In this document: in pieces, positions 1 to 64,000 of the stretch | Layout: each line of letters opens with the position of its first letter | How positions within the stretch are numbered: position 1 is the stretch's first letter | Virus record (IMG/VR): IMGVR_UViG_3300046535_001697 | Coordinates: 18,637 to 82,636 of that record | DNA from: a virus | Reading direction: 5' to 3' (one strand) | DNA length: 64,000 nt | Notes under the pieces: generated by a model | Database searches by the model: none | What the model saw: only the letters and a program-made list of their open reading frames with translations | What the model was told of the DNA's origin: nothing | Program-made: the position numbers and the translations under genes

Positions 1-518
1 GTCCACTGCGCGAGGCTGGTGGTGGCGACGACGGTGGAGCCGATCTGGGTGCCGTTGACCTTGACCCGGAGGTTGCCGGTCGATCCGGCGCCGGCGAGGA
101 TCCAGCCGGACGCGGCGAGCCTCGGGTTGCGGGTGTCGGCGTAGCCGCGCCAGAGGATCTCGTAGGCGGCGCTGGTGGTGGTGAGCATGTTGCCGGACTT
201 CGCCGGGTACATGGGCACGTCGAAGTAGGGGCGGGCGAGGCCTTGGCCGGCGGGGTCTTCGAGGATCAGGGTGTTGCCTGCGGCGTCGCGGACGAGGAGG
301 CCCTGCGGGTCGGCGCTGATCCACAGCCGGACGGTGGTGCCGTCCGCGGACAGGACCTGGATCGATCCGTTGCCGGTGATGGTGAGGGCGCCGGCGCCGA
401 TGCTCGCGGCTTCGAGGCGGCGGGCCGCCCGCAGCTCCTTGACGTCCTGCTGCAGCGCCTTGATGGCCTTCCAGATGTCGCCGGGTGCGGCGGGCAGCAT
501 CGCGGTGCGCAGGGGCAT
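1..518 (-). CDS. Minor tail protein (3' end runs off window)
   Basis: Read by hand: MPLRTAMLPAAPGDIWKAIKALQQDVKELRAARRLEAASIGAG...; ATG overlaps upstream TGA; N-terminal coiled coil typical of actinophage tail genes. Confidence 0.65.
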   Translation of the reverse strand, partial: MPLRTAMLPAAPGDIWKAIKALQQDVKELRAARRLEAASIGAGALTITGNGSIQVLSADGTTVRLWISADPQGLLVRDAAGNTLILEDPAGQGLARPYFDVPMYPAKSGNMLTTTSAAYEILWRGYADTRNPRLAASGWILAGAGSTGNLRVKVNGTQIGSTVVATTSLAQW

Positions 519-1603
519 CAGCTGTCCTCCAGGAGGATCGGGGAGAGCCGGTTGGCGCCGGGGTCGAGGTCCCAGCCGTAGGCGCGGGCGACGCGGTCGA
601 TGCCGAGCGGGTGCCGGGGGCTGGTGACGATCTGGACGCGGACGTTGTCGCCGAGGCCCCAGTCGCTGCCGACGTGGGGGGAGGCGGATGCGGCGGCGCT
701 GACGGTCCAGGAGCGGGTGCCGGTCTGCATGAGGGCGAGGGCTTCGGCGGCGTGCGCGTTGAGCTGGGTGGTGCTGGTGATGCCGGTGCCGGGGCTGGTG
801 CGGTAGTCCCAGCGGCACCAGCCGCCGAGGATCAGGGCGGAGGCGACCTGGGGTGTGGACAGGGCTCGGGTTGTGCCCTCGCCCTCGCCGGTGGCCAGGA
901 CCTCGGTGGCGCCCTTGCCGTCCTCGAAGGACTCGGTGAGTTCGTACTCCGTGATGTTGCCGGGCATGTCGAACACGGCTTCCGGCTGCGGGAGCTGGGT
1001 GCCGATGGCGGGGTGGATCCGGGTGACGAGCTGCACCTGGGTCTGGGCGGCGTCCGCCCACACGGTGTCGATGGTGAGCTCCGGCGCGCCTGCCATACCG
1101 GCGAGGGTCTGCACCTGGGAGAGCACGGTCTTGTCGTCGCCGTCGGCGGTGGCGTAGTCCATCGTCGTGCCGGAGGCGACGGTGTCGAGGACCAGGGGCG
1201 GGCCGTCGGTCAGGGCGGGGGTGACGAGGGCGGCCATGATGCTGGACAGGTCGGTGGCGGCGGCGGTGTAGCTGCCGGGGTAGCGGCGGCCGAGGTAGCA
1301 CTCGGGGGTGGCTGCGGCGAGCTGCAGCTGGTCGGAGGATCCGCCCTTGCGGGTCAGGGTGATGCCGGACCAGATCGGCTGGCTGGTGGCGGTGTCGACG
1401 GCGACCAGCAGGGTGCGGCCCGGATCGGTCGCGGACTCCCATTCGCGGGGGGCGCCCGAGATGGACATGCCGAACGTGGTGCTGGTGACGCCGACCAGGC
1501 GCCGGCCGATGACCTGGCTGGGGGTGAGGGACCGCAGCTCCTCGGCGACCCGGCCGGACTTGAGGTCGCACGCCAACCAGGCCAGCTCGACCGGTGCGCG
1601 CAT
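518..1603 (-). CDS. Minor tail / baseplate hub-like protein
   Basis: 361 aa, IWSG motif, position downstream of distal tail gene, coupled start/stop. Confidence 0.65.
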   Translation of the reverse strand: MRAPVELAWLACDLKSGRVAEELRSLTPSQVIGRRLVGVTSTTFGMSISGAPREWESATDPGRTLLVAVDTATSQPIWSGITLTRKGGSSDQLQLAAATPECYLGRRYPGSYTAAATDLSSIMAALVTPALTDGPPLVLDTVASGTTMDYATADGDDKTVLSQVQTLAGMAGAPELTIDTVWADAAQTQVQLVTRIHPAIGTQLPQPEAVFDMPGNITEYELTESFEDGKGATEVLATGEGEGTTRALSTPQVASALILGGWCRWDYRTSPGTGITSTTQLNAHAAEALALMQTGTRSWTVSAAASASPHVGSDWGLGDNVRVQIVTSPRHPLGIDRVARAYGWDLDPGANRLSPILLEDS

Positions 1604-2652
1604 CAGGCGGCCTCGTAGCTGAAGTCGACGACCGCGCGGTCGCTGACGGCCCAGGTGAAGGGCACGTTGAGGTTGCTGTTGGCGCCCGCGTTACCGGCGC
1701 CGGTGGGGGTGAGCAGGCGCATCACCGACTCCCCGTCGTTGATCCACGGGGTGCCGATCGCGGCGAAGCCACCGGAATTGTCGTAGGCCGAGAAGCTGCC
1801 GGCGATGCTCATCTGGTAGCTGCTGCGGCCAGCCACGGGCAGGGTCCAGGTCCAGGCACCCGTGCCGAAAGTCGTCGTGGAGCCGGCCACCATCCGGATG
1901 TTGCCCAGCACGGTCTTGCCGATGATGGTGTAGCGGGCGCTGATGTTGCCGTTGCCGATGGCCGGGTTGGTGCCGGTCGCGCACGCCCACGTCGGGGTGA
2001 AGGCCTGCCAGTCGCCCTGGGCGACCCACGCGGATCCGGTCCAGAACTCGGGCAGGCCCCGCACCGTGTTGTAGCGGGTCTGGCCGACGTAGGCACCGGA
2101 GATGGCGATGTCGGCGGCGCTGGAGACGGGCAGGATCCCGCCGGGGGCGACGGTGACCTGCCGCGCGGCGCTGGAGACGGTGGCCGAGCCGGTGCCACCG
2201 GCGCCGGTGTTCGGCACGGTGATGGTGGCCAGCGGGATGTAAATCTCGGTGCCACCCGGGGACGGTGCGACCGGCGAGCCGGACGGCGTGCCGACCAGGT
2301 ACACGGTGTCGGCCTTGCGCAGGCCGGACGCGTCGACCGCGGTGTCCCAGACCCGCAGGTACACCAGGTCGATGCGGGAGAATGTCGCGTTGGCGGCGGA
2401 CAGCGTGCCCGGGGACGACGCGGCGAGCTGCGCCCGGTACAGGCCCTGGCCGGACTTGTAGATGGTGGCGCTGCCGGCGGAGACGTTGACGGTGGTGCCG
2501 GCGAGGGTGACCGTGAGGCCCGGGTCGCCGGGGCGGATGCCGGCGCGGGCGCCCTGCGCGGTGCCGTCGGACATGACGAGCGGGAGGTCCATCTTGCGGA
2601 GTTCGGTCTCGTCGTAGCTGATGCTGGGCAGCCACAGGGGATCGGTGGGCAT
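1603..2652 (-). CDS. Minor tail / tail fibre protein
   Basis: 349 aa, 'SRIDLVYLRVWD...IPLATITVP' baseplate-attachment-like N-terminus, beta-rich C-terminus. Confidence 0.65.
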   Translation of the reverse strand: MPTDPLWLPSISYDETELRKMDLPLVMSDGTAQGARAGIRPGDPGLTVTLAGTTVNVSAGSATIYKSGQGLYRAQLAASSPGTLSAANATFSRIDLVYLRVWDTAVDASGLRKADTVYLVGTPSGSPVAPSPGGTEIYIPLATITVPNTGAGGTGSATVSSAARQVTVAPGGILPVSSAADIAISGAYVGQTRYNTVRGLPEFWTGSAWVAQGDWQAFTPTWACATGTNPAIGNGNISARYTIIGKTVLGNIRMVAGSTTTFGTGAWTWTLPVAGRSSYQMSIAGSFSAYDNSGGFAAIGTPWINDGESVMRLLTPTGAGNAGANSNLNVPFTWAVSDRAVVDFSYEAA

Positions 2653-2664
2653 CTCGGCTCCTCT

Positions 2665-3531
2665 CTACAGCCAGGCGGCGCGGCAGGTGCCGGTGAGCAG
2701 GGCGGCGGGGTCGTAGGACGACGCTGACCACAGGAAGGTCAGCTGGCTGCCGGCGGGGATCTCCGGCCAGGTGCCGGAGAGGTAGCGGCGGCGGCTGGTG
2801 GTGCCGTTGAGGATGACGCTGTGCGCATCGCAGTCGATGACGAGGACCTCGCCGGCCTGGAGGGTGTCGGCGTAGGCGAGCTGGGTGACGGTGCCGTCCG
2901 GGCGCTGGGCGAGGATCGTCGGTGAGGCGACCGGCCCGGTGATGGTGAGGACCGGCCGGGTCGCGGCCGTTCCCGGGTTGGTGAGGACGACGGAGCCGGA
3001 CACGGTGGTCGCGGTGATCGTGATCGGCAGTGTGATCGGCAGGCTGAGGCCGCCGGACACCGACGGCAGGCCCACGCTCTGGGACTGCAGCGTGGTCGCG
3101 TACTTGCGCGGGTCGGCGGCGGTCAGCAGGACCGAGTAGTTGGCGATGCGGTCGGTGGGCCGGTCGATCAGGACCCGGCCCGACCGGCGGACCGTGCACT
3201 GCCTGGGGGTGGTCTCGTAGACGACGAGCAGCGTGTCGTCGAGGGATGCGGCGGCCTGGAGGCTGTCGAGTGCAGCCTCCAGGGTTGCCTGGTCCGGGGC
3301 GACGATGGCGCCGCCCGCGGTGAGCACCCGGGACTGGAGGTACGCCTTGCCGGCCCAGGAGCCGTGGTCGGCCTGCCGGTCCGAGTACGAGGTGCGGACA
3401 TCGGGGCTGTCCCAGCCGTCGAGCTTGGACAGGCCCCAGGCGGTGCCGGCGCCGTCCACCGCCCCGAGGCGGACGGCGCCGAGGTCGGCCTGGATCCCGC
3501 CGAGGGACGCACCGGGGGTGTAACCGGCCAC
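2665..3531 (-). CDS. Distal tail protein (Dit-like)
   Basis: 288 aa directly after tape measure; 'LTAADPRKY', 'NPGTAATRP' motifs. Confidence 0.7.
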   Translation of the reverse strand: MAGYTPGASLGGIQADLGAVRLGAVDGAGTAWGLSKLDGWDSPDVRTSYSDRQADHGSWAGKAYLQSRVLTAGGAIVAPDQATLEAALDSLQAAASLDDTLLVVYETTPRQCTVRRSGRVLIDRPTDRIANYSVLLTAADPRKYATTLQSQSVGLPSVSGGLSLPITLPITITATTVSGSVVLTNPGTAATRPVLTITGPVASPTILAQRPDGTVTQLAYADTLQAGEVLVIDCDAHSVILNGTTSRRRYLSGTWPEIPAGSQLTFLWSASSYDPAALLTGTCRAAWL

Positions 3532-3547
3532 GCGGGCCCCCTCTCTT

Positions 3548-6500
3548 TCAGCTGACGGTCTCCAGGTGCCGCAGCACGTCGGCGAGTTGCTCCTGCGCGG
3601 ACTGCTTCGCCCCGTGCAGGTGGACGTGCTGGGTGCGGGACTGGTCGTAGGTGGCGCCGGATCCCCCCGCGCCGACGAGCTGCCGGGCGGGGATGAGGTC
3701 CCGCCCCAGCGGGGCGAGCTGCATCCCGAACCGCTCGGCGACTTGGGCGAGGATGCTCATGGAGCGGTCCCGCTTGCCCGGGGCGAGCGGGATGTAGGCC
3801 TCGCCGCCGGTCTCCGGTTCGGCCCACAGTCGCCAGGCGCCCGCAGGGGCGATCTGGGCGACGTGGTGCTCGCCGCCGGAGGCGAAGGAGCGGATGCCGC
3901 CCTGTCCGTAGCGGACGATGCCGCCGTCGGCCTCGGCGAGGCGGGCTTGGCCCTTGCCGCCGACGAAGATGGTCTCGCCGGTGATGGTGACCCGGACGGT
4001 GCGGCCCGTGATCCCGTTGATCATGTGTTGGATCGAGGTGGCCCCGTCGAAGGCGTCGTTCGTCGGCACGGTGACGCGGACCTTGCCGTTCGGCAGGTGG
4101 GTGACGGTGTACCCGATGGCTTCCAGGTCGCCGATGGCCTGCTCGTTGGGGGCCTTGACGTCGATGTGCTTGCCCGGCGGGACGTCCTCGACGGCCTTCT
4201 TGACGGCCTGCAGGTCGGCGATCGTCTTCAGCGCCTCGGGGTCGGTGACCTTGGTGGCCACCGTCTCGGGCACAGAGGCGTAGGCCGCGGTCAGGGAGTC
4301 GATCTGGTCCTTGGTGAAGTGGGCCTGCTGCATCGTCTGCTTGAGCATGTCGATGTCGTGGCCGAGGACGATGTTCGCTTCCTCGGTCGACCCGGTCTGC
4401 TTGGACACCGCCTCGGCGTGCTTCATGGCCGCCTCGGCCGCACTGAGGAAGGCGTCCTTGACGTTGCGGCCCTTCTCGGTGGTGATGTCCAGGCTGGTGC
4501 CGTTCTCCTGCACGGTCTTCTTGAGGTCGGCGAGCGAGGACTGCATGCTGATGGCGGCCTTGGTGGCGTCGATGTTCTTGCCGTTGAGGCCGTCCAGGGC
4601 GTCGGAGAGCTTCTCCGTCTCGGACCGGGTGTCCTTCATGTCGTCGGCCGTGGCGGTGGCCGCGCTTCCCAGCGCCTTCGTGCTGCCAGCCGCGTCCGCG
4701 GAGGCCTCGCCCTCGCGCTGCGCGGCCGCCACGGCACTGTTGACCTGCGGATTGAGGGACTTCAGGGCATCCTCGACCGAGGTGACCGACTTGCCGAGGT
4801 CGTCCTGCCCCGAGTTGGCGTCGCCGGCTGCCTGGGCGTAGTCCAGGGCGGCCTGCTTGGCCGGGCCGAGCTGGGCATTGACCCGCTTGAGGGCGTCCTC
4901 GTTGCCGAGGATCGCCGCAGTCAGGTCGGCGGTGTTGATCCCGAGGTCCTGCGCGGCCTTCAGCGCGCCGCGGGTCTCCAACTCGTGGGCCACCCACGCC
5001 TTCGTGTTGGAGCCGACTGCGGCGCCGTCCGCCTTAACCGCCGCGGTGAGGTCCTCGGTCTGCTTCTTCGCGTCCGAGTTCGCCCCGCCGAAGATGCCCA
5101 GCGCCACTGTGGCCACCGTGAGGGCGATCCCGAGCGGGCCCAGCGCGCGCATCGTGAGTGAGGCCGCGGTGGCCATCCGTGGCATCGTCGTTGCCAGTGT
5201 CGCGAGGGAGGTCTGGAAGGCGGCGATGCGCGGCAGCAGCAGCAGGAAGCCGCCGCCGACCACCGCGAGTGCGCCGCCGAGAAGGAGCAGGCCTGCGGCC
5301 GACGCCTGGGCCCAACCGGGCAGCGCCGCGTAGGCGGTAACGACCGCGTTGACCGTCTGGACCATCTCGCGGAGGATCTTGTTCGCCTCCGTGCCCGACT
5401 GGATCAGGGCCACCTCCAGGCTGCCCTTGAGGTACTGGAGGTCACCGGCGAGATTGTTCATCTGGACACCGGCCATCCTCGCGGCGGCCCCGTTGTCATC
5501 GACCGCCTTGCGGTACTCGGTGATGCCCAGCGAGCCCTGCTCGTACAGGATCGAGGCGGCACGGACCGCGTCCGAGCCGAAAATAATGCCCATGGCGGAG
5601 TTGCGGGCCTCGGGGGTAAGCGTGGCGAAGGAGCGCTGCATGCGGGCGGACAGCTCGGTCAGGCCAACGAAGTTGCCCTGCGCGTCGTACGCACTGAAGT
5701 TGAGCTTGGCCATCATGTTCGCGGCCTCGGTGGACTGCGGGGTCAACCTCTGCAGCATGGTTTTGAGGCTGGTACCGGCGTCAGAGCCGATCAAAGCATG
5801 ATCGGCAAAAGCGGACAGGACAGCGACCGTGTCCTCCAGGGACAGGCCCGTCTGGTGCGCGAGCAGGCCGCCCATGCGCAGGGACTCGCCAAGTCCGTGC
5901 ACGTCGGACGCCGACTTGTTGGCGCCGGCCGCCAGGACATCGGCGATGTGCGTGACGTCCGCGCCCTTCAGCCCAAACGTATTCATGGCCTGCGCCGCAA
6001 TGGTGGCGCTCTCGCCAAGGCTCAGCTGCCCGGCCGCAGCGAGCGAGAGGGCACCGGTGAGCGCACCTCCGACGATGTCCGACACCGAGACACCCGCGCG
6101 CGCAAGCTCACCCTCCGCGTCGGCTGCCTGACTGGCGGTGAATGCCGTGTCACGTCCCGCGGCCAGGGCCGCATCGCGGAGCTGGGCCATCTGCTCGGAC
6201 GTGGCATCGGCGACCGCACCCACGCCCGACATGGCCTTCTCGAAGCGCGCCGCCTCAAACGACGCGGCCGCGAACATGGCGAGCATGGCGAGGCCGGCCG
6301 TGCGGATGCCGGTGAGCGACTTCTCGGCCTGCGTGCCCGCAGCAGCGAGCCGCGTGAACGAGGACGTCTGGGCGGCGGCGCCCGCGGCCAGACCGGTCTG
6401 CTGGGCGATAAGCGCCTGACTGACAGCCAGCCGGTTCGCCAGCGACAGCTGGGTGCCCGCGGCGGCCGCAGCCGTCGCGGCGGTCATCCGCCCATCGGCC

Positions 6501-7189
6501 GCGACAACCGCCGCCGCCGCCGCCGTGGCCGACGTGGCAATGCCCTCCGAAGCGCGCGCAGCGATGGTGGCCGCCGACGCGAACGCGGTCGGCACACCGG
6601 CGGTGACCTCGGTCAGGCGCGCCATCCCGGTGGTGGCGGTCTGGGAGGCGGCCGCGGTCCGGGTGAACGCTGCGCCCTGCACGGCCGCACTGGACGTGGT
6701 GGCCGCCGCGAGGGTGGTCTGCTGGGCGACGAGGGCCTGACCGGCGACCAGGCGCTGCGCGAGGGAGGCCTGCATGCCGGTCGCGGCCGCAACGGACGCC
6801 TCCGACATGCGGGTCTCCGCGGCGACCACCGAGTTCGCCGCCGCGGTCGCGGAGGTGGCCATACCTCCAAGGGCCCGCTCGGTCAGAGTGGCCGCCGAAG
6901 CGAACGCCGTCGGCACACCCTCCGCGGCCTCCGCGAGCCGGGCCACGCTCCCCGATGTCGCCCGCACCGACTCCTGCGTCGCCCGGCCGGAGGCCTGAGC
7001 AACCGCCGCGGTGCGCTCCATGGCCCGCTGCGAGGCGACCGCCGCCGACTGGAACGCGTTCTGCTGCTCCGTGCCGGCCACGGTCGCGGCCTGCCCGACC
7101 CGCCGCATGGACTGCTCGGACTGGACCGCCGTCCGCTGCGCCCCGGAGTTGTCGAGATTGAGGCGGACGTTGACGGTGCGGTCAGTCAC
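3548..7189 (-). CDS. Tape measure protein (TP901-type core)
   Basis: ~1213 aa Ala-rich helical protein; GTG start with GGAGAAG RBS; core 'FEKAMSGV...GSDAGTSLKTMLQRL'; C-terminal 'WAEPETGGEAYIPL'. Confidence 0.92.
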   Translation of the reverse strand: MTDRTVNVRLNLDNSGAQRTAVQSEQSMRRVGQAATVAGTEQQNAFQSAAVASQRAMERTAAVAQASGRATQESVRATSGSVARLAEAAEGVPTAFASAATLTERALGGMATSATAAANSVVAAETRMSEASVAAATGMQASLAQRLVAGQALVAQQTTLAAATTSSAAVQGAAFTRTAAASQTATTGMARLTEVTAGVPTAFASAATIAARASEGIATSATAAAAAVVAADGRMTAATAAAAAGTQLSLANRLAVSQALIAQQTGLAAGAAAQTSSFTRLAAAGTQAEKSLTGIRTAGLAMLAMFAAASFEAARFEKAMSGVGAVADATSEQMAQLRDAALAAGRDTAFTASQAADAEGELARAGVSVSDIVGGALTGALSLAAAGQLSLGESATIAAQAMNTFGLKGADVTHIADVLAAGANKSASDVHGLGESLRMGGLLAHQTGLSLEDTVAVLSAFADHALIGSDAGTSLKTMLQRLTPQSTEAANMMAKLNFSAYDAQGNFVGLTELSARMQRSFATLTPEARNSAMGIIFGSDAVRAASILYEQGSLGITEYRKAVDDNGAAARMAGVQMNNLAGDLQYLKGSLEVALIQSGTEANKILREMVQTVNAVVTAYAALPGWAQASAAGLLLLGGALAVVGGGFLLLLPRIAAFQTSLATLATTMPRMATAASLTMRALGPLGIALTVATVALGIFGGANSDAKKQTEDLTAAVKADGAAVGSNTKAWVAHELETRGALKAAQDLGINTADLTAAILGNEDALKRVNAQLGPAKQAALDYAQAAGDANSGQDDLGKSVTSVEDALKSLNPQVNSAVAAAQREGEASADAAGSTKALGSAATATADDMKDTRSETEKLSDALDGLNGKNIDATKAAISMQSSLADLKKTVQENGTSLDITTEKGRNVKDAFLSAAEAAMKHAEAVSKQTGSTEEANIVLGHDIDMLKQTMQQAHFTKDQIDSLTAAYASVPETVATKVTDPEALKTIADLQAVKKAVEDVPPGKHIDVKAPNEQAIGDLEAIGYTVTHLPNGKVRVTVPTNDAFDGATSIQHMINGITGRTVRVTITGETIFVGGKGQARLAEADGGIVRYGQGGIRSFASGGEHHVAQIAPAGAWRLWAEPETGGEAYIPLAPGKRDRSMSILAQVAERFGMQLAPLGRDLIPARQLVGAGGSGATYDQSRTQHVHLHGAKQSAQEQLADVLRHLETVS

Positions 7190-7551
7190 GGCTTCTCCTC
7201 CCGGTGGACGTGGATGTTCAGGCCGTGCTGGTCGCCGCCGGCCTTCTGCCACTGCTCGGCGTGGCGGCTGCCGGCGGCGCAGGCGTGGCAGCGCAGGACC
7301 TCGGGGGTCCACTGGAACTCGAGGTCCGGGCTTGTCGATTCGGACAGGGGGTTGCCGCAGCCGCGGCAGGTCTCCTCCTCGACGACGAGGAGGGCCATGG
7401 CCCAGGCCCGGTCGTCGTCGAGCCACAGCGGCTCCCCCGGGCCGGGCAGCGGCCGGCCGAGGAAGACGGAGCGGGGCACGGACCAGGCCCGGGCGGCCTC
7501 TACCTCTCGCCGGTGCTGGCGGCTGTTGCGGAGGCGAGCAGCGAGAAAGGG
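7186..7551 (-). CDS. Tail assembly chaperone, -1 frameshift extension (gpT-like part)
   Basis: Open -1 frame 'PFLAARLRNS...CRGCG...CHAC' entered at slippery CCCTTTC; lies between chaperone and tape measure. Confidence 0.75.
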   Translation of the reverse strand, partial: PFLAARLRNSRQHRREVEAARAWSVPRSVFLGRPLPGPGEPLWLDDDRAWAMALLVVEEETCRGCGNPLSESTSPDLEFQWTPEVLRCHACAAGSRHAEQWQKAGGDQHGLNIHVHREEKP

Positions 7552-8033
7552 ACCTTGGACACCGCCTGGGTGTTGAGGTCCCAGACGGCGTTGACGAGGG
7601 CTTCCTGCTGGCCGTAGGTGAGGCGCTCGGCGAGGCGGCCGTACTGCTCGACGGTCATGGCCGGTTCGACGGCGCAGGCGGCGACGGCGGCGGGGGCGAG
7701 TGTGTCGGGGTTGAACAGCTGCCCGTCGCGGCCGGGGTGTTCGGCCAGCAGGTCGGACCACTGGGTGGGGCTGATGGCCCGGAACCGGAAGTGGACGAGC
7801 TGGTCGGCCATCTCGGCGCGGATGGCCTCCATGCGCTGGGCGATCGGTACCCGCGGGTTGCCCGCGAGGGAGTCGCCGACCATGGAGGCCGCGTCGGTGA
7901 GCTGCCGCTCGAGGGCCTCGTACTCGCCCTGGAGGTCGCCGGCCAGGCACAGCGGGACGGTGGTCTCGCGGGGCTTGGCGCTGCCGATGATGGCTTCGAT
8001 GTCCGGGACGGCCGGGTTGCGCTTCTGGGGCAT
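7500..8033 (-). CDS. Tail assembly chaperone (gpG-like)
   Basis: MPQKRNPAVPDIEAII...; follows major tail gene; slippery heptamer near 3' end. Confidence 0.8.
   Translation of the reverse strand: MPQKRNPAVPDIEAIIGSAKPRETTVPLCLAGDLQGEYEALERQLTDAASMVGDSLAGNPRVPIAQRMEAIRAEMADQLVHFRFRAISPTQWSDLLAEHPGRDGQLFNPDTLAPAAVAACAVEPAMTVEQYGRLAERLTYGQQEALVNAVWDLNTQAVSKVPFSLLASATAASTGER
7545..7551 (-). promoter_or_regulatory. Programmed -1 ribosomal frameshift site C CCT TTC
   Basis: X XXY YYZ heptamer in the chaperone reading phase; -1 frame stays open to 7186. Confidence 0.75.
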
Positions 8034-8512
8034 CAGGCCACCGACGCGTTCGTCGCCGGCGGGCTGTAGACCATCATCGGCGAGGTGAACTTCAGCACCT
8101 CGTTGGGTGCGGAAGGCTTGTTCATGCGCTCGCCGCACACGGTCGGGTAGACCTCGACCTGCTGGCCGGTGGTCCACGCGGTGGTGTAGGTGACGGCGCG
8201 GCGCACGATGAGGTAGCCGCGGGTTCCCTTGACCAGGGTGGTGTAGGGCAGGTCCTCGGCGCCGGTGGTGCCGCGCTTGAGGGTGAGCTCGTTGGCGAAC
8301 TTGGTGCGGCCGACGTCCTCGGTGTCGTACGTCGAGGCGAGCGAGCTGGTGTCGACCGAGGCGGTGGTGGGGTCGGTCTTGAGGCCGTCGGGGGTGACGC
8401 GGGTGGTGAAGTCCAGGGCCGCGTTGAGCTCGGTGGTGGTGGGGGCGTTGATGTTGGCGATGCTCGTGGCCCAGACCACCCGGGTCTGGCCGTCGCCGAT
8501 GAGGTCGGACAT
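8033..8512 (-). CDS. Major tail tube protein
   Basis: 159 aa, 'IANINAPTTTELNAA...GYLIVRR...VEVYP', characteristic of actinophage tail tube proteins. Confidence 0.85.
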   Translation of the reverse strand: MSDLIGDGQTRVVWATSIANINAPTTTELNAALDFTTRVTPDGLKTDPTTASVDTSSLASTYDTEDVGRTKFANELTLKRGTTGAEDLPYTTLVKGTRGYLIVRRAVTYTTAWTTGQQVEVYPTVCGERMNKPSAPNEVLKFTSPMMVYSPPATNASVA

Positions 8513-8582
8513 GCGTGCCCTCCTGGGCGTGAGAAAACCCCCGGACCCGGTGCGGGTGCGAGGGCTTGGGTGGGGGTCTGGG

Positions 8583-8912
8583 TCAGATGCGGATCAGGGC
8601 GACGGTGACGCTCGTCGTCGACGAGTACGTGACCGCGCAGGTGCCGTCGGCCGGGTTGGCGAACAGCTCGGCCGGGATCGGGCCGATCATCTTGTCGCCG
8701 GTGGTGGCGGGCACGGTGACGACGGTGTCGGCCGCGCCCTGGCCGCGGACCTTGGCGGTGGCGGTCAGGGTCACCGTCATGGACGAGCCGTTGGTGTTCT
8801 TGACGTGCAGGAAGATGTGCTCGCCGCACGGCACCGTGGTGCTCGCGGCGGCGGCCGAGTAGGTGGGGGCCGTACCGGCAATGGTCACGACCTGGGGCTG
8901 CAGCAGAGCCAT
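8583..8912 (-). CDS. Small virion structural protein
   Basis: 109 aa beta/Thr-rich ORF in neck-tail cluster. Confidence 0.55.
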   Translation of the reverse strand: MALLQPQVVTIAGTAPTYSAAAASTTVPCGEHIFLHVKNTNGSSMTVTLTATAKVRGQGAADTVVTVPATTGDKMIGPIPAELFANPADGTCAVTYSSTTSVTVALIRI

Positions 8913-8925
8913 CGGGGGTCTCCGT

Positions 8926-9336
8926 TCAGGCGGATAGGGAGCGAAGCCGGTACTGCACCGGCAGGTACCACAGGGGCTTGGTCAGGTCGTCGTCGCGCTG
9001 TTCGGGCGGCCCGCCGAGGAGTTCCGGCTTCCAGCAGGCGCGCCCGTCGACCGTGAGCGGGTCGGCGAGGGCGGCGGCGACCCGGTCCCTGGTCCCGATG
9101 GCGCCCTCGGCGGTGGTGGCCACGCACGTGACCTGCACCAGGAGGTCCAGCACGGTGCGGTCGTCGGCCAGGGAGGCCGCCTCGACCGTGCCCGGGGCGG
9201 AGTACAGCACCGCGTAGGTCTTGGGCAGCGGGTCCGGGCCGCGGGGCGCACCGGCGAGGTAGACGGTCAGCGGGACGGCCTCGAGGACCGCGGTGACGGC
9301 GGCGATGTGCGGCAGGACCTCGGGCGCGGTGGTCAC
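8926..9336 (-). CDS. Tail terminator-like protein
   Basis: 136 aa, 'YAVLY...QVTCVA', synteny. Confidence 0.65.
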   Translation of the reverse strand: MTTAPEVLPHIAAVTAVLEAVPLTVYLAGAPRGPDPLPKTYAVLYSAPGTVEAASLADDRTVLDLLVQVTCVATTAEGAIGTRDRVAAALADPLTVDGRACWKPELLGGPPEQRDDDLTKPLWYLPVQYRLRSLSA

Positions 9337-9719
9337 AGGAGGTCACCCCCGAGCTGTTCGACCGCGGCGATGAACCGCGGTTCTTCGGCGGCGAGGGCGC
9401 GGCCGCCGTCGTTGTGCGGCGGGTTGTGGGCGGAGCCGTACTCGAGCAAGTTGCCGAGCGGGCCCTGGGGGCCGGCCTTGTCGGGTCCGATGACGGCGCC
9501 GACGCCGACGCCCGGGATGGTGACCGGGTCGTCGTAGCCGATGGACAGCGGGTACAGGCGGGCGTGGGCGCCTGCGGTGGCGCGGGCGTTGGCCCGCCAG
9601 TCCCGCTTGATGTTGAGGGCGCCGCGGGCGACGACCTGGCGGCAGCGCTCGTCGAGGGTGGCTGCGGCCCGGGCGAGGTCGGCGGCGAACGCCTCGAGTT
9701 CCCTGATGTCCGCGGTCAT
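9333..9719 (-). CDS. HK97 gp10-like neck protein
   Basis: 'GALNIKRDWR...LGNLLEYGS' motif; ATG at 9719 overlaps upstream stop. Confidence 0.7.
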   Translation of the reverse strand: MTADIRELEAFAADLARAAATLDERCRQVVARGALNIKRDWRANARATAGAHARLYPLSIGYDDPVTIPGVGVGAVIGPDKAGPQGPLGNLLEYGSAHNPPHNDGGRALAAEEPRFIAAVEQLGGDLL

Positions 9720-10126
9720 GAGCGGTCCTCCACGACGATGCGCCAGGCGGTAGCCGTCGCGGACTCGCCGAGGCTGGTCACCCACAGGACGAGGCCGGAC
9801 AGGCGCGGGTCCGGGGAGGCGGTGACGGTGGCCCGGTCGTCGGGCAGGACCCGGGCGGCGACGGCCGGTACCGAGGTCCACGGCAGGGCGACCTCGTAGC
9901 GGCGGATGACGACGGCCCGCTCGCCCGCCCGGATGTCCTGGCTGTGGGCGATGAGCGGCTTGACCCGGGCCGGGCCCGAGTACAGGACCTGCGCCGGGCC
10001 CTCGCCGGTGTCGCCGGTCACCGGGTCGTAGACGTCGGGGGCGGGCCGCTCGAGACGGATCGTGTCGACCATGAGCTGCTCGTGGGCCGCCCGCCCGGCG
10101 GCGAGCAGCGCGTCCAGGGCGCTCAC
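9716..10126 (-). CDS. Head-to-tail stopper (DUF6093-like)
   Basis: 136 aa, 'LMVDTIRLERP...LYSGPARVK', synteny. Confidence 0.7.
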   Translation of the reverse strand: MSALDALLAAGRAAHEQLMVDTIRLERPAPDVYDPVTGDTGEGPAQVLYSGPARVKPLIAHSQDIRAGERAVVIRRYEVALPWTSVPAVAARVLPDDRATVTASPDPRLSGLVLWVTSLGESATATAWRIVVEDRS

Positions 10127-10752
10127 GTGACCGGCTTCACGGAGAACGCCGCTGCCCGGTAGGGGCGCAGCATGGCTTTCTGGTCGGGGGTCAGGGAGCC
10201 GGCGCCGATGGTCTCGGACGCGAAGGTCCGGGAGTAGTCGTCGATGCTCTCGGAGCGCAGGCCCTGCGGGTTCGTCATGGTCAGGGCCGCGATCTCCACG
10301 ACGATGTCGACGATGTCGTCGGGGACGACGGTGTAGCCGTGGCTGTAGGTGATGCGGATGCGGTCGGCCCAGATGCCCTGGGGGCGGGCCCAGGGCCAGC
10401 CCATGAGGCGGGTCTGTGCCCAGAACGCTTCGGCGCGGGTGAGTTTGGAGCCGGTGCGGAGGTAGTCGCGGCCTTCCAGGCAGGGGAACTCGGTGGAGGT
10501 CACGCCGAACAGTTCGACGACGGTGAGCGGGTTGTCGGCGTCGACGACCAGGGGCCGTTGGGGCATCAGGAGTTGGCGGCCGCCGCCGGTGATGGTGATG
10601 GTGTCCTGGGCGTGGAAGGTGAGTTCCTGCCGGCAGTAGCCGCGGACGCGGGCGGATGCCCGGCGCAGGGCGCTGGCGGCCTGCGCCGGGTCGAGGGTGC
10701 GCTGGAGTGCGGCCTCGAGGTCGGCCTGGTTGGCGAGTGGGGGGAGGGACAT
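10123..10752 (-). CDS. Head-to-tail adaptor
   Basis: 'ASARVRGYCRQ...ITYSHGY...NPQGLRSESIDDYSRTF'; GGAGG RBS. Confidence 0.75.
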   Translation of the reverse strand: MSLPPLANQADLEAALQRTLDPAQAASALRRASARVRGYCRQELTFHAQDTITITGGGRQLLMPQRPLVVDADNPLTVVELFGVTSTEFPCLEGRDYLRTGSKLTRAEAFWAQTRLMGWPWARPQGIWADRIRITYSHGYTVVPDDIVDIVVEIAALTMTNPQGLRSESIDDYSRTFASETIGAGSLTPDQKAMLRPYRAAAFSVKPVT

Positions 10753-10768
10753 GGTGCTCCTCCCGTGG

Positions 10769-11233
10769 TCAGTCGGTCTGGGTCTCGGACTCGGTGTCGG
10801 TGGGGGTCGCCGGCTCGGTGGCGGGGTCGTTCTCCGCCTGGCCGTCATCGGTCTCGGACTCGGTGTCGGCGATGGCCGTGAGGCGCTTCACGGCGGTCGA
10901 GCGGGGGTTGTCCTTGGCCTGCTCGGCGGCCAGTGCGGCCCGGGCGCGGGCGGGGTCGTCGCCGACCCACGTCATGAGGTTGTCGATGGTGCCGTCGACG
11001 GGCGGCTCCCCGGCCGGGTCGCCGTCGTCCGGGCCGTTCCCGCCGCCGCTGTCCTCGGTCTGCGGGACGACCGGGGCGGGCGGTGCGGGCGGCTCGCCGT
11101 CGACGATCTCGACGGGCGCCAGGGTGAGCCACAGGTGTGCGGCGATCTCGCCGTCGACCTCGGCGCCCTGGCGGAGTTCGTGGACCTGGTAGTTGAAGTA
11201 GGTGCGGGTGTCTTCGGTGGCGCGGACACGCAT
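10769..11233 (-). CDS. Acidic hypothetical protein downstream of capsid
   Basis: MRVRATEDTRTY... with GGAGGG RBS; C-terminal 'WVGDDPARARAAL...PRSTAVKRL' helical module. Confidence 0.6.
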   Translation of the reverse strand: MRVRATEDTRTYFNYQVHELRQGAEVDGEIAAHLWLTLAPVEIVDGEPPAPPAPVVPQTEDSGGGNGPDDGDPAGEPPVDGTIDNLMTWVGDDPARARAALAAEQAKDNPRSTAVKRLTAIADTESETDDGQAENDPATEPATPTDTESETQTD

Positions 11234-11295
11234 GGTGGTCCCTCCTTCGGGGCCGGACCCGGGGCGCGGCCGTGCGGCTGCGCCCCGGGGAGGGG

Positions 11296-12603
11296 TCAGG
11301 CGTGCTCGATGACGACGGCGCGCTTGAACAGGGCGGCGTCGCCGGTGCCGACGTCGGTGGGGACGCCGTAGTCGCCGATCCAGGACCAGGTCGAGGAGAG
11401 GATCTGCTGGAGGCGGTCCTGCGGCGGGCGGACGATCATGGTGATGTCCACGCCGGGGGCGGCGTTGATGGTGCGGACATCGGGGACGTCCTCGACGCCG
11501 GTGCCCGCGAGCAGGGAGCCGGTGGAGTCGAACGGGGCCGCCATGAGGGCGCTGCCGCCGAGGACGATCGGCCGGTGCACGGTGAGGGTTCCGGCGGAGC
11601 CGCCCAGGATGGTCGGGCACTCGATGTTGCGGACCCAGTCGATGCCGCCGAACCGGCCGATCGACAGGTCCCGGAAGATCGGGGAGTCGACGCGGCCCTG
11701 CAGGGCCTGCTTGAAGTCCGAGTCGGAGAACAGCTGCGCCTCGGTGTCGGGGTCGATGTGCGCGACGTAGTAGCCGTTGATCGTCGGCACGTTCATCTTC
11801 CGCAGGCGGGCGACCGCGGCGCGGAAGTTGGCGAAGGTGACGGTGTTGGACCCGGACAGGTCGTAGGCGGAGTTACCGGTGGCGCGGATGGTGACCGGGG
11901 CGTTGGAGGCGAGGACGTAGTCGCCGGCGGTGTCGGCGCGGGCGGTGCCCAGGGTGAGGGTGTTGGTGCCCGCGTTGACGCCGACGACGGTGTTCGCGAC
12001 GCCGGCGATGGTGACGTTGAGCGGGGTCGCGCCGGAGACCGGGGTGGGGACGCCGTTGACGAGGACGCTCGAGAAGCCGGCGACGGACTGCACGATGATG
12101 CTGGTGTCCGAGCCGGCAGTGGTGGTGCACCAGGTGCGGCCGCCGCTGTAGGCGGCGTAGAGCTTGTTGCGGGAGACCTGGTTGATGGTCTGGCCGGCGT
12201 TGATGGCGAGGGTCTCGACGTCGGACAGGAACTTGTTGGCGAGCGCCATCGAGCTGGACAGCAGGTTGGTGTCCATGGAGTTGCCGTACTGGTCCATGGT
12301 CACGGACCACTGCTCGATGCCGTAGGTGGCCGCGGACGGGTCGGAGCCGGTGATGGGGGTGGTGACCGGCGCGAGGAGGCCCTTGCGGGTGAAGGTCTTG
12401 GTGTCGCCGAGGCCGGCCATCCACGGCTCGGCGTCCGCGATGGCGGGGAAGATGAAGTTCGGGACGAGCGCGTCCTTGAAGACGCGGTCGAGGATGCCGT
12501 TCTGCAGCATCGCGCGGATCGCTGCGGGGACGGTGCCGCGGACGTCGTGCCGGGCGAGGTCGAACCACGGGCGGGCCGCGGTCAGGGTGGGGGTCATGCT
12601 CAC
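11296..12603 (-). CDS. Major capsid protein
   Basis: 435 aa after scaffold; 'FRAAVARLRKMNVP...YVAHIDP...GRFGGIDWV' HK97-fold motifs; N-terminal WFDLARHD. Confidence 0.88.
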   Translation of the reverse strand: MSMTPTLTAARPWFDLARHDVRGTVPAAIRAMLQNGILDRVFKDALVPNFIFPAIADAEPWMAGLGDTKTFTRKGLLAPVTTPITGSDPSAATYGIEQWSVTMDQYGNSMDTNLLSSSMALANKFLSDVETLAINAGQTINQVSRNKLYAAYSGGRTWCTTTAGSDTSIIVQSVAGFSSVLVNGVPTPVSGATPLNVTIAGVANTVVGVNAGTNTLTLGTARADTAGDYVLASNAPVTIRATGNSAYDLSGSNTVTFANFRAAVARLRKMNVPTINGYYVAHIDPDTEAQLFSDSDFKQALQGRVDSPIFRDLSIGRFGGIDWVRNIECPTILGGSAGTLTVHRPIVLGGSALMAAPFDSTGSLLAGTGVEDVPDVRTINAAPGVDITMIVRPPQDRLQQILSSTWSWIGDYGVPTDVGTGDAALFKRAVVIEHA

Positions 12604-12788
12604 TCCTCGGTGATGGTGACGGACACGAGGTCCGGGTGTTGCCGGGCGATCTGTTCGAGGCCCAGCAGTGCGGTTTGGGTGACGGCGGATACGGCCGCGC
12701 AGACGCGGCCTCCGGCGGCGTGCTCCTCATGGCCGACCACCTCGATGGAGGTGCGCCCGTCGCCCAGGCGGGCGCGGATGTGGATCAC
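12600..12788 (-). CDS. Mini Prp-like (ribosomal-processing-type) cysteine protease
   Basis: 62 aa with 'IEVVGH...VCAAVSAVTQTALLGL', the Prp/YsxB His-Cys signature; overlaps both neighbours. Confidence 0.75.
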   Translation of the reverse strand: MIHIRARLGDGRTSIEVVGHEEHAAGGRVCAAVSAVTQTALLGLEQIARQHPDLVSVTITEE

Positions 12789-13555
12789 GACCGGAGCCGG
12801 TACCCGTACTTGGCGAGTTCCGCGTCGCGCTCCTCGGGGGAGGCGTTGCGGAAGTCCGTGGCCGGTGCGGGCGGCCGGGAGCCCTGGCCCGGGTCGGGCT
12901 TGGGCCGGCGGGGCCGCTCGGCGGCCGGTGCGGGGTCGGCCGGGGCCGCGGCGGGGGCCTGCGGTGCGGGCTTCGCCCAGTGCGCCTTGCGGTCCAGGAG
13001 GTCGGCGAGGTCGGCCTCGATGGCCTCGGTGTCGATCTCGCCGTCGGAGTCGACGTACTTGGAGGGGTCGCGCATGAGGACCTCGACGGCGTCCGTCGGG
13101 TCGGCGAACCGGTCGATGGACAGGGTCCTCACCTCGGCGGCGACCGCGCGGGCGGTGGCCCTGGCGGCCTGTTCCGCGGCGCGCTCCGCCTTGGCGGTGG
13201 CCTTCTCGAGGTCGGACTTGTCGCGGTCCTCGTACTCGCGGACCTTGGCCTCGGCGGCGAGACGGGCCTTGCGCTCGTCCGCGGCCGCCCTCTTGGCTGC
13301 CTGCTGGGTGGCCTTCATTCGCTCGATGGCCCGCTTGGCCTTGTCGCCGAGCGCCGGGTCGTCGCCGTCCGGGCTGTCGCCCTCGGGCTCCGGGTCGCCG
13401 TCGTCGGCCGGGTCGGGGTCGGCCTGGGGGTCGGGGTCGGCGGCCGGATCCGGGTTGCCCGGGTCGGCCCCCTCGGGGGTGGGGTCGTCGCCCTCGTCGT
13501 GACGGGCGAGGTCGAACCAGTGCGGGGCACGGCTCGTCAGGGTGCGGTCGGACAT
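12785..13555 (-). CDS. Capsid scaffolding protein
   Basis: Acidic Pro-rich N-terminus, coiled coil 'EDRDKSDLEKA', 'FADPTDAV', N-terminal WFDLARHD. Confidence 0.85.
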   Translation of the reverse strand: MSDRTLTSRAPHWFDLARHDEGDDPTPEGADPGNPDPAADPDPQADPDPADDGDPEPEGDSPDGDDPALGDKAKRAIERMKATQQAAKRAAADERKARLAAEAKVREYEDRDKSDLEKATAKAERAAEQAARATARAVAAEVRTLSIDRFADPTDAVEVLMRDPSKYVDSDGEIDTEAIEADLADLLDRKAHWAKPAPQAPAAAPADPAPAAERPRRPKPDPGQGSRPPAPATDFRNASPEERDAELAKYGYRLRS

Positions 13556-13604
13556 GGTGGTGTCTCCCGTTGCAGGAGTCGGGACCGTCGGCGTTGCGCC
13601 GGGG

Positions 13605-14594
13605 TCAGATCAGGTAGCCGTAGCGGCGGAGCATCGCGATCAGCTCGTCGCGGTCCCCGGCGCGGGCGTAGATTTCCTCCGGCAGGAGGCGGTGGGCGCG
13701 GAGCTTGAAGCCCTTGCCGGACGGCGGGACCAGGCCGCGCTCGATCGCCCGCTGGCGTTCGAGGCGGAAGAACCGGCCCCGCTTGGTCGTGGAGTCGTAG
13801 GTGGAGCGCAGCCGCTGCCCGTACGAGTCGGCGGTGTACATGCCGCGGCGGGCGTTGACGACCTGCCCGATGTCGGCGCCGTCCCTGATGGCCTGCGCGC
13901 CGGCGGCGGTGAACACGCGGGCCTGTTCGGCCTCGGACAGGCTGTTGAAGTAGGCCCGCGGGTCCGTCATCGCCCGGCCCGCCTGGTAGCGGGTGACGGG
14001 CTGGTGCACGCAGTCGCAGTGCGGGTGGCGCTGGAAGCCGGTGTTGTACCGGTAGAAGGTGCCGGCCAGCACCACGCAGCGCGCGCAGGACGGCGGGCTG
14101 AGGACCCGCACGTAGCCGGTGACCGCCCGGTTGGAGGCGATCCCGGCCCCGGCCGCGGTCCTCCCCGCGTCCGCGACCTCCGTGGTCGCCGAGCGGAGCA
14201 GGGTGGCGAGGGATCCGGTCATGGCGTCCGCCTCCGCCTGGCCGGCCTCCAGGCGCCACTTCGCATCGATGACCGGCTCGTACAGCAGGCCGAGCAGGGA
14301 CCGGCCGTCGGCGGCCTGCCCGGCGAACGCCCCGACCCGGATGGCCCCGGCCGGATCGCTCTGGGCGCCGTCCGCGGCGATGACCGCCGCCAGGTAGGCG
14401 TCGGCCGGTGAGGCGGCGGCCTGCTGCCCTTCAGTGACGGCCTGCACCAGCGCCGGGCCGGCGGTCAGCCACTCGTGGTCGAGCCTGCGGGCATGCAGGC
14501 GCCGCCAGATGGCCTGCACCCGGTCCGCAGTGCGGCGCACGGTGCGCTGCTGCTGCAGGTAGTGCGCGGTGGCGATCTCCGAGGCGGTGGGCAC
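13605..14594 (-). CDS. Minor capsid / MuF-like protein
   Basis: 329 aa between portal and scaffold; 'CARCVVLAG...FQRHPHCDC' motif. Confidence 0.75.
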   Translation of the reverse strand: MPTASEIATAHYLQQQRTVRRTADRVQAIWRRLHARRLDHEWLTAGPALVQAVTEGQQAAASPADAYLAAVIAADGAQSDPAGAIRVGAFAGQAADGRSLLGLLYEPVIDAKWRLEAGQAEADAMTGSLATLLRSATTEVADAGRTAAGAGIASNRAVTGYVRVLSPPSCARCVVLAGTFYRYNTGFQRHPHCDCVHQPVTRYQAGRAMTDPRAYFNSLSEAEQARVFTAAGAQAIRDGADIGQVVNARRGMYTADSYGQRLRSTYDSTTKRGRFFRLERQRAIERGLVPPSGKGFKLRAHRLLPEEIYARAGDRDELIAMLRRYGYLI

Positions 14595-14597
14595 CGG

Positions 14598-16046
14598 CTA
14601 CTCCCCCGCAGCCGGAGGCGCCCCGTCCCCGCCGTCCGCAGGCTCGCCGCCGTCCGTGACGGGGGCGGCGGGTTCGGCCGGCGGTGGCGGCGGCTTGGGC
14701 CCGTACACGGCGGCGAGGTCGCCGCCCATGGCCCGGTCGAGGGCGTCCTGCTGCATGTCCCGCATCCGGGCCCGCTGCTCGGCGGAGTAGCCGAGGTCCT
14801 CCCAGGCCTGCTCGGTCGGCAGCAACCCCGCGGCGTGGAGCTTGACCACCGCATCGGCCTTCTGCGCGTACGTCGGCGTCGCCGGGTCCCGCCACTGCGT
14901 CTCCAGGGACCGGGCCGACGGTGCGACGTCGCCGTCCCGGACCAGCAGCGCCAGCCGCATGACCCGCTCCCACGGGCCGCCGAACGCCCTCTGCCGGCGC
15001 TCCGCACGCTTCACCAGCCGCGTCTCGGACGAGCGGATGGCGTCCGCCGAGACCGGGTTGTCGGTCGCCAGGCCCAGGAACGCCGGCGGCAGGCCGGTCA
15101 GCGACGCCACCAGCCGGGCCAGGGCGTTCAGCGTGTCGTGGAAGTTGGTCAGCTGCGCCTCGGGGAACTGCCCGTACTTGACGTCCGAGTTCTCCGTGGC
15201 CCACAGGCGGCCCGCGAGGGAGGAGAACGCGCCGAGCGGGTTGCCCTGCTCGTCGGTGAAGTCCTCCCGGGAGACGCCGGTCGCCCAGCGGCGCGGCATC
15301 GCGTGGTACTCCGCGGACAGCATCATGTCCGTGGCGATCTTGCAGGCGGCATCCGAGAGCGGGATGACGGCCTTCAGCTCGGACGTGCCCAGGGCGCTCT
15401 CGAGACGGGGCCGGTTCGCGAGCATCTCGACCGGGACCTGCCCCAGGTCGTGCTGGTCGCCCTCGTCCGTCTTCTCGGCCCACTTGCCCTTCTCGAGGGC
15501 GAACACGTGCCGCGAGTCCGGCAGGTACAGCGTCGCCATCTTCGTCGGCGCTGCGCCCAGGCAGGGCTCCTCCCAGCGCTTGACCGCGGCGAGGACCTTC
15601 CGGGTGCGGGGGTCCCGTTCGGCGTAGACCTGCAGCGCCGACTCCACGGTGATCAGCGGGGTGTCGTCGTCCTCGTCGTTCGCGCCGACGATGACGTACG
15701 CCCGGCCGAGGGCCAGCGCATCCACGTGGCCCTGCTGGGAGCCCTCGTCGAGGTCGTTGGCCTGCCAGATGGACCACAGGTCGTCCGCGGTGGTCTCCGA
15801 GTCCGCGTACCGGAACCCTTCGACGTCCAGGCGTTCCTCGAGGGAGTCGACGACCAGCTGCGGCCAGTTGATGACGACCTGCCGCATCCGGTCCTGGAGT
15901 TCGTTGAGGAGCTCGGGCGCCATGTACGACAGGGGCTGGCTGCCCTCGTAGTAGGAGTTCATGAGCACGAGGCCCTTCTTCGCCTCGTCGTGGTCGGCGA
16001 CGAGGCGCTTCAGCCACTGCTCGGGGTCCAGATCGCTCAGCGCCAT
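14598..16046 (-). CDS. Portal protein (SPP1-like family)
   Basis: 482 aa; 'YYEG', 'NWPQLVVD', 'IWQANDLD', 'SADAIR', 'WRDP' motifs; follows terminase. Confidence 0.93.
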   Translation of the reverse strand: MALSDLDPEQWLKRLVADHDEAKKGLVLMNSYYEGSQPLSYMAPELLNELQDRMRQVVINWPQLVVDSLEERLDVEGFRYADSETTADDLWSIWQANDLDEGSQQGHVDALALGRAYVIVGANDEDDDTPLITVESALQVYAERDPRTRKVLAAVKRWEEPCLGAAPTKMATLYLPDSRHVFALEKGKWAEKTDEGDQHDLGQVPVEMLANRPRLESALGTSELKAVIPLSDAACKIATDMMLSAEYHAMPRRWATGVSREDFTDEQGNPLGAFSSLAGRLWATENSDVKYGQFPEAQLTNFHDTLNALARLVASLTGLPPAFLGLATDNPVSADAIRSSETRLVKRAERRQRAFGGPWERVMRLALLVRDGDVAPSARSLETQWRDPATPTYAQKADAVVKLHAAGLLPTEQAWEDLGYSAEQRARMRDMQQDALDRAMGGDLAAVYGPKPPPPPAEPAAPVTDGGEPADGGDGAPPAAGE

Positions 16047-16059
16047 CGGGCACCCCCTG

Positions 16060-17694
16060 TCATCGCATCACGGTGGTTCTCCGTGGGGTTTTGGGTCGGG
16101 CGAGACCCGCTGCGACGGCGTCGCTGGCGGCCTCGTGGGCAAGGACTGACACGACCGCGAGGTCGATCTTCTGGTGGGGTGCGGCCTTGCGGAGCACGTA
16201 CCGGTCGGCCGGCCGGGCCGCCCGGCGGGCGTGCCCGACGTGCGCCGAGGTGTCCTCGCAGCCGTCGTGGAAGAACGTGCTGTCGGCCTTGGTGACGTCG
16301 GTGACCAGGCGTTCGCACGCGGCGTGCATCCGGATGATCTGGTTGGTGTTCCACTTGAAGACCCGCTTGTCGCCGTACTTCTCCGCCCACGCGTCGACCT
16401 CGGTCGGCCAGTACGGCGGGTCGCAGTACATGCGGACGACGTCGTAGCGGCGCATCAGCTCGTCGAGTGCGGCGTCGACTTCCAGGCGCGGCACCTGGCC
16501 GCCCCACTCCTTCGGGTCCCACACGGTCGGCAGGGCCAGGGAGCTGTAGACGGGCGTGAACTGGTAGCCGTCCAGGGTCTCGGCGCGGATCCCGGTCCAG
16601 TCGTCGATGTCCGAGCCGTCGAAGCCGAGGACCACGGAGGTGCCGTCGGGCACGTCCCGGTGGGTCTCCCGCGCGTCCCAGTGGTCGCGGTTGATCCAGG
16701 TCCCAGTGCCGGCGACGACCCGGTTGCCGAAGAACCGCTCGGCCTCCGCGGGCTCCTTCTCGAGGAGCTCGGCGGCCTCGCCCTCGATGGCGTCGAGGTC
16801 GATGTGCGTGGACCCGGCGTAGACGTGACTGTGGATCTTCCGCCGTTCGGCCTTGTTGGCGTACGACAGGCCCTTGGGCGGGGGCCGGTGGTACCGGTAG
16901 ACGTCGGTCTGCTTGGTCTCGGAGGTCTTCTGCGCGACCGAGTTCTCCGACGGGTCCCAGCAGTTCGTGGTCTCCAGCGAGCGGCCGCTCATGCCCGCCA
17001 GGCCGCGGCGCTGGGTCGTGGCGACCTTCGTCATCTTGTTGCCGTCGGTCCAGATACCCGTCTCGTCCTGGATCGCGAACGTGATCGGGTTTCCCAGGCG
17101 GGACTGCGCCGACGACGTGACGACGTCGATCCGGCCGTCGTTCGGCAGCCGGATGAACTGCTCGCCGACCTTCATCAGGTCACCGAGCGGGCCGTTGCGG
17201 ATCATCGCCTGCAACGGCCGGTAGACGTTGTCGGTCTGGTCCTCGCTGGTCGCGGTGATCTGCAGCAGCGGAGTCGACCACGGCCGGCCCATCGGCTCGC
17301 CCGGCTCGTACTCGTACATCCAGCCGCAGCCGCAGCCATGCGCCCGGCAGTCGTACACCTCGCCGCCCGCGGCCCAGCCGGCGAACAGCACCGGCCCGAC
17401 CGCTTCCGCCGCCGTGATCCCCGCGGTCCAGGGGCCCTTGCCCGACTTCTGAGGCGCGACGACCTGGCCGCGCCGGTAGTGAAACGCCGTCGACAGCTGG
17501 CCCACCTTGGCCGTCGGCCGCACCCGGTAGAAGTTGGCGGTGGCCCGCAGCTGCCAGTCGTACATCTCGAACGACTGCGGGCCCCGGGTCAGGCCTCCGA
17601 CGGACTCCAGGCGGCAGTGCCTGGCGATCCAGTCGGGGACGACGAACAGCGTCGGGAAGTCCAGCGGCCAGGTGCCGTCGTCAGCTGCCGCCAC
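16060..17694 (-). CDS. terL: Terminase large subunit
   Basis: Walker A 'PQKSGKG', Walker B 'AIQDE', nuclease 'GFDGS', C-terminal 'KIDLAV'. Confidence 0.93.
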   Translation of the reverse strand: MAAADDGTWPLDFPTLFVVPDWIARHCRLESVGGLTRGPQSFEMYDWQLRATANFYRVRPTAKVGQLSTAFHYRRGQVVAPQKSGKGPWTAGITAAEAVGPVLFAGWAAGGEVYDCRAHGCGCGWMYEYEPGEPMGRPWSTPLLQITATSEDQTDNVYRPLQAMIRNGPLGDLMKVGEQFIRLPNDGRIDVVTSSAQSRLGNPITFAIQDETGIWTDGNKMTKVATTQRRGLAGMSGRSLETTNCWDPSENSVAQKTSETKQTDVYRYHRPPPKGLSYANKAERRKIHSHVYAGSTHIDLDAIEGEAAELLEKEPAEAERFFGNRVVAGTGTWINRDHWDARETHRDVPDGTSVVLGFDGSDIDDWTGIRAETLDGYQFTPVYSSLALPTVWDPKEWGGQVPRLEVDAALDELMRRYDVVRMYCDPPYWPTEVDAWAEKYGDKRVFKWNTNQIIRMHAACERLVTDVTKADSTFFHDGCEDTSAHVGHARRAARPADRYVLRKAAPHQKIDLAVVSVLAHEAASDAVAAGLARPKTPRRTTVMR

Positions 17695-18148
17695 CGTTGA
17701 TCGCCTTCAGGCGGGCACGCGCCGAGCCAGGCACGACGGGGCCGGCCGCCGCCGTGACGGGCCGGGCGTCCTCCTCCGCCCGGTCGATGCGCCAGCGGTT
17801 CGCCCGCATGCCCGGGGTGGACAGGCCCAGGCTGTCGCCCATCTGCTTGACCACGGTGGTCAGCGTCACCGCCGACTCGAGCTGCTCCGCCTCGGACAGC
17901 CGCCGCACGTACAGGGCGACTTCGTACTCCTGGCCGTACCGCTCCCACATCAGGGCCTGCGGCTTGGCCCACAACCGCTCCCACAGCTGCGACTCCCGGA
18001 GCGTCTCGTCCGTCAGGGGCCAGTCGGGCGTTGCGCCCTGGCGGCCCTCGGCGGGCAGGATCGTCCAATCGCCGGCGTCCTTCTCGCGTCGGAACGCGGT
18101 GGGGTCGGGGGCCGGTCCGGATCGTGCGCGTGCTCCGCCCTTCGCCAT
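17681..18148 (-). CDS. terS: Terminase small subunit
   Basis: 'GGARARSGPAPDP...LWAKPQALMW...LGLSTPG' directly upstream of and overlapping terL. Confidence 0.85.
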   Translation of the reverse strand: MAKGGARARSGPAPDPTAFRREKDAGDWTILPAEGRQGATPDWPLTDETLRESQLWERLWAKPQALMWERYGQEYEVALYVRRLSEAEQLESAVTLTTVVKQMGDSLGLSTPGMRANRWRIDRAEEDARPVTAAAGPVVPGSARARLKAINGGGS

Positions 18149-18346
18149 GTCGGTCTCCTCGCGGGGTGCGCCGTTGCGGCGCGTGGTGTCCGGCCGGCGT
18201 TGCGCGCGGCCGCGGTGCAGGAAGAGCCCAGCGTGTTGGTGCGGGCGCTGCGGTGGTGCGGTCTCCGGGGCGACTCACGGAGGGTGACGAATCCCGGGCA
18301 TTTCAAGATCACGAAAATCTCTGAACCTGAAAAACCTCCGCCGGAC

Positions 18347-18356
18347 CTCCCCGGCG
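18347..18356 (-). other. Candidate cos site CGCCGGGGAG
   Basis: Non-coding, locally AT-richer region just upstream of terS; GC-rich 10-mer resembling actinophage 3' cohesive ends; inference only. Confidence 0.35.
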
Positions 18357-18580
18357 GTCCCCGGCCAAATGATCTTTGGGTAACCCCCCTGGGTGATCAT
18401 GACCCTGAGTGACCAAGGTCGGATGATCAACCAGGCAGGGGGCCGGCCGACCGGCCGGCGGGAGGCTGCGCAGTGCATGCCCTGTGCCCCTCGGTGCCTG
18501 CGCTGCGGCCGCGGTGGCCACGGCGTGGGCTCTGGCCTGCCGCTGCCCGGGCCAGGCCCGCAGACGGCCGCCTGGGCGCG

Positions 18581-18931
18581 CTACCGGACCTGCCGGTGCT
18601 CTGCCCCGCCGACCTGGCCGGGCTCCCCGGTGACGTGGCGCAGCGGGTAGCCGTGAGCGGCGCGAGCGCGGTTGATGTTGACCGTCGTGCGCTTGATGGC
18701 TACGCAGATGCGTTCGAGCTCGGCAGGGGTGAGCACGAGGGCGGGCGTGGGCCGGCTGTCGGGGTGGGGCAGGGCGCAGCCGTACGGCTGGTCCGGGTCC
18801 ACCAGTAGGCGGAGGTTGACGATGCCGCCGGTTGCCACGGTGCCCAGTTCGTCGGCGGTGGTGGTGTGCTCCTCGGCGATGGCTGTGCTGCCGTCGGGCA
18901 GCCGGCGCACACGGGTCAGGTCCTGGGTCAT
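18581..18931 (-). CDS. Hypothetical protein
   Basis: 116 aa ORF coupled to neighbour (ATGA overlap). Confidence 0.5.
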   Translation of the reverse strand: MTQDLTRVRRLPDGSTAIAEEHTTTADELGTVATGGIVNLRLLVDPDQPYGCALPHPDSRPTPALVLTPAELERICVAIKRTTVNINRARAAHGYPLRHVTGEPGQVGGAEHRQVR

Positions 18932-19275
18932 GCGCTGTCCTCGGGGCTGGCCCAGAGGCGGGGCTGCGTGGTGGCGTCGAATGCTCGGACGGCGGCATCG
19001 CAGCCTGGGCAGTCGTTGTGGGCCTGCTGTACAGCGGGGGTCTTGGCAAGGTTGCGGCGGGTGTACGCCGGGTCGATGGCCATGTCCTGGTGGACCGCCT
19101 CTGGGTAGGCCAGGCTGTACACCGGGCCGAGGAACTCCCCGGCGAGGGAACGTCGGTGGTTCTCATCGCGGATGGACTGGGCGATGTGGTGGCCAGCAGC
19201 GGCACGGGTGGCACGGTAGGTGAGGGCGCAGCCGTGCGGCTGCTCTGGGTCTGTCTGCTGGGTGTGCTTGCTCAT
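18928..19275 (-). CDS. Hypothetical protein
   Basis: 115 aa, ATGA overlaps. Confidence 0.5.
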   Translation of the reverse strand: MSKHTQQTDPEQPHGCALTYRATRAAAGHHIAQSIRDENHRRSLAGEFLGPVYSLAYPEAVHQDMAIDPAYTRRNLAKTPAVQQAHNDCPGCDAAVRAFDATTQPRLWASPEDSA

Positions 19276-19523
19276 TCGTCGTCACTGCTTCCGACGGATG
19301 GTGTGCCGCTCTCGATGACCTCGGCGACGCGGAGCATGCCGACGCGTTCGATCCATCCGAGGCCGTCGGAGTAGGTCATGCTGAGCCGGGTGTCTCCGTC
19401 TTCCTGGAGGATCTTGAGCAGGACGACGGCGCCGGCTACCAGCTCGCCTTCGTCGACTCGGGCGGTGACGTTGAGCGCGTCGAGGACGTGGCCGATGGTC
19501 TGTTCGTCTGTCTGTCCGCTCAC
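19272..19523 (-). CDS. Hypothetical protein
   Basis: 83 aa, GGAGG RBS, protein-like composition. Confidence 0.6.
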   Translation of the reverse strand: MSGQTDEQTIGHVLDALNVTARVDEGELVAGAVVLLKILQEDGDTRLSMTYSDGLGWIERVGMLRVAEVIESGTPSVGSSDDE

Positions 19524-19527
19524 GTGT

Positions 19528-19968
19528 TCATCCTCCGGGCTGGTCCTGTGCGGGGGCTGCAGCCACAGCGCGCCAGACTCCGCGGTCGTCCTGGATGAGG
19601 AGGCCGCAGCGGGTGCACTGGCCGGTGGACGTCACGAGCCGGGTGTCTGCGTCGTAGGCCGGGTGGTCCTGGCGGCAGGCGTCTTCCTGTGGCGGGAGGG
19701 CCTGTAGGCCTGTCGGCGGGGTCCAGCCGAGGTCGGCCAGGAGGGCTGCGGTCTCGGGGTCCAGCCGTACGTGGGCCTGGGTGGTGGCGTGGTCCATGTG
19801 AATGACGAGGGGGTCGAGGGTGAGCTGTGGGTATTCCCCTGGCTGGATGCTGAGGATGGCGCCGCGCAGGCTGTGGCTGATGTCGGTGCCGTCGAGGGTG
19901 ACGGTGTGCACGATCCCGTTGCTGGTGATGGTGACGGTGCGGGTGCCGTCCCCGCCGTGCTTGCTCAT
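19528..19968 (-). CDS. Hypothetical protein
   Basis: 146 aa, coupled, C-terminal CxxC. Confidence 0.55.
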   Translation of the reverse strand: MSKHGGDGTRTVTITSNGIVHTVTLDGTDISHSLRGAILSIQPGEYPQLTLDPLVIHMDHATTQAHVRLDPETAALLADLGWTPPTGLQALPPQEDACRQDHPAYDADTRLVTSTGQCTRCGLLIQDDRGVWRAVAAAPAQDQPGG

Positions 19969-20168
19969 GTGGATTCCACTTCGAGCGTGTACTGCTGGCC
20001 GACGTCGGCTCCTTCGTTCCAGTGGAGCTGGAGGGAGAAGCCGCGGACGGTGACGTACTGGCCCGCGTGGCCGGTGATGCTGACGCCGGTGAAGGTGGTG
20101 GTCTCGGCGAAGGCGTCGAGTGCGTCGGCGAGGGCGCGGAGGTCGGCTGCGGTGAGTCGCTCGCTCAT
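19965..20168 (-). CDS. Hypothetical protein
   Basis: 67 aa, coupled. Confidence 0.5.
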   Translation of the reverse strand: MSERLTAADLRALADALDAFAETTTFTGVSITGHAGQYVTVRGFSLQLHWNEGADVGQQYTLEVEST

Positions 20169-20231
20169 GCCTGGCGGCCGTGCTGGGTGTCGGTCACGTC
20201 TGTCTCCGTGTGGTTGAGGGGGGCGGGTGGG

Positions 20232-20594
20232 TCAGTGCTGGTTGAAGCCGCCGGGTTGGTGCTGGGCGGTTTCGGTGCTGTGGCAGGGCTTGCAGATGCC
20301 GCGCATGCGTTCGGGGGCGTCGGGGTCGGGGACGCCTTGGGCGAGGAGGTCGCGGCGGCTGGTGGGCCAGTGGTCGGCGACGGTGGAGGGGCGGCCGCAG
20401 CCGAGGACGCAGTTGGGGTCGCGGGTGAGGACGGTGGCGCGGGCCTGGTTCCAGGTTCGGCCGCCGTAGCCGCGTTGGCGGGCGGTGCCGCGTCGGGCGT
20501 CTGCTTGGCGTCGGTGTTCGTCGCAGCGGCCGCTGTCGGTGTACTGGGGGCATCCGTGGACGGTGCAGATGGTGAGTGCTCGGCCTCTGGGCAT
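20232..20594 (-). CDS. HNH endonuclease (packaging-associated)
   Basis: 'RQRGYG...W...VLTRDPNC...TVADH...ICKPCHSTET'. Confidence 0.85.
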   Translation of the reverse strand: MPRGRALTICTVHGCPQYTDSGRCDEHRRQADARRGTARQRGYGGRTWNQARATVLTRDPNCVLGCGRPSTVADHWPTSRRDLLAQGVPDPDAPERMRGICKPCHSTETAQHQPGGFNQH

Positions 20595-20650
20595 GGTGGT
20601 CACCTGCCTCTACGCTGGGCGCCCTTGTTGTCCCGATGTGGGGGTGCGTG

Positions 20651-20941
20651 ATGGTGGATCGTGTGGGCCGGGCGTTGTTGACGGCGGGTCTGGCTGCGGC
20701 GGCCTGTGGGCTGCTGTACGGGCTGTGGTCGGTGGGGCCGTCCGGTACGGATTGCGGGTCGGCGTTCATCCAGAAGGCGCGGGACAGCGTGGCGTGTGTG
20801 GCGGCTGTGGAGGGCCGGACGAACACGGCGTGGCTGTTGATGATCTCGGGCGGGTCGGTGGCGGCCGGGGCGGTCGTGCTGACGCGTGAGCCGGCGTCGG
20901 CGAAGCAGGCGGCCGCGCCGGGGGCGTCCGACCCGGCGTGA
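20651..20941 (+). CDS. Small two-TM membrane protein (moron, opposite strand)
   Basis: Two hydrophobic segments flanking 'DCGSAF...C' loop. Confidence 0.55.
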   Translation: MVDRVGRALLTAGLAAAACGLLYGLWSVGPSGTDCGSAFIQKARDSVACVAAVEGRTNTAWLLMISGGSVAAGAVVLTREPASAKQAAAPGASDPA

Positions 20942-20969
20942 GCGGGGGCCCGGGCCTGGCCGTCGCCGG

Positions 20970-21257
20970 TCAGGCCCGAGGCGGCCAGTGCCAGGTGCCG
21001 CCGGCCGTGGGGTCCTCGGAGTACGGGACGGCCGGGTCGAAGAACATGCCGGTCGGGTTGAGGATGCAGAGGCTGGCCACGATGGGGAGCGATGTCCCGT
21101 CGTTGGGGCAGCCGTCGTAGGGCTCCTGCTCGAGGTGTTCGGGGACCGCGGTGACGATGGCGGCTCGCGGCAGCGGCTGGTACTTCTGGGTGCCGTCGGG
21201 GAGGACGGGGCTGCCGTGGCTGACGTAGTGGACGATGCGGCCGATGGTCGGCTTCAC
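20970..21257 (-). CDS. Conserved phage hypothetical protein
   Basis: 'KPTIGRIVHYVSHGSP...RAAIVT...GGTWHWP', a widespread phage small-protein pattern. Confidence 0.75.
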   Translation of the reverse strand: MKPTIGRIVHYVSHGSPVLPDGTQKYQPLPRAAIVTAVPEHLEQEPYDGCPNDGTSLPIVASLCILNPTGMFFDPAVPYSEDPTAGGTWHWPPRA

Positions 21258-21292
21258 GCGGTCTCCTGAGGGGTTGTGGGGCGTGGCGCTGT

Positions 21293-21601
21293 TCAGGCGA
21301 CGCGCCAGCCTCCGTCGCGGCTGTGGATCATGTGGGCGCCGCAGCCTGTGCAGAGGGCGTTGGCCCGGTTGTCGGTCATCGACGTGATCTCGACGGGGTC
21401 GTGGGTGATGCAGGTCCCGGTGCGGCGCAGCGCGATGGTGAGGGCTGCGGGGGTGCCGGGTTCGGGTTGGATGCCGTAGAGGTCGTGTTCGAGGACGGCG
21501 ATGCGGGTCGGGTTGGGCCGGGGGGCCGGTTCGGGGTTGGTGTGGCGGTCGCGGAGTTTGGCGAGGGCGTTGCGGACGGTGGCGGCGGTGAGTGGGGTCA
21601 T
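21293..21601 (-). CDS. Hypothetical Zn-ribbon protein
   Basis: MTPLTAATV...RIAVLEHDL...CTGCG; RBS GGGAG. Confidence 0.55.
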   Translation of the reverse strand: MTPLTAATVRNALAKLRDRHTNPEPAPRPNPTRIAVLEHDLYGIQPEPGTPAALTIALRRTGTCITHDPVEITSMTDNRANALCTGCGAHMIHSRDGGWRVA

Positions 21602-21620
21602 CCGGGCTGCTCCCGTCCGG

Positions 21621-23786
21621 TCAGGTGATGCTGAAGGCGACGCCTTCGAGGTGGGGGTGTTCGGGGGTGGCGGTGACGTCGATCCAGGGTGTCCAGGTGC
21701 CGGGGCCGAGGGTGATGGCGCCGCCGTCGGGGCCGATGAGGAGTTGGGCGTGGGGGATGCCGTTGACGGTGGCCCAGGTGGCGGTGTGCCAGTCGCCGGT
21801 GGTGGGGCGGTCTCCTGGGGGGAGGATCGCGATCCGGACGGGGTAGCTGGAGGGGTCGGTGTCGGCGTAGACGGGGAGCTGGAGGAGTTCGGTGCCGTCG
21901 CGGTCCATGGCGTTGCTCCTCGCTGCTCCGCTGGTCCATCGGGTTCGGTTGCGGCCGGGGGTCCAGCGGGTGCGGGGTGGGCCGGTGCGGACGGTGCCGA
22001 GCTGGTGGCCTGTGCGGGTGGGCCCGTTGGCGGTGTCGAGTTCTGTGGCGCGGCCGGGGGTGAGGTTCTTGGCGCGTCCCGGGGCCTGGCCGGTGCTGGT
22101 CTCGGCGGCGGGGGTGACGGCGATGGTCCGGCCGGAGCGGGTGGAGCCGAGGGCGGTGCTGGTCTCTGTGGCGGGGGCTGTGCCGAGGCGCTTTGCTGCG
22201 CCTGCGGGGGTGGCGGTGTCGGTGCCGGTGGCCGCGGTGATGCTGCGGGTCTTTGTGCCGGTGGCGGGCCGGGCCGTGCTCGTTTCGGCGGCGGTGCCTG
22301 CCGGGGTGTGCTTGGCGCGTCCCGGGGTCTGGCCGGTGCTGGTCTCCGTCGCGGGGGCCGTGGTGGCGTGCTTGGCCCGGGCGAGAGTCTGGGCGGTGTC
22401 GACGCTGCCTGCAGGTGCCGCGGTGAGCCGCTTGGTCCTGGGGAGGGTCTGTGCGGTGTCGACGCCGGCGGCGGGGGTGAGCGTGGCGCGCTTGGTCCTG
22501 GGGACGGTCTGCGCGGTGTCGATGCTCGCGGCCCGGCCGGGGGCGAGGGTTTTGGTTCGTGCGGTGGCCTGGGCGGTGCTGGTCTCTGCGGCGGGGGTGA
22601 CGGCGATGGTGTGGCCGGCGGCCGGGTTGACGTTGTCGATCTCGGCGAAGTCGCTGGTGCCTGCGGAGCGCTGCGACTCGAAGTAGCCGATGAGGGTGCC
22701 GAGGCGCATCCACTGGGTGGGTGTGGCGATGGTGCGCTGGGTGGTCCAGGTCGTGTTGTCGGGGCTGGTCTCCATGAGGAGGGAGCCGCCGGTCTCACGG
22801 AAGCGCCACCAGGCGTGGGAGGTGGCGTTGTAGGTGAGGGTGGTCGGTGAGGCGTCGGAGCCGCCGACGTTGTTCCGCAGGACGAGGTTCCCGGTGACCG
22901 GGGAGTACTCGAATTCCAGGTTGGTGTTGGAGATGGTCGGCCCGGCGGAGAGGTAGGCGCTGAAGGTGACGGTGGAGCCGCCGCCGGCCGCGGGCAGGGT
23001 GGGGACCTGGAAGGCGAGCTGGGCGCCCTGGATCTCGTAGGCACCGACGGTGTACATGTCGGCGAGGGTGGTGGTGCAGTTGATGCGGGCCCGGCCGCCG
23101 GTGCCGCTGACGCCCGCGGTGGTGTTCCACAGGGTGCCGCTGATGCCGGTGGCGAAGGTGTCGGTGAGGGTGGTGATGGCGGGGGTGAAGAGGCCGTCGG
23201 CGCCGGAGAACTCGATCCAGCCGGGCTCGGTGGTGACGGCGGTGTCGCCGGACGCGAGGTCGGTGCCGCCGACGTTGCCGTAGTTGATCGTGGCGTTGTA
23301 CGTGGTGGCGAGGGCGTTCGCGCGGTAGCCGATTTCGGCGACGATGCGGTCGCCGACCTGGACGGCGACGGGTGTGACGGTCTGTGCGCCCGCGGTGGCG
23401 CCGGTGGCGGTGGTGGTGAATTCCGTGGCGCCGATGTAGTCGGTGAGGAGGGTGCCGCGGGGGGTGTCGGAGTCGCCGGACGTGACGTAGACGTGGAGGT
23501 GCCAGAACCCGTTGAGGTCGACGTTGGACTCTTTGACGCCGATGGTCCACTGCACGGTGCCGGACAGGGTGCCGGCTTTGACGGCGCCGGCGCTGATGGA
23601 GCGGTGGAGGAGGATGTCGCGGTCGGCGGCGGTGGATCCGACGTTGATGGACGACGTGCCGGCGGAGCCCTGGGGCTTGCGTCCGAGCAGTTGGATGTCT
23701 TCGCCGGTGGCGACGTCCCAGGCACCGCGTCGGGTGGTGGGGGTGTAGGGCGGGGCTGCGGATGTCAGCCAGAACCTGGTGGCCAC
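21621..23786 (-). CDS. Fibre/adhesin-like virion protein with lectin-like domain and 20-aa repeats
   Basis: 721 aa, Thr/Gly-rich beta domains, 'HAWWRFRETGG' ConA-like segment, ~10 repeats of AAETSTAQ-type unit. Confidence 0.6.
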   Translation of the reverse strand: MATRFWLTSAAPPYTPTTRRGAWDVATGEDIQLLGRKPQGSAGTSSINVGSTAADRDILLHRSISAGAVKAGTLSGTVQWTIGVKESNVDLNGFWHLHVYVTSGDSDTPRGTLLTDYIGATEFTTTATGATAGAQTVTPVAVQVGDRIVAEIGYRANALATTYNATINYGNVGGTDLASGDTAVTTEPGWIEFSGADGLFTPAITTLTDTFATGISGTLWNTTAGVSGTGGRARINCTTTLADMYTVGAYEIQGAQLAFQVPTLPAAGGGSTVTFSAYLSAGPTISNTNLEFEYSPVTGNLVLRNNVGGSDASPTTLTYNATSHAWWRFRETGGSLLMETSPDNTTWTTQRTIATPTQWMRLGTLIGYFESQRSAGTSDFAEIDNVNPAAGHTIAVTPAAETSTAQATARTKTLAPGRAASIDTAQTVPRTKRATLTPAAGVDTAQTLPRTKRLTAAPAGSVDTAQTLARAKHATTAPATETSTGQTPGRAKHTPAGTAAETSTARPATGTKTRSITAATGTDTATPAGAAKRLGTAPATETSTALGSTRSGRTIAVTPAAETSTGQAPGRAKNLTPGRATELDTANGPTRTGHQLGTVRTGPPRTRWTPGRNRTRWTSGAARSNAMDRDGTELLQLPVYADTDPSSYPVRIAILPPGDRPTTGDWHTATWATVNGIPHAQLLIGPDGGAITLGPGTWTPWIDVTATPEHPHLEGVAFSIT

Positions 23787-23817
23787 GGCTCACCGCCTCC
23801 CGGGCTTGTGAGGGTGG

Positions 23818-24267
23818 TCAGGCCGCGGAGGTGATCCGGATGAAGTCCGTGATCGTTGCCGTCACATCGCTGCCGTCCGGGGTGATCACGAAGTCGACGA
23901 GGACCCACGGTACGAGGTTGGAGTCGGTGCCGGTGGTGGTGTCGTTGTCGAACGCGAACAGGAGTTTGGAGATGGCGTTGCCGGAGGCGGCGGTCCAGGT
24001 GATGTCCGCGCAGTCCACGGCGTACCTGTCGTTGGTGTTGTCGACGGCCCCGGTGACGCTGGTGATCGTCTTGCGGCCCATCGTCGTCTGCTCGTTCGTG
24101 GCGCCGACGAAGAACGCGGCGACGTCGGCCTTGTCGCGCAGGACGCTGTCGGCCTCGAGTCCGCTCGTTTCGACGGGGATGACGATGAGGGCGGCGTTGC
24201 CGGTGCCGACGGCGTCGGCGAACGCCTTGGAGCGGCCGAGGGCGATGTTGGGGACGATGTTGGCCAT
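23818..24267 (-). CDS. Probable virion structural protein
   Basis: MANIVPNIALGR...DITWTAASG...ITPDGSDVT; GGAGG RBS. Confidence 0.6.
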   Translation of the reverse strand: MANIVPNIALGRSKAFADAVGTGNAALIVIPVETSGLEADSVLRDKADVAAFFVGATNEQTTMGRKTITSVTGAVDNTNDRYAVDCADITWTAASGNAISKLLFAFDNDTTTGTDSNLVPWVLVDFVITPDGSDVTATITDFIRITSAA

Positions 24268-24317
24268 GGTGGTTCCTCCGGCGGGGGGGTGCGGTGCGGG
24301 GTTCGCCGGGGGCCGGG

Positions 24318-24524
24318 TCAGGCTGCGGCGTGGTCCTGGAGGGGGACGAAGCGGGCCGGGCGGCCGCGGTCGGTGCACGGGGTGTCGAGGTGCCACCAGC
24401 GGGTCGTGCCCTGTTCGGCGGGCTGACCGCAGCGGGAGCAGGTGCCGGGGGCGGGCTGCCACGTGTCCCAGGTGGTGAAGGGCGCGTCGAGGGCGTGCCA
24501 GCGGTCCGGGTCGGGCTGGGTCAC
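24318..24524 (-). CDS. Hypothetical protein
   Basis: GTG start coupled to upstream stop; CxxC. Confidence 0.5.
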   Translation of the reverse strand: MTQPDPDRWHALDAPFTTWDTWQPAPGTCSRCGQPAEQGTTRWWHLDTPCTDRGRPARFVPLQDHAAA

Positions 24525-25042
24525 CCGGCGGCCTCGGTGGGGGTCCAGCGGACCCGGCCGTTCTCGAACGCGAAGCGGAGGCCGGAGACCTGGGCGACGC
24601 GGTCGAGGGTGGCCTGCCCGATGGCCGGGTCGGCGAGGTGGGTGCTGTACAGCTTGGCGTGGTGCTTGGGCCGGGGGCCGACCATCACCCACCGGTAGGC
24701 GCTGAGGTCGCCCCAGCCGCCGGTGTCGGTGCCGTCGGGGAGTTCGCCGATCGGGAGCCAGCCGGTGGGGGCGGGAGGGTTCGGGGTGTTGGAGGTGCCG
24801 ATAAGGAACAGGCGGTCGGGTTCCCGGTTGGGCAGGTCGATGTACAGCTTGTGGGGCCAGCCGTACTTGGCGTCCGCCCAGTGGGCCTGCGCGGCGGTCT
24901 CGGCGGCGAGGTCGTCGGGGTGGATCGATCCGCAGTGGCTGCAGGTGCGGTAGTGCTCGCCGGACATGGGCTCGCGCCAGGACCAGCCGCCCCAGCGGTC
25001 TGCCTCGGTGCCGTGGACGGGGTCGGGGGTGTCGCTGCTCAT
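24521..25042 (-). CDS. Hypothetical protein
   Basis: 173 aa, 'CSHCGSIHP', 'WADAKYGWPHKLY'. Confidence 0.65.
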   Translation of the reverse strand: MSSDTPDPVHGTEADRWGGWSWREPMSGEHYRTCSHCGSIHPDDLAAETAAQAHWADAKYGWPHKLYIDLPNREPDRLFLIGTSNTPNPPAPTGWLPIGELPDGTDTGGWGDLSAYRWVMVGPRPKHHAKLYSTHLADPAIGQATLDRVAQVSGLRFAFENGRVRWTPTEAAG

Positions 25043-25122
25043 GGCACTGGGCTCCCGTGGTTGTGGCCGGCCCGGACCTGCCCCCCTCAGAGCGGTCCGG
25101 GCCGGCGGCTTGTGGAGGGGGG

Positions 25123-25317
25123 TCAGTCGTTCCGCTGGGAGGCGAGCAGGGTGTGTGCGATGGCGTTCCAGCTGTCGGCGAGGCGTTCCAGGCGCTCCAT
25201 GACCGCGAGGTTCGTCTCGAGCTCGGCATTGCGGAGGAGCCGTGCGGCGTTGGCGATGGCTTCGTCTACCGTCGGCAAGGCTTCCACCGGCGGGTTGGGG
25301 ACGGGCTCTGCGGCCAT
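25123..25317 (-). CDS. Hypothetical helical protein
   Basis: 64 aa, GGAGA RBS. Confidence 0.6.
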   Translation of the reverse strand: MAAEPVPNPPVEALPTVDEAIANAARLLRNAELETNLAVMERLERLADSWNAIAHTLLASQRND

Positions 25318-25395
25318 GGGCGTCTCCGCGGTGGGGAACGACGAAGCCCCGCCCAGGGAGTGGCGGGGCCGTACAGGGGTGAGGGGGCAGCGGGT

Positions 25396-25623
25396 TCAGG
25401 CTGCGGCGGTGCGGTTGTTCGGCAGGGGCGGGACGGGTCCGGGGCTGCCGTCGTCCTCGGCGGGTGGGAGTTCGTCGAGGTCGTAGTAGGTGTAGCGGCC
25501 GTGGCGGTGCCGGGTGGTGCGGCCTTCGTGGCCCCAGCGGCGGATGGTGCCTTCGGGGTGGCCGGTCCAGATGGCGGCGGACGCGGCGAGGACAAGGCGC
25601 GGGAGGACGGGGGCGAGGGGCAT
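25396..25623 (-). CDS. Small MerR/excisionase-like HTH protein
   Basis: 'AAIWTGHPEGTIRRWGHEGR...YYDLDEL'. Confidence 0.65.
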   Translation of the reverse strand: MPLAPVLPRLVLAASAAIWTGHPEGTIRRWGHEGRTTRHRHGRYTYYDLDELPPAEDDGSPGPVPPLPNNRTAAA

Positions 25624-25663
25624 GCCGGCGCTCCAGGGCGAGGGTGTTGTGGTCGGGAACGCG

Positions 25664-25690
25664 AAAAGGGGCCGCCGTGTGGCGACCCCT
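25664..25690 (-). terminator. Intrinsic terminator in leader of late operon
   Basis: Minus strand AGGGGTCGCC-ACAC-GGCGGCCCC-TTTT. Confidence 0.55.
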
Positions 25691-26012
25691 CGGGGCGTAC
25701 GTAGACCATTCGAGCAGATCGTATGTTCACTCTGCTGCTCCGTCAACTTCCGGCCCTGGTGGCGGGACCTGCGGCGTTGCGCGCGTGTGGCTGTGCTGCG
25801 CCCGGCCGGGCCCCGGGGGTGGGCCCTTGGCGGGGCGGTGCGGCGGGGGTGGTGGGTGTTCGGGGTGCTTTCATGGCTGTGGCCCCACCCGGCGCGAATC
25901 CGGTAAAGAGTGAGCAAAATATCGGGGATGGTCGGTGGAAAGTCGCCGGTCAGCCTGCCATGGCGTACACGGACTGCATTCTTTGTGTTCGACCCGCCAT
26001 CAGTTCACGGGC

Positions 26013-26252
26013 CTACTCGGGGCTGCGGAAGCTTCGGCGGACGGTGCGGGGTGCGGGGATCCGGCCGGCGGCGACGAGGCAGTCCCAGACGGTGGTGCCG
26101 GTGGCAGCGGCCGGGGCGTCCGGGGCGGGGACCAGGGTGAGGTGTCCACGACGAGACCGTTCGCATGCTGCGGTTTCTTCTGACGGGCCGTCGGAATTCC
26201 GGGCGGCTCGTGCTGTTGCGCTGATGCCGGTCTGCTTGCCACGGTGATCCAT
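26013..26252 (-). CDS. Small protein with GTTVWDCLVAAG motif
   Basis: 79 aa, GGGGGAG RBS, divergent from MmyB-like gene; motif shared with 44412-44849. Confidence 0.55.
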   Translation of the reverse strand: MDHRGKQTGISATARAARNSDGPSEETAACERSRRGHLTLVPAPDAPAAATGTTVWDCLVAAGRIPAPRTVRRSFRSPE

Positions 26253-26441
26253 GCCGCTCCCCCGCACGTGGATGGGCCCACCTCGGGTGTGCACGGTTGG
26301 TGTGCGCGAGGTGGATGGGGCACCGATTGTTCCGGCATCAACGATCTGTTTTACAGGGGAAGATTCGTTAGGTAATTCGACGATCGGCCCGCGGGGGCGG
26401 GGTGCGGTCGTCGCCGGTGGCGATGATGGGTTGAGCGGGAG

Positions 26442-27272
26442 ATGGATAGCATCAGGCAGCGGGAAGCGCTGCGGGCGTTCCTGCGGTGTGCCAGGGCGGC
26501 TCTGTCGCCGGAGGAGGTCGGCCTGCCCCCGCGGGCCGAGGGGCGGGGCCGCCGCGCGGTGGGCCTGTCCCAGGAGCAGGTGGACGAGCTGATGAACCGG
26601 GCCGCGGGCACGTATGCCCGGCTGGAACGCGGCTCGCTGTACGGGGTGACGCCGGAGCTGTGCCGGGACGTGGCGCTCGCGCTGCGCTTCGCGGAGGAGC
26701 AGTGGCAGGCGCTGTGGATCTACATGTACGGGCATCTGCCGCCGTGGCTGCTGCACCCGTCGCAGGCGGGCCTGGTGGGCGGGCACTGGCGGCGGGTGGT
26801 GGAGATGCACGGGGAGCCGGCGTACGTGACGGACGCGGGCTGGAACATCATCTACCACAACCACCTGTTCGCGGCGATCTTCCCGGGGAGGGTGGCTCCG
26901 GCGAACGCGATGGAGTGGATGATGCTGTCGGCGGACGCCCGGCACCGGCTGGTGGACTGGCCGCGGGCGTGGGCGCCGAAGGTGCTGCCGCAGCTGCGGG
27001 CGGCGGTGTTGGAGCATCCGGAGAACGAGACGCTGCAGTGGCTGGACCGGGCGGTGCGGCGGGATCCGGTGGCGGGCCGGCTGTACGGGGAGACGCACGA
27101 TGCGCATCTGCAGCCGGACGGGGACGTGCGGCAGCTGGTGCACGCGGGCCGAGGGGACCGCCAGGTGGTGCAGATGGCGGCGGCGGAGCCGACGGGCAAG
27201 CGCGGTGCGCGGTTCATGGTGCTGCAGCTCGATCCGGTGGTGGGGGATCGGACGTTCGCCGACGTCATGTGA
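26442..27272 (+). CDS. MmyB-family transcriptional regulator (XRE HTH plus PAS-like ligand-binding domain)
   Basis: 'LRAFLR...LSPEEVGLP...RR.VGLSQEQV...YARLERG', then 'PAYVTDAGWNIIYHN'. Confidence 0.88.
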   Translation: MDSIRQREALRAFLRCARAALSPEEVGLPPRAEGRGRRAVGLSQEQVDELMNRAAGTYARLERGSLYGVTPELCRDVALALRFAEEQWQALWIYMYGHLPPWLLHPSQAGLVGGHWRRVVEMHGEPAYVTDAGWNIIYHNHLFAAIFPGRVAPANAMEWMMLSADARHRLVDWPRAWAPKVLPQLRAAVLEHPENETLQWLDRAVRRDPVAGRLYGETHDAHLQPDGDVRQLVHAGRGDRQVVQMAAAEPTGKRGARFMVLQLDPVVGDRTFADVM

Positions 27273-27292
27273 CGTGGTTCGGGAACTGATCA

Positions 27293-27323
27293 CCGGCCGC
27301 CCCTTGTGGTGAGGGGCGGCCGG
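27293..27323 (+). terminator. Strong hairpin between regulator and PKS
   Basis: CCGGCCGCCCCTT-GTGGT-GAGGGGCGGCCGG. Confidence 0.5.
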
Positions 27324-27433
27324 GTAGTTGTCTGGTCCAACGCACCGTGGGCGTGGCCGCTGATTGGCCGGGCTTGGCCGGGCGCCATCGTCCGGCCGCG
27401 TCTCGGTGCCGGACGAGAGGGAGGGGACCTGTC

Positions 27434-28507
27434 ATGATCAGTCCCGAAGTGCGGCCGGTGTTCGTGTCCCGGCCGGCGGTGTTCCTGCCGGAACACGTGG
27501 TGACACGGGAGACGATCCTCGCCGACATGCTCACCCGGCACCCGGACCACCCCCGGGCCCGGCTGCTCCCCCGGCTGCTGGACAAGCTGCCCGCCACGCG
27601 TCGCATGTCCCGGCCGTGGGAGACCGTGATCTCGGATCGGACGTTGGAGGAGCGCAACCGCGGGGCGTTCGCGGACGTGGTGACGATGGGTGGGGCCGCC
27701 GCGCGCCAGGTGCTGGAGCTGCACGGCGTGGACCCGGGCGCCGTGGACTGCGTGGTGACCACGCACTCCACGGGCGACGCCGTCCCCGGCCTGGACGTCC
27801 ACCTGGTCGACGCGCTGGGGCTGCGCCCGGATGTGTCGCGCCGTCCGATGACACAGCTCGGCTGCGGCGGCGGCGCGCACGGCCTGGTGATGGCCGCCGA
27901 GTTCGTGCGGGCCCGCCCCGGGTCGACGGTGCTGGTCGTCGCGGCGGAGTCCCTGTCGAGCATCTACCACCACGGCGACACCGACATCCAAGGCATGATC
28001 TTCAAGGCGCTGTGGGGCGACTCCGGCGCAGCGGTCCTCGTCTCGGACCGGCCGTTCGGGCCGGGGCTGCAGGTCGACGGGCCGACGTGGGAGTACCTGA
28101 TCCCCGGCTCGGCCGGCCGCTACACCAAGCGCCTCGACGCCGACGGCGTGCACTTCGACTCGGTGAAGGCGTCGATGAACTGCGTGCCGGACATGGGCCC
28201 GGCGCTGCGGGAGTGGCTGTGGCAGTACGGCCCGGAGCGGCTCGACTTCGTGGTCGCGCACACCGGCGGCGAGGCCATCCTCGCCTCCCTGGCCGACGAG
28301 CTGGAGCCCCTTGGCGTCGACACCGGCATGCTGGTCCACTCGTGGGCGTCCCTCGACGAGGAGGGCAACCTCGGCGGGCCGTCCGTGCTGGCTGTCCTGG
28401 ACCGCACCCACGCCGCGCCGCCGAAGCCCGGCGACCGGGGGCTGCTCCTCGGCTTCGGGCCCGGGTTCTCCGTGTCGGCGCTGACCGTGACATGGACTGA
28501 CGGCTGA
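27434..28507 (+). CDS. Type III polyketide synthase (PhlD/RppA-like)
   Basis: Catalytic triad motifs QLGCGGG, AHTGG, EGNLGG; 'GFGPGFS' C-terminus; GAGGGG RBS. Confidence 0.93.
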   Translation: MISPEVRPVFVSRPAVFLPEHVVTRETILADMLTRHPDHPRARLLPRLLDKLPATRRMSRPWETVISDRTLEERNRGAFADVVTMGGAAARQVLELHGVDPGAVDCVVTTHSTGDAVPGLDVHLVDALGLRPDVSRRPMTQLGCGGGAHGLVMAAEFVRARPGSTVLVVAAESLSSIYHHGDTDIQGMIFKALWGDSGAAVLVSDRPFGPGLQVDGPTWEYLIPGSAGRYTKRLDADGVHFDSVKASMNCVPDMGPALREWLWQYGPERLDFVVAHTGGEAILASLADELEPLGVDTGMLVHSWASLDEEGNLGGPSVLAVLDRTHAAPPKPGDRGLLLGFGPGFSVSALTVTWTDG

Positions 28508-28625
28508 GTCGCTCCGGTCGCTGCCCGGGCCGGGCTGTCCGACCCGGGCGCCATCATGCCCCGGTGGCCGGGTGATCCCCTGGCTGCCGAACCATCCCCT
28601 CGCCTCCCCGAAGGACAAGTCGCCG

Positions 28626-29450
28626 ATGCTCCATGTCCCTCCGCCCCCTCCTGCCGCCTCGGTTGCGGATGCCCCGAAGTGGACGGACGTGATGTCCGCC
28701 TGGGGATCCCTGGGCGCGGTCGTGTTCGCCGTCGTCGCGATCGGCGCCACCCTGTGGCTGGCCGACCGGGACCGGAAACGGTCCGAGCAGCTGCGGCAGC
28801 AGGACCTGGCCGCGGCCGCCCAGGACCGGGCCGAGGCAGACGCCCGGCTGATCGCCGAACGGGCCGCAGCGGACCAGCGACTGCGGGACGAGCGAGCCGA
28901 CCGGGACCGCCGCCAGGCACGCGACTGGCAGGCCGCTGCTGCGGTCAGGCTCCTGGAGCGGATCGCCGGGATCCAGCCCCATCTCGTGCGGCTCACCAAC
29001 CACCAGACGTCCCCCGTGGCGCAGCCGGACCGGACCGAGGCGATTCGGCACTTGCGCGACGGCGCCATGTCCGATGCGCTCGCCCTCGGCGACGCCAACG
29101 GGACGCTCCTCTACCGGACGCTGGCCGGTCTGGTCGTCGGCGCGACCCCGGCCATGAACGAGCTCCAGCGGACCGGGAGCGATGGCGCGACGCTCGGTGC
29201 CTCGGCGGAGATGCTGGCTCTCAACGTGCGCCGCTACTCCCGGTACGTGCGTCTGTGGCTGCACCATCTGATCGAGCACGGCTCCATCCCGGACCACGCG
29301 GTCGGGCCGGCCCGTTCCCTTCATGCGCCGATCCTGACGGCGCTCACTGCCCAGGTCGCGTGGACGCCGATCGAGCATCCGGCCGGGTGGGACGAGGACA
29401 CCGACCTCGACCCGGACGATCCCCAGTCGAGGTTGTACCCGCGCAGGTAG
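28626..29450 (+). CDS. Membrane-anchored coiled-coil hypothetical protein
   Basis: 'WTDVMSAWGSLGAVVFAVVAI' TM segment followed by coiled coil; start uncertain. Confidence 0.6.
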   Translation: MLHVPPPPPAASVADAPKWTDVMSAWGSLGAVVFAVVAIGATLWLADRDRKRSEQLRQQDLAAAAQDRAEADARLIAERAAADQRLRDERADRDRRQARDWQAAAAVRLLERIAGIQPHLVRLTNHQTSPVAQPDRTEAIRHLRDGAMSDALALGDANGTLLYRTLAGLVVGATPAMNELQRTGSDGATLGASAEMLALNVRRYSRYVRLWLHHLIEHGSIPDHAVGPARSLHAPILTALTAQVAWTPIEHPAGWDEDTDLDPDDPQSRLYPRR

Positions 29451-29553
29451 CCGTGGTCGGGAAGCGAGCCGGCCGCCCTGTCACGCCCGCGCGCAATGAT
29501 GTGCACGGCGGTCTCCCCCTCGGCCGCCGTCCCCCAGCGATCCGGAGAACACC

Positions 29554-29889
29554 GTGGACCAGAACCAAGTCCTCAAGCACGTCGTCGCCATCCTCGCCGC
29601 CGGGGACGGGATGCGGACCTCGGACGACCCGCAGCTCGGCACCGAGTTCACCCAGCTCCTCGGCGAGGTCATGAACGACTCTCTCGGCAAGCTGGAGTTC
29701 GCCGAGGACGAGCCGCTGAGCGAAGTCCTGCCGGTGATCGGGCAGGCGTTCGCCGAGCCCCTGATGAAGCTGGTCGGCGGATTCATGGTCGCCTTCCTGC
29801 AGCTCGCCGAGGTCCACGACTCCGGGCAGACCCACCTGTCTTCGAAGGATGTCCTGCAGGACCTGGCGCTGCGCGTCGAACAGGGCTGA
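29554..29889 (+). CDS. Hypothetical helical protein
   Basis: 111 aa, GGAGA RBS. Confidence 0.65.
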   Translation: MDQNQVLKHVVAILAAGDGMRTSDDPQLGTEFTQLLGEVMNDSLGKLEFAEDEPLSEVLPVIGQAFAEPLMKLVGGFMVAFLQLAEVHDSGQTHLSSKDVLQDLALRVEQG

Positions 29890-29955
29890 CCACCGGCCGG
29901 CACATGCCGCGGCCCCCCTCCCCCGTTCGTCCGGGGGGGGGGCCGCTGTCGTTGT

Positions 29956-30444
29956 TCAAGCCCTGACGGTGGGCCACTCGTACTTCCCGGGGTACTGGAT
30001 GTCCCTGCCCCAGGTGTTGGCCGCGTCGGTGTCACCGATGAATGCGAAGCCTTCGCCGTCACCGATGCTGCAGTACTCGCTCATGGCCTGCTGCTGGTTT
30101 CCGCACCGGCACCAGCGGTCGCCGTCCCAGGCGTAGACGCCGCGGTCGGCACCGGCCCGAACGAATTCGGCAAGGGCTTTGGCCTCCTCGACGTCGCGCA
30201 CTCCAATGCAGGCGCTGGTGTGCCAGGCGTCGAGGGCCGGGCCGTCGGGGAAGACGTGGCCGTTGAGGGCGACGAGGAGCTGCCCGGGGGTGAAGGGCCA
30301 CGCGGGTTCTTCGTCGGCCGGGGTGTGGGTGCCGGTGATGACGAACCATCCGATGTCGCGCAGGCGCACGGGCTTGCAGTCGTTGAGGGCGTAGAGGACC
30401 TCGTCGGCGGTCGGCCCGGTGGGGATGGTGTAGCGGTCGGTCAT
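29956..30444 (-). CDS. Hypothetical protein
   Basis: MTDRYTIP...; GAGGA RBS. Confidence 0.55.
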   Translation of the reverse strand: MTDRYTIPTGPTADEVLYALNDCKPVRLRDIGWFVITGTHTPADEEPAWPFTPGQLLVALNGHVFPDGPALDAWHTSACIGVRDVEEAKALAEFVRAGADRGVYAWDGDRWCRCGNQQQAMSEYCSIGDGEGFAFIGDTDAANTWGRDIQYPGKYEWPTVRA

Positions 30445-30455
30445 GGCCGGGTTCC

Positions 30456-30965
30456 TCACGCGTCGGGCGCCCAGTCGGGCTGATAGTCGGGGTGCCCGCG
30501 GTACGGCAGGGCGAGCAGGCAGAGCAGCATCAGGTCGGCCCCGTTGCCCGGGTCGCCTCCCACTCCCCACTCGCTGTCGATCTGCGCCTCCATGCTGGTG
30601 ACCTCGGGGACGATCTCGTTGATGACGCGCCGCTTGGCGGCGACCTCGGCCAGGGTCCGCGCCGGGTCCTGGCGGGCGATGTGCCGGTGCTGGCCGACCG
30701 TCAGCTTGCCGCTGGCGGAGTAGAGCGCGACGTCGTTGGGGATCGGGCTGGCGTCGTCCCAGCGGCCGTCGGTGGTGGCCTTGGCGCCCAGGGCCGCGCT
30801 CTCGTCCATGGACAGCATGTCGAGGAGGAACGCGCGGATGTCGGTCGTGCGGAGCCCACAGGGGCCGTGGAGGTAGCGGGGCTCCGGGTCGTACGGCCCG
30901 GTGTAGTTCTCACGGACCGGGCATTCGGCGGCGTCGTGGTAGCCGGGGATGCGCTGCTCGGTCAT
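30456..30965 (-). CDS. DUF6221-like actinophage protein
   Basis: 'HIARQDPARTLAEVAAKRR...LALPYRGHPDYQPDW'. Confidence 0.75.
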   Translation of the reverse strand: MTEQRIPGYHDAAECPVRENYTGPYDPEPRYLHGPCGLRTTDIRAFLLDMLSMDESAALGAKATTDGRWDDASPIPNDVALYSASGKLTVGQHRHIARQDPARTLAEVAAKRRVINEIVPEVTSMEAQIDSEWGVGGDPGNGADLMLLCLLALPYRGHPDYQPDWAPDA

Positions 30966-30969
30966 GTGC

Positions 30970-31359
30970 TCAGCCTTCCGCTTCGGGTGCCGGGGCGAAG
31001 ACGGCGAGGGCAGCGGTGGCGAACTGGTAGGGCTCGCCGACGAGGTGCCAGTGGTCGCGGGCCACTGCGAGGATCTTCTCGGCGTCCTCGGCGGAGACGC
31101 CGCGCCACCGCGCCTCGTCGACGTAGCGGTCGTGCCGCTGCCGAGCCTCTCGGGCGCGGGCCTCCTGCTCGTCCCGCACGCGGGAGATGAGGACCCCGTA
31201 TGCTGCCGCGACCGCAGGGGCAACGCCGCCATTTCCGAACTCGCAGTGGACGTCGTGGCAGGCGTGATCGTCCGAAGCGGGGGCGTAGATCAGGGGTGTG
31301 CCGTGCGTCGGGCAGACGCAGTGGGTGCCGCACTGGTGCTGGTGGGCCATGCGGTTCAT
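30970..31359 (-). CDS. Hypothetical Cys/His-rich protein
   Basis: 129 aa, GAGAGGA RBS. Confidence 0.55.
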   Translation of the reverse strand: MNRMAHQHQCGTHCVCPTHGTPLIYAPASDDHACHDVHCEFGNGGVAPAVAAAYGVLISRVRDEQEARAREARQRHDRYVDEARWRGVSAEDAEKILAVARDHWHLVGEPYQFATAALAVFAPAPEAEG

Positions 31360-31404
31360 CCTCTCGCAGGGGGCCCGCCCCGGACACCTGCCGGGGCGGG
31401 CGGG

Positions 31405-31742
31405 TCAGCGGTCGAGCAGGGACGCCTTCACGGCCATGGACAGGGCGGTCCCGCGTCGGTCGTCCTCGGCGATGAGCCGGCTGGCCTGGGTCTGGGTGAT
31501 GTGGAGGGCGCGGGCTGCGCGGGCTGCTCCGCCGTGCTCGGTGCCGACGAGGTCGCGGACGAGGTTGGCGTCGGCGCGCTGGAGGAGCTGGTCCTGGCGG
31601 GCGATCAGGGCGCGGCGGCGCTTGATGGTGGCCCGGGCGGCGGCGGGGTCGGCGGGCAGCGCCAGGCGCAGGATCTCGGTGTACTCGTCGAGGGCGTCTC
31701 GGGCATGCCGTCGTCGTCGAGGGCGATCTGCCTGATGCGCAT
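31405..31742 (-). pseudogene. Out-of-frame fusion of a gene start and an HTH-bearing gene remnant
   Basis: ATG with AAGGAG RBS reads MRIRQIALDDDGMPE and then loses frame; the other frame reads ...GGAARAARALHITQTQASRLIAE...* with no start. Confidence 0.55.
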
Positions 31743-31778
31743 AGCGGTTCTCCTTCGGGTCTTGGCGGTTTCGTGAGG

Positions 31779-32546
31779 CTACTCGGCGGCTACGACGGGG
31801 ATTCCGTACTCGCCCTTGGCGCCGCGCACGGCCTTGCCGTCCTTGACGAGCTGGGTGCAGACGTTAGCGACGGTGCTATAGGAGACGCTGGCCAACTCGG
31901 CAAGCTGGTCGACGTGCAGGTAGGCGACCCTGCCGGTTCCGGGATCGCAACACGCCCCAAGTGCCAGGAGGATCTTCTCGGCGGCCGTGGGTGCCTTCTC
32001 CCTGGCCGGCGCCTTCTGGGTGGGAACCCAGCCGTGGAAGGCTTCCTTCACAGTCAGCGACGGCTTGCTGAGGGCGCATCTCTCGATGAACCGCGTGATG
32101 CGCGGAGTGAGCTCGAACCACTCGGTGTTGTGCACCCTCTCTCTGGCAAACCGGCGGTGCAGTGCCTGTTCGAGCGCGGCACCGCCGCGCAGGAGGAGCA
32201 GCACATCCCGCTCCCGCAGAGCGAGGGTGCCGACCCTGCCTTTGAGGTTGGTGGTGTAGCCGATTTTGATTCGGCTGCCGTTGGTGAGGAAGTACACGGC
32301 GCTGGGATGTGACCCCAGGAGGGCGCCTTGGATGTCGAGGGCCTTCGCCCTTTCGATGATGCCCCTGTCCGAAGCCTGCTCGACAGTGTCGGAGGCCTCA
32401 ACGCGGATGAAGGCTTCGGTCGCCAGGTGGACGACGGTTGCGAGGTGTTTGCGGCAAAGGGGTACCGGGCGGCTGATGAGCGGCGCTTCCCAGCAGGGGC
32501 CGTCGTTCTCGATGACGGCGCAGTCGTCGATGGGCGGGGTAGTCAC
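31779..32546 (-). CDS. GIY-YIG (T5orf172-like) domain protein with C-terminal HTH
   Basis: 'VYFL...IKIGYTTNL...LEQALHRRF...EWF'; lower GC than neighbours. Confidence 0.8.
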   Translation of the reverse strand: MTTPPIDDCAVIENDGPCWEAPLISRPVPLCRKHLATVVHLATEAFIRVEASDTVEQASDRGIIERAKALDIQGALLGSHPSAVYFLTNGSRIKIGYTTNLKGRVGTLALRERDVLLLLRGGAALEQALHRRFARERVHNTEWFELTPRITRFIERCALSKPSLTVKEAFHGWVPTQKAPAREKAPTAAEKILLALGACCDPGTGRVAYLHVDQLAELASVSYSTVANVCTQLVKDGKAVRGAKGEYGIPVVAAE

Positions 32547-32568
32547 GGACGGTGCTCCTCTGTGCTGG

Positions 32569-33057
32569 TCAGTTGGCGCGGTTCTTCCAGCCGGATGCGG
32601 CGCTGGCGTGGCTGGTCGCGGTGGAGTGGGAGGTGGAGCCGGTGTTGCTGTTGTTGATGTTGACGGTGACTTTGGCGGAGGAGCCCTTGAGGAGGCTGAC
32701 GGCCGCGGCGGCGACGCCGACGGCCAGGCCGGCGCCCTCGGCGGCGTGGGCGAACTCGGCGAGGCCGTGGGCGTAGTGGCCAACCGCAACAGCGACACCG
32801 GCGATGGTGCCGCCGGAGGCAACGATGCGGGCGGGCCACGGGTCACGGGGTGCCTGCTGGACGATGACCGGCGCCGGGGCCGGCTGGGGCTGGGGGGCGG
32901 CACGGGGCTCGGGCGCCGGGGTGTCGTTCATGTAGACGGCGACGGGCTTGTGGTCCTCGACACCGATGGCGATGCCGATGCCGGTGAACTGCCCGGCAGC
33001 GAGGTCGGCCTGGGTTGCGTAGGCGGTGCGGTCGGCGGACTGCTGGGTGGTGGTCAC
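32569..33057 (-). CDS. Two-TM Spd-like membrane protein
   Basis: Pro-rich linker, 'RDPWPARIV', two hydrophobic helices; coupled to traB. Confidence 0.55.
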   Translation of the reverse strand: MTTTQQSADRTAYATQADLAAGQFTGIGIAIGVEDHKPVAVYMNDTPAPEPRAAPQPQPAPAPVIVQQAPRDPWPARIVASGGTIAGVAVAVGHYAHGLAEFAHAAEGAGLAVGVAAAAVSLLKGSSAKVTVNINNSNTGSTSHSTATSHASAASGWKNRAN

Positions 33058-35237
33058 TGCTGCTCCTCGGGGGCGTCGGTGCGGTGCTTGACGTGGGCGT
33101 AGGCGCCGCGCATGGGCTTGTAGAACTGGGGCTCGGCCTTCAGCCAGTCCGTGATGGCGGACCGGGACGGTGCCGGGGCAACCGGGAAGATCACGGCGAA
33201 GAGTTCACGGATGGCGTCGGGGCCGATACCGGACGGGCCGGCCTTGACGACGATGCTGAAGACGGTGGGCCAGCGGGCGTCGTCGCTGACGCCGGGGGTG
33301 GGCGTGGGGCCAGTTGCCTGCTTCGGCGCCGGGGCGGACTCGGGGGTGAGGTGCGCGGGGGGCTTCCACAGGGCGCCGCCCTCGCCGAGGATCTCCCGGA
33401 ACTGCCGGTCGAGGTCGGCGTCGTGGCTGGTGGTCTCGTTCATGGCGCCGCGTACGCGGTTGCGGGTCTCCTCGGCGGCGGCGATGGCGTCAGCGGCGCT
33501 TCCGGCGGGCGGTGTGCTGTCCCAGTCGGCGGTGACGCTGCGCCTCGGCGTGCTGTTCCCGTCCGTGGTCGGGCCGGCCTGCGGGGGGACGGCGTCCATG
33601 ATTCCGGCGAGGATGCTGTCGGGGTCCTGGACGTCGATGAGGAACAGGTGGTCGGTGTTGTCCCAGCGCCGCTCGTACGCTTCACCGGCGACCTTGCGGG
33701 ATGCGGCGTCGAGTTCGGGGCGGCGGGTGCTGACCTCCTGGATGAGGGCCATCATGATGTCGGGCTTCATGAGGTAGGTCTTGAACGGGCGGGCGTGCTT
33801 GCGGCCGAACTTGAGGAAGCCGCAGCCCTCGTAGGGGGCGTCTTCGGGCTTGAGGCGCTCATTCCAGCCGAACAGGTAGTTCAGCTCGGCTTCGGTGTCG
33901 ACGCCGAGGCCGATCTTCATGATGGACTGCTTGAGGACCTGCGGTTCGGCGATGACGTCCTGGGTGGCGCGCAGGGCAGCGTTCTCGACGTTGCAGGCGG
34001 TGGCCCGGCCGATCTCGATGATCTCGACGATGTTGTCGCCGACCTTGCGGAGGATCTCGTCGCGGCGGGCGCGCTGCGAGAAGAGCATGGCGATCTCGTC
34101 GTTGTTGAGGGTCAGGGCGGGGATGCGCGGGGTGACGGGCAGCTTGTCGTCGTTGGCCTGGAGCTCGAGGGCCTTGTAGGCGGTCTTGCGGATCTTGGCG
34201 ATGCGCTTCATGGCCTCGGTCATGGCGAGGGCCTTTTCGGGGGTGTCGGCGACCCAGTCGACGGGGGGCTTGCCGGGCTTGCCGAGCTGCGTCCACAGAT
34301 GGAGCCAGGGCAGGGCGAGGTTGCCGCCGTTGAGGTCGATGACCCAGACGAGGTTGTCGACCATGCGGAGCTGGTTGGCGATCTTGACGTTCATCAAGTT
34401 GGACTTGCCGGAGCCGCGCTGGCCGACGGTGACGCTGGAGGCCTGGCGCATGACGGCGCCGGCCTTCTCGCCGTCCTGGTAGACGCCGATCGCGGTGAAG
34501 TCATTGATCGACAGGGGGGAGAAGTCCATGGGGTAGGGGACGTCGTCGAGGAGGTGGTTGACGGTGGCGACGTTGACGAGTGCGGTGCCTCGGTCGGCGC
34601 CGGCTGTGACCTCGACGCCGCAGCCCTCGGGGAGGCGGGCGTCGCCGGCGAGCCGGTCCTCGAACGGCTTGAGTTGGCGCCAGGTGGTGCCGCCCGGGGG
34701 GACGATCTCCAGGGTGTAGCCGCCGCCGCTGTCCCACTGCTCGATGGCGAGGACGGTGGTGTTGTGGACGGCGCAGACGCGGCCGATGCGGGCGGTCCAT
34801 TCGGCGGCGAGTTCGGTGCGCAGGGCCTGGGCGGCGTTGGCGATGTCGGTGGCCTGCTGGTCGGCGGCGGCCTGGGCGGTGGCGCGCCCGGTGCGGGCTT
34901 CGCCGGTCCAGGCCATGCCGAGGCCGATGGTTCCGGCGGCGAGGGTGCCGAGGCTGGTGGTGGTCCAGGGGCTGGTGGCCATGGCCCAGGAGCACCAGGT
35001 GCCGGCGCCGGCCCAGGTGGCGGCTCGGACGGCGAGGCTGGTGCCGGTGATGTGGTGGGTGCCGCGCTGGCGGACGCCGGCGAGGTGGTGGCCGAGGAGG
35101 CCGGCGCCGGCGGTGGCGGCGGCCCACATGGGGGGCATGTGGGCGACGTGGCCGGCCCAGGCGGCGGCGAGGGTGGCGCCGGCGATGTTGAGGGGGCCGG
35201 TGACGGGGCCGTGGCCGGCTTCCCAGTCGACGTTCAC
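33054..35237 (-). CDS. traB: TraB-like FtsK/SpoIIIE conjugative DNA translocase
   Basis: N-terminal TM helices, Walker A 'GQRGSGKS', 'WVIDLNGG', Walker B 'LNNDE', C-terminal wHTH-like segment. Confidence 0.85.
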   Translation of the reverse strand: MNVDWEAGHGPVTGPLNIAGATLAAAWAGHVAHMPPMWAAATAGAGLLGHHLAGVRQRGTHHITGTSLAVRAATWAGAGTWCSWAMATSPWTTTSLGTLAAGTIGLGMAWTGEARTGRATAQAAADQQATDIANAAQALRTELAAEWTARIGRVCAVHNTTVLAIEQWDSGGGYTLEIVPPGGTTWRQLKPFEDRLAGDARLPEGCGVEVTAGADRGTALVNVATVNHLLDDVPYPMDFSPLSINDFTAIGVYQDGEKAGAVMRQASSVTVGQRGSGKSNLMNVKIANQLRMVDNLVWVIDLNGGNLALPWLHLWTQLGKPGKPPVDWVADTPEKALAMTEAMKRIAKIRKTAYKALELQANDDKLPVTPRIPALTLNNDEIAMLFSQRARRDEILRKVGDNIVEIIEIGRATACNVENAALRATQDVIAEPQVLKQSIMKIGLGVDTEAELNYLFGWNERLKPEDAPYEGCGFLKFGRKHARPFKTYLMKPDIMMALIQEVSTRRPELDAASRKVAGEAYERRWDNTDHLFLIDVQDPDSILAGIMDAVPPQAGPTTDGNSTPRRSVTADWDSTPPAGSAADAIAAAEETRNRVRGAMNETTSHDADLDRQFREILGEGGALWKPPAHLTPESAPAPKQATGPTPTPGVSDDARWPTVFSIVVKAGPSGIGPDAIRELFAVIFPVAPAPSRSAITDWLKAEPQFYKPMRGAYAHVKHRTDAPEEQQ

Positions 35238-35335
35238 GGTGGCGGGTTCTCCTGTCGGTGGCGGTCGGTGGCCGCGGGTCGGTGAGGGTGGCGGGAGGGC
35301 GGCCGCCCGGGCGAGGGCCCGGGCGGCCGGGCTGG

Positions 35336-36880
35336 TCAGTGGAAGTCGACGTTCGCGGCGATGTCCCACATCTCCTCGCCGGGGCGCGGGTTGCGGTGAC
35401 GCTCGAGGTCGACGTGGTGGAGGTTCTCGAACGCGGGGGCGAGCTCTCCGGCCATCTCGGCGGCCTTCTGGGTGAGCTGGTAGATGCCGCGCATCAGCTC
35501 GATGATCTGCGGGTCCAAGGGGTAGGGGCCGTCGGCCTTCTCGGTGGTGATCTTCATGGCCTCGGCGACAAGCTGCAGTGCATCCGGGAGGCTGGCGAAG
35601 TCCTGGCCGACCTGGAGCATGGCGGTCGGCTCGTAGGCGGAGGCGGCACGGGCCATCTCCACGGCGGCGGCGGTGAAGTGGTGACCGGACATGTCGGTGG
35701 CTCCCTGGGTCGTGGTGGACGGGCTGAAGGTGGTGGCGCCGGCGGGGCGGCGGATGGTGCCGCCGATCTCCGGCTCCGTGGTGTCGATGGCGGGCTGCGC
35801 GGAGGCGGCCTTGGCGGCTGCGCGTTCCGCCCGTGCTGCGCGGCGGCGGGCCCAGGTGGCGCGCATCCGGGCCCAGCCGGTCTTGCCCGACCAGTTCCAG
35901 ATGCCGTGCCACAGGCCGGCACCGACGGACAGGAAGCCGTCCCATCCGACCGCGGCGGTCTTGCGGGTGCCTCGGCCGAGGGCGGCGAGCACCCGGGCCC
36001 GGTGCGGCTTCGTCTTCACGATGGCGGTGCGGGTGCCGGCGGCGGCGAGGGTGGCGCCGCGCTTCCCGGCCCGGCCGGCCGTGGCGGTCAGGCGGCGCCG
36101 GGCAGCGGCCCGGCTGTTCTTCCTGTCCGCGGTGAGGGCAGCGGCGGCCTTCTCCTCCTTCGAGAGCTGCCCCGCCTTCCCGGCGCCGGTCCGCTCGGCA
36201 GAGCGGTCGGCACGGCCGGTGCCGCCGGACAGCCGGTCGGCGATCCGGCCCAGACGCCCCGCCTTCCCTCCGCCGTCGACCCGCCCCGAGTTGGCGCCAA
36301 CACCCGACGCTGCGCCGGTCCCGTTCTGGCGGCCGAGGGACCAGCTGGTCGACGACGGACGTTGTCCTGTCCCGCCACTCCTGGCGCCGGCACCGCCGCC
36401 GACACCGCCCCGGCTGCCGCCGCCGGAGAGCAGACCGCCGCGGGCGCTGTTGGCGCCAGAACGGGTACCGCCAGGAGCGAGCAACCCGGCCTTCGCCGTC
36501 TTGTTGGCGGTCTGCTTCTTGACGGTGGCGCGGCGCTTCAGGACCGCCGCCGTGGTGCCGCCAAGCGCGAGGCCGGCCGCGCCGCCGATGCCGGGGAGGC
36601 CGGCGATCTGGTAGGCGGCGGTCAGGGCGGTGGCGGTGCCGTTGGCGGCGGCCACGAGGGCGGGCGCGGCGGGGATGCCCTTGCGGCGGGCGGTCTTCTT
36701 GTCGGCCTTCTGGTCGCGGGCAAGTTCGGTGAGGGCGGCCTGGGCGGCCGGGGACTGGGTCTTCCAGTCGATGGCGGGTGCGGGGGCGCCGGGGGTGACG
36801 TACACGGAGTCGTGGTCGGGCTGGGGGGTGGTTGTTGCCGGTGCGCGGGTCGGCGCGGGCGGCGCTTGGGTCTGGGACAC
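35336..36880 (-). CDS. TraA-like plasmid transfer protein
   Basis: TM pair, Gly-rich linker, helical C-terminal 'YEP..MLQV...HHVDLERHRNPRPGEEMWD'; upstream of traB. Confidence 0.6.
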   Translation of the reverse strand: MSQTQAPPAPTRAPATTTPQPDHDSVYVTPGAPAPAIDWKTQSPAAQAALTELARDQKADKKTARRKGIPAAPALVAAANGTATALTAAYQIAGLPGIGGAAGLALGGTTAAVLKRRATVKKQTANKTAKAGLLAPGGTRSGANSARGGLLSGGGSRGGVGGGAGARSGGTGQRPSSTSWSLGRQNGTGAASGVGANSGRVDGGGKAGRLGRIADRLSGGTGRADRSAERTGAGKAGQLSKEEKAAAALTADRKNSRAAARRRLTATAGRAGKRGATLAAAGTRTAIVKTKPHRARVLAALGRGTRKTAAVGWDGFLSVGAGLWHGIWNWSGKTGWARMRATWARRRAARAERAAAKAASAQPAIDTTEPEIGGTIRRPAGATTFSPSTTTQGATDMSGHHFTAAAVEMARAASAYEPTAMLQVGQDFASLPDALQLVAEAMKITTEKADGPYPLDPQIIELMRGIYQLTQKAAEMAGELAPAFENLHHVDLERHRNPRPGEEMWDIAANVDFH

Positions 36881-36895
36881 CGGGCTCTCCTTCAA

Positions 36896-37004
36896 TGTCG
36901 TCGTCGTAGTCGTCGGGTCCGAGGGATGGGGGTGGTGCGGGGTTTTTGCTGTTCAGGGGGGTGCTGGGGGGTCGGCTACGACGACGACTACGACGTCGAC
37001 GACA
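36896..37004. repeat. Inverted GTC/GAC-rich repeat pair in intergenic gap
   Basis: GTCGTAGTCGTCG near 36903 and its reverse complement CGACGACTACGAC near 36982. Confidence 0.6.
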
Positions 37005-37026
37005 TCAGGGCCGGCCGGTGGGCGGG

Positions 37027-38325
37027 TCAGTCCATGGCGGGCATCGGGGTCTTGTCGAGGATCGCGGTGCGGATGTTCTTCGCCGTGGACGCGGACACGC
37101 TGCCCAGCCCGGCGGTCTCGATGGCCTTGGCGAACTCCTCGCCGGTGGGCTGCCTGCGCAGGCGCTGGAACTCGTCGTGGAAGACGGGCCCGGCGAGGTC
37201 GACCCATTCGTCCATGGGGCGGCGGGTGTTCTTCTGGGTGGTGGTCTCGGCGCGGACGGTGCGGCGGCGGGTGGCGGCGGGGCGGGGCTTCTTGGCGCCG
37301 GTCGTGCTGCTGTCGCTGGCGCCAGGTGCGTCCTGCTGGTGGCGCCAGGTGGCGCCGTTGCTGGCGGCAGGAGCGGCGCTGTCCTGTCGCCAGTTGGCGG
37401 TGCTGTTGTCGCCAGAAGCGGTGTCCGTACTGTCGCCAGCTGTCGCCAGTTCGGGGGTGTCGCTGTCGCTAGTTGTCGTCTCGTTCTGTCGCCAGTTGGC
37501 GGTGCTGTTGGCGCTGTCGCTGGCGGTGCTGTTGGCGGCAGGAGCGGTCGTGCTGGCGCCAGGAGCGACCGGGTTGCTGTCGCCATCTGCCGCCAGTTCG
37601 GCCGGGTGGTCCGCCAGCGTCTGGCGGATCGGGGCGCCGAGCCGGGCGAGCCTGATCGCCATCACCTCGTGTGCGGGGGCGGTCCGGCGCCAGCTGCGGC
37701 CGTAGCGGCGGCGGAGCTTCTCGCGGAAGATCCGGGCCTCCCACTCGATCGCGACGACGTCCGTGTACGAGGTGAGGTGCCACAGGTGCTGGCGGCGCCA
37801 GATGCGGTAGGTGGAGATCGGGCTGAGGATCCACCGCTTGATGGGCGGGGTCTCGATGTGCCGGTCGGCGGTGATGTCGGCGATGCGGCCGACGGCGTGC
37901 CGGGCTGCCTCCATGACGACGATGAAGAGCGTGGGGATGGTGGCGTGCATGCCGACGGCCAGCCAGTCGCCCCAGGCCGAGGAGGCGTTGAAGGCGACGG
38001 TGGCGGCGGTGAGGAACCAGGCTGTCTGGCGGAGCAGGGGGAACGGCATGCGGAGGCCGGTGAGGACCAGGTCGAGGGCGAGGAGGACGCCGATGCCGGC
38101 GTCGATGCCGATGGGGAAGGCGTACGCGAAAGAGCCGAAGTCCTTGTCGATGGCGAGCTTGGTGACGGCGCGGTAGGAGCCAGCGAAGCCGATGCCTGCG
38201 ATGGCGGCAGAGCCTCCGGCGACGGCACCGATGAGGCCTTTCTGGGTCTTGGTCAGCTGAGTGGGGACGGCCGGCTCGGGCTGTGTGCTGGTCGGCTGGC
38301 CGGCGGACAGGTCGGGCGCGGTCAC
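37027..38325 (-). CDS. DUF2637 (Spd-like) membrane protein
   Basis: 'IGFAGSY..V...FPIGIDAGI...LRQTAW.LT..TVAFN...MHA.IP'. Confidence 0.85.
   Translation of the reverse strand: MTAPDLSAGQPTSTQPEPAVPTQLTKTQKGLIGAVAGGSAAIAGIGFAGSYRAVTKLAIDKDFGSFAYAFPIGIDAGIGVLLALDLVLTGLRMPFPLLRQTAWFLTAATVAFNASSAWGDWLAVGMHATIPTLFIVVMEAARHAVGRIADITADRHIETPPIKRWILSPISTYRIWRRQHLWHLTSYTDVVAIEWEARIFREKLRRRYGRSWRRTAPAHEVMAIRLARLGAPIRQTLADHPAELAADGDSNPVAPGASTTAPAANSTASDSANSTANWRQNETTTSDSDTPELATAGDSTDTASGDNSTANWRQDSAAPAASNGATWRHQQDAPGASDSSTTGAKKPRPAATRRRTVRAETTTQKNTRRPMDEWVDLAGPVFHDEFQRLRRQPTGEEFAKAIETAGLGSVSASTAKNIRTAILDKTPMPAMD
37316..37596. repeat. TGTCGCCAG repeat cluster inside DUF2637 gene
   Basis: Copies at 37385, 37407, 37431, 37441, 37487, near-copies at 37578 and 37588, plus CTGGCGCCAG palindromes. 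Confidence 0.7.
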
Positions 38326-38408
38326 GGGGGTCTCCAGAGGATGGCTGGTGGCATATGCATGACATGGGCTGGGTGGTGCGGGTTGCCGGTGGCCCCGGCC
38401 GGGGCGGG

Positions 38409-38663
38409 TCAGAGCTGGTCGGGCTCCAGGGAGAAGAACACGACGTCGGCCCGCTCCAGGGCGGGGTTCTGCTTGGTGAGGGCGGCGCGGATCTCGCGGT
38501 AGGCGCCGGCTCGGCTGGCCCCGGGCCGGGTCGGGAGGGTTCCGTTGATGGTGGCGATGCTGAAGCCGCCGGCGGCCGGGTACTGGAGGGTGATCAGCCA
38601 GGAGTAGAGGACGGGCTCCTCGGAGGTGGAGGCGGAGGCGGGAGCGGTGGCGGTGGTGGTCAT
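38409..38663 (-). CDS. Hypothetical protein
   Basis: 'WLITLQ...VVFFSLEPDQL'. Confidence 0.65.
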   Translation of the reverse strand: MTTTATAPASASTSEEPVLYSWLITLQYPAAGGFSIATINGTLPTRPGASRAGAYREIRAALTKQNPALERADVVFFSLEPDQL

Positions 38664-38753
38664 TGGTCTTCTCTCTCGTGTGGTCATACCGGGCGGGGTG
38701 TCTGAGTGCCTGCGGCTGCCGCACGGCTGGGGCTGTGCGGCGCCGTCCGGCGA

Positions 38754-38921
38754 TCAGGCGCGCGGGTGGTGGAAGGGGCTCGGGTTGGTGTGCATGATCT
38801 CGTCGGCACAGTCGGCGGCCCAGGTCTGGTGCGTGTAGCAGGTCTGGCGGTCGTCGGCGTGCATGCCGGCGTCCTCTCGCTGGTTGTCGCGCTCGATCGC
38901 GGCGGCGAGCTTCTTGTCCAT
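38754..38921 (-). CDS. Small hypothetical protein (55 aa)
   Basis: Read by hand: MDKKLAAAIERD...CYTHQTWAADC...; AAGGA RBS. Confidence 0.55.
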   Translation of the reverse strand: MDKKLAAAIERDNQREDAGMHADDRQTCYTHQTWAADCADEIMHTNPSPFHHPRA

Positions 38922-39396
38922 GGGTGTCCTTCCGGGGTCAGGCGGCGGTGGGGAGGGGTTGTTCGTCGTCGCGCGGTGCGGGTGCGGGTTCGCCGTCGTC
39001 GTCGGGGTGCCAGGCGGCGGGGCGGACGGTGAAGCGGACGAGGCGGCGGGCCTGGTAGAGGCCGGCGGCGGCGGGGCGGCGGCCGGTCATTTCGCGGCGC
39101 CGCTCTGCGGCTGCGGGGCCGGCTGGGTGGGGCGGACGGCTTCGCAGGTGACGGGGCAGGGGATGGTGCCGTGGCCGTCGGGGCTGACGACGATGCCCCA
39201 GTCCTGGCACTCGTTGCAGCGGTAGGCGGGGATACCGGCGAGGGTCACTGCGGGCCTCCGAGGTGCTGGGTGACCATGTGGGCGAGCTGCGCGGCCTGGT
39301 CTCGGAGGACCGGTGCGGGCGGGACCGTCGGCGCGGGCAGCGGCGCCGGGGCGGGGGCCGGTGCGGGGGCCGGCTTGGAGGGGGTCTGCTGCGCGC

Positions 39397-39768
39397 TCAC
39401 AGGACACCGCCGGACTTGCCGTCGAGGACGGCCTGCAGGGCGGTGACGATCTCGTCGATGCGGTCAGCGGAGAGCAGCAGGGTGCCGTAGCGGCTGCCGG
39501 AGATGTTGTTGATCTGGATGAGCGCGGCGGCCGGGGTGTCGTGGTCGAGGATCTCGAACTCGGCAAGGACGGCGATGAGCCGCGCGACGGCGTCGGCCTG
39601 CGTGCCGGCCTGGGCGAGGGCCTCCTCGGCGGTGAACACCGGAAGGTCCGTCACGCTCAGGGGCTCGGCGGGCTCGGCAACGAGCAGCACCGGGGCGCCG
39701 AAGTCCGTGTTGGGCGCGCTGGGCTGCGCCTGGTGTGTGCCGGAAGCCGGCATCTCGGTACGATCCAT
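39397..39768 (-). CDS. Hypothetical protein, first gene of transfer operon
   Basis: MDRTEMPAS...; AGGAGG RBS; real 3' part of the spurious 1672-aa ORF. Confidence 0.6.
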   Translation of the reverse strand: MDRTEMPASGTHQAQPSAPNTDFGAPVLLVAEPAEPLSVTDLPVFTAEEALAQAGTQADAVARLIAVLAEFEILDHDTPAAALIQINNISGSRYGTLLLSADRIDEIVTALQAVLDGKSGGVL

Positions 39769-39905
39769 AGGGATCGGCCTCCTGGTTGTGTCAGGTGGGC
39801 TGGTCTGCGCTGGCGGGTGTTGACGCACTCGCCCAGCAAGGGCCCCGAGCTTGGTGTTGACGCACCCTCGGGGCTTCTTGCTGTTCTGCTGAGACCAACG
39901 TAGCA

Positions 39906-39961
39906 CAACTTCCTCTCGACGAACACAGCAAGTTAGTGCAGGATGTTGAGCAAGGAAGTTG
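39906..39961. promoter_or_regulatory. Inverted-repeat operator in divergent promoter region
   Basis: CAACTTCCT...AGGAAGTTG in an AT-richer gap, adjacent to -10-like TAGGAT. Confidence 0.5.
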
Positions 39962-39976
39962 GGATAGGATGTCGCC

Positions 39977-40264
39977 ATGCCCAGCACCTCTGGGAACGAA
40001 CAGCAAGCAGAAGGAAAGGAGCCCGACTTGGTCACGTTCACCGACATCCCTGACCGCCTTGAGCGGCAGGGGCTGAAGAGGATCAGTGCGTCGCGTGTGC
40101 GGCAGCTTGCCGAGACCGATCCCGACTGGCCGATCCCGCTGGAGCAGGCGCAGAAGGCCGGCCGCATCAGGCTGTTCGACTGGAACGTGCTCGAGCCGTA
40201 CTTCGTCAACCGCGTCTCGCGGCAGGGGAAGCGCACGGACCTCGACAAGCTCCGGGGCAAGTAG
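39977..40264 (+). CDS. Small DNA-binding protein (AlpA/Xis-like)
   Basis: 'LVTFTDI..RL...ISASRVRQLAETDPDWP...RLFDW'. Confidence 0.65.
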   Translation: MPSTSGNEQQAEGKEPDLVTFTDIPDRLERQGLKRISASRVRQLAETDPDWPIPLEQAQKAGRIRLFDWNVLEPYFVNRVSRQGKRTDLDKLRGK

Positions 40265-40461
40265 TCTCCCCAGAACGCGCAAACGGCCGACGGGGGTGGA
40301 GCCCCGGCCGGCCGTCCAAGCGCAACAGCGAGATCGCACTCGCTGTCAGATGAGACCCCCCATGCAGCAGGAAGGTGCTCGAAGGTGACTGTACCCACGA
40401 GGGTAGGGCAGCCCAACCCGTACCGACACAGCTCACAGCGAGTGGCGGTCGGTGATTCCAC

Positions 40462-41697
40462 GTGAGCGCGGCACACATGGGCATGGTGTTCGCAGCTGAG
40501 GGCCTGGACGGCACCGAGAAGCTGCTGCTGCTCGGCTACACAAACTACACGGACCCGCACGGCTACTGCTGGCCCAGCGAGGAGCGGCTGGCGGACGACT
40601 GCGGCACGTCGCGCAGCACGGTCCAGCGCGGGAAGCGGAAGCTCACCGCCAGGAATCTGATCAAGGGCGTTCGGCGGTTCAACCCCGCCACCGAGGAACC
40701 GACGTCGAACCTGACTCGGGTCAACCTGCCGCTGCTCGCCTCGATGGCCCGGAAGCGCACCCAGTACAACGACGACCTGATCAACGCCATCAGCTTCGAG
40801 GACGACACCCAGGGCGACCCGTTCAGCAGCCTCGGCGGAACCCCAGACGACCCCGAACCTACTGCTGACCTGCTGATGATTCGATCTGACTCCTACCCTG
40901 AGCCAAATCGACTCGCACCCCGGGTCAATGTGACTCACGGGCTGGGTCAGGATGACTCTCAATCCACCAGTGATCCCGTATGTATCCCTGAAGAGATCCC
41001 GACGCCTGTCCCGGACGCCCGTAGGGCAGGTACAGGTAGTAGCGCGCGCGAGGCTGGCGGCTCCGCCGCGTCCGGCAAGAAGCAGCGATTCACGTCTGGG
41101 GAGGGGAAGCAGGCTGCCGAGTTCGTCCGCTGCTTGCCGCCTTACCTTCGACGGCACGTGCCGTCGAAGCGGCCCCGCAACTTCACTGCAGCCGTCATTG
41201 CTGCACTCGCTGCCGAACAGCCGCACGAGCGCACCCCGGAGCAGCTGGTGCGGTTCCGGGTGCTGGCGAAGTGGGACAAACACTGGGGTGCCGAGTTCGG
41301 AGCCGGCCGAGTCCGGCAACCCGTCGGCGCGATCATCAAGATGCTCGAGCGATCCGCCGAGTGCGGTGACCCGCGGTGCGATGAGCGAATCAACGTCGAC
41401 ACGGGGCAGCCGTGCGGCAGCTGCGGGGAGCGAGTCGCGGACGAGAAGCAGGACCGGAAGGCTGCGGCCGCCGCCAGGGTCGCCGAGGAGCACGGCGCCA
41501 GCGACGTCGACTACTACCCGGAGATGCCGGAGCCCGGCGGAGGCGAGCCGCCGGAGTGGGCCGACGTCCCGAAGCAGCGGACGACCGAACCAGCGCCGCC
41601 AACCCATCCCATGCGGACCTGCGACGGCTGCGACAAGGCCTACCGCGGCCCGGCCGGCCTGTGCGGCATCTGCATCAACGAAGCCCAGTACGCCTGA
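40462..41697 (+). CDS. Replication initiator (N-terminal wHTH, lambda O/replisome-organiser-like)
   Basis: 'EKLLLL...GYCWPSEERLADDCGTSRSTVQR...L...NLI'; internal iterons; Cys clusters. Confidence 0.8.
   Translation: MSAAHMGMVFAAEGLDGTEKLLLLGYTNYTDPHGYCWPSEERLADDCGTSRSTVQRGKRKLTARNLIKGVRRFNPATEEPTSNLTRVNLPLLASMARKRTQYNDDLINAISFEDDTQGDPFSSLGGTPDDPEPTADLLMIRSDSYPEPNRLAPRVNVTHGLGQDDSQSTSDPVCIPEEIPTPVPDARRAGTGSSAREAGGSAASGKKQRFTSGEGKQAAEFVRCLPPYLRRHVPSKRPRNFTAAVIAALAAEQPHERTPEQLVRFRVLAKWDKHWGAEFGAGRVRQPVGAIIKMLERSAECGDPRCDERINVDTGQPCGSCGERVADEKQDRKAAAAARVAEEHGASDVDYYPEMPEPGGGEPPEWADVPKQRTTEPAPPTHPMRTCDGCDKAYRGPAGLCGICINEAQYA
40877..40964. repeat. Four 22-bp iterons (putative origin)
   Basis: GACTC at 40888, 40910, 40932, 40954 (exact 22-bp period). 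Confidence 0.7.
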
Positions 41698-41712
41698 CCC
41701 AAGGGGGACCCG

Positions 41713-42075
41713 ATGTCTCTGCGCCACCGCCTTGTACCTGTGTTCAGCCTGGGCCGTCAGGCCCTGCGTGCCGCCGCCGGGCACTTCGACATCCCTGCCG
41801 ACCGCACGGAACTGTGGATGGAAAGCGCCCGTGCCACGGCGGATGCCTTTCGGGCTGCCACCACAAGCACGCCCGCGACGCCGGCGGAGGCGCCTTCGCC
41901 GCCGCCGACGCGGGTTGAACTTGCCAAGCAGCGGCAGCGTCTCCTGGCCGAGTGCCGGCTGACCTACGGTGAGCTCCGTGACCGGGCCGCTGCCTACACG
42001 CTCAGCCCGGACGAGCTCGACATCTGGCACACCATCGAAGGCATCGACTTCCTCCTCGCAGGCACCGGCGGCTGA
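41713..42075 (+). CDS. Hypothetical protein
   Basis: 120 aa, AAGGGG RBS. Confidence 0.55.
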   Translation: MSLRHRLVPVFSLGRQALRAAAGHFDIPADRTELWMESARATADAFRAATTSTPATPAEAPSPPPTRVELAKQRQRLLAECRLTYGELRDRAAAYTLSPDELDIWHTIEGIDFLLAGTGG

Positions 42076-42210
42076 CACCAACCGGGCCGCGGTCCGGGGC
42101 GCGCGGACCGCGGCCTGCGTCATCGGCTCTGACGACGGCGCCACAACCTTCCAATTCCCGTTTCCGGGATTGCTCCCGCAAGCGGCAAATGCGGCAGTAG
42201 GGTCGGCGCT

Positions 42211-42642
42211 ATGACCGAACCCACCGCCCTTCGCCACCTCACCGAGAACTTCGCGCTCTGGCTCGCCGACTCCATGCGCGTCGCCGACCTCGACATCGAC
42301 CGGCAACGCGGTGGCGGCCGAACAACGCTCGCCAAGGCCGTCGGCGTCGCACCCAGCACCGTAGCCCGCTGGCTCGACGGCCTCGCCCTGCCCAGCCCCG
42401 AACACCTCCAGGGCATCGCCGACGCCGTCGGCGTCAACCCCATCGAGATGCTCATCACCAGCGGCATCCTGCGCATCGACCGGCGCGACGTCGCACTCAC
42501 ACCAAACCGCAGCAGCGACGAACCCGAGACCGCCGCGCGCGCCGCCCTCCAGGAAGCCGCCACCGTCCTCGGCATCCCTTCCACACGGACCAACCTGTGG
42601 ATCCAAACCGTGAAAGCCACCGCGGAACCCTTCCGCGCCTGA
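42211..42642 (+). CDS. XRE-family repressor
   Basis: 'TLAKAVGVAPSTVARWLDGLALPS...IADAVGV'. Confidence 0.85.
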   Translation: MTEPTALRHLTENFALWLADSMRVADLDIDRQRGGGRTTLAKAVGVAPSTVARWLDGLALPSPEHLQGIADAVGVNPIEMLITSGILRIDRRDVALTPNRSSDEPETAARAALQEAATVLGIPSTRTNLWIQTVKATAEPFRA

Positions 42643-42662
42643 CCCGGCCGGCGCCGCAGCGG

Positions 42663-43100
42663 CTACTCGGCGGCGCCAAGCTCCCGCAGTCGCGCTTCCA
42701 GTACCGACGACTCCGTGAGCGTCTGTTCCAGCTCGGATGCCGACGTGCGCAGCAGGGCGGCGTCCGAGCTTTCCGCACCGGCTTTGCAGTCCCGGGCCGC
42801 CTGCCCGAACAGTTCGAGCATCCGGGCCCAGTGCTGCTGCGCGGTGGTGTCGGGAATCGGCGGGTAGGCCTTCGCTGCTTGCGCGTGTTCCACGCCGGAG
42901 GTGCAGGCTTTGGCGTCCGTTTCCAGATCGGTGGCGTTGCCCATGGCCCGCGCATCCTCGGTCAGGGCTGTGATGTGTGTCCGGCCGCCTTGGCTGTACC
43001 AGTCGGTGAACGACTGGCCGTTCGAGGAGCACCCGGTGGCGGTCAGCGCGGCAGCGGCGATGAGCAGTGCGGCGGCGGCGCGGTAGGGGTTGGTGGGCAT
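42663..43100 (-). CDS. Lipoprotein
   Basis: Signal peptide with lipobox LTATG-C; GGGAG RBS. Confidence 0.75.
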   Translation of the reverse strand: MPTNPYRAAAALLIAAAALTATGCSSNGQSFTDWYSQGGRTHITALTEDARAMGNATDLETDAKACTSGVEHAQAAKAYPPIPDTTAQQHWARMLELFGQAARDCKAGAESSDAALLRTSASELEQTLTESSVLEARLRELGAAE

Positions 43101-43276
43101 GGGTGTGGCTCCCGTGGTCGGTGCTGGGTGCCGAACACGCTCCCAGCCCTGCGACGCTGCTGTGAGGGGGTTGCCGAACCGTGATTGCAGTGATCTGCGC
43201 CAGGATGCATCGATCTGCACTGTGCTGCAGAGAACTGCACTTGCCCCGCATCAAAAAGTGATGCACGATGTGAGGC

Positions 43277-43591
43277 ATGAGCACTCTCACTGGCAAGGCC
43301 GTCGCGCGCAAAACCGTGCCCGTCACAGCCGAGGACACCCAAGCCGTGGAGCGCCTGCGCGAGCCCGCCAGCGCGTACCGCACCGCTCTCGCCGAAATCC
43401 TCGGCGTGGAACTCTCCGCCGACCCCTCCGAGGCCGAGGTCCTCCAGGCCCTCATCGAGGCAGGACGCATCGCAGTGGAACAGAAGGTCATGGTCGGCGG
43501 GTACGCTGCCCTCGCCGCAGCCCGGGACGACGAAGACCGTGCGTACGCCCGAGCCATGCGCGGCCGCCGACGGGGATCCAGCGAAGACTGA
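43277..43591 (+). CDS. Putative antitoxin
   Basis: 104 aa directly upstream of MazF-like gene. Confidence 0.6.
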   Translation: MSTLTGKAVARKTVPVTAEDTQAVERLREPASAYRTALAEILGVELSADPSEAEVLQALIEAGRIAVEQKVMVGGYAALAAARDDEDRAYARAMRGRRRGSSED

Positions 43592-43599
43592 GGAGCAGA

Positions 43600-43920
43600 G
43601 TGCCCGAAATCGTCCCGGTACGTGGCGTCGTCTACAGAGCCGACGCAGGCTTCGGCCTCAAACCGTTCCTGGTGGTGTCGAACAACGCCCGGAACCAGAA
43701 GCTCGACGATTGCCTGGCCGTCCGGATCACCACCTCGGACAAGCCCGAGCTGGCCAGCATCATCAAGCTCGGTCCCGCGGACGGCCCCCTGGTCGGCTCG
43801 GTCCTGTGCGACGACGTCCTGCCGTTGTTCCGCGACGAGCTCCGGGAGAACCTCGGCGCCCTGAGCCCCGGCACGATGATGAAGGTCGCGGCCGGCCTGC
43901 GCGCAGCGCTCGCCCTGTAG
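43600..43920 (+). CDS. mazF: PemK/MazF-family toxin
   Basis: 'RGVVY...KPFLVVSNNARN...AVRITTS'; GAGGAG RBS, GTG start. Confidence 0.88.
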   Translation: MPEIVPVRGVVYRADAGFGLKPFLVVSNNARNQKLDDCLAVRITTSDKPELASIIKLGPADGPLVGSVLCDDVLPLFRDELRENLGALSPGTMMKVAAGLRAALAL

Positions 43921-43941
43921 CCACCGCCATCCCCTTCCGGG

Positions 43942-43970
43942 AATGCCCCCACCCGCCCGGTGGGGGCATT
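43942..43970 (+). terminator. Hairpin after mazF
   Basis: AATGCCCCCACC-CGCCC-GGTGGGGGCATT. Confidence 0.6.
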
Positions 43971-44016
43971 GCGCATTCCGCAGCAGGTGACAGTGCCGCG
44001 CGGCAGGATGTCCGGC

Positions 44017-44406
44017 ATGGACCTGAACCGTGACCCCCAGACGATCGCCGCCGCTGCTGCGGAGGAGATCCGCGCCCTGAACCACAAGACGTTGACGCCC
44101 GGCGGGAGCTTCACCTATCCCAGCAACATCTACGACACCGTCGGTTCCCTCGAGACGATGGTCGAGCGGCTGCCGCAGGCCCTCGACCAGATCGGCCGGG
44201 CCCTCGCCAAGTTCAACGCCGACGGGGTGATCCGCATGGACGACGGCAGCGACCCGGGCGAGGCGGTCGCCGCGGTGACGCGGGCCCTCGAGTCGGGGAA
44301 GTCCGTCGCCGAGGCCCTGGGCACCATCCTGCAGGTCGCGGTCCAGCCGCTCGGCAAGATGTGGTTCCAGGCCCCTCCCGGGCACGACGACGCCGACGAC
44401 GAGTAG
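44017..44406 (+). CDS. Hypothetical helical protein
   Basis: 'AAEEIRALNHKT...RLPQALDQI'. Confidence 0.65.
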   Translation: MDLNRDPQTIAAAAAEEIRALNHKTLTPGGSFTYPSNIYDTVGSLETMVERLPQALDQIGRALAKFNADGVIRMDDGSDPGEAVAAVTRALESGKSVAEALGTILQVAVQPLGKMWFQAPPGHDDADDE

Positions 44407-44411
44407 CTCCG

Positions 44412-44849
44412 TCACGACGCCTCCCCCACCACCGGACGGCGGCGGCGCAGCGGCAGTATGACGGCACCCCGGTGGCCGTGTGCGGCGGTTTCGGGGCCGG
44501 GTGCGGGTGTCGGGGCGCCAGCGGCCTGTGCGGCGTGCTGAAGGGCTGTCAGCGCCGCCCGGCCCGGGGTGTCGACGCCGTCACCAGGGTTGGTGAGGTA
44601 GGCGTCCAGTCCGGTGCGGGCGGTCTCGAGGTCCACGCCCGCGGCGACCAGGCACTCCCACACCGTGGTCCCGGCCGGCACCCCGGTGGCGGGCTGGCCC
44701 GTGGTCTCGTGGCCGGTGGCCGCCGGGGTCACGTCCGGTACCGGGAGGCGCGCCACGCCGGACCCTGACCGCTCCACGGACTCGAGGCCCCCACCGGCAC
44801 CACCACGGCTGCTCGGCCACATCAGGGCCACCTCCAGACGACACGCCAC
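44412..44849 (-). CDS. Small protein with GTTVWECLVAAG motif (start uncertain)
   Basis: Divergent from XRE gene at 45063; motif shared with 26013-26252. Confidence 0.5.
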   Translation of the reverse strand: MACRLEVALMWPSSRGGAGGGLESVERSGSGVARLPVPDVTPAATGHETTGQPATGVPAGTTVWECLVAAGVDLETARTGLDAYLTNPGDGVDTPGRAALTALQHAAQAAGAPTPAPGPETAAHGHRGAVILPLRRRRPVVGEAS

Positions 44850-45062
44850 CCAACTTGCGAGTCACCAGAGTGATCGTCAGAACCGTGCCGCAGGTTCACG
44901 GTTCGTGAACCCCAAACCCGTGCACACCACCATCAACCGGCATCAACCGGCCCCGGCCGTGCACCACCGTGCGCGCCCCACCGCGAGATACCCGTACCCC
45001 CGCACGCCCCCACACGCCTACCCTGGGCACCACTGCCGACAAGGACACCCTGGGGGACCGTC

Positions 45063-46259
45063 ATGCCCGTGCACCCTGCCGACGACCACATCGGCCGCCA
45101 CATCGCCCAGCAGCGCAAACTCGCAGGCCTCACCCAGACCCAGCTCGCCACCCAGACCGGCTACTCCCTCAGCCTCATCAAACAGGTCGAAACCGGCGCC
45201 AAGCCCGCCACCCCCGCCCTCGTCGCCACGATCGCCCGCGGCCTGCACATCCACCAGGGCCTCCTCACCGGCCAGCCCGACCACACCCTGCTGCGCGCCG
45301 ACGCCCTCGACCGCACCATCTCGGCAATCCGCGACGCCCTCGACCTCTTCGACCTCGGGGCCGACGACACCGTGTCCCGGCCCCGCCCGGCGAACGTCCT
45401 CCACGTCATCGCCGAGGACCAGTGCCGACACGTGCGGGCCGGCCACATCCGGCAGGTCGCCGACATCCTCCCCGCCCTCATCGAGGAAGCCACCGCCGCC
45501 GCCTACCTCGCACCGACCGGCCACACCGCGGAATGGGCGACCCTCGGCTCCGTCTACCGAACCGCGTACGACGTCGCCACGAAGCTCGGCCACCAGGACC
45601 TCGCCGCGATCGCCCTCGACCGCATGGCCTGGGCCGGCGAGAAGGCCTCTGACCCCACCTTGGCCGCCCTTCGCATGTACATGAGGAGCCTCGTCCAGCT
45701 CCGAAGCGGCCGCTACGCCACCGGACAGCGCCTCGTCGACGCCGGCCAGGCCCTCCTCCAGCAGACCGACAACCTGCTCGAGCGCACCGCCCTCACCGGG
45801 CAGCTCCACCTCGGCTCCGCCGTCCTCGCCGCCCGGGCGGGCAACCGCGACGAGGCCCTCGACCACCTCGACCAGGCCGACCGGGCCGCCGCCGTCACCG
45901 GCGAGGTCCCCCGCCTGCGCTGGGTGTCCTTCGGCCCGACCAACGCAGCCGCGCACCGCGTCGCCGCCCTCGCCGAACTCCACGACTACACCGGCGCCGT
46001 CCAGGCCGCCGACGCGCTCGCCGTCCCCGCCGACTGGCCCGCGTCCCGCGCCGCCCGCCACCACGTCGAGGTCGCCAACGCCCGCCTGTGGTCCGGCGAC
46101 AAGGACGGCTCCCTCCGCGACCTGCAGACGGCCCGCCAGCTCGCACCCCAGCAGGTCCGCTACGACGTCACCGTCCGCGAGACCGTGTCCGCCCTCGTCC
46201 GGGCGCAGCGCTCCACCCCCGGCACCCTGCAGCACATGGCGGCCTGGGTCGGCGTCTGA
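45063..46259 (+). CDS. XRE HTH plus TPR-like regulator
   Basis: 'RKLAGLTQTQLA...SLIKQVETG', helical repeats, 'FGPTN', 'APQQVRY'. Confidence 0.88.
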   Translation: MPVHPADDHIGRHIAQQRKLAGLTQTQLATQTGYSLSLIKQVETGAKPATPALVATIARGLHIHQGLLTGQPDHTLLRADALDRTISAIRDALDLFDLGADDTVSRPRPANVLHVIAEDQCRHVRAGHIRQVADILPALIEEATAAAYLAPTGHTAEWATLGSVYRTAYDVATKLGHQDLAAIALDRMAWAGEKASDPTLAALRMYMRSLVQLRSGRYATGQRLVDAGQALLQQTDNLLERTALTGQLHLGSAVLAARAGNRDEALDHLDQADRAAAVTGEVPRLRWVSFGPTNAAAHRVAALAELHDYTGAVQAADALAVPADWPASRAARHHVEVANARLWSGDKDGSLRDLQTARQLAPQQVRYDVTVRETVSALVRAQRSTPGTLQHMAAWVGV

Positions 46260-46390
46260 CGGCCAGCCGAAAGGCCGGCGGCCCGCCGGTCTGTTCAGCC
46301 CCGGGCGCCGCACTTCCCCGAACACGGCGCCCGGCCGCGCAGTCGCGGATATACATCCAGGAGAGCCCGAACGAGGAAGGGGCACCCGCC

Positions 46391-46828
46391 ATGAGCACCA
46401 CCACGCCCGAGCTGGCTGCGATCTGCCAGACCTGCCACAAGCCCATCGCCGCCGGCGAAGGCAGCATCTGGATCAAGAAAACCGACCTGAACGCCACCGA
46501 ACAGGCCGCCAGGGAGTGGGAGGAGCGGCAGGAGGAGCGGACCCGGCAGAACAACGGCATGCCCGTCTACAGTGCCCTCGACCTCTCCGAGTACCCCGAC
46601 GAAGCACACTGGCGGGTCAGCCACCACGCGTGCTCCGACACCAGCACCGCCATGTACTCCTTCGAGGTCCAGCGTTGCAGCACCTGGGCCGAGCTCGTGC
46701 ACTGGACCGCCCACCTCATGGAGAAGGACTGGCTGCGGCACACCGACTGGAGCGACATGCTCCGCGAGACCAGCGACGGCTCCGGCAGCCGCCTGCGCCC
46801 GGCCGTCAAACCGGTCATCCACCCGTAG
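46391..46828 (+). CDS. Hypothetical Zn-binding protein
   Basis: 'CQTCHKPI...HHAC...WTAHLMEKDW'; AAGGGG RBS. Confidence 0.65.
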   Translation: MSTTTPELAAICQTCHKPIAAGEGSIWIKKTDLNATEQAAREWEERQEERTRQNNGMPVYSALDLSEYPDEAHWRVSHHACSDTSTAMYSFEVQRCSTWAELVHWTAHLMEKDWLRHTDWSDMLRETSDGSGSRLRPAVKPVIHP

Positions 46829-46885
46829 CCGGCCCGGCCCGGCCGGCCCCTGTCCACGGGCGCCGGCCGGGCGTAGCGTGCCCGT

Positions 46886-47041
46886 ATGACCGACCCCCAG
46901 CAGCCTGCCCCCGACACCACCGGGTGGGAGATCACCGACAGCGGCTACGGCGGCGACGTCCGACGCATCACCATCCGAGCCGCACCGCCGCGGCCGCGGC
47001 TGCGCCTGGTCCGGCCCGACGACGGGGAGCAGCCCGGGTAG
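46886..47041 (+). CDS. Small ORF (51 aa), possibly leaderless
   Basis: Read by hand: MTDPQQPAPDTTGWEITDSGYGG...RLRLVRP...; TAGCGT shortly upstream of the ATG. Confidence 0.4.
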   Translation: MTDPQQPAPDTTGWEITDSGYGGDVRRITIRAAPPRPRLRLVRPDDGEQPG

Positions 47042-47088
47042 ACGGCCCGGGTGCGGAGCTTCCGGAAACCCGGGGCGCCAACCGGTGC

Positions 47089-48216
47089 TCAGCCGGAGGT
47101 CGGTGCCCCGGCGGCCCGCATCTCCGCCAGCACAGCGTCCAGGGTGTCCAGGCACACCGAGGCGGCCTCCATGCGGGCCTGGTCGTCCTCGTCGTGCACG
47201 GACTTCGACGCGAGGCGCCACCACATGCGGGCGTGCTCCCGTTCCTCCTCGACCTCGGGCAGCGTCATCCCGGCCACCTGCCGGCGGGTGCGCGTGGCGA
47301 GGGCCGCCTTCTCCTGCGGGCTGAGCACGTCGGCGACGTCCTCGGTCTCGTACTCGACCACGTCGGCGCCCGAAGCGGCCCGCCACCGGACGAGTTCCTC
47401 CTCATGGGTGCCGGACGCGGTGGCCTGCGCCACCGTGCGCACTCGGGCCGGGTCCGGTTCCCTGCCGGCCATGAGACCGCCGACGAGGGTCAGTGGCCAC
47501 CTCGGGCCGACCACCCGCGGCAGCCGCGGATTGGAGTCGGTGACGAAGTCGAGTGGCTCGAAGTACTCCCACTCGACGCCGTCCGCGTCGACGACCCTGT
47601 CGCGGCCATCCAGCATCGGGTACGGGCGGCACAGCCGCTCCACAGTCATCGGCGCATCCGCCCAGGGGCGCAGCAGAAATCGGTGGCCGGCGCCGTCACG
47701 CATTGTCTCCCGGGTCTCGCTGACACCGTGTCGGAAGACGCCCACGACGGCGCCGCTGGTGTAGGAGACGTGAACGACGGACGGCGGGATGTCGATGGCG
47801 ACCATGTCGCCTTCCCTCACGTCGCTCGTCAGGCCGGTGATGCGGAACGGCCAGCGCTCCGGGCCTCCGGGCGCGGGGATGTCCACCGCAACCCTGCCTG
47901 GTTCCGTCTCCGGGTCGGTCCACGGCCAGACGAGCACGACCGTATCGCCCGGATCGGTCCCCCACACCTCCGCGACTGTGGCTACTCCAGGCGGGCAGGA
48001 GACCCGCAGCACGTCACCGCGCCGGATCACCTCGTCGGGGACACCGAACCCGTCGTCCGGCAGCCTGTCGCCAGGCGACACCACCACCAGGGCGCCGTCG
48101 GCCCCCGCCCCGGGGGCAGGCTGGTCGCGGACCGCTTCGACGGCCTGTCGGTGAGAACCACCGTCCTCGAGACGCCGGCGGCGGGCATCGTTCTTACGGG
48201 CGTGATTGGCAACCAC
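47089..48216 (-). CDS. Hypothetical protein with Arg-rich N-terminal helix
   Basis: 375 aa; GAGGAG RBS; 'NHARKNDARRRRLEDGGSHRQAVEAV'; two repeated 'RxGDxxxI..PP.V..V' segments. Confidence 0.7.
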   Translation of the reverse strand: MVANHARKNDARRRRLEDGGSHRQAVEAVRDQPAPGAGADGALVVVSPGDRLPDDGFGVPDEVIRRGDVLRVSCPPGVATVAEVWGTDPGDTVVLVWPWTDPETEPGRVAVDIPAPGGPERWPFRITGLTSDVREGDMVAIDIPPSVVHVSYTSGAVVGVFRHGVSETRETMRDGAGHRFLLRPWADAPMTVERLCRPYPMLDGRDRVVDADGVEWEYFEPLDFVTDSNPRLPRVVGPRWPLTLVGGLMAGREPDPARVRTVAQATASGTHEEELVRWRAASGADVVEYETEDVADVLSPQEKAALATRTRRQVAGMTLPEVEEEREHARMWWRLASKSVHDEDDQARMEAASVCLDTLDAVLAEMRAAGAPTSG

Positions 48217-48240
48217 GGCTCAAGCTCCTCAGCGCGTGCA

Positions 48241-48346
48241 CGGCCCGTGATCTGGCACGCCCAGGCCAAGGGCGAGCAACGGAGGTCCTGCTGTCGCGTG
48301 GATGCGGGGCACCTGGGGCCGTCAACGCCTCACCGGTCACGGGCCG
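48241..48346 (-). ncRNA. Putative structured RNA / 5' leader
   Basis: Perfect 10-bp closing helix CGGCCCGTGA/TCACGGGCCG enclosing three short hairpins. Confidence 0.55.
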
Positions 48347-48593
48347 GACAGGACTGGGCCGGGCCGACACGAGCGGCGGCCATCACGCAGGACGATACCG
48401 CGCCCTGCGGACAGGCTGCAGAAAAACGGGCCCGGGACAGGATGCGCCCTGTCCCGGGCCGGCGCCCCCAGGCGGTAATGCGCACACGCTACGCCCCAGG
48501 TCGGGCCGCGTCCACGGTCCGGCCGGAAACGCAGAAAAGGGGCCGGGGCCCGGGCGCCCATGACAGGCTCACCCGGGCCCCGGCCCGTACCGC

Positions 48594-49082
48594 TCATGCT
48601 GCCGCCCGCACCCGATCCAGATGCGGACCACACGACGCCTTCCTCCCCATCGTGTGACACGACTCCCCCGGCGCCGACCCGCACTTCGGGCACGCCACGT
48701 CCAGCGGATCCCGCCGCAGCAGCACCCCGCCGTGACTCACCGCCGCACGGCGCAGCACCTCGATCCCGTCGGTCAGGGCCCGCACCTCCGGCCCGGTCAG
48801 GGCGCGGTCCCGGGTCTTGGCGACCAGGGCGTCCAACTGCGCCGGCGTCGGGCCCTCGGCGACAACGGCGATCCGCATCCGCTGTTTGGCTTCCGGCGCA
48901 CGGCGCGGCGACGCGGGCACCTGCGGGACTTCCCGCTCCACCCGGTCCGGCGCGAGGTGCGGCTCGACGGCGGCGGCCAGCGCATCGATCTGCCGCACGG
49001 TGACCGGCAGGCCGAGCCGGTCCGCGGTATTCATCAGGGCGCGGCGGGCCCGCGAAAAAGTGATCGGGGTGAGAGTGTCCAC
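48594..49082 (-). CDS. Zinc-finger hypothetical protein
   Basis: 'CPKCGSAPGESC...H..R'; AGGAGG RBS. Confidence 0.65.
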   Translation of the reverse strand: MDTLTPITFSRARRALMNTADRLGLPVTVRQIDALAAAVEPHLAPDRVEREVPQVPASPRRAPEAKQRMRIAVVAEGPTPAQLDALVAKTRDRALTGPEVRALTDGIEVLRRAAVSHGGVLLRRDPLDVACPKCGSAPGESCHTMGRKASCGPHLDRVRAAA

Positions 49083-49099
49083 CGTTCCTCCTGTGCTGT

Positions 49100-49303
49100 T
49101 CAGGCTGCGGCCGGGTAGTCGGCAAGGTCTCGGATGACCGTGGCCGTGGGCCGTCCGGCGGGGATGGGTTCGAACTCGGGCTGGCAGTCGCCAAGCTGCG
49201 GGTTGAGCGCGCGCACGGTGCGGGGGTCGGCGCCGGCGGCGATCCGTTCCCACCGGTCGTTCTCGTCCACGGCGTCCGTGCCGGTGGCCGGCCCTGCGGT
49301 CAC
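49100..49303 (-). CDS. Hypothetical protein
   Basis: GTGA overlap with upstream gene. Confidence 0.5.
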   Translation of the reverse strand: MTAGPATGTDAVDENDRWERIAAGADPRTVRALNPQLGDCQPEFEPIPAGRPTATVIRDLADYPAAA

Positions 49304-49662
49304 GGCTCGACCACCTCCACCGGGATCCCCGCGGCCTCGGCGAGCTGCATGCAGCCGCGGGTACCCCTCGACTCGCCGTACGGGAACGCGAGACACAGGT
49401 CAGCGCCGGACTCGACCATCTGCCGGTTGCGGAGCGGCCCGGCAACGCGGCCGTGCAGCGTCCAGTTCGCGACGTACGGGTCCGTCTTGATGCGACGCGC
49501 GTGGGCCCACTTCGCGGCGTGGAGGTCAGCGCCGCTGGGGCAGTTGCCGTGGACGATGGTCAGCGTGTCGGGCTCGTGGCCGGTGGCCGCCCGGTCGAGG
49601 GCGTCCCAGACTGCCTGCTGGTTGGGCCAGTGGCGGCTGCCGGTGACGAGGATGCGGGGCAT
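49300..49662 (-). CDS. SLOG/DUF2493 (YspA-like) protein
   Basis: 'RILVTGSR.W...IVHG.CPSGAD...AGPLRNRQMV...CLAFP...SRGT'. Confidence 0.88.
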   Translation of the reverse strand: MPRILVTGSRHWPNQQAVWDALDRAATGHEPDTLTIVHGNCPSGADLHAAKWAHARRIKTDPYVANWTLHGRVAGPLRNRQMVESGADLCLAFPYGESRGTRGCMQLAEAAGIPVEVVEP

Positions 49663-49914
49663 GGTCAGTCCTTTCGGAGTGCGCGTTCGAGGGCTGCGAT
49701 TTGGTGGCGGTGTGCGCGTCCGGGGCGCTGGTCCGGGTCGGGCCGGCAGGCGGAGCGCTGGACCAGGGCGACGACCGTGGCGGAGATGGCGATCAGGACG
49801 GCGAGGACGATGCCGGTCACGGGTCGCTCCGGTCGCCGCGGCTGCCGCACCTGGCGGCGGCGAGGAACACCAGCAGGGCGAGCACGCCGAGCACGGCGGC
49901 GACGGCAGCCCACA

Positions 49915-50301
49915 TCACGACGCACCGCCCGCGATCCGACGGCTGCGCTTGCCGCTGTACCAGGGCAGCGCCAGCCCGTCGTTCTCCGCCCGGGGCACGA
50001 GGTGCAGGTGGAGGTGGAACACGGACTGCGTCGCTTCCCGGCCACGGCTGGTGATCACGTTCATCGGCCGGTCCGTCCAGCGCATCAGCTCCGCTGCCCG
50101 GCGCATCGTTGCCGCGGACACGTCCGGGTCGGCGGCGAAGTCCTGGACGTGGACCTTGGGCACGATGAGCGTGTGGCCCTCGACGACGGGGTTCAGCGGG
50201 ACGAACGCGACGGCGTCGTCCCATTCGTCGGGGGCGACGACCCACGTGGCGGGCTCCCGCCCGGCGACGATCTCGCAGAAGACGCAGGGGGTGCGGCTCA
50301 C
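49915..50301 (-). CDS. HIT-family hydrolase
   Basis: 'CVFCEIV...GHTLIVPKVH...QSVFHLHLHLVPR'. Confidence 0.92.
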   Translation of the reverse strand: MSRTPCVFCEIVAGREPATWVVAPDEWDDAVAFVPLNPVVEGHTLIVPKVHVQDFAADPDVSAATMRRAAELMRWTDRPMNVITSRGREATQSVFHLHLHLVPRAENDGLALPWYSGKRSRRIAGGAS

Positions 50302-50498
50302 GACGCACCGCCCAGCACGGCACGGGCCACCGCCAGGGCATACGGGTTGATCTCGCCCTGATCGTCGCCGTCCGCGGCGTCGTCGAGGAGTTCGGAGATG
50401 GCCCAGGCGAGGTTGCTGTCGGCGATCTCGGGCGCGGAGGTCCGGACGCGCTGGGCGGCGGCGTGCAGCTGCTCGGCGGGGGTGGGGGTGTCGGGCAT
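50298..50498 (-). CDS. Hypothetical protein
   Basis: MPDTPTPAEQL...ALAVARAVL; GGAG RBS. Confidence 0.55.
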   Translation of the reverse strand: MPDTPTPAEQLHAAAQRVRTSAPEIADSNLAWAISELLDDAADGDDQGEINPYALAVARAVLGGAS

Positions 50499-50548
50499 CG
50501 GTGCTCCAGGGGTTGGTGCCGGCCGCCAGGTGACGGCCGGCCAGACGG

Positions 50549-51637
50549 TCAAGCAGCGACAGCCGCACGGGCCGCGGCGGCTACGGGCTGCGGGAGGCCG
50601 AACGCCGCGGCACACACGTGCGCGGCCAGCAGCGGCGGCACAGCGTTACCGACCTGCTCAAACTGCCTCGTTCGGGTGCCCTGCCACGGATAGTCAGCGG
50701 GGAACGACTGCAGCACCCCGGCCTCCTGGACGGTGATGCGCACCGTGTCCGGGCTGGCGAACTGCGACTCACCGCCAGGGTTGCGGTTCCGGTGCCCCGG
50801 CGGCGCGATGCGACTGTCAGCGCACACGGTGGTGGCGGGCCGTACGTGAATCCACTCGACGCGGGCCGCGTTGTTGCCGAACGCGACGGTCGGCGCGGGC
50901 TCGCCTAGGCCGCGGATTGCGGCGCCGGCCTGGTTGCCGTTCCTGAGCATCGTTCCGTCGGCCGGCCAGCTGAGCGCGTCGGCCATGGGCACCCAGGGGG
51001 CCCGGCCAGGGCCGAACAGGCCGGCGTCCTCGGCGTGCTCCGCGTGGGTCGGCACGGGGGGCTGCACGGCCCGGACCCGGGACGCTATGAGGATCGCCCG
51101 GCGGCGGGTCTGGGGGACGCCGTAGTCGGCGGCGTTCAGCTCCCCGGCCCACACGCTGTAGCCCCAGCCGCGCAGCGTCTCGGCGTACTGCCGGAACAGG
51201 GGCAGCACGTCGGGGACTTCCTCCATGACGACGTCTTCGGGGCGGAGGTCGGCCAGGTAGCGCATGGGTTCGGCGGCGAGCAGGCTGCGCGGGTCCTGGC
51301 ACTGGGCGAGCAGGGCGGTCCGGGTGTCGCGGCCGTGCGCGAGGTCGTGGACGGCCTGGTGCACGAGCGGCTGGTCGACTAGGCCCAACCGCTTGCCTGC
51401 GCGGGACCAGGCCTGGCAGGGCGGGGAGGCGATGAGGCGGCGGATCCGGCCCTTCATGGGGGCGGTGGCGAGCTGGGCGATGTCGGCGCGCACGGTGTGG
51501 TGCCCGGCGGCGCGGCGGGTCCGGCAGGCGGCGGCGTCCCATTCGATGCCGATGTCGATGAGGCCGAGGTGGCCGCGGATGCCCTCGGACCAGCCGCCGG
51601 GGCCGGCGAACAGGTCCAGCACGTCGGGGGTGTGCAT
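50549..51637 (-). CDS. C5-cytosine DNA methyltransferase
   Basis: Motifs 'DLFAGPGG', 'SPPCQ', 'EEV', 'YGVPQTRRR', 'QVGNAVPP'. Confidence 0.93.
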   Translation of the reverse strand: MHTPDVLDLFAGPGGWSEGIRGHLGLIDIGIEWDAAACRTRRAAGHHTVRADIAQLATAPMKGRIRRLIASPPCQAWSRAGKRLGLVDQPLVHQAVHDLAHGRDTRTALLAQCQDPRSLLAAEPMRYLADLRPEDVVMEEVPDVLPLFRQYAETLRGWGYSVWAGELNAADYGVPQTRRRAILIASRVRAVQPPVPTHAEHAEDAGLFGPGRAPWVPMADALSWPADGTMLRNGNQAGAAIRGLGEPAPTVAFGNNAARVEWIHVRPATTVCADSRIAPPGHRNRNPGGESQFASPDTVRITVQEAGVLQSFPADYPWQGTRTRQFEQVGNAVPPLLAAHVCAAAFGLPQPVAAAARAAVAA

Positions 51638-51646
51638 GGTGTCTCC

Positions 51647-51871
51647 TCAGCGGGTCGGCGCGGCAGCAGGGACGGCGGCGTGGCGGGTGCGGCGGATGTC
51701 GACGGCGGCGATGTCGACCTCGGCACGGCACCACTCGCGCGTGCCGTCCGCGCCGGGCCGCTTGTGCCAGTGGGTGAGGCGGATCATGCCGTCGCCGTGG
51801 CGGGGATTGTGTACGGCCACCGCCTTGTCGCAGTTCGGGCAGTCGGCGTATTCGGTCCACGGGGTGGCCAT
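51647..51871 (-). CDS. Small Zn-ribbon protein
   Basis: 'CPNCDK...H...C'. Confidence 0.55.
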   Translation of the reverse strand: MATPWTEYADCPNCDKAVAVHNPRHGDGMIRLTHWHKRPGADGTREWCRAEVDIAAVDIRRTRHAAVPAAAPTR

Positions 51872-51873
51872 GG

Positions 51874-52158
51874 TCAGCTCTCTTGGGTGCCGCGGGCGGC
51901 GCGGTAGGCAGCCAGGTCGGTGGGGTGCAGCGGCCCGTCGAGGATCGGGCCGATCATGCCGACGATCCCGGCCGGGTCCTGCTGGACGTCGATCGGTGTC
52001 AGCGTCTGCTCGATGAGCCACAGGCGGGCGCGCAGTCCCTCCTTGGCCGCGGCGGCTTCGGTGAGGACCTGGTCGCGGTAGGCGTCGAGGAGCGGGCCGA
52101 TCGGCGTGGCGCGGCTCCAGAGGTTTTCGATCCGCTCACGGGCGGTGGGCTGTTGCAT
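51874..52158 (-). CDS. Hypothetical protein
   Basis: AGGAG RBS; 'LLDAYRDQVLTEAA'. Confidence 0.55.
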   Translation of the reverse strand: MQQPTARERIENLWSRATPIGPLLDAYRDQVLTEAAAAKEGLRARLWLIEQTLTPIDVQQDPAGIVGMIGPILDGPLHPTDLAAYRAARGTQES

Positions 52159-52198
52159 GGTGTGCTCCTGGTGGCTGGTGCGGGTGGCGGGTGGGGGC

Positions 52199-52945
52199 TC
52201 AGGCAGCAGGCAGGGTGGCCTGTGAGAGGCGCAGGGCGGCCCGTTCGGCATAGGGCTCGTGGGCCTCAATGCCGATGGCGCGGCGGCCGGCCTGCCGAGC
52301 GGCGTCGAGGGTGGAGCCGGAGCCGGCGAACAGGTCGAGGACGAGTCCGCCGGGCGGGCAGGCGTAGCGGATCAGCGGGTCCAGCAGGCCGATCGGCTTC
52401 TCGGTGGGATGCAGGCCACCGCGGACGGATTGCGCGCGCTGGACTGATCGCATGAGGCGGGTGCCGTCGTCGGTGTACCGGTGCGCACCGATTGCTCCCG
52501 TGTGCGGCGTCCGGGCTGTGCGGGCGCGGGCGTGCTTGTCGGGGCCGTTGTACGAGACTCGCGGGGTGTCGTGGTGCACGCCCCCCCAGCTTCCGCGATA
52601 CCAGTGCGTGGCGATCTCGTGGACGCGCTTGAAGCGGTCGGTGGCGAAGCCTGTTCCGTTGGCCTTCTCCCACACGATGTCCTGGCTCATCTGCCAGCCG
52701 GCCCCGGCGAACTCGGCGCCGTGCTGGAGGAACATGCGCATCGACCCGAAGCACCACATCGACGACGCGGCCGTGGCGGCAAGGGTGGGCCAGCAGTCGG
52801 GCCACCGGTCCCAGGTGAGGGACGTCTCGCCGTAGGGTGGATCGACTACGATCAAATCGGCCTTGATGCCGAGGGCGGGAAGAACCTCGCGGCAGTCCCC
52901 GAGGTAGAGTTTGACGTTTTCGTCCTCGTAATAGGGCTCGGTCAT
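52199..52945 (-). CDS. N6-adenine/N4-cytosine DNA methyltransferase (beta class)
   Basis: 'DPPY' precedes 'HPTEKP...LDLFAGSGST'. Confidence 0.93.
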   Translation of the reverse strand: MTEPYYEDENVKLYLGDCREVLPALGIKADLIVVDPPYGETSLTWDRWPDCWPTLAATAASSMWCFGSMRMFLQHGAEFAGAGWQMSQDIVWEKANGTGFATDRFKRVHEIATHWYRGSWGGVHHDTPRVSYNGPDKHARARTARTPHTGAIGAHRYTDDGTRLMRSVQRAQSVRGGLHPTEKPIGLLDPLIRYACPPGGLVLDLFAGSGSTLDAARQAGRRAIGIEAHEPYAERAALRLSQATLPAA

Positions 52946-53565
52946 GACGCAGCTCCGATCTCGTAAAGGGCTCGCGCGAACGGGTAATCGGCGAACCGCT
53001 TGCCAATTTCGGCCCCAGCGGGGCGGATCTGGATCAGGGTTCGAGTGAGAGAGGGCGGCATGTAGGCCACCTGTCGAGCGTCAAGGCCGACGAGGGCAAG
53101 CAAGTCGAACTCGTCTGCCGCGTACTTGCGTCGACCGCCCTTGCCCGCACGCCGGACATGCCACTGGTACGCAGGGACGGAGCCGGTTCGCTGCGGTATG
53201 TCCCGTGCAGCTCTCGTTGACTTGACCTGCAGCCGCACGAGTCGGCCGCCAAGGTCGACAGCTACGTCGTAGGCGCAGTTCTGGTCCGTTCGGAAGGCCA
53301 CGTAGCCACCGAGTAGAAGGTCTGCACACACCAGATGCTCACCTGCCGTGCCGACGTCGAGGTCCGTGGGCTCGCGCGCGTTGACAATCTCCGGTGCTTC
53401 CCGCCAACGAGCAAGAGAGTCGTTTTTGATCGGCGTCGGCCCGCTGTCCGGCTTGCCGGCTTTGAACCAGCGGAGGTAGCAAGGGCGGCACCACCCGCGG
53501 CGAAGGTTGTTCTTCTCTGCTCCGCAGCTGGAACAGGGGGTGGGCGTTGCGGGGTTGTCAGGCAC
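52942..53565 (-). CDS. PD-(D/E)XK endonuclease with N-terminal Zn-finger (homing-like)
   Basis: 'GTAGEHLVCADL...YDVAVD...RLQVKST...Y...FD'; lower GC. Confidence 0.8.
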   Translation of the reverse strand: MPDNPATPTPCSSCGAEKNNLRRGWCRPCYLRWFKAGKPDSGPTPIKNDSLARWREAPEIVNAREPTDLDVGTAGEHLVCADLLLGGYVAFRTDQNCAYDVAVDLGGRLVRLQVKSTRAARDIPQRTGSVPAYQWHVRRAGKGGRRKYAADEFDLLALVGLDARQVAYMPPSLTRTLIQIRPAGAEIGKRFADYPFARALYEIGAAS

Positions 53566-53639
53566 CTCGGGCTCCTTCGTGGCTGGGTGGCGGGCGGGGG
53601 CGGGCGGTGACGGCCGCCCCGCCAGCAGAGATCAGGCGG

Positions 53640-53975
53640 TCAGGAGAAGTCCGGCGGCAGGGCGTCCGGGACGTTGGCCATGGCCTTGGTGATGAAGCTG
53701 GCCGGCGGGACGAGCGTGGCCGGGGCGCGGTCGGCGGCCTGCTCCCGGGCCTGCTCCAGCTCGGCGCGGAGCCGGCGGATCTCGGTGTCGCGCTGGTCCA
53801 GCTCGGACTGCACCACGGCCAGGAGTGCCTGGGTGTACTGCTCGCGAACGCGGACGCAGTCCGGGCATCCGGTCTCGCCGGGTTCGAAGCCGCATTCGCC
53901 GCAGAACGCTCCGGCCTCTGACAGCGCGGCGGCGATGCGGTCGGCGAGGGGCTGGGGCTGCTGGGTCACGGTCAC
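53640..53975 (-). CDS. Hypothetical protein
   Basis: CGECG...CPDC plus coiled coil. Confidence 0.55.
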   Translation of the reverse strand: MTVTQQPQPLADRIAAALSEAGAFCGECGFEPGETGCPDCVRVREQYTQALLAVVQSELDQRDTEIRRLRAELEQAREQAADRAPATLVPPASFITKAMANVPDALPPDFS

Positions 53976-54163
53976 GCCTCCTGGCTGGTTCGCTGGGCCG
54001 CGACAACGGCGCGGACATGGCGGACGGGGACGCCGAAGCGGACGGCGACCTGCATCAGCGGGGAGTGGCACCACCGCTTGCGGTAGTAGTCGTGCTGCGA
54101 GCGCTTCTTGGCGGCGCGCCACATCAGGTACATGCGACGCTCGGGCGTCTGGGCCATGGTCAC
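53972..54163 (-). CDS. Small basic HTH-like protein
   Basis: 63 aa, coupled at both ends. Confidence 0.5.
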   Translation of the reverse strand: MTMAQTPERRMYLMWRAAKKRSQHDYYRKRWCHSPLMQVAVRFGVPVRHVRAVVAAQRTSQEA

Positions 54164-54426
54164 GCCTCCTGCGGGTCAACGTGGGTGAGGGCGATGCACG
54201 CCCCGTGTCCGTCGACCCAGACGACCGCGGTGTGCCCGCCGAGCACGGAGGCCCGGGAGCGGGTCGTGGTGTCGAGGCGCGTGATGTCGTCGATTCCGGG
54301 AGCGGCCTCGGGCCGGAACCCGGGGTAGGCGATCACGCGGGTGCCGATCGGGTAGCGCTCGTTGAACCGGTCGGCGGCCATGCGCTCGTTGGCCTCGGTG
54401 ACGGTGGCGGGCTGGGGTGTGGTCAT
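54160..54426 (-). CDS. Conserved phage hypothetical protein
   Basis: 'FNERYPIGT.V...TRSRASVLGGHTAVVWV...IALTHV'. Confidence 0.75.
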   Translation of the reverse strand: MTTPQPATVTEANERMAADRFNERYPIGTRVIAYPGFRPEAAPGIDDITRLDTTTRSRASVLGGHTAVVWVDGHGACIALTHVDPQEA

Positions 54427-54461
54427 GGTGGTCTCCGGTCAGCGGACGGACGGGACGGGGG

Positions 54462-54950
54462 TTAGGCAGCGAGCTGGGATGCCCACACATCGAGCTGGCC
54501 GGTGCGTTCCGCGGCCTTCCCGACACAGGACGGGCACCAGGTGAGGCCAGCGGGCGGGGAGGCCGGGAGCGGGTCGATCAGGACCGTCTCCGAGTGCGTG
54601 ACGTCGTAGCCGCCCGTCCCGCACAGGGCCTGACGGCCCGGGTGCTTGCCGTCCTCGCGCATGATGTGCAGCCGGCGGACCTGTCCGGCGCGACGCTCGG
54701 ACCCGGAGTGGTAGCCGCGGTAGAACGCCCTCACGATGCGGCCTTCGCCAGCCAACGCCTCTTCGCGGGTGTCCGACCGGACGTTGGACTTGTCGATCAC
54801 CCAGCGGCCGACGGTGTTGCCCGTGTGGCGCCGGTCGTCGCTGTCGTCGAACACGACGGTGTCGTAGCGGTTCGGGCCGAGCTTGATGGTCGACACGGTC
54901 AGGGTGCGGTCGTCGGTACCGATGCGGCTGACGCGGACGGTCTCGGTCAT
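54462..54950 (-). CDS. Hypothetical protein
   Basis: 162 aa, AAGG RBS, C-terminal 'WCPSCVG'. Confidence 0.6.
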   Translation of the reverse strand: MTETVRVSRIGTDDRTLTVSTIKLGPNRYDTVVFDDSDDRRHTGNTVGRWVIDKSNVRSDTREEALAGEGRIVRAFYRGYHSGSERRAGQVRRLHIMREDGKHPGRQALCGTGGYDVTHSETVLIDPLPASPPAGLTWCPSCVGKAAERTGQLDVWASQLAA

Positions 54951-55013
54951 GGCTGGCCTTTCGGGCTGGTCGGGTGGTGGGGTGCCCGTACGGGACAGGC
55001 ACCCGGGCGGTGG

Positions 55014-55463
55014 TCAGAAGGGCCTGAGGGTGCTGTTCGACAGGACGTACGCGTGGCCGTACTCGGGGTCGAGGCGCGGGCCGGCGGCGCCGTGGTGGAA
55101 CTCGGTGACCGCGCGCTGCAGGTCGCTGGTGGCCTCGAAAAGCTCCAGCGCCTCGTCCTTCAGGTACTTCAGCGCCCAGTCGGGCAGAGAGCCATCGACG
55201 GCGTCGCCGCGGAACTCGCTGTCGAGCGCGTCGAGTGCGTCGCGCCAGGTGGAGAGCATGTCGAGGTGGCTGCGGATGAACTCGTCAGCCGCCGACTCGA
55301 AGGTGACACCTTCTCGGTTGAGGCTCACGGCGTACGCGGCGAGGTCGCGGATGGCCTCGCCGGTCATGAAGGCGAAGCAGTCAGGGATGCCTGCGATGGC
55401 CTCTTCGTAGCGGTTGCACGCGTCGTGCAGGCGCTGCCGGGGCGGGGTCTGGCCGAGGGCCAC
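55014..55463 (-). CDS. Hypothetical helical protein
   Basis: 149 aa, AGGAG RBS, downstream of conserved promoter. Confidence 0.65.
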   Translation of the reverse strand: MALGQTPPRQRLHDACNRYEEAIAGIPDCFAFMTGEAIRDLAAYAVSLNREGVTFESAADEFIRSHLDMLSTWRDALDALDSEFRGDAVDGSLPDWALKYLKDEALELFEATSDLQRAVTEFHHGAAGPRLDPEYGHAYVLSNSTLRPF

Positions 55464-55516
55464 GGGTGTCTCCTGGGGGCTGGTGGTGTACGGGCGGGAC
55501 AGCGGGGCGTGGTGAC

Positions 55517-55556
55517 GACACTACGCCTTAAGTCTTACGCGCGCAAGACTTAAGCG
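55517..55556 (-). promoter_or_regulatory. Promoter with overlapping palindromic operator (copy 1)
   Basis: TTGCGC-17bp-TAGTGT with TAAGTCTT-N8-AAGACTTA. Confidence 0.75.
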
Positions 55557-55575
55557 AAGGGAGGGGAAACACCAA

Positions 55576-55601
55576 GGCCCGACCTCCGAAGAGACCGGGC
55601 C
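55576..55601 (-). terminator. UUCG hairpin after ssb
   Basis: GGCCCGGTCTC-TTCG-GAGGTCGGGCC. Confidence 0.65.
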
Positions 55602-55619
55602 CACCACACACCACCCACC

Positions 55620-56132
55620 TCAGAAAGGCGGCTCTTCCGAGAACCCCTGCTGCGGAGCACCCCACCCACCGCCACCGCCCTGCTGCCCCGCCGAATCCCC
55701 CCAGCCACCACCGCCGCCCGAGCCGCCCTGCCTCGCCTGACCGCCACCCGCCGTCGCCCCGCCCGGCCGCTGCACCCTCGTCACCTTCGCCGTCGCCGAC
55801 CGCAGCGTCGGACCGACCTCGTCGACATCCAGCTCCATCACCGTCCGCTTCTCTCCCTCCTTCGTCTCGTAGGAGCGCTGGCGGAGCCGGCCCTGGACGA
55901 TGACGCGCATGCCGCGCTGCAGCGACTCCGCCACGTTCTCGGCCGGCTGCCGCCACACGGTGCACGGGAGGAACAGGCTGTCGCCGTCCTTCCACTCGTT
56001 GGTCTGCCGGTCGTAGGTGCGCGGGGTAGACGCGATGCGGAACTTTGCAACTGCGTCGCCGCCGGGGGTGAACCGCAGCTCGGGGTCGTCGACCAGGTTG
56101 CCGACCAGGGTGATCACGGTCTCTCCAGCCAT
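55620..56132 (-). CDS. ssb: Single-stranded DNA-binding protein
   Basis: '[23 protein letters not shown]...' with C-terminal 'EEPPF'. Confidence 0.97.
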
Positions 56133-56710
56133 CAGGCTGCTCTCCTTTTTGCCGAAGTGTCGGGATGTTCGGCCCAGGCGGGCCGGGTGGGGACGGGTTC
56201 GCCGACTGCCCGGGCATGCGCGCGGGCTCGCTCCCAGGACCGTTTGACGGCTTCGTAGTTCATGTCGAGGAGTTCAGCGACGGTCTCGGTCTCCATGCCG
56301 GCGACGAGGCCCCGGACGATGACGGCCCGTCGCTCAGCGCGGGTGAGCGGGACCTTGCGGCCGCTGAGGGCGTGGCCGACAGCGATCTCGTCGATGTAGG
56401 GGGCCTGCTGGGTGGGCCGGTAGTGCTCGGCGAGGCTGCGGAGGGTGATGGCGGTCTTGGTCGGGTCCGTGCGCTTCCCGGTCTCGTCCCAGGTGAGGTA
56501 TCCGAGGAGCGATCCGAGCGGCGTATCGGTGGGCACCAGGCCGGCGAGGACGGTGATGAGCGCGTCCTTCTCGCCGTCGGCGAGGCGCGCAAGCACCTGG
56601 TGAATGTCCCGGCGGCCCCCCGCGTCGTGGACAAGGCAGGCCAGCTGCGCGGCGACGGGCAGCACACGCTCGGCGAGGTCGCCGCGTGCCCGGTCTTCGG
56701 CGCTGCTCAT
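56132..56710 (-). CDS. Hypothetical protein with C-terminal sigma-region-4-like HTH
   Basis: 'IDEIAV...LTRAERRAV...TVAELLDM'. Confidence 0.65.
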
Positions 56711-57654
56711 GCCGCTGTCTCCATCCGGCTCTGCTGGATCAGACGGTGCGCGTAACCGACCTGATCCCCGCTGACACCCAGGAGTACAGCCACCTCGACG
56801 TGAGTCCGGCCCGCGTCTGCCAGGGCGAGCAGCGCATCGGGCACGGCCTTCGCCAGGGCCTGCGAGACGCCCCACTTCACCGGGCCTACGAAAGGCATGT
56901 GCGGCGCACAGGTCCCGCACGGCTCTTCACCGGCCGCGACATGGAGCAGCCGACCACTGGCGGTGCCGCAGTGCCCGGTCCAGTCCGGGAACGCAGCCGG
57001 GTCGTCGATGCGGTCCTCGTCCCAGCACCCGGGGGGCGCCCACCCGTGCCGCCGGGCATACGTCCTGGTCGTCGCCGCCCGGTCCGCGGCGATACCGTGC
57101 CCGACCGGATCGGCACGCCACAGCCGCTCGTACAGGGCGACCGCCGCGACATGCGTCTGGATGCAGACCATGACCCGGTGGCCACTACGAATCTGCGCCG
57201 TGTTCGGGACCGCGAGACCGAGGCCGGCGGCCAGCGTCGGCAGGCCGAAGCCGCGCGCCGACAGCGCCTGCATCCGCCGCACCGTCCCCACGGCCGGCAC
57301 CATCGTGCGCGGCCTGCTCACCGCGGTCTTCTCCGGCACGGGGATGCCGAGAACGGCATCGGCGCTGCTGCGCCACACGTTTCTGGTGCTGGCCCGCCTG
57401 ATCAGGTGGATGGTGGAGATCCCGAGACCGGACCGGGCCGCGATGTCTGCCGGTGACATCCCGGCGTGGACGAGGAGTTCCGCGTGGGCCCGGGCCGGCC
57501 CGGCGTCGACGGACTGCCGGATGCCGAGCTTCATGTCCTGGCGGTGCTGCTTCCTTGCGCGGTGCGCTGCGGCCCTGCACTGCTCCTCCTGGCAGCCGTA
57601 GCGGGCGCAGCTGGCCATGCCGTGCCGGACGGTGGACTTGGCGGGCCGGTTCAT
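56707..57654 (-). CDS. Multi-HTH phage protein
   Basis: 'DIAARSGLGISTI', 'GTVRRMQAL', 'HGWAPPGCWD..IDDP'. Confidence 0.7.
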   Translation of the reverse strand: MNRPAKSTVRHGMASCARYGCQEEQCRAAAHRARKQHRQDMKLGIRQSVDAGPARAHAELLVHAGMSPADIAARSGLGISTIHLIRRASTRNVWRSSADAVLGIPVPEKTAVSRPRTMVPAVGTVRRMQALSARGFGLPTLAAGLGLAVPNTAQIRSGHRVMVCIQTHVAAVALYERLWRADPVGHGIAADRAATTRTYARRHGWAPPGCWDEDRIDDPAAFPDWTGHCGTASGRLLHVAAGEEPCGTCAPHMPFVGPVKWGVSQALAKAVPDALLALADAGRTHVEVAVLLGVSGDQVGYAHRLIQQSRMETAA

Positions 57655-58133
57655 GCCGGCACCCCCATGCGCTCGGCCTGGCGGGTCTGCTGGCGGCGGC
57701 TGGTGCCGCAGGGCCGGCACTCGACCTTTCCGGCCCAGGCGACGCTGGAGTGGTCGCGGCGGAGGTGGTCGTGCTCGCACACGCCGGACAGGTCGATGCC
57801 GAGGAGGGCCGCGCGCAGCAGCTGCTCCTGCTGGCGCTTGGTGCGGTCGGACAGGCAGCGGCCGGCGACGCACAGGGGCTTGCGGCAGTCGCGGATGACC
57901 TTGCCGACCGGGTCGGTGCCGTAGTGGAGGACCCAGGCGATGGTCAGGACGGAGTAGCGGTGGAGGTCCTTGGTGAGGGTGGGGACGGCGTCGTGCTCGA
58001 GGGGTCCGGTCCACAGGAGGTGGCCGCGGGCGCGGGTGGTGCGCTGGTGGAAGGCAGCGGCGAGGCCGTCGGGGAGGTGGCCGGCGCGGACGGTGCCGCG
58101 GGTGCGGGGTCGCCGGTTGGTGGTGATGGTCAT
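57651..58133 (-). CDS. Degenerate HNH/Zn-binding protein
   Basis: 'GHLLWTG...C...LCVAGRC...CEHDH...CRPC'. Confidence 0.55.
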   Translation of the reverse strand: MTITTNRRPRTRGTVRAGHLPDGLAAAFHQRTTRARGHLLWTGPLEHDAVPTLTKDLHRYSVLTIAWVLHYGTDPVGKVIRDCRKPLCVAGRCLSDRTKRQQEQLLRAALLGIDLSGVCEHDHLRRDHSSVAWAGKVECRPCGTSRRQQTRQAERMGVPA

Positions 58134-58612
58134 TGGACTGCCTCCCTGCTGATCTGGCGGGTGGGGTCGAACTGGTCGAGGGTGTCGGCCGGCCAGGTGG
58201 TGAGGTCGGTGATGATGAGGACGAGCTGGCCCTTCTTGACGGGCCGGCCGAGGCGCGGGTCGGGGCCGAGGAGCCGGGTGGAGTTGTCGTCGTCGAGGAC
58301 GCGGGCGTCGACGAGGCCGTCGATGGCGGCCTTCGCGGAGGGCGCCCAGTTGCCGGGGTCGCGGCGCCGGGCGACGGACACGGGGTGGACGATGTAGAAG
58401 ACGTGGGCGCGCTCCAGGCGCGGCACACGGGCCTTGCGGGCGAGCAGGCAGGCGGTCTTGCGGATGTCCTTGACGAGGCTGGCCTGGGCGAAGCGGTTGA
58501 GCCGCTGGTTGGCGTTGAGGAGGTCCGTGCCGGCGGGCAGGGCGACCCGGTACTGGTGGAGGACGGGCGCCGCCCCGCCGGTGGGCGGGGCGGCGTCGGG
58601 CACGGTGGTCAC
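58130..58612 (-). CDS. RusA-like Holliday junction resolvase
   Basis: 'LNANQR...RRRDPGNWAPSAKAAIDGLVDARVLDDDN'. Confidence 0.8.
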   Translation of the reverse strand: MTTVPDAAPPTGGAAPVLHQYRVALPAGTDLLNANQRLNRFAQASLVKDIRKTACLLARKARVPRLERAHVFYIVHPVSVARRRDPGNWAPSAKAAIDGLVDARVLDDDNSTRLLGPDPRLGRPVKKGQLVLIITDLTTWPADTLDQFDPTRQISREAVQ

Positions 58613-58995
58613 GAGGCGACCGCCCCGCGCTCCTGGAGGGACAGCACCGTCGCGTCGGGGATGCTGGCCGGGTCGATCGGCGCCAGGCCGGCGGCGGCGT
58701 ACAGGCTGATCCGTCCGGACCACCGGCCGGCAGCGGCCGTGGGCAGCACCGGCTGGATCACGGCCGGCCTCATGACGGCCCGGGCGACGGCGAGAGCTCT
58801 CTCCGCGGCCTCGGCGCGCTTCTCGGCGTACTCGAGGTCGGCGGCCATCCCGGCGATGATGTGAACCCCGGACCCGTACCACTCCTGGTACAGGGCGCTG
58901 CTCTCCTCGGCGGCGGCGAGCCGCTTCTGAAGGTTCCTGACGCGCCAGTTCAGGCGCTGGACTCTTGCGACGAGCGCCAGGTGGTCGAGCATCAT
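58609..58995 (-). CDS. Coiled-coil hypothetical protein
   Basis: 128 aa, coupled. Confidence 0.55.
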   Translation of the reverse strand: MMLDHLALVARVQRLNWRVRNLQKRLAAAEESSALYQEWYGSGVHIIAGMAADLEYAEKRAEAAERALAVARAVMRPAVIQPVLPTAAAGRWSGRISLYAAAGLAPIDPASIPDATVLSLQERGAVAS

Positions 58996-59267
58996 CGGTG
59001 GTTCTCCTTCTCCAGGTCGTCCCAGGCGGCGGCCGCGGTGCCGAGGGCGCGTTCCATGACGGCGTCCCAGTAGCCCTGCGCCCAGGGGTGGGCGAGGTGG
59101 TCGAGGGCGTACTCGACGCGGGTGATGGCGGCGGTCGGGCTGTAGTGGGCGTCGATGGTGCCTTCGGCGTGGCCGGCGTCGTACGCGGCGACGTAGGCGG
59201 TGCCGAGGATCAGCTCGCCGGGGGTGGGAGACAGGGACTGGGTGATGTGGTCGGTGCTGGTGGTCAC
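58992..59267 (-). CDS. Hypothetical protein
   Basis: AGGAG RBS, GTG start. Confidence 0.55.
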   Translation of the reverse strand: MTTSTDHITQSLSPTPGELILGTAYVAAYDAGHAEGTIDAHYSPTAAITRVEYALDHLAHPWAQGYWDAVMERALGTAAAAWDDLEKENHR

Positions 59268-59308
59268 GGGGTGCTCCTGTGTCGGCGTCAGGTGCGGTGG
59301 ACGGAGGG

Positions 59309-59548
59309 TCAGGCGTGGCGGCCGAAGAGCCGCTCGTGGCCGGGCGTGCCGGGCGCGGTGAAAGCGAGGTGCATCTCGACGAGCTGCTTCTCGTGGGCGT
59401 TGCGCTCGGCCCAGGTGGCGGTCGGGGCGTGCTGGACGGCGAGCTGCTCGAACGCGGCCGCGAGGCCGGGGTTCTCGATCTCGTCGATGAGGTGGTCCTG
59501 CTCGGCGAGGGCGCCGGCGGTGACGGAGGGGTTGGTGCGGACGGTCAT
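59309..59548 (-). CDS. Hypothetical protein
   Basis: GAGGAG RBS. Confidence 0.55.
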   Translation of the reverse strand: MTVRTNPSVTAGALAEQDHLIDEIENPGLAAAFEQLAVQHAPTATWAERNAHEKQLVEMHLAFTAPGTPGHERLFGRHA

Positions 59549-59652
59549 GGCGGTCTCCTCGCCATAGCGGTCCGGGCGGTGTGTCCGGGCCTCCAGGGGC
59601 AGGCACGCGCCGAGGGGGCGTCGGGGCGTGCCTGCGGCCAGGGGGCCCGGGC

Positions 59653-60027
59653 TCAGTGCCGGGTGCCGGCCCGTCGGGTGACGCGGGCCCGGATCCGGTC
59701 GGCGGCCGCGGCGTGAAGCAGGGTCTTCCCGTTGCTGGACGCCGCGGTGTGGACGACGCCGGCGTGGCCGTGCTCGTGGCACTCGGAGGAGACGAGGCGG
59801 GCGACCGCCTGGACGGACATGCCCAGTTCCTGGGCGAGGTCGGCGATGGCGATGGGCTGTCGGGGGTGACGGGACGGCCGGTCGGGGTCCGGGACCCGGA
59901 GGGTGCCGCAGCAGGAGCAGTGCTCCCGGGGCTCGTAGGAGCGGGTGCACCAGATGTGCGTGCGGTCGTACTCGTCCGACGTGGTGTCCGGGCAGACCTC
60001 GCTGTCGATGGCTCTGGTGTCGGGCAT
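59653..60027 (-). CDS. Hypothetical protein with HTH-like segment
   Basis: AGGAG RBS; 'IADLAQELGMS'. Confidence 0.55.
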   Translation of the reverse strand: MPDTRAIDSEVCPDTTSDEYDRTHIWCTRSYEPREHCSCCGTLRVPDPDRPSRHPRQPIAIADLAQELGMSVQAVARLVSSECHEHGHAGVVHTAASSNGKTLLHAAAADRIRARVTRRAGTRH

Positions 60028-60206
60028 GGCGGTACTCCTGTCGGTGCAGGCGCTGGGTGTTGTGGGCCGGGCGCAGCAGGTGCTCGGTGGCTGTCACTGC
60101 TGTGCCCGGCCGGTTGTGTCCGGCCCGGCCTCGGGAACGGGGGCGGTTCGACCGGGGTCGGGCCGGAGTGGTTGGGGACTCCGGGGTGCGGGGTCCTTGT
60201 GTGGAA

Positions 60207-60247
60207 GACACTACGCGCTAAGTCTTACATGCGCAAGACTTAGCGCG
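60207..60247 (-). promoter_or_regulatory. Promoter with overlapping palindromic operator (copy 2)
   Basis: TTGCGC-17bp-TAGTGT with TAAGTCTT-N8-AAGACTTA. Confidence 0.75.
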
Positions 60248-60260
60248 GATGGGGTGACGC

Positions 60261-60295
60261 AAAAGGGCCCGATCCCTGGTGGAGGGATCGGGCCC
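60261..60295 (-). terminator. Intrinsic terminator
   Basis: GGGCCCGATCCCT-loop-AGGGATCGGGCCC followed by TTTT on minus strand. Confidence 0.75.
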
Positions 60296-60345
60296 CGGAG
60301 GTGTGGTGGCCGGTGGCGGTCCGGTCGGGTGGTGGGTGGTGCGGG

Positions 60346-60651
60346 TCAGGCGGCGGCGGCCATGTCGGCCCGGATCTTGTCGCGGTGCCAGGCGAACACG
60401 TCGCTCATGGAGACGAGCTCGCCTCGGCGGCCGACGTTCTGCCAGGTCCGCAGGCCCCGGCCGGGCTTGAAGCCCCGTCGCAGGGTTCGTTCGGAGACGG
60501 GGTGGGGGGTGCGGGCGAGGACCGCGGTGGCCTCCGCGAATGTCAGGAGGTCGGTGGGCGGGGCGGTGAGCCGCCGGTGGGTGGGACACGGGGACGGGCG
60601 GCCGGCGTCGTTGTCGGCCGGGACGGGTTGGCGCATCGTGCAGGGTCCCAA
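60346..60651 (-). CDS. Small HTH protein
   Basis: 'LLTFAEATAVL...VSERTLRR'; start uncertain. Confidence 0.55.
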   Translation of the reverse strand: MGPCTMRQPVPADNDAGRPSPCPTHRRLTAPPTDLLTFAEATAVLARTPHPVSERTLRRGFKPGRGLRTWQNVGRRGELVSMSDVFAWHRDKIRADMAAAA

Positions 60652-60763
60652 TCGGTCGGGCGGGGGCGGCCGTGGAGCTCGGCGGCCCGTCGACAGGGCG
60701 GGCGAGGGTGTGGCTGTGCAGGCGGTGCGGTGGTGCGGGCGGTGCCGGGCGGCCGGGCTGGGA

Positions 60764-61303
60764 TCAGGCTGCCCAGGGGTCCCGCAGGTGGTGGCCGGCG
60801 ACGGCGCGCAGGCTCCACGTCCGGGCCCCGGTGGTGGTGGCGCAGTGGCGGCGCAGACAGGTGGCCTGCCAGCCGCCGGTGGTGGTGCGGATGGGGGTGA
60901 GGCTCCAGCATCCGCAGTGGGGGCAGGTGATGGCGGCGATCGCGTCGCGGCCTTCGCCGATGGCGATGCGCGCGAGGAGCCGGCCGGCGAGATTGCGGGC
61001 GGCGAGGTCCTCGGCGGCTGCCGGGTCGGCGGCGGCGATCATTCCGGCGGCTGCGTAGAGGGAGGCGTCGGTGGCCGGTGCGGGGGCGCCGTGCCGGGTG
61101 ACGAATTCGGCGACGTTCCTGGCGTGGTCCTGCTGGAGGGCGAGCCACGTCAGGTTGTAGGTGCCGGCCGGTTCGGTGCGGGTGGGGCGGCGGTCCGCGG
61201 TGGCGTCCGGATCGGGGCGCGTGGACGACGGGGCCGCCCAGTACGGGTTGTCGGCCATGGCCGCGAGGATCCGGTGGAGTGGTGACGCACTGCTCATGGG
61301 CAT
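60764..61303 (-). CDS. Zn-ribbon hypothetical protein
   Basis: 'CPHCGCWSL...TCLRRHC'; start uncertain. Confidence 0.55.
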   Translation of the reverse strand: MPMSSASPLHRILAAMADNPYWAAPSSTRPDPDATADRRPTRTEPAGTYNLTWLALQQDHARNVAEFVTRHGAPAPATDASLYAAAGMIAAADPAAAEDLAARNLAGRLLARIAIGEGRDAIAAITCPHCGCWSLTPIRTTTGGWQATCLRRHCATTTGARTWSLRAVAGHHLRDPWAA

Positions 61304-61509
61304 CCCCGTGATCCTCGGCGCCGGGGGCGCGCACGGTGTGGTGCGGGGGCGCGCCGGGGGCGGTTGCGGCTCGGTGAGAGCGCCCATCATGGCATGTGGC
61401 GGGGGCGGTGTCAGTGGCATACGGAGAGATCGGAGCGTACCGGGACAGTTGTTATCTGCCCGTTATCATTGACGCTCCGTCATCAAACAGGTGTGCGGCC
61501 GATGGGCCG

Positions 61510-61965
61510 TCACAGCTCCTGCGCGACATCCCGCATGGCCGCGAAGTCGGCCGGTGCGAGCCGCATGTCCCGCGCCATCTGATGCACGGTTTCCACCCCC
61601 GGGGCGTCCAGGCCCCGGCCGGCGTCCGGCTGGAGCCCGCGCTCCTCGTCGCCGACCCGCAGCCGCCAGGCGCCGAGCGTGACCCGCTCCAGGAACTCCG
61701 CCCACGCGGCGGACGCCGCGGCGACCGCCGGGTCGCCCAGGCTCACGCCGTGGGCGTTCATCAGCTCCTCCATGTGCGTGACGACGGCACGGACGATCTT
61801 CGGATCCCTCGGCACGGCGGCCTCCCGGCCGAGCGGGGCCGGCGCGGGCACAGCCGCGGGGGCGACGGGTGTCTGGCTGCGGCGGGCGAATCGGGAAGCG
61901 AGATCGATGACCTGGGCGCCGGCCTGGTCGGCCTGGTCGCCGTGGTGGTGCGCAGAGGCAGGCAT
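61510..61965 (-). CDS. Hypothetical protein
   Basis: GGAGA RBS; helical C-terminus. Confidence 0.55.
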   Translation of the reverse strand: MPASAHHHGDQADQAGAQVIDLASRFARRSQTPVAPAAVPAPAPLGREAAVPRDPKIVRAVVTHMEELMNAHGVSLGDPAVAAASAAWAEFLERVTLGAWRLRVGDEERGLQPDAGRGLDAPGVETVHQMARDMRLAPADFAAMRDVAQEL

Positions 61966-62402
61966 GGCTTCTCCGCTCGTCCGGCACACGAGGAGGGGGG
62001 CTGGAGCTGTTTCGGGCGGCGGCGTTGCCGGTGACCGTGCCCGGATGATCAGAGTGCCGTGCTGCGGGGGTTGCGGCCAGTGGATGCGGGGATGCTGACC
62101 ACATCCTGGCCTGTCACCACCGTTCGGTGACTGAAATGGGAGCGTCCCTCACACTGCGCGCACATGTTTTGCCGACAAGGACAACGCAGCGGAGGGACAC
62201 CACATCACAGTCCCTTCACCCCCGACGGGGGATCAGGTAGGCCGGAACCGTGGTTCCGACCGTGCGGCGATTGTAGACACCCCGACCGGCGCCCTGATAG
62301 GGACCCCGGCGAATGCACACACCACCTACGCGATTGGCATATGCCAGACGCCTGCGGTGTGGGCCCGCAGACCCAGGGCCCCCGGCCCTCACCTGGGCGG
62401 GA

Positions 62403-62421
62403 GGGTAAACCCGGTTTACCC
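62403..62421. promoter_or_regulatory. Putative parS palindrome GGGTAAACCCGGTTTACCC
   Basis: 19-bp palindrome upstream of parA; identical copy inside parB. Confidence 0.75.
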
Positions 62422-62567
62422 CTCGACCCCGTGCCCGGTCCGCCAGCCGAGCCGGCCCGCGGGACGCCCCCGGTGCGACACGCTCACCGCATCCCGTCCC
62501 TTGCCCCCACAGCCCGGTCTGGGAGACTGTCCGCTGCCCGTAGTACCAGACCATTGGGAATCAAACG

Positions 62568-63236
62568 GTGACTCACATGCAATCCTCTGTCCTCGTCGTG
62601 TCCACAGACCCTCAGGGCTCCGCCGTATGGTGGGCCGACCGGGTCGACGAAGGCCTCCCCTTCGATTTCGCGCAGGCCCACGACGACCCCTCCGGCCTCA
62701 AGGCCCTCCGCGACTTCGGCGCGAAAATCCACGTCGTCGCGAACCAGAAGGGCGGCGTCGGCAAGACCACCCTCGCCATCAATCTCGGCGCCGTCGTCTA
62801 CGACACCATCGGCCAGGCCCCCGGCTACAAGCACATCTTCATCGACACCCCCGGCAGCCTCGAGGACGAACGGCTCCTCGCCGCGTCCCTCGCCATCGCC
62901 GACGACGTCCTCGTGCCGATGCCGCCCGAGCCTCTCGCGTTCGATCCGACCGCCCGCACCATCGAGCAGGTCATCCGGCCGCGCGAGCTGCCGTTCCGCG
63001 TCGTCATCAACAACTGGGACCCCCGCGACGGCAAGGCCGACCTCGAAGAGACCCAGCAGTACATAGACGCACAGGGCTGGCCCCGGACCACATCGGTGAT
63101 CCGCCGCTACAAAATCCACACCCGGGCTTCCGCCGAGGGCCGCGTCGTCACCCAGTACCAGCGCAACAGGGTCGCCATGGAGGCCCGCGAGGACTTCTTC
63201 CGCTGCGCCCTCGAGCTGAACTACGGGGGGAACTGA
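62568..63236 (+). CDS. parA: ParA-family partition ATPase with permuted motif order
   Basis: 'NQKGGVGKTT', 'STDPQGS', 'IFIDTPG'; coupled to parB. Confidence 0.88.
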   Translation: MTHMQSSVLVVSTDPQGSAVWWADRVDEGLPFDFAQAHDDPSGLKALRDFGAKIHVVANQKGGVGKTTLAINLGAVVYDTIGQAPGYKHIFIDTPGSLEDERLLAASLAIADDVLVPMPPEPLAFDPTARTIEQVIRPRELPFRVVINNWDPRDGKADLEETQQYIDAQGWPRTTSVIRRYKIHTRASAEGRVVTQYQRNRVAMEAREDFFRCALELNYGGN

Positions 63237-64000
63237 TGGGGTCCGGACGTCGCGTCAACCTCGCGACCCTGCCGGGCAAGCCGTTCAACCCCGCAGCCGA
63301 CACCGAGCCGGCGCCGCCCGCCGCCCCGGCCCCCACGGCGGACCGCGGGCACCGGGCGGTCGGCGTGCCGCTGGCGGCCATCGTGTTCAACCCGCTGAAC
63401 CCGCGCCGTACCTTCGTCGAGGAGACCCTCGCCGAGCTCGCGGACAGCCTGCGCACGCACGGCCAGATCTCCCCGATCACCGTCGTCAGCCGGGCCGCGT
63501 TCCTCGCCGCACACCCCGGTCAGGAGGGTGCGCTGGGTGACGCCGAGTTCGTTGCCCTCGAGGGCAACCGCCGCCTGAACGCTGCCCACCGGGCTGGCCT
63601 CGAGGAGCTGCGGGTCGACCTCAACGACGACCTGGCGGCGACCGCGGCTGACATGCTGCAGTCCGCGCTCGCGGCGAACACCCACCGGGAGGCGGTCCCC
63701 GAACTCGAGGAGGCCCGCGCCATCCAGGAACTCCTGGACCGCAGGTACGACGGCAACCAGGCGGCCGTCGCCCGGGCGCTCTCCAAGACGTCGGCGTGGG
63801 TCGGCCAGCGCCTGGCCCTGCTCCACCTCACCCCCGAGGTGCAGGAGATGGTGGAGAGCCGGGAGCTCACGGTGAAGGCGGCCCGGCAGATCGGCGCGGC
63901 AACCCGCCGCGGGGATCTGACCCCGGAGGAGCAGCTGGCCGCCGCACGGGAGGCCCTGGCGAAGCCCGCCGGCCCCGGGAGGGTAAACCCGGTTTACCCT
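63236..64000 (+). CDS. parB: ParB-family partition protein (truncated by window)
   Basis: Read by hand: 'NPLNPRR...LAELADSL..HGQISPI...EGNRRL...HRE...VARALSKTSAWVGQRL'. Confidence 0.9.
   Translation, partial: MGSGRRVNLATLPGKPFNPAADTEPAPPAAPAPTADRGHRAVGVPLAAIVFNPLNPRRTFVEETLAELADSLRTHGQISPITVVSRAAFLAAHPGQEGALGDAEFVALEGNRRLNAAHRAGLEELRVDLNDDLAATAADMLQSALAANTHREAVPELEEARAIQELLDRRYDGNQAAVARALSKTSAWVGQRLALLHLTPEVQEMVESRELTVKAARQIGAATRRGDLTPEEQLAAAREALAKPAGPGRVNPVYP
63981..63999. promoter_or_regulatory. Second putative parS palindrome
   Basis: Identical to 62403-62421. Confidence 0.7.

Follow-up and report, generated by a model that had tools for sequence, protein, structure and literature searches.

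The window, a 64,000-nucleotide stretch of the 82,636-base IMG/VR virus record IMGVR_UViG_3300046535_001697, carries a phage head module on its minus strand. A large terminase subunit gene (positions 16060 to 17694), which gave no Pfam hit and was assigned from its position and the gene order of Streptomyces phage Kromp, precedes genes for an SPP1 gp6-like portal protein (14598 to 16046; Pfam PF05133; E value, 3.7e−50) and a 329-amino-acid VG15/MuF-like minor head protein (13605 to 14594; PF25310 VG15; E value, 2.2e−8; PHROG 1522). Downstream are a 256-amino-acid scaffolding protein gene (12785 to 13555; PHROG 4708, head scaffolding protein; E value, 2.4e−19), a 62-amino-acid (aa) open reading frame (ORF) for a putative cysteine protease of the Prp family (12600 to 12788; PHROG 4478, "peptidase"), and the major capsid protein gene (11296 to 12603; PHROG 1357, major head protein; E value, 2.2e−23). 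The 62-aa ORF therefore sits between the scaffold and capsid genes, where the original prediction had placed it, and its start overlaps the scaffold stop in a GTGA sequence. The capsid ORF encodes 435 aa if translation starts at GTG 12603 and 433 aa from ATG 12597; the latter is the likelier start because it has GAGGAG 6 nt upstream and because M-T-P is conserved there in relatives. The capsid protein scored 50 bits against TIGR04387 (N4-gp56-type capsid), under the cut-off of 60, and shared 55.5% identity with the major capsid protein of Kromp.

The composition of the 62-aa ORF (GC3, 0.89; GC2, 0.47) was accompanied by dN/dS values of 0.00 to 0.65, mostly 0.23 to 0.41, against 16 relatives of the same length. 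In a search for small-gene relatives, 383 of 384 candidates matched at an E value of ≤0.001, and all 120 matches listed were 62 to 64 aa long; clustering at 50% left 89 representatives, with many forms of 58 to 76 aa. Judged by these sequence measures, the ORF is a real, conserved small gene.

Translation of both flanking genes confirmed an identical octapeptide, WFDLARHD, near the two N-termini, as had been noted earlier. It occupies scaffold residues 13 to 20 (13496 to 13519, minus strand), with the proposed cut between His19 and Asp20, and capsid residues 13 to 20 (12544 to 12567, minus strand; residues 11 to 18 from ATG 12597), where the predicted leader also ends in WFDLARH and the proposed cut would leave Asp first. 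The predicted scaffold leader of 19 residues (13499 to 13555, minus strand) ends in WFDLARH and is followed by an Asp/Pro-rich region. In a six-frame translation of the whole record, the pattern F.[LIV].RH[DEAN] occurred exactly twice, both times at these N-termini; in 30 mononucleotide shuffles it was matched 0.27 times on average and at most twice. Read by eye, the two 24-nt tag stretches were identical at 23/24 positions, which says little about a recent DNA copy between them because all the codons are those commonly preferred at high GC. An internal scaffold site, LSIDRF'AD (nt 13123; apostrophes mark cut positions throughout), was dropped because it is not conserved among relatives.

Prp family membership and predicted fold of the 62-aa protein

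The 62-aa protein matched the Pfam Peptidase_Prp model PF04327 at 32 bits (gathering cut-off, 27) over profile positions 1 to 57 of 90; the family corresponds to MEROPS C108, and the His/Cys context is kept. A profile built from 117 relatives recovered only solved Prp structures from the PDB at E values of ≤3e−11, with 4peo best (2.1e−19) and 2g0i, 7jvs, 2idl, and 1s12 following, and a single-sequence phmmer search of the PDB sequences with the 62-aa protein returned no chain at an E value of ≤1. The catalytic signature is G19-H20 plus V29-C30-A-A-V-S (His20 codon, 12729 to 12731; Cys30 codon, 12699 to 12701; minus strand). Across the 117 sequences, with identity down to ∼35%, His20 and Cys30 were the sole invariant columns and Gly19 was nearly so. 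Both the signature and the Prp relationship suspected in the original prediction thus held up, and on sequence grounds the protein belongs to the Prp family. The NCBIfam equivalog models for ribosomal-processing Prp (PRK14553.x) gave at best 22.4 bits, where cut-offs range from 122 to 225 and the best-scoring model requires 136. Searches of genome contigs with the 62-aa protein found only two close loci, the further matches being full-length Prp genes in metagenome-assembled genomes of Bacillota and others. A single short-form protein (P0135) used as query recovered no viral contigs, and P0171 gave 205 matches.

Staphylococcus aureus Prp (SaPrp; YsxB) belongs to the same families (PF04327 and C108) and has the same Gly-His...Val-Cys-Ala-Ala-Val-Ser core, but it is 106 aa long. 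In alignment, the 62-aa protein corresponds to a full-length Prp lacking ∼45 internal residues between helix 1 and the end of helix 2. A split gene or truncation was rejected, as the C-terminal 20 residues align with the C-terminal end of full-length Prp. The earlier description of a roughly half-size Prp was right as to family, although the small size arose by internal deletion rather than truncation. Relative to SaPrp, the His-Cys loop is shorter by two residues (spacing of 10 versus 12), and no Asp stands three positions ahead of the Cys (SaPrp Asp31), the sequence being G-G-R-V-C in place of H-D-I-V-C. A structural study of SaPrp describes Asp31 as structure stabilizing and reports that losing that Asp abolishes activity (PMC9261936). 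The ∼45 missing fold residues might include part of the substrate pocket.

The AlphaFold2 (AF2) monomer model (pLDDT, 92.3) comprises two strands and a single long helix, plus a C-terminal segment, and does not show the full Prp fold. A VIA structure search of 48,161 chains placed four Prp entries in the top four positions, all with low Z scores (1s12, 4.8, with a root mean square deviation of 2.1 over 53 aligned residues; 2idl, 4.7; 4peo, 4.6; 2g0i, 4.0), and it aligned the model with the C-terminal half of Prp, whereas the sequence match is to the N-terminal half. Foldseek against the PDB gave no match at an E value of ≤0.001. In BFVD, the one match at that threshold (TM score, 0.70) came from an uncultured phage and was a 61-aa protein named "Cysteine protease Prp." A homodimer, as solved for SaPrp, was predicted for the 62-aa protein, with an ipSAE of 0.50 (runs of 0.52, 0.48, and 0.50; best control, 0.00); the score belongs to a model and may owe something to likeness with full-length Prp dimers, which are already solved. 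It passed a mark reached in calibration by 20/30 solved pairs and 1/23 single chains. Contacts agreed between runs at ≥92%, partner pLDDT was at least 76, and residues 55 to 60 of one copy lay against residues 2 to 7 of the other.

Considered together with the tags, these features make it probable that the phage supplies a minimal Prp protease that clips the tagged leaders off scaffold and capsid, working as the predicted homodimer. The loss of ∼45 residues of the Prp fold and of the Asp essential in SaPrp would also suit a noncatalytic leader-binding factor, a chaperone or assembly adaptor that joins the scaffold and capsid tags without cutting the leaders, and for staphylococcal phage 80alpha a common-chaperone role of the shared N-terminal sequence is raised by the authors of one study (PMC5744158). 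A mere binder would not need both His20 and Cys30, so the invariance of these two residues, with Gly19 nearly invariant, counts against such a role, which appears unlikely.

Conservation of the tag and its link to the gene

To follow the association of tag and gene, 34 viral contigs were gathered through capsid similarity alone. The small Prp gene lay between scaffold and capsid genes in 33 of them, and for the remaining contig (L025) there is no upstream sequence. The pattern F.[LIV].RH[DEAN] was matched by 31/34 capsids and by 26/30 scaffolds whose N-terminus was on the contig, the other three capsids and four scaffolds carrying variants, so that the tag or a variant of it was present in 34/34 capsids and 30/30 scaffolds. 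Parallel changes were seen in both substrates: L010 and L011 have LPF.P...RHD in both and encode the most divergent protease, and in L035 Leu replaces Arg in both. Phage Kromp and four Streptomycetaceae prophages have the same arrangement. The 34 contigs include many near-duplicates (22 distinct Prp proteins among 34 extracted), and within this capsid lineage the association of tag and gene amounts in essence to a single evolutionary event.

Six phage records have capsids that are 33 to 34% identical over residues 26 to 434, namely Ralstonia phages Raharianne (two records), Albius, and Hyacinthe and Komagataeibacter phages phiKX1 and phiKX2. The head modules of two of the six, Raharianne and phiKX1, were inspected, and neither has an annotated Prp gene. 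By tblastn with ungapped extension, Met1 of both capsids falls opposite the tag Asp (capsid residue 20 from the GTG), leaving no leader; a cut after the final Arg-His of the leader would make the mature capsid begin at the position of Met1 in these leaderless relatives. The Raharianne protein upstream of the capsid (scaffold) starts directly with an Asp/Pro-rich stretch, and the N-terminus of the corresponding phiKX1 protein has no such tag. Retention of the motif in relatives without the gene, named in the original prediction as an observation that would speak against it, was not seen in Raharianne and phiKX1, which have neither an annotated Prp gene in the head module nor a capsid leader.

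These comparisons also bear on whether the tag could be a permanent assembly or targeting signal on the mature proteins, with the small protease cutting another phage or host protein. The 80alpha scaffold is a precedent, since the source cited above states that its N-terminal sequence is required for assembly and that its cleavage is not (PMC5744158). In Raharianne and phiKX1, however, capsids of the same family assemble from leaderless proteins. Apart from its copies on scaffold and capsid, the strict tag is absent from the 82.6-kb record, which leaves no further candidate substrate in sight, and in a related lysogen ribosomal protein L27 has no extension. A permanent signal is accordingly very unlikely.

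Other candidate proteases and the host

Searches of the 82,636-base record for S78 HK97-type (PF04586), ClpP (PF00574), and S49 (PF01343) proteases gave no match at an E value of ≤0.1, in agreement with the earlier report that no HK97-type protease was seen; with a CheckV completeness of 87%, such a gene might lie outside the record. Within the head module, the candidate is the 329-aa VG15/MuF-like protein, and either it or a host protease could remove the leaders while the 62-aa protein has a different target. The corresponding gene in Kromp (gp4) is labeled "capsid maturation protease," PHROG 1522 is named "head maturation protease" (E value, 1.2e−71), and six Cys, His, and Asp residues are invariant (Cys170, Cys173, His190, Cys193, Asp194, and Cys195). 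The PHROG match, however, spans only positions 25 to 346 of 591, the Pfam match is VG15, and the sources describe such proteins as VG15 or Mu F-like. As the record had no PF04233 (Phage_Mu_F) match at an E value of ≤1, the name VG15-like rests on Pfam evidence. The AF2 model (pLDDT, 88.3) had no PDB match by Foldseek at an E value of ≤0.001, and a wide VIA search returned generic helical bundles over residues 1 to 157 only and no protease fold (best, 4x0r; Z score, 8.4; root mean square deviation, 3.8; 141 aligned), with residues 158 to 329 barely covered. Raharianne and phiKX1 also lack the VG15-like gene, so the comparison with leaderless relatives does not separate the two candidates. The resemblance of the tag to the known Prp site favors the 62-aa protein, and leader removal by the VG15-like or a host protein is judged quite improbable.

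The host was approached through a related lysogen, a Kitasatospora genome carrying a 98% identical copy of the gene. PF04327 matched nothing in this genome beyond the prophage copy, and its L27, encoded directly after L21, starts with MAHKKG and has no extension. None of the features of a ribosomal-processing Prp, an equivalog-level score, a position between rplU and rpmA, or a long L27, was found, and the gene lies in a phage head module. The gene thus has no ribosomal role in this lysogen, and the short L27 together with the lack of any other Prp points to a head-maturation enzyme. The label "ribosomal-processing cysteine protease Prp" is nevertheless widespread, being attached to many of the listed 62- to 64-aa relatives in Streptomyces, Kitasatospora, Nonomuraea, Streptosporangium, and Kribbella genomes, and it misfits at least the lysogen examined. 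Among 301 sampled Streptomycetaceae genomes, five carried the gene (E value, ≤1e−20), as expected for prophage cargo, and the gene can serve as a prophage marker.

Proposed leader processing and related Prp systems

The probable course of events is that the phage brings its own Prp because its actinobacterial hosts are without one. Scaffold and capsid would be made with leaders of ∼17 to 19 residues ending in F-x-L-x-R-H; the enzyme would bind the tag and cut between His and the following residue (Asp in this phage; Ala, Asn, or Glu in relatives), and both proteins would lose their leaders around procapsid assembly. The enzyme itself may be one beta-beta-alpha-beta unit, left after a full-length Prp lost the ∼45 internal residues, and it would most likely act as a homodimer whose chains intertwine through pairing of a C-terminal strand with the partner's first strand. 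A more specific picture appears possible rather than probable: half-Prp units active as a strand-swapped homodimer, which restores the internally repeated Prp fold and has two active sites, its specificity shifted from Phe-Phe'Ala to Arg-His'Asp, in a distinct and widespread clade of phage enzymes for head maturation in Prp-less hosts. To our knowledge, an active 62-residue protease would be among the smallest proteases; retroviral proteases have 99 residues. Activity would demonstrate how small a part of the Prp fold suffices for sequence-specific proteolysis, and protein engineering would gain a compact, highly specific pair of protease (62 aa) and tag (∼8 residues). Activity would also mean that the Prp head-processing scheme can travel with phages into Prp-less hosts.

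The closest characterized system is SaPrp with 80alpha, where the substrates are L27, scaffold gp46, and capsid gp47. As in the phage studied here, in which scaffold and capsid are the candidate substrates, N-terminal leaders are common to both head proteins. For 80alpha, the scaffold site is listed as KFNLQFF'A and the capsid site as LNLQHF'A (PMC9405229, Table 1), and the SaPrp structure is reported to hold P1, P2, P4, and P6 in hydrophobic environments (PMC9261936). Phe or Leu at P6 and Leu at P4 in these sites correspond to Phe at P6 and Leu at P4 in the tag, whereas P2-P1 is Phe-Phe or His-Phe there and Arg-His here, and P1' is Ala there and Asp, Ala, Asn, or Glu in this group. SaPrp is host encoded and processes L27, in contrast to the phage-encoded protein, for which the host offers no L27 substrate. 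In 80alpha, cleavage of either head protein is reported to be dispensable for viability (PMC5744158). For pneumococcal phage Cp-1, cited earlier as encoding its own Prp homolog, the protease is placed in the MEROPS clan of Prp and not in its family (PMC9405229).

Part of this arrangement is already known. NCBI applies the name Prp to these proteins, and a phage Prp accompanied by two leader-tagged head proteins is common in lower-GC viral contigs. Full-length Prp genes of lower-GC phages (Enterococcus phage phiFL3A gp45, annotated "peptidase"; Oenococcus phage Krappator; many uncultured contigs) are likewise phage borne and lie in the head module. An LQ[LFMR]F leader starts both downstream ORFs in 51 of the best 80 of 205 contigs found with one query. 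Unlike the 62-aa protein, these enzymes are mostly 85 to 125 aa, with a complete fold and canonical ...LQxF'A tags. A literature search found no paper describing the lower-GC phage Prp genes as a system and none on short Prp or actinophage Prp. The same search found no functional study of Kromp gp6; the one Streptomyces phage paper among the results used Kromp only as a test phage.

Kromp gp6 (MH744420) is also 62 aa long, is 75.8% identical, and has the same gene order (terminase, portal, VG15-like, scaffold, protease, capsid); its tags are WFQLTRHD on the scaffold and WFRLDRHD on the capsid, and "protease" is a database label only. The original prediction of an actinobacterial Prp agrees with the occurrence in Streptomyces-type phages but not as a restriction, since Prp forms of ∼70 aa with the same internal deletion were found in viral contigs of 46 to 47% G+C (L052 to L058). 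F-x-[LM]-Q-R-F'N closes the leaders of their scaffolds and capsids, with Arg at P2 as in the tag; these forms differ in keeping the 12-residue His-Cys spacing and a Lys-Asp-Ile-Val-Cys loop and in having Phe rather than His at P1.

Head module and the 62-aa Prp-family protein

The head module lies on the minus strand of the window, within a viral record of 82,636 bases (87% complete by CheckV estimate). It comprises genes for a large terminase (16060-17694), an SPP1-type portal (14598-16046; PF05133, E value, 3.7e-50), a VG15/MuF-like protein (13605-14594), a scaffold (12785-13555; PHROG 4708), a 62-aa product termed mini-Prp (12600-12788) and the major capsid protein (11296-12603; PHROG 1357). 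Mini-Prp starts within the scaffold stop, the two overlapping in the sequence GTGA, and ends just 5′ of the capsid start. The latter is probably ATG 12597 rather than GTG 12603, because an SD motif (GAGGAG) lies 6 nt upstream and M-T-P is conserved there in relatives. Against TIGR04387 (N4-gp56-type capsid; cut-off, 60 bits), the capsid reached only 50 bits.

The original prediction assigned the 62-aa product to the Prp family, and profile searches bore this out. Its match to Pfam Peptidase_Prp covered profile positions 1-57 of 90 and scored 32 bits (gathering threshold, 27), and a profile built from 117 relatives recovered five distinct solved Prp chains (E values, 2e-19 to 3e-11), with all other rows at E > 0.05. 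Only His20 and Cys30 were invariant across the 117 sequences. In full-length relatives, the first ∼45 residues have their counterparts in strands 1 and 2, the loop with Gly-His, the Cys and helix 1, and the last ∼17 correspond to the final strand together with the Q-[HY]-P end of helix 2; phmmer returned two matched stretches in full-length proteins (e.g., query residues 27-60 on residues 73-106). Judged by these alignments, mini-Prp is a full-length Prp minus ∼45 intervening residues.

The AF2 monomer model of mini-Prp (pLDDT, 92.3) contained two strands, at residues 3-9 and 12-18, followed by a helix (27-50). Foldseek found no PDB match for it at E ≤ 0.001. An exhaustive VIA search over 48,161 chains placed the four Prp entries on top (Z, 4.0 to 4.8), with the model superposed on the C-terminal half of Prp. 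From this alignment of the model, the halves of Prp share one topology and mini-Prp is one such unit. The oligomer envisaged earlier was modelled as two copies, which passed controls (ipSAE 0.50; best control, 0.00) with at least 92% contact agreement between runs and a partner pLDDT of at least 76; in calibration, 20 of the 30 solved pairs reached the mark for a dimer, as did 1 single chain among 23. In the two-copy model, strand 2 paired with strand 2′, the helices packed together and residues 55-60 of one chain touched residues 2-7 of its partner. As solved Prp dimers exist, the predicted dimer may have passed partly by memorization of them.

A search of a 90%-clustered collection gave 383 of 384 candidates at E ≤ 0.001, and all 120 listed were 62 to 64 aa, the named ones being from Streptomyces, Kitasatospora, Nonomuraea, Streptosporangium and Kribbella. 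Clustering at 50% identity left 89 matching representatives, many of 58 to 76 aa, and dN/dS against 16 same-length relatives was 0.00 to 0.65. By these comparisons, mini-Prp is a real, conserved gene. It was present (E ≤ 1e-20) in 5 of 301 sampled genomes from the family of a related lysogen, an occurrence that reads as a prophage-cargo pattern. Two further matches (E about 4e-4) lay inside ∼650-aa open frames and were probably spurious.

The NCBI name "ribosomal-processing cysteine protease Prp" is a family label rather than a function. In a Kitasatospora genome carrying a 98% identical copy, that prophage copy was the single PF04327 match, and L27 began MAHKKG, without extension, directly after L21 with nothing between; NCBIfam Prp equivalogs scored mini-Prp at ≤22 bits against cut-offs of 122 to 225. 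On these grounds, mini-Prp is judged to have no ribosomal job.

A shared tag on scaffold and capsid

As originally claimed, the octapeptide WFDLARHD is present on both the scaffold and the capsid, and the likeness continues upstream of it (TLTSRAPH versus TLTAARP). In a six-frame translation of the whole record, F.[LIV].RH[DEAN] occurred only at these two sites (mean in shuffles, 0.27). A loose tag-like site in mid-scaffold, LSIDRF'ADPTD (13102-13125, minus strand; apostrophes denote cut positions), was ruled out as a conserved tag, as relatives carry GEFAD, GKFAD or SGFAD there.

The expected co-occurrence of motif and gene was found across 34 viral contigs gathered by capsid similarity alone. 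Mini-Prp lay between scaffold and capsid in 33 (cut by the contig end in L016); the 34th starts at the capsid gene, so the gene could not be scored there. All 34 capsids carried the tag, in strict form in 31 and as variants in 3, as did the 30 scaffolds whose N terminus lay on the contig (26 strict, 4 variant); the other four contigs end too early. These contigs are often near-duplicates, with 22 distinct Prp sequences among 34 extracted from 42 loci. The same arrangement was seen in Streptomyces phage Kromp and four Streptomycetaceae prophages. Two contigs (L010 and L011) with the most divergent protease had LPF[VL]P...RHD on scaffold and capsid alike, L035 had Arg replaced by Leu in both tags, and the L006 scaffold tag had His replaced by Phe. 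As read from these sequences, tag variants change in parallel within one phage. The residue after the tag His was Asp, Ala, Asn or Glu.

Six phage records held capsids 33 to 34% identical over residues 26-434, and two were examined, those of Raharianne (Ralstonia) and phiKX1 (Komagataeibacter). Their head modules comprise a portal, a small upstream protein and a capsid, with no Prp or VG15-like gene annotated. Retention of the motif in relatives lacking the gene would speak against the original prediction; these two lacked both gene and leader. Their capsids begin MPISNFPAALQ and MAIANFPASLQ, respectively, and extending the tblastn alignment without gaps places Met1 of both opposite Asp20 of the window capsid, directly after His. 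The Raharianne upstream protein opens directly with an Asp/Pro-rich stretch. This leaderless Met1 register is the best available argument that the cut would fall between His and Asp.

Candidate proteases and known Prp systems

No S78, ClpP or S49 domain was found in the record, in agreement with the claimed absence of an HK97-type protease. Kromp and PHROG annotations label the neighboring VG15/MuF-like protein as a maturation protease, but its PHROG match stops at position 346 of 591, and fold comparison of its confident model, which covered the N-terminal half and little of the C-terminal half, gave no protease-like fold. Across 47 sequences, Cys170, Cys173, His190, Cys193, Asp194 and Cys195 were invariant, a cluster that looks like a metal site. 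Some related contigs carry a homologous ORF of ∼670 aa that includes an additional C-terminal segment. For mini-Prp as the candidate protease, the missing Asp before Cys, the shorter loop and the absent third of the fold count against activity. A pure binding role is hard to reconcile with its invariant His and Cys.

As described in three papers (PMC5744158, PMC9405229, PMC9261936), host Prp removes 13 to 14 residues from the scaffold and capsid of staphylococcal phage 80alpha at KFNLQFF'A and LNLQHF'A, the L27 site type; Staphylococcus aureus Prp is a dimer with hydrophobic P1, P2, P4 and P6 pockets; and cutting of either phage protein can be dispensed with, although the scaffold leader has to be present. 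Aligned with these sites, the window tag F-D-L-A-R-H'D has Leu at P4 and Phe at P6. It differs in its P2-P1 pair, which is Arg-His, and in its P1′ residue, which is acidic.

One Prp query retrieved 205 viral contigs. Among the best 80 of these, two downstream ORFs both had a ...LQ[LFMR]F leader in 51, one ORF did in 6, and none did by our pattern in 23; the last may use other tags or gene orders. Enterococcus phage phiFL3A and Oenococcus Krappator phages have homologues annotated "peptidase" adjoining the portal gene. From this survey, phage-borne full-length Prp genes are common. Seven of the best 80 (L052 to L058; 46 to 47% G+C) encode a short Prp of 70 aa that lacks the same internal segment but, unlike mini-Prp, keeps the canonical 12-residue His-Cys loop. 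In these contigs, F-x-[LM]-Q-R-F'N closes the leader of both scaffold and capsid, with Arg at P2 as in the window tag. Thus, of the proposed half-size actinobacterial Prp, the reduced size stands (62 aa, ∼45 internal residues gone), but the short form extends beyond actinobacterial phages.

A literature search found no paper on a short Prp or an actinophage Prp; one preprint employs Kromp merely as a test phage. Existing database labels are "protease" (Kromp gp6, the mini-Prp homologue), "Prp" (NCBI) and "Cysteine protease Prp" (UniProt; 61 aa, uncultured phage).

Other genes in the window

An island on the opposite (plus) strand (26442-29889), with phage-type genes on both sides, encodes an MmyB-like regulator (PF17765), a 386-aa type III polyketide synthase with chalcone/stilbene synthase domains and two further ORFs; it may represent metabolic cargo. 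Also identified were a YspA/SLOG-family protein (49300-49662), a C5 cytosine methylase (50549-51637), an N6/N4 methylase (52199-52945), an SSB (55620-56132) and a ParA-like ATPase (62568-63236), the last of which hints at plasmid-like prophage maintenance.

Follow-up and report, generated by a model that had tools for sequence, protein, structure and literature searches.

The window analysed here, a 64,000-nucleotide stretch of an 82,636-bp viral record (IMGVR_UViG_3300046535_001697), contains two neighbouring plus-strand genes: a vioB-like regulator of 276 aa (26442-27272), which combines an XRE-type helix-turn-helix (HTH) with an MmyB-like (PAS-like) ligand-binding domain, and a vioA-like type III polyketide synthase (PKS) of 357 aa (27434-28507). 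The regulator was assigned on the basis of Pfam family PF17765, a profile search and similarity to its pCQ3 counterpart, and the synthase on the basis of Pfam, PDB matches and similarity to pCQ3.110c. The two genes form a plus-strand island flanked by minus-strand blocks. As the first-pass annotation of this DNA had stated, they are divergent from the virion operon: the genes for TerL, portal, protease, major head and tape measure occupy 3548-17694 on the minus strand, and TerS starts at 18148, ~8.3 kb from the pair.

The window also encodes an FtsK/SpoIIIE Tra-like gene, a DUF2637 gene and ParA, and ParB and a tyrosine integrase are found in other parts of the record. Virion genes are thus combined with genes for plasmid partition and Streptomyces-type transfer, as is typical of pZL12-type phage-plasmids, and the element is a phage of Kitasatospora/Streptomyces-type bacteria that is also maintained as a plasmid. 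Its host is probably Kitasatospora because the nearest relatives are Kitasatospora records. On the other hand, the virion module is not homologous to that of pZL12. No similarity could be observed between the window TerL and pZL12.67c (BLASTP E 1.8), and the window portal matched just two of the ~90-kb Streptomyces plasmids, at 41%. Since its terminase is unrelated to that of pZL12, the element represents a second phage-plasmid lineage. A megablast search of window positions 20000-34000 against phages gave no match, and Rfam and tRNA scans of the window found nothing. Among sequencing runs, none of RNA and five of DNA, with shares of 0.05-0.32, were found to contain this DNA.

The synthase was matched by Chal_sti_synt_N (PF00195; 66.5 bits, cut-off 27, E 3e-18) and Chal_sti_synt_C (PF02797; 27.8 bits, cut-off 27), while FAE1 and ACP_syn_III also exceeded their cut-offs and 124 PDB sequences matched at E<=0.001. 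With a PKS profile, the nearest solved structures were 3V7I (E 3e-79), named as Gcs in PMC13730376, and 1U0M (E 9e-73), the two scores being close; the single sequence matched 3V7I with E 8e-45. The enzyme, like the regulator, is intact, in agreement with the first-pass annotation: the catalytic triad Cys144 (27863-27865), His276 (28259-28261) and Asn312 (28367-28369) aligned with the corresponding motifs of 3V7I and 1U0M and was invariant among 32 aligned sequences. Trp194 (28013-28015) stands at the gatekeeper Phe position. This change (F191 to W194) was confined to the clade of the window (4 of 62 pairs) and could alter the starter or the product. The gene had been given a GTG start at 27347, which we replaced by the ATG at 27434 with its ribosome-binding site (RBS) GGGAGG, because third-position GC content (GC3) was flat over 27347-27448 and the gene call in the protein collection is 357 aa long. 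A scan of viral contigs with the PKS returned 11 pattern matches, none of which was confirmed.

The regulator gene has a GC3 of 0.94, and residues 117-242 of its product matched MLTR_LBD (PF17765) with 46.1 bits (cut-off 26.3, E 7.2e-12). Matches of its N-terminal part to HTH_31 and HTH_3 were weak (18.7 bits for HTH_31 with the single sequence, below the cut-off of 27), and the N-terminal XRE-type HTH was recognised with a 39-sequence profile, for which MltR (3PXP) was the top-ranking solved structure (E 3.7e-5), profile positions 33-143 being aligned to 3PXP residues 22-133; phage repressors were matched too. The motif GRGRR..GLSQ.QVD is conserved in the regulator alignment. The original proposal that the phage-plasmid pairs a stand-alone type III PKS with an MmyB-type ligand-domain regulator was upheld. 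Because MltR was crystallised with myristic acid (PMC3406030), a lipid-like ligand would fit the window regulator by analogy.

The regulator is transcribed divergently from a minus-strand block, both in the window and in its two nearest relatives, and the divergent neighbours are not homologous between those relatives. The ~818-bp stretch upstream of the regulator (25624-26441), which is common to the divergent block, lacked a coding signature (flat GC3 in all frames), held only a doubtful 79-aa minus-strand ORF and contained no Rfam family or tRNA; position 26013, from which the feature had earlier been taken to begin, falls inside it. A promoter/terminator consensus scan of 25300-30100 returned a single weak terminator-like site and a single promoter-like site, the latter at 25746-25718 on the minus strand, both lying away from the cassette.

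The synthase had been described as lying directly after the regulator. It is indeed downstream on the same strand, but a 161-bp spacer (27273-27433, plus strand) intervenes, which contains TGATCA (27287-27292), a perfect inverted repeat just past the regulator stop (27293-27323; 12-bp stem, 7-nt loop, 100% complementary), a -10-like TAGTTGT and the RBS. From its sequence, the repeat may be either a terminator-like hairpin or a dimer-binding palindrome. The -10-like heptamer was present in 38 of 62 spacers (mean 5.5 and maximum 12 in 200 shuffles), and in pZL12 a perfect 14-bp palindrome lies upstream of it; these features indicate that the PKS has its own predicted promoter. The spacers of relatives contain a conserved palindrome and a poor -35 region, and the window spacer has only TGATCA in common with that palindrome. 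The PKS promoter was the one place where an operator-like palindrome was found. The 18-mer operator-like site of pZL12 has one perfect copy and nothing else within two mismatches in 89 kb, the motif in eight loci gave one extra copy in 163 kb of flanks, and the 11-mer around the TGATCA of the window was not enriched (13 matches versus 8.7 expected). TGATCA itself occurred 14 times in the window (5.8 expected), with two copies in the intergenic region upstream of TerS, but since the extended contexts do not match, no regulon is claimed from this excess.

Two co-directional ORFs follow the synthase, one of 292 aa (28572-29450; 253 aa if started at 28689) with one predicted membrane helix and one of 111 aa (29554-29889), which is acidic. 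Neither had a match in Pfam, NCBIfam, PHROGs or PADLOC, nor a tblastn match in the related loci (best 80 of 522), and the Atlas places the former in unnamed clusters only. Neither belongs to the conserved cassette. The earlier statement that tailoring and export genes are absent holds only in the sense that these two ORFs match none of the four collections; it should be noted that PHROGs and PADLOC returned nothing for the regulator-PKS pair either.

The distribution of the pair was surveyed in the best 80 of 522 genome loci. In 65 of these 80 loci the regulator immediately preceded the PKS and had the same orientation, and these two families were the only ones widely common among neighbour genes (79 and 66 of 81 gene sets). 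Across the 62 sets with calls for both genes, the pairwise distances of the two proteins correlated (Mantel r 0.905, reached in 0 of 999 permutations); two loci, L030 and L038, whose PKS was not called by the GC3-based ORF caller, were left out of the tree and the pair analyses. More than half of the pairs (36 of 65, within the best 80 of 522 loci) were on contigs >120 kb, including complete chromosomes, where the neighbours were oxidoreductase, TetR, MFS, acyl-CoA dehydrogenase, cold-shock, NUDIX and GNAT genes and no phage genes. A mainly chromosomal residence, which had been named beforehand as an outcome that would refute a phage signalling role, is thus largely what was found. Of the genomes sampled from two genera, 35 of 151 and 33 of 401 had homologues, and 25 of 34 pZL12-type plasmids carried the PKS. 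In the PKS tree, chromosomal and phage-plasmid copies were interleaved, with at least five changes of the phage-plasmid label, and the window fell into a separate, well-supported Kitasatospora clade of eight rows (support 99). Position relative to the virion genes is not conserved: in pZL12 a distance of ~22 kb separates the pair from the point where the virion block starts, and in four other loci the pair is co-directional with, and just upstream of, portal-like and scaffold genes. A place at the head of the late operon, as first suggested, is therefore not a general property of the pair. The presence of the cassette on plasmid prophages has already been remarked (PMC10023795, PMC4487206). 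Literature word searches, which miss differently worded papers (the vio papers included), returned no functional study of a phage-plasmid PKS and no link of MmyB with type III polyketide synthase or of MmyB-like with germicidin.

A studied homologue is available in the vio cluster of Streptomyces somaliensis SCSIO ZH66, which sits on a circular plasmid of ~85 kb and encodes VioA (type III PKS, 350 aa) and VioB (XRE family, 272 aa) (PMC4924298). This two-gene cluster makes violapyrones (PMC4924298, PMC5898002), and vioAB has been listed for 21 genomes (PMC5898002). Deletion of vioA abolished violapyrone B, deletion of flanking ORFs had no effect, and deletion of vioB raised violapyrone B ~8-fold, which identified VioB as a negative regulator (PMC4924298). 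The earlier suggestion that a lone type III PKS can make small molecules is borne out by this homologue, whose two genes are the whole cluster for small alkyl-pyrones (PMC4924298). VioA is 95% identical to pCQ3.110c (WP_012840496.1) (PMC4924298), located at NC_013449.1 84153-85205, and the pCQ3 proteins were used as stand-ins for VioA and VioB. The window PKS was 45% identical to pCQ3.110c over 352 aa (E 2e-99) and the window regulator 44% identical to its pCQ3 counterpart over 256 aa (E 4e-61), whereas the pCQ3 enzyme was 71-76% identical to the pZL12/chrD clade. Among the VioA residues that were mutagenised (I174, L190, Y229 and S242), L190 was neutral and the others mattered (PMC5898002). 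In the alignment to pCQ3.110c, the window keeps all four as I177, L193, Y230 and S243, and in the 32-sequence PKS alignment S243 was invariant and Y230 nearly so. The window also has the two-gene arrangement, with an adjacent vioB-type regulator and without tailoring genes. With 45% identity to the VioA proxy, the sequence does not reveal the product. Both proxies, pCQ3 and pCQ4, have a pZL12-type terminase, so that this vio cassette likewise occurs on phage-plasmids; the main texts of PMC4924298 and PMC5898002 make no mention of phage, pZL12 or MmyB.

The chemistry of the cassette and its negative regulator are already published, and the window provides a further, divergent copy. We consider it probable that the pair is a divergent vioB-vioA cassette, a self-contained mobile unit carried as accessory cargo, in which synthase and regulator have the following roles. 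By analogy with VioA, the synthase would take beta-keto-acyl starters from host fatty-acid metabolism, condense them with methylmalonyl-CoA and lactonise them to 3-methyl-4-hydroxy-6-alkyl-alpha-pyrones, so that violapyrones or close analogues would be the expected products. The regulator, an MmyB-like XRE protein with a predicted lipid-type ligand pocket, most likely keeps the synthase promoter shut until its ligand arrives, as the negative regulation by VioB suggests; the putative ligand may be fatty-acid-like or pyrone-like, and the conserved palindrome and poor -35 region of relatives point to a candidate binding site. The phage-plasmid would carry this cassette as an island with its own promoter region. 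A class-II-type activator role of the regulator, derived from the poor -35 region and the upstream palindrome, was dropped as the leading view because vioB deletion increases the product. A poor -35 region preceded by a site is also compatible with activation, and because MmyB is an activator, the sign of regulation may differ between clades.

Several other readings of the pair should be considered. The Kitasatospora-clade enzyme with its gatekeeper Trp might make another product class, which would render the vio name misleading. The low identity to the VioA proxy, the separate clade, the confinement of the Trp to it and the close profile scores of Gcs and 1U0M are consistent with such a change; however, the triad and the four VioA-probed residues are kept, the linked regulator is of the same family and the tailoring genes that characterise THN or resorcinol clusters are absent from the neighbourhood, and we regard a different chemistry as unlikely. 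It is also doubtful that the pyrone acts on host development or competitors, either as a germicidin-like inhibitor of spore germination and hyphal growth or as a weak antibiotic, which would help the carrier strain or hold neighbouring spores in a state favourable to the element. In favour of such an effect, germicidin synthase is the closest relative with a solved structure, VioA falls into one group with Gcs, DpyA and Cpz6 (PMC5898002), vio expression responds to the developmental regulator WblA and violapyrones act against MRSA with a best MIC of 25 ug/mL (PMC4924298). Against this, the antibacterial activity is weak, the main texts of PMC4924298 and PMC5898002 describe no violapyrone germination assay, and nothing in the window sequence bears on the idea.

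The first-pass annotation had favoured an arbitrium-like switch. The pyrone would diffuse between hyphae as a signal of the density or developmental state of carrier hyphae, and the regulator, as its receptor, would control the PKS and bias maintenance, transfer or lysis. The minimal architecture of a synthase plus a ligand-domain regulator agrees with such a circuit, as do the retention of the cassette in most pZL12-type plasmids and in the TerL-unrelated lineage of the window, the divergence of both proteins in step, the TGATCA excess with its two copies upstream of TerS, and the orientation of the regulator away from a minus-strand block in the window and two relatives, which is usual for MmyB paralogues (PMC3406030). 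However, VioB is a negative regulator of the synthase itself, the divergent neighbours differ between relatives, and chromosomal and phage-plasmid copies interleave in the tree. Given the chromosomal pairs without phage genes, the variable position and the detection of the palindrome at the PKS promoter alone, phage communication by such a switch is unsupported, and we consider it very unlikely. If it did exist, peptide arbitrium would have a polyketide-based counterpart and pyrone signalling in actinomycetes a new class of receptor, and the retention of the cassette by two phage-plasmid lineages whose virion genes are unrelated would be explained.

With the vio-type cassette as the preferred reading, three points go somewhat further than the published work: its regulator belongs to the MmyB ligand-domain family, which is absent from the main texts of both vio papers; most pZL12-type phage-plasmids retain the cassette, as does a lineage whose virion genes are unrelated, while it moves in and out of chromosomes; and the Kitasatospora clade carries Trp at the gatekeeper position.

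Arbitrium (AimP/AimR) and other phage communication systems use peptide signals, and their receptors control a lysogeny regulator. The window pair resembles arbitrium only in the proposed logic of a signal producer and a receptor on a temperate element; unlike arbitrium, the cassette has no detected link to a phage regulator and is not phage-specific. The MmyB/MltR family has the same architecture as the window regulator, namely an XRE HTH with an Arg-rich loop and a PAS-like ligand domain. However, 15 of 16 S. coelicolor MmyB paralogues are divergent from their partner gene (PMC3406030), whereas the window regulator is co-directional with its conserved partner, the PKS; MmyB is described as an activator (PMC3406030), whereas VioB, the studied homologue, is a negative regulator. 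Gcs of S. coelicolor (3V7I), an alkyl-pyrone synthase with fatty-acid-derived starters (PMC5898002), is the best solved-structure match of the window PKS, although less similar to it than vio family members are to each other. The N-terminal ~60 residues of the window PKS align weakly to Gcs, as a separate low-scoring stretch, and the ~30-residue Gcs segment after that stretch has no counterpart. In the Streptomyces plasmid-phage pZL12 (GQ919031), pZL12.99 and pZL12.100 encode a regulator followed by a type III PKS, as in the window, and both elements are phage-plasmids with ParAB, an FtsK-like Tra gene and an integrase/recombinase. The pZL12 PKS is 44.5% identical to that of the window, the virion genes are unrelated, and the pZL12 pair, at 78.8-81 kb, belongs to a plus-strand block that is distant from the virion operon. 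For the PKS homologue of pSLE1, the absence of a surrounding cluster has been noted (PMC4487206). The vio cluster and the cassette of the window are alike in consisting of only two genes, with an XRE-family regulator beside a stand-alone type III PKS, and both window proteins resemble the pCQ3 proxies over their full length. Compared with the vio cluster, the window copy has diverged to 45% (PKS) and 44% (regulator) identity, falls into a separate clade, has Trp for the gatekeeper Phe and a spacer without the palindrome of relatives, and is carried by a phage with an unrelated terminase, probably in Kitasatospora.

The first-pass annotation had described a regulator and an intact type III PKS on a phage element, and this observation was confirmed by the domains of both proteins, the invariant triad of the synthase and the surrounding virion and plasmid genes. 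The regulator (26442-27272, plus strand; 276 aa) contains an MmyB-like ligand-binding domain (PF17765, 46.1 bits versus a cut-off of 26.3) and a weakly matching XRE helix-turn-helix (HTH). Its best solved relative, using a profile of 39 homologues, was MltR (3PXP; E 3.7e-5), the match spanning the HTH and the beginning of the ligand domain. The synthase (27434-28507, plus strand; 357 aa) has type III PKS domains, and its Cys144, His276 and Asn312 do not vary across 32 relatives. Its start was assigned to ATG 27434 because GC3 is flat before this position, GGGAGG stands in front of it and the 357-aa form is present in a public protein collection; the GTG at 27347 in the ORF list was rejected. 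The 161-bp spacer between the two genes contains a perfect inverted repeat with a 12-bp stem. No coding signature was detected by GC3 in the ~818 bp upstream of the regulator, and two co-directional ORFs 3' of the PKS had no database matches and were absent from all 80 related loci.

Two minus-strand ORFs (26013-26252 and 44412-44849; GC3 0.74 and 0.84) have the peptide GTTVW(D/E)CLVAAG in common. All six DNA differences in this 36-nt stretch fall on third codon positions of the minus-strand frame, which is the sole open frame at both places. Both ORFs are placed upstream of an XRE-type gene that points the other way, the MmyB-like gene and 45063-46259, respectively. A search of the 80 related loci and of one stretch of pZL12 (L001, ~19 kb of 90 kb) did not recover this motif.

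The source record is 82,636 bp, classed as linear and 87% complete (IMG/VR); the window corresponds to its bases 18637-82636 and has a G+C content of ~72%. Based on gene calling by the GC3 method and family scans, a tailed-phage virion block occupies the minus strand, including terminase large subunit (16060-17694), portal (14598-16046), protease (13605-14594), major head protein (11296-12603) and tape measure (3548-7189). The window also encodes an FtsK/SpoIIIE-like gene (33054-35237), ParB (63236-64000), ParA, DUF2637 and two DNA methylases, and a tyrosine integrase and a GntR regulator lie elsewhere in the record. The combination of a virion block with plasmid and transfer genes therefore gives the element the make-up of a Streptomyces-type phage-plasmid. 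A 721-aa ORF (21621-23786, minus strand) with an internally repetitive Thr/Ala-rich stretch, which matches phrog_14065 (E 7e-45), was missed by the GC3 caller because an antisense frame scores higher; this ORF and a 149-aa phrog_26662 gene are syntenic with plasmid pCMC57_01.

Among phage records, the only match to the PKS was pZL12 (44.5% identity), in which a 'transcriptional regulator' (pZL12.99) precedes a type III PKS (pZL12.100). In PLSDB, 40 plasmids matched the PKS (E<=1e-60), 30 of which measure 84-102 kb, and regulator matches adjoin the PKS in every record that could be cross-checked by coordinates. A search limited to a single genome for each species gave 542 candidate stretches, and a relative is encoded in 522 of them. 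Within the best 80 of these 522 loci, the regulator lay upstream of the PKS, on the same strand and within 1.5 kb, in 65, was placed elsewhere in 3 and was not found in 12. Clustering of neighbours in 81 gene sets recovered the PKS in 79 and the regulator in 66, the next family reaching 17; only these two genes are widely shared. The PKS family (E<=1e-60) was detected in 35 of the 151 genomes sampled from the genus of a Kitasatospora record (L003) and in 33 of 401 from that of a Streptomyces record (L045). The distribution is patchy, as of an accessory unit.

Several variants of the locus were observed. Five loci (L021, L031, L040, L043 and L069), whose PKSs form their own clade, have a metallo-beta-lactamase-fold gene (~275 aa) between regulator and PKS or directly 5' of the PKS. 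Five others (L014, L018, L022, L052 and L057) carry, just 3' of the PKS, a second MmyB-like gene in the opposite orientation, beside an ABC-type permease gene. A related PKS clade without the regulator (L009, L011, L012 and L013) has conserved neighbours (CHMI-like isomerase, SDR, small cupin and MFS transporter) and looks like a different small cluster.

The genomic context of the 65 pairs bears on the earlier interpretation that regulator and synthase form an arbitrium-like polyketide communication switch of the phage, a reading against which many chromosomal copies would speak. Twenty pairs were found on contigs of 80-120 kb, nine on short contigs and 36 on contigs >120 kb, among which are complete chromosomes (8.5 and 7.46 Mb). 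Neighbours on the large contigs were ordinary chromosomal genes (GFO/IDH/MocA oxidoreductase, TetR, MFS, EamA, acyl-CoA dehydrogenase, isochorismatase, MarR, SDR, glyoxalase, GCS2, cold-shock, NUDIX, GNAT and protease), and these many chromosomal copies largely go against the switch. The interpretation was partly supported: the parts that it named were right, and the switch itself is an unsupported possibility.

In a PKS tree with 80 rows (the window, pZL12 and 78 loci, L030 and L038 being dropped), chromosomal and phage-plasmid contexts were interleaved, the phage-plasmid label requiring at least five changes; one chromosomal context (7 rows) was nested inside a phage-plasmid clade (support 99*). 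The clade of the window (8 rows, support 99*) contains six Kitasatospora-titled rows, one Streptomyces-titled row and the window itself, whose nearest relative is plasmid pCMC57_01 (97.9 kb), with neighbouring phage genes common to both. In 62 pairs, regulator and PKS distances were strongly correlated (Mantel r 0.905, a value reached in none of 999 permutations) and the mean identities of the two proteins were alike (58% and 59%). The correlation shows that regulator and PKS travel as a unit; it does not prove co-adaptation, since linked genes would correlate anyway.

Relatives of the pZL12 terminase (>=55% identity) were found on 34 plasmids of Streptomyces or Kitasatospora, 25 of which also match the PKS (E<=1e-60) and nine of which do not at that threshold. 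The terminase large subunit of the window has no detectable similarity to that of pZL12 (pZL12.67c; E 1.8), and its portal matches only two of the ~90-kb plasmids, at 41%. Therefore, the cassette is present on two or more lineages whose packaging genes are unrelated. The window element and pZL12 nevertheless have in common the cassette, ParAB, an FtsK-like Tra gene, an integrase/recombinase, DNA methylases and a GntR regulator, which, together with the unlike terminases, fits a plasmid backbone joined to different virion modules. The window cassette stands on the plus strand as an island flanked by minus-strand blocks, at 8.3 kb from the small-terminase gene, and that of pZL12, at 78.8-81 kb, is separated from the beginning of the virion block by ~22 kb. 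Four ~90-kb contigs (L019, L023, L042 and L074) show a third arrangement with respect to virion genes: at ~9-14 kb of these loci, the cassette directly precedes, in the same orientation, a DUF4055 portal-like gene (622 aa) and a scaffold-like gene.

A -10-like heptamer, TA(C/G)(C/G/T)T(T/G)(G/T), was present in 38 of 62 regulator-PKS spacers (200 shuffles: mean 5.5, maximum 12), in most cases with a C-rich stretch after it and, ~20-30 nt upstream, a CAGGG-type element that replaces a normal -35. In pZL12 this element takes the form of a perfect 14-bp palindrome built around TGATCA, and the L045 spacer has a similar perfect palindrome. The pZL12 18-mer site has one perfect copy and none further within two mismatches in 89 kb, and eight loci with the exact 10-mer showed one further copy across 163 kb of flanks; the palindromic site appears to be private to the PKS promoter. 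The spacer of the window has TGATCA alone in common with this site, and across the window the 11-mer surrounding it shows no enrichment. TGATCA itself occurs 14 times in the window versus 5.8 expected (0 of 100 shuffles reached 14), and the bases on either side differ between copies. Two copies (18394-18399 and 18424-18429) lie 30 bp apart in the intergenic DNA that precedes the small-terminase gene, and two others (27287-27292 and 27435-27440) bracket the spacer, one overlapping the PKS start codon.

Literature searches did not find a functional study of a phage-plasmid PKS. A report on Streptomyces somaliensis SCSIO ZH66 describes an ~85-kb circular plasmid with vioA (type III PKS, 350 aa) and vioB (XRE-family, 272 aa), in which deletion of vioA abolished violapyrone B, deletion of vioB raised it ~8-fold and yielded four more analogues, falling vioB accompanied rising vioA transcription, and the flanking ORFs were dispensable (PMC4924298). 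As in the vio system, the synthase would on its own condense beta-keto-acyl starters of fatty-acid origin with methylmalonyl-CoA into alkyl-alpha-pyrones, and the regulator would hold the synthase promoter down. Judging from its sequence, the regulator is probably a ligand-gated MmyB-type protein, and its ligand could plausibly be lipid-like, the starter or the product, because the solved member of this family bound myristic acid (PMC3406030). In the relatives, the predicted regulator site is the palindrome that covers the -35 region.

According to the same report, VioA and VioB are each 95% identical to plasmid proteins, pCQ3.110c (WP_012840496.1; pCQ3 84153-85205) and pCQ4.19c, respectively (PMC4924298); both pCQ3 and pCQ4 have a pZL12-type terminase. 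The main texts of this and a second vio study contain none of the words 'phage', 'pZL12' and 'MmyB' (PMC4924298; PMC5898002). In the latter, VioA clusters with Cpz6, DpyA and Gcs, vioAB is reported in 21 further Streptomyces genomes, 'most' on a linear plasmid, and mutagenesis is reported to show that I174 and Y229 are important, that S242 is indispensable and that L190I has no effect (PMC5898002). Aligned to the pCQ3 enzyme, the window PKS keeps all four tested residues (I177, L193, Y230 and S243), whereas the gatekeeper Phe191 of VioA is replaced by Trp194 (28013-28015). This Trp was found in 4 of 62 pairs, those of the window and three Kitasatospora-titled loci (L003, L006 and L015), and only in the clade of the window. 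The pCQ3 PKS is 71-76% identical to the clade of pZL12 and its nested chromosomal group, and thus VioA probably falls in that clade. The window PKS (45% identity to the pCQ3 enzyme over 352 aa, E 2e-99) branches deeper, in a sister clade within this regulator-linked family, and its regulator is 44% identical to that of pCQ3 over 256 aa (E 4e-61). The window pair appears to be a new, divergent member of the known vio cassette, carried on a second phage-plasmid lineage.

What the first reader, a model, noticed from the sequence alone, without database searches (positions are those of the whole stretch)
47089..48346. Structured ~105-nt RNA in front of a protein starting with an Arg-rich helix
Seen: a perfect 10-bp closing helix (48241-48250 with 48337-48346) encloses hairpins GGC/GCC, AGCA/TGCT and CGCCC/GGGCG plus unpaired segments GGTGAGGCGTTGA and CCCGCATCCACGCGAC. 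It ends about 9 nt before the RBS of a 375-aa ORF beginning NHARKNDARRRR...SHRQAV, followed by a linker and an unknown duplicated beta domain. Inference: an RNA-protein module in which the N-terminal peptide binds its own leader (autoregulation, RNA antitoxin or RNP defence). From memory it resembles orphan Zeta-pan-type motifs; this is unverified.
Basis: partly seen in the sequence, partly recalled or inferred. Interest (0 to 1): 0.7.

Follow-up and report, generated by a model that had tools for sequence, protein, structure and literature searches.

The report
New leader RNA tied to peptide
The helix belongs to a previously undescribed folded RNA in front of the gene, and in Streptomyces plasmids, phage-plasmids and chromosomes this RNA always comes with the same short basic peptide at the start of otherwise unrelated proteins, which suggests a portable control unit whose working is still untested.

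Summary
The 10-bp helix is at the stated coordinates. Alone it is no better than chance: fold z-score 0.01, and about 20 such helices are expected per window. Comparison makes it real. I collected 22 homologous leaders of about 165 nt from Streptomyces and Kitasatospora plasmids, chromosomes, one metagenome contig and this phage-plasmid. A structure-blind alignment recovers P1, H2 and part of P4. No Rfam family matches.

Conservation starts at a TAnnnT -10 box and ends at about codon 30. All 22 leaders precede a basic N-terminal peptide. That peptide heads 11 sequence clusters of cargo, none with a Pfam or PADLOC match among those scanned. Cargo relatives lacking the peptide lack the leader (33 of 33 loci).

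Peptide-RNA binding is untested. The Zeta-pan resemblance, two of the three inner hairpins and the "duplicated" domain are not supported.

Best guess (about 0.4): the peptide binds its own leader and controls its own expression. This is a new RNA motif class with an unusual protein coupling.

The parts
48419..48460 (-). Intrinsic terminator (14-bp stem, 4-nt loop, T-run) that ends upstream transcription just before the cassette.
   Evidence: 1 terminator-like site found against 0.1 expected. Sequence.
48392..48397 (-). -10 box TATCGT (TAnnnT, preceded by G-n). The predicted transcription start is about 7 nt downstream (about 48385), not mapped.
   Evidence: A single TAnnnT at a fixed offset in 10 of 10 first leaders. 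Within 7-15 nt of the model start in 15 of 22. Sequence upstream of it is at background identity.
48217..48384 (-). Structured 5' leader RNA of about 168 nt: P0 hairpin, then P1 closing a junction that holds H2, a variable stretch and P4, then a tail and the RBS.
   Evidence: Covariance model R1. 22 homologues. 95.0% of cells paired and 19 of 29 pairs with compensatory changes. No Rfam hit.
48362..48381 (-). P0: 5-bp hairpin, GGCCG (48381-48377) with CGGCC (48366-48362), 3 nt from the predicted 5' end.
   Evidence: 4 of 5 pairs have double changes among 22 sequences; 99% paired.
48337..48346 (-). Three further pairs follow (48336-48334 with 48254-48252), one of them a C.A mismatch in this copy.
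   Evidence: GC<->AU in 7 of 22 sequences and UA->CG in 1 at core pairs. Also recovered by structure-blind MAFFT plus RNAalifold.
48241..48250 (-). P1 3' arm (UCACGGGCCG).
   Evidence: As for the 5' arm.
48301..48313 (-). H2 hairpin: GGUGC (48313-48309), loop CCC, GCAUC (48305-48301). It has a conserved G.U pair and a 3-nt loop of variable sequence. It is the most persistent element and is still present in two reduced leaders.
   Evidence: 4 of 5 pairs have double changes; 98.2% paired. H2-like hairpins seen in L095 and L108 (read by eye).
48255..48277 (-). P4 hairpin: GCUCGCC (48277-48271) with GGCGUGC (48261-48255). The loop varies in length.
   Evidence: 6 of 6 pairs have double changes; 89.9% paired.
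48225..48230 (-). Ribosome-binding site GAGGAG, 10 nt after P1 and 8 nt before the GTG start.
   Evidence: Not consistently sequestered: mean unpaired probability 0.27-0.44, against 0.33-0.40 for the whole RNA, in 10 leaders.
48127..48216 (-). Coding sequence of the conserved basic N-terminal peptide (residues 1-30; consensus M-V-x-N-H-A-R-K-N-x-A-R ... T-G-E-x-H/Y-R/Q-Q-A-V-x-A-V-R).
   Evidence: 27 cluster representatives in 1.84 billion proteins: 26 begin at residue 1-4 and one at residue 31, probably a miscalled start. Synonymous codon variation shows selection on the peptide, not on RNA.
47089..48126 (-). Cargo: linker, an unknown domain of about 235 aa (residues about 58-292), and an acidic helical tail. 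Function unknown.
   Evidence: No Pfam, NCBIfam, PHROG or PADLOC hit. 13 full-length relatives. The central domain alone matches at 33 further places in 401 Streptomyces genomes. Its nearest Atlas models are actinobacterial hypothetical proteins of about 240 aa.

Best explanation
Shown by comparison. The helix is stem P1 of a previously undescribed structured RNA of about 165 nt (P0 hairpin, then P1 enclosing hairpins H2 and P4). It is read on the gene's strand, begins just after its own TAnnnT -10 box and ends at the ribosome-binding site. This leader and the first 30 or so codons, which encode a basic two-helix-like peptide, form one conserved block. That block sits in front of 11 sequence clusters of cargo on Streptomyces and Kitasatospora plasmids, chromosomes and this phage-plasmid.

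Inferred mechanism. The peptide is always at the very N-terminus, so it leaves the ribosome first. I propose that it binds the leader of its own mRNA, with the invariant junction nucleotides and H2 as candidate contacts, and so limits further translation or changes mRNA stability. That would make an autogenous control cassette able to keep any attached cargo at a set, low level. In this window the cassette is a separate transcription unit. It follows a terminator at the end of a block of methyltransferase genes and converges on an XRE-TPR regulator gene.
For: RNA is real. 22 homologues, 95.0% of pair cells canonical, 19 of 29 pairs with changes on both sides, 43 such cells, 0 of 500 shuffles as high. 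Slid controls give 24-49% paired. The result grew with sampling: 6 pairs at 10 sequences, 17 at 20. Structure-blind MAFFT plus RNAalifold recovers the P1 core (GC<->AU in 7 sequences, UA->CG in 1), H2 and part of P4.

Strand. G.U cells 38 against A.C cells 13; with two special pairs excluded, 19 against 7.

Unit boundaries. Pairwise identity is 0.62 upstream, which equals the shuffled baseline of 0.61. It is 0.73-0.75 in the leader, 0.76-0.77 in codons 1-30 and 0.63-0.66 beyond, whether or not the cargo is the same.

The peptide is selected as a peptide: synonymous codons vary.

Coupling. Peptide-first searches: 10 of 10 early loci and 10 new loci from a peptide HMM all carry the leader directly upstream. 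RNA-first search: 5 of 5 true pattern hits are followed by the peptide, 2 of them new. Cargo relatives without the peptide have no leader: 30 loci and 3 loci.

Position. The peptide starts at residue 1-4 in 26 of 27 representatives, and at residue 31 in one, probably a miscalled start.

General precedent. Structured 5' UTRs upstream of genes for nucleic-acid-binding proteins commonly serve autoregulation (passage seen in PMC11109978).
Against: No binding, transcript or reporter data exist. No RNA-seq run holds this DNA, and the transcription start is predicted only.

The leader and peptide are about 25 nt apart, so linkage alone could explain their co-occurrence.

The RBS is not consistently sequestered in predicted folds, and no attenuator-type terminator is seen, so the output step is unknown.

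The peptide matches no known RNA-binding family, and the Atlas gave nothing for it.

Thermodynamic stability is unremarkable.

The pair counts come from alignments fitted to the model, which lean towards the structure. Related sequences inflate cell counts, and the 22 sequences form a few clades.

Two loci with peptide-like N-termini (L095, L108) have only a reduced leader that the model does not detect.
Confidence: 0.4

Rival explanations
1. The leader is a cis-regulatory RNA that answers to something else, such as a host or element protein, a small molecule, an sRNA, temperature or an RNase. For example, P0 at the 5' end could act as a stabiliser. The peptide would then be an independent functional head, such as a nucleic-acid anchor, a localisation tag or a degradation tag. 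The two travel together only because they are adjacent and both useful.
For: The same covariation evidence applies. Highly conserved unpaired junction nucleotides resemble ligand-binding or protein-binding cores. P0 lies 3 nt from the predicted 5' end. A possible alternative helix between the 3' arm of P4 and the tail (GCGCGCC) is 89% paired, with UG, UA and CG types at one pair, which hints at a conformational switch.
Against: The cargoes share no pathway, which argues against a metabolite riboswitch. The alternative helix is weak: it is a low-complexity GC repeat, and the -2 slide still gives 75% paired. This reading does not explain why the peptide is never found without at least a reduced leader among the loci that could be examined.
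Confidence: 0.28
2. DNA-level autoregulation. The peptide is a small DNA-binding head, and the conserved blocks, including the two arms of 'P1', are operator sites in the transcribed region that co-evolve with it.
For: A conserved N-terminal nucleic-acid-binding head joined to variable C-terminal domains is the usual layout of repressors and antitoxins (general knowledge). CGGCCCG occurs twice directly and once inverted in the leader. Half-sites for one protein would also change together.
Against: Four separate helices covary, including short hairpins whose loops vary in sequence and length. G.U exceeds A.C by 38 to 13, which is not expected for double-stranded palindromes. The spacing between the direct repeats varies from 17 to 21 nt (my count on the alignment). 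The upstream direct-repeat copy does not follow the P1 changes in L077 and L079. Nothing upstream of the -10 box is conserved. No HTH or RHH family is detected in the peptide.
Confidence: 0.1
3. The RNA works in trans or as a partner of the finished protein, as an RNP, an RNA antitoxin or a guide. This would be the first reader's defence or toxin-antitoxin reading, or the peptide would aim diverse effector domains at the same RNA carried by rival elements.
For: The setting is mobile: a phage-plasmid, linear and circular plasmids, one copy beside a Shedu gene, and variable cargo behind a constant head.
Against: The leader has no tandem RNA repeats. My reading of the sequence and the terminator scan show no terminator between RNA and ORF. 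No PADLOC hit for 10 cargo proteins. There is only one copy of the RNA in the window. There is no conserved partner gene.
Confidence: 0.1
4. There is no function. The conserved block is a recently spread recombination stub, or the helices are chance in GC-rich DNA.
For: The single-sequence fold is at chance level.
Against: Leader identities average 0.73-0.75 with many compensatory changes, and the peptide shows purifying selection with synonymous change. The block is found across two genera and in 15 of 401 sampled Streptomyces genomes.
Confidence: 0.03

Closest known systems
Phage lambda N protein with its nutL leader, and HK022 Nun (recalled, not read here)
   Same: A short arginine-rich peptide at the very N-terminus. 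A long leader of its own mRNA carries the RNA it recognises. In lambda the complex also represses N translation. N and Nun show that one RNA-binding head can carry different effector parts.
   Different: No boxA/boxB-type site: H2 has a 3-nt loop of variable sequence, and the motif is a four-helix RNA. There are 11 sequence clusters of cargo rather than one antiterminator. No sequence relation was found. Binding is untested.
Autogenous leaders of ribosomal-protein and other nucleic-acid-binding protein genes, and the 'protein-binding candidate' RNA motifs of comparative surveys (PMC11109978, passages read; PMC3616713, abstract only)
   Same: A covarying structured 5' UTR directly upstream of the gene whose product is thought to bind it.
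   Different: Here the presumed binder is only a detachable head of about 30 residues, shared by unrelated proteins on mobile elements. None of the Streptomyces motifs named in the passages I read from that paper (dauA, livJ, pntA, asfR) has this gene association.
Internal-protein loci of T4-type phages: a constant N-terminal targeting peptide in front of variable cargo (recalled, not read here)
   Same: A constant promoter, start region and N-terminal peptide in front of highly variable cargo on a mobile element.
   Different: No capsid-targeting role is indicated. Many copies lie on large plasmids or chromosomes. The T4 loci have no structured RNA, as far as I recall.
Type III toxin-antitoxin systems (ToxIN type)
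   Same: An RNA element immediately upstream of a protein gene on phages and plasmids.
   Different: No tandem repeats. My reading of the sequence and the terminator scan show no terminator between RNA and gene. No PADLOC match. The cargo is not one endoribonuclease family.
ANTAR-target RNAs of actinobacteria (bioRxiv 10.1101/660928, abstract only)
   Same: Structured RNAs near start sites in high-GC actinobacteria, used for translational control by a protein.
   Different: Those are recognised by a separate ANTAR protein. From memory they are paired hexaloop hairpins. Here the architecture is different, and the coupling is to the peptide encoded in cis.

Membership tests
Any Rfam 15 family (including the recalled Zeta-pan motif) | A covariance-model match at or near the family's gathering score. 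| tested here: not met
   cmscan at E <= 10 over 46000-50000 gave 3 chance hits (E 1.2-4.7), all on the terminator hairpins at 48406-48601 and none on 48214-48384. Ten other leader loci at E <= 1 gave no hit at the leader.
Structured cis-acting leader RNA (generic) | A conserved secondary structure supported by compensatory changes. | tested here: met
   19 of 29 pairs with double changes, 95.0% paired, 0 of 500 shuffles as high. Structure-blind recovery of P1, H2 and part of P4.
Structured cis-acting leader RNA (generic) | Transcribed as part of the mRNA, on the gene's strand. | tested here: inconclusive
   A conserved TAnnnT within 7-15 nt of the model start in 15 of 22. A terminator lies just upstream. 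G.U exceeds A.C. There are no transcript data.
Lambda N / nut antitermination | A boxB-type hairpin with a conserved loop, plus boxA. | tested here: not met
   The H2 loop is 3 nt and varies in sequence. No such element is seen in the alignment. The definition of the feature is recalled.
Lambda N / nut antitermination | The N-terminal arginine-rich peptide binds the RNA. | not testable with these tools
   The peptide is basic and N-terminal. Binding needs an experiment.
Riboswitch | Association with genes of one metabolic or transport theme, plus an expression platform. | tested here: not met
   11 sequence clusters of cargo; none of the cargo proteins scanned has a family match. No terminator follows P1 and there is no consistent RBS sequestration.
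Type III toxin-antitoxin | Tandem RNA repeats, then a terminator, then an endoribonuclease toxin. | tested here: not met
   No tandem repeat in the leader. No PADLOC hit.
RHH / HTH DNA-binding domains (for the peptide) | A profile match to a known DNA-binding family. | tested here: not met
   Pfam at E <= 5 on residues 1-50 gave 0 families. NCBIfam gave none. The Atlas feature scores of 0.79 or less are at chance level.
DUF402 (lead from an automatic Atlas cluster name, for the cargo) | A Pfam PF04167 match. | tested here: not met
   Pfam at E <= 10 on P0001, three full-length relatives and three stand-alone relatives gave no DUF402 hit. The Atlas row itself lists no common Pfam family.

The most novel reading that the evidence does not exclude
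A detachable RNA-peptide pair would be a general-purpose, self-contained expression governor of mobile elements. The first 30 residues of the nascent protein would grip the leader of the very mRNA being translated (control in cis). Any cargo recombined behind the cassette would then inherit the same tight, copy-number-independent dosing. Alternatively, the same head would aim diverse effector domains at the matching leader RNA of rival elements, as an RNA-addressed exclusion system.
Probability: 0.25. Interest if true: 0.85.

Novelty: new variant of a known kind. Interest (0 to 1): 0.7.

Why it matters
The finding adds a covariation-supported RNA class that is absent from Rfam. It was found here only in Streptomyces and Kitasatospora.

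It also shows an association I did not find described in three full-text searches. The structured leader is inherited together with a 30-residue N-terminal peptide and independently of the rest of the protein. If the two interact, this would be a compact and portable autoregulatory part. It could be useful for Streptomyces engineering, and it offers a handle on a dozen families of 'dark' plasmid and phage proteins.

The hypothesis is directly testable with a peptide, an in-vitro RNA and reporter fusions.

Tried and rejected
Thermodynamics. Single-sequence folds are not unusual, and 10-bp inverted repeats are common here. I rejected them as evidence.

Upstream ORF in the leader. The ATG at the leader start is not conserved (L002 has GAC) and the stops differ. 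Rejected.

RNA structure extending into codons 1-30. Synonymous sites vary. Rejected.

Duplicated domain. hhalign probability 0.1%. Rejected on sequence; no structure was available.

Cargo function. Pfam, NCBIfam, PHROGs, PADLOC and PDB sequence searches gave nothing. Neighbours of four stand-alone homologues of the central domain share no theme. The Atlas gave only hypothetical actinobacterial models of about 240 aa.

RBS sequestration. None consistent.

Alternative helix between the P4 3' arm and the tail. Weak; kept only as an idea.

Integron attC-like site. No arrays and no consistent integrase nearby. Not pursued.

Collections that gave no relatives. Viral contigs by protein and by pattern. 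Phage records by DNA and by peptide. Metagenome contigs by protein. DNA BLAST of the leader in 401 family genomes found only the centre genome; the other 33 genomes gave pieces of 23-71 nt at E 4e-6 to 1e-3.

Pattern scan of metagenomes. 6 stretches, of which 1 is true and 5 are unrelated.

RNA evidence. No RNA holder was listed for this stretch.

Literature. Three full-text searches and passages of one paper showed no description of this motif or peptide. Supplementary motif lists could not be seen and may bear on the novelty claim.

Earlier notes of this scan. No look-alike stretch was found.

Chance-level model hits I set aside. Window 5468-5594 (15.9 bits) and 55307-55398 (14.9 bits), L001 4489-4629, L038 and L019. 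L099 at 22.8 bits, on the strand opposite to its peptide match, plus L102, L107, L091 (second hit) and L112.

Peptide HMM matches without a model hit. Of the 27 peptide-HMM loci searched with the model, 17 had no convincing leader. I translated 7 of them. Five look like chance matches in Arg/Ala-rich frames. L095 and L108 look real but have reduced leaders. The other 10 I did not translate.

L078 (weak hit, 19.1 bits) was left out of all pair counts.
Full report
WHAT IS IN THE WINDOW. The window is 72% G+C. It is part of an 82.6-kb IMG/VR virus record rated 87% complete. Earlier notes of this scan describe that record as a phage-plasmid with virion, par and conjugation genes; I did not re-check this. 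On the minus strand an ORF of 375 codons runs 48216-47089. It starts with GTG, has GAGGAG 8 nt upstream, and has codon-position GC of 0.77/0.53/0.87. The perfect 10-bp helix 48346-48337 / 48250-48241 is there. Upstream lie two DNA methyltransferase genes, a gene ending in a phage zinc-finger domain, and a strong intrinsic terminator at 48460-48419. Downstream a plus-strand frame and an XRE-TPR regulator gene converge on the ORF. The gene is therefore its own transcription unit at the end of an accessory block.

IS THE HELIX MORE THAN CHANCE? Not by itself. The 131-nt fold has z = 0.01, and 98 of 200 shuffles fold at least as well. The window holds 27 perfect inverted repeats of 10 bp or more with 20-120-nt loops, against 19.8 +/- 4.0 in simulated sequence. 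Rfam gives nothing on the element. The case rests on comparison.

RELATIVES. The protein has only 13 full-length relatives among 5.8 billion proteins. Those that carry a source name are Streptomyces hypothetical proteins. In their alignment the first 30 or so residues are nearly invariant, while the body is 40-53% identical. A scan of species-representative genomes returned one full-length relative and two loci that match only residues 1-34 and 1-48. Reading those loci showed that the DNA upstream of the start codon is also conserved, although the proteins differ after residue 30 or so. Further copies came from several sources:
- a metagenome pattern scan, where 1 of 6 stretches was true;
- PLSDB plasmids: NEAU-S7GS2 45.8-kb linear, S. 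jietaisiensis 36-kb circular with a terminase, S. canus 388-kb, Kitasatospora 214-kb, and ITFR-21 53-kb beside a Shedu gene;
- one more genome.

THE RNA. I built covariance model R1 from them. It found the 10 training sequences, a weak hit upstream of the most diverged peptide (L078) and nothing else convincing. In particular it found no second copy in the window.

With 10 sequences only 6 pairs showed double changes, so I looked for more distant members. A 40-position HMM of the peptide was searched in 401 Streptomyces genomes. R1 then found a leader directly upstream of 10 new, diverged peptides at 31-66 bits. A DNA pattern made only from RNA features (junction, H2 and the 3' arm of P1), run on the same 401 genomes, hit 9 genomes. 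Three were known. Four were one ABC-ATPase coding stretch. Two were new leaders (56 and 61 bits), and both are followed by the peptide, which the HMM had missed.

On the 22-sequence model alignment 95.0% of cells are canonical pairs, 19 of 29 pairs have changes on both sides (43 cells), and 0 of 500 shuffles reach any of these values. Sliding the partners gives 24-49% paired. Every helix covaries:
- P0: 4 of 5 pairs;
- P1: 5 of 13 pairs, including GC<->AU in 7 sequences;
- H2: 4 of 5 pairs;
- P4: 6 of 6 pairs.

These alignments are fitted to the model and so lean towards it. As a check, a structure-blind MAFFT plus RNAalifold run on 20 sequences independently predicted the P1 core, H2 and part of P4, with 6 covarying pairs. 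G.U cells outnumber A.C cells 38 to 13; with two special pairs excluded the count is 19 to 7. This favours an RNA read on the gene's strand. Rfam has no match at the leader in 10 further loci.

THE UNIT. A TAnnnT box preceded by G-n sits at a fixed offset in the first 10 leaders and within 7-15 nt of the model start in 15 of 22. It is absent or displaced in 7. Pairwise identity is at background upstream of the box: 0.62, against 0.61 for shuffled sequence. It is 0.73-0.75 in the leader and 0.76-0.77 in codons 1-30. Beyond that it returns to 0.63-0.66, whether or not the cargo is the same. Codons 1-30 vary at synonymous sites, so it is the peptide that is selected.

In 1.84 billion cluster representatives the peptide HMM finds 27 proteins of 61-524 residues. 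The match begins at residue 1-4 in 26 of them and at residue 31 in one, probably a miscalled start. Those with names are Streptomyces hypothetical proteins. Among the 22 loci the regions after residue 38 fall into 11 BLAST clusters. The commonest cargo is a Cys-rich CxxCxGxG-type protein. None of the cargo proteins scanned has a Pfam or PADLOC match.

The converse also holds. Relatives of the window's central domain that lack the peptide (30 loci) have no leader. The same is true of three plasmid relatives of another cargo. Two loci with peptide-like N-termini (L095, L108) escape the model but still show an H2-like hairpin, one of them with a compensated pair (read by eye).

HOW IT MAY WORK. 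Shown: a covarying RNA, its coupling to the peptide, and the boundaries of the unit. Inferred: transcription from the TAnnnT box, and everything about function.

The strict N-terminal position, the basic composition, the invariant unpaired junction nucleotides and the invariant G.U in H2 fit a peptide that binds its own leader as it leaves the ribosome. That would be autogenous control comparable to lambda N with nutL or to ribosomal-protein leaders. I put this at about 0.4.

Three points speak against it. Adjacency alone could explain the coupling. The RBS is not sequestered in predicted folds. No binding family is detectable in the peptide.

The rivals are as follows:
- A leader that senses another factor, with the peptide as an independent head (0.28). 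A weak alternative helix would fit a switch.
- A DNA operator array for a DNA-binding head (0.1). This is disfavoured by hairpin-scale covariation, the G.U excess, variable repeat spacing and the unconserved region upstream of the -10 box.
- A trans-acting RNA, antitoxin or RNP (0.1). There are no repeats, no terminator and no PADLOC hit.
- No function (0.03).

Right: the helix, the P4 hairpin, the ORF and its N-terminus, and the idea of an RNA-peptide module. Wrong or unsupported: the AGCA/TGCT and GGC/GCC hairpins, the missed H2 and P0, the 'duplicated' domain and the Zeta-pan resemblance.

The DNA of most database proteins and any fold of the cargo were therefore out of reach. No RNA-seq run holds this DNA. 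The 22 sequences fall into a few clades, so cell counts overstate the number of independent events. Prevalence in the sample is 15 of 401 Streptomyces genomes. This is a lower bound for that sample only.

Noticed in passing
window 48530-48601 and 48419-48490, minus strand: Two strong hairpins in tandem lie after the upstream gene that ends at 48594. Only the second passed the terminator scan. A stretch of about 60 nt lies between them.
   Followed up: partly
window 46088-47041, plus strand: A frame with high third-position GC runs from about 46300 to 47041, convergent with the ORF. It has an in-frame stop at 46826-46828. It is either two small genes or a broken gene. No Pfam or PHROG hit.
   Followed up: partly
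L103:1296-1488 and L103:2555-2912: This leader carries a tandem duplication of about 45 nt covering the P1 5' arm and the junction. Two tRNA genes lie about 1 kb downstream, as at the edge of an island.
   Followed up: no
L098:1495-1590; L076:3001-3555; proteins P0016 and P0025: Several cassettes have decayed cargo. One ORF stops right after the peptide (31 aa), and others have truncated or frameshifted bodies, while leader and peptide stay intact.
   Followed up: partly
L078:184-3213: The most diverged cassette (69-aa product, weak model hit) lies head to head with a hypothetical gene and a Shedu (SduA) defence gene on a 53-kb linear plasmid.
   Followed up: no
plasmid hits H7-H21; L082:1-2055: The cargo type of P0036 is widespread on actinomycete plasmids without the peptide: 61 PLSDB records, covering Streptomyces, Kitasatospora, Rhodococcus, Nocardia and Kutzneria. 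In one case it lies directly after a ParB gene.
   Followed up: partly
L113, L117, L118, L121: The RNA-derived DNA pattern also matches one conserved coding stretch of an ABC-type ATPase (Walker A region) in four genomes. This is a chance look-alike to keep in mind for pattern searches.
   Followed up: yes
L108 (G363:C392): A peptide-like N-terminus heads a protein with a P-loop-like GxxGxGR stretch. Its leader is reduced, with an H2-like hairpin in which one pair is swapped.
   Followed up: partly
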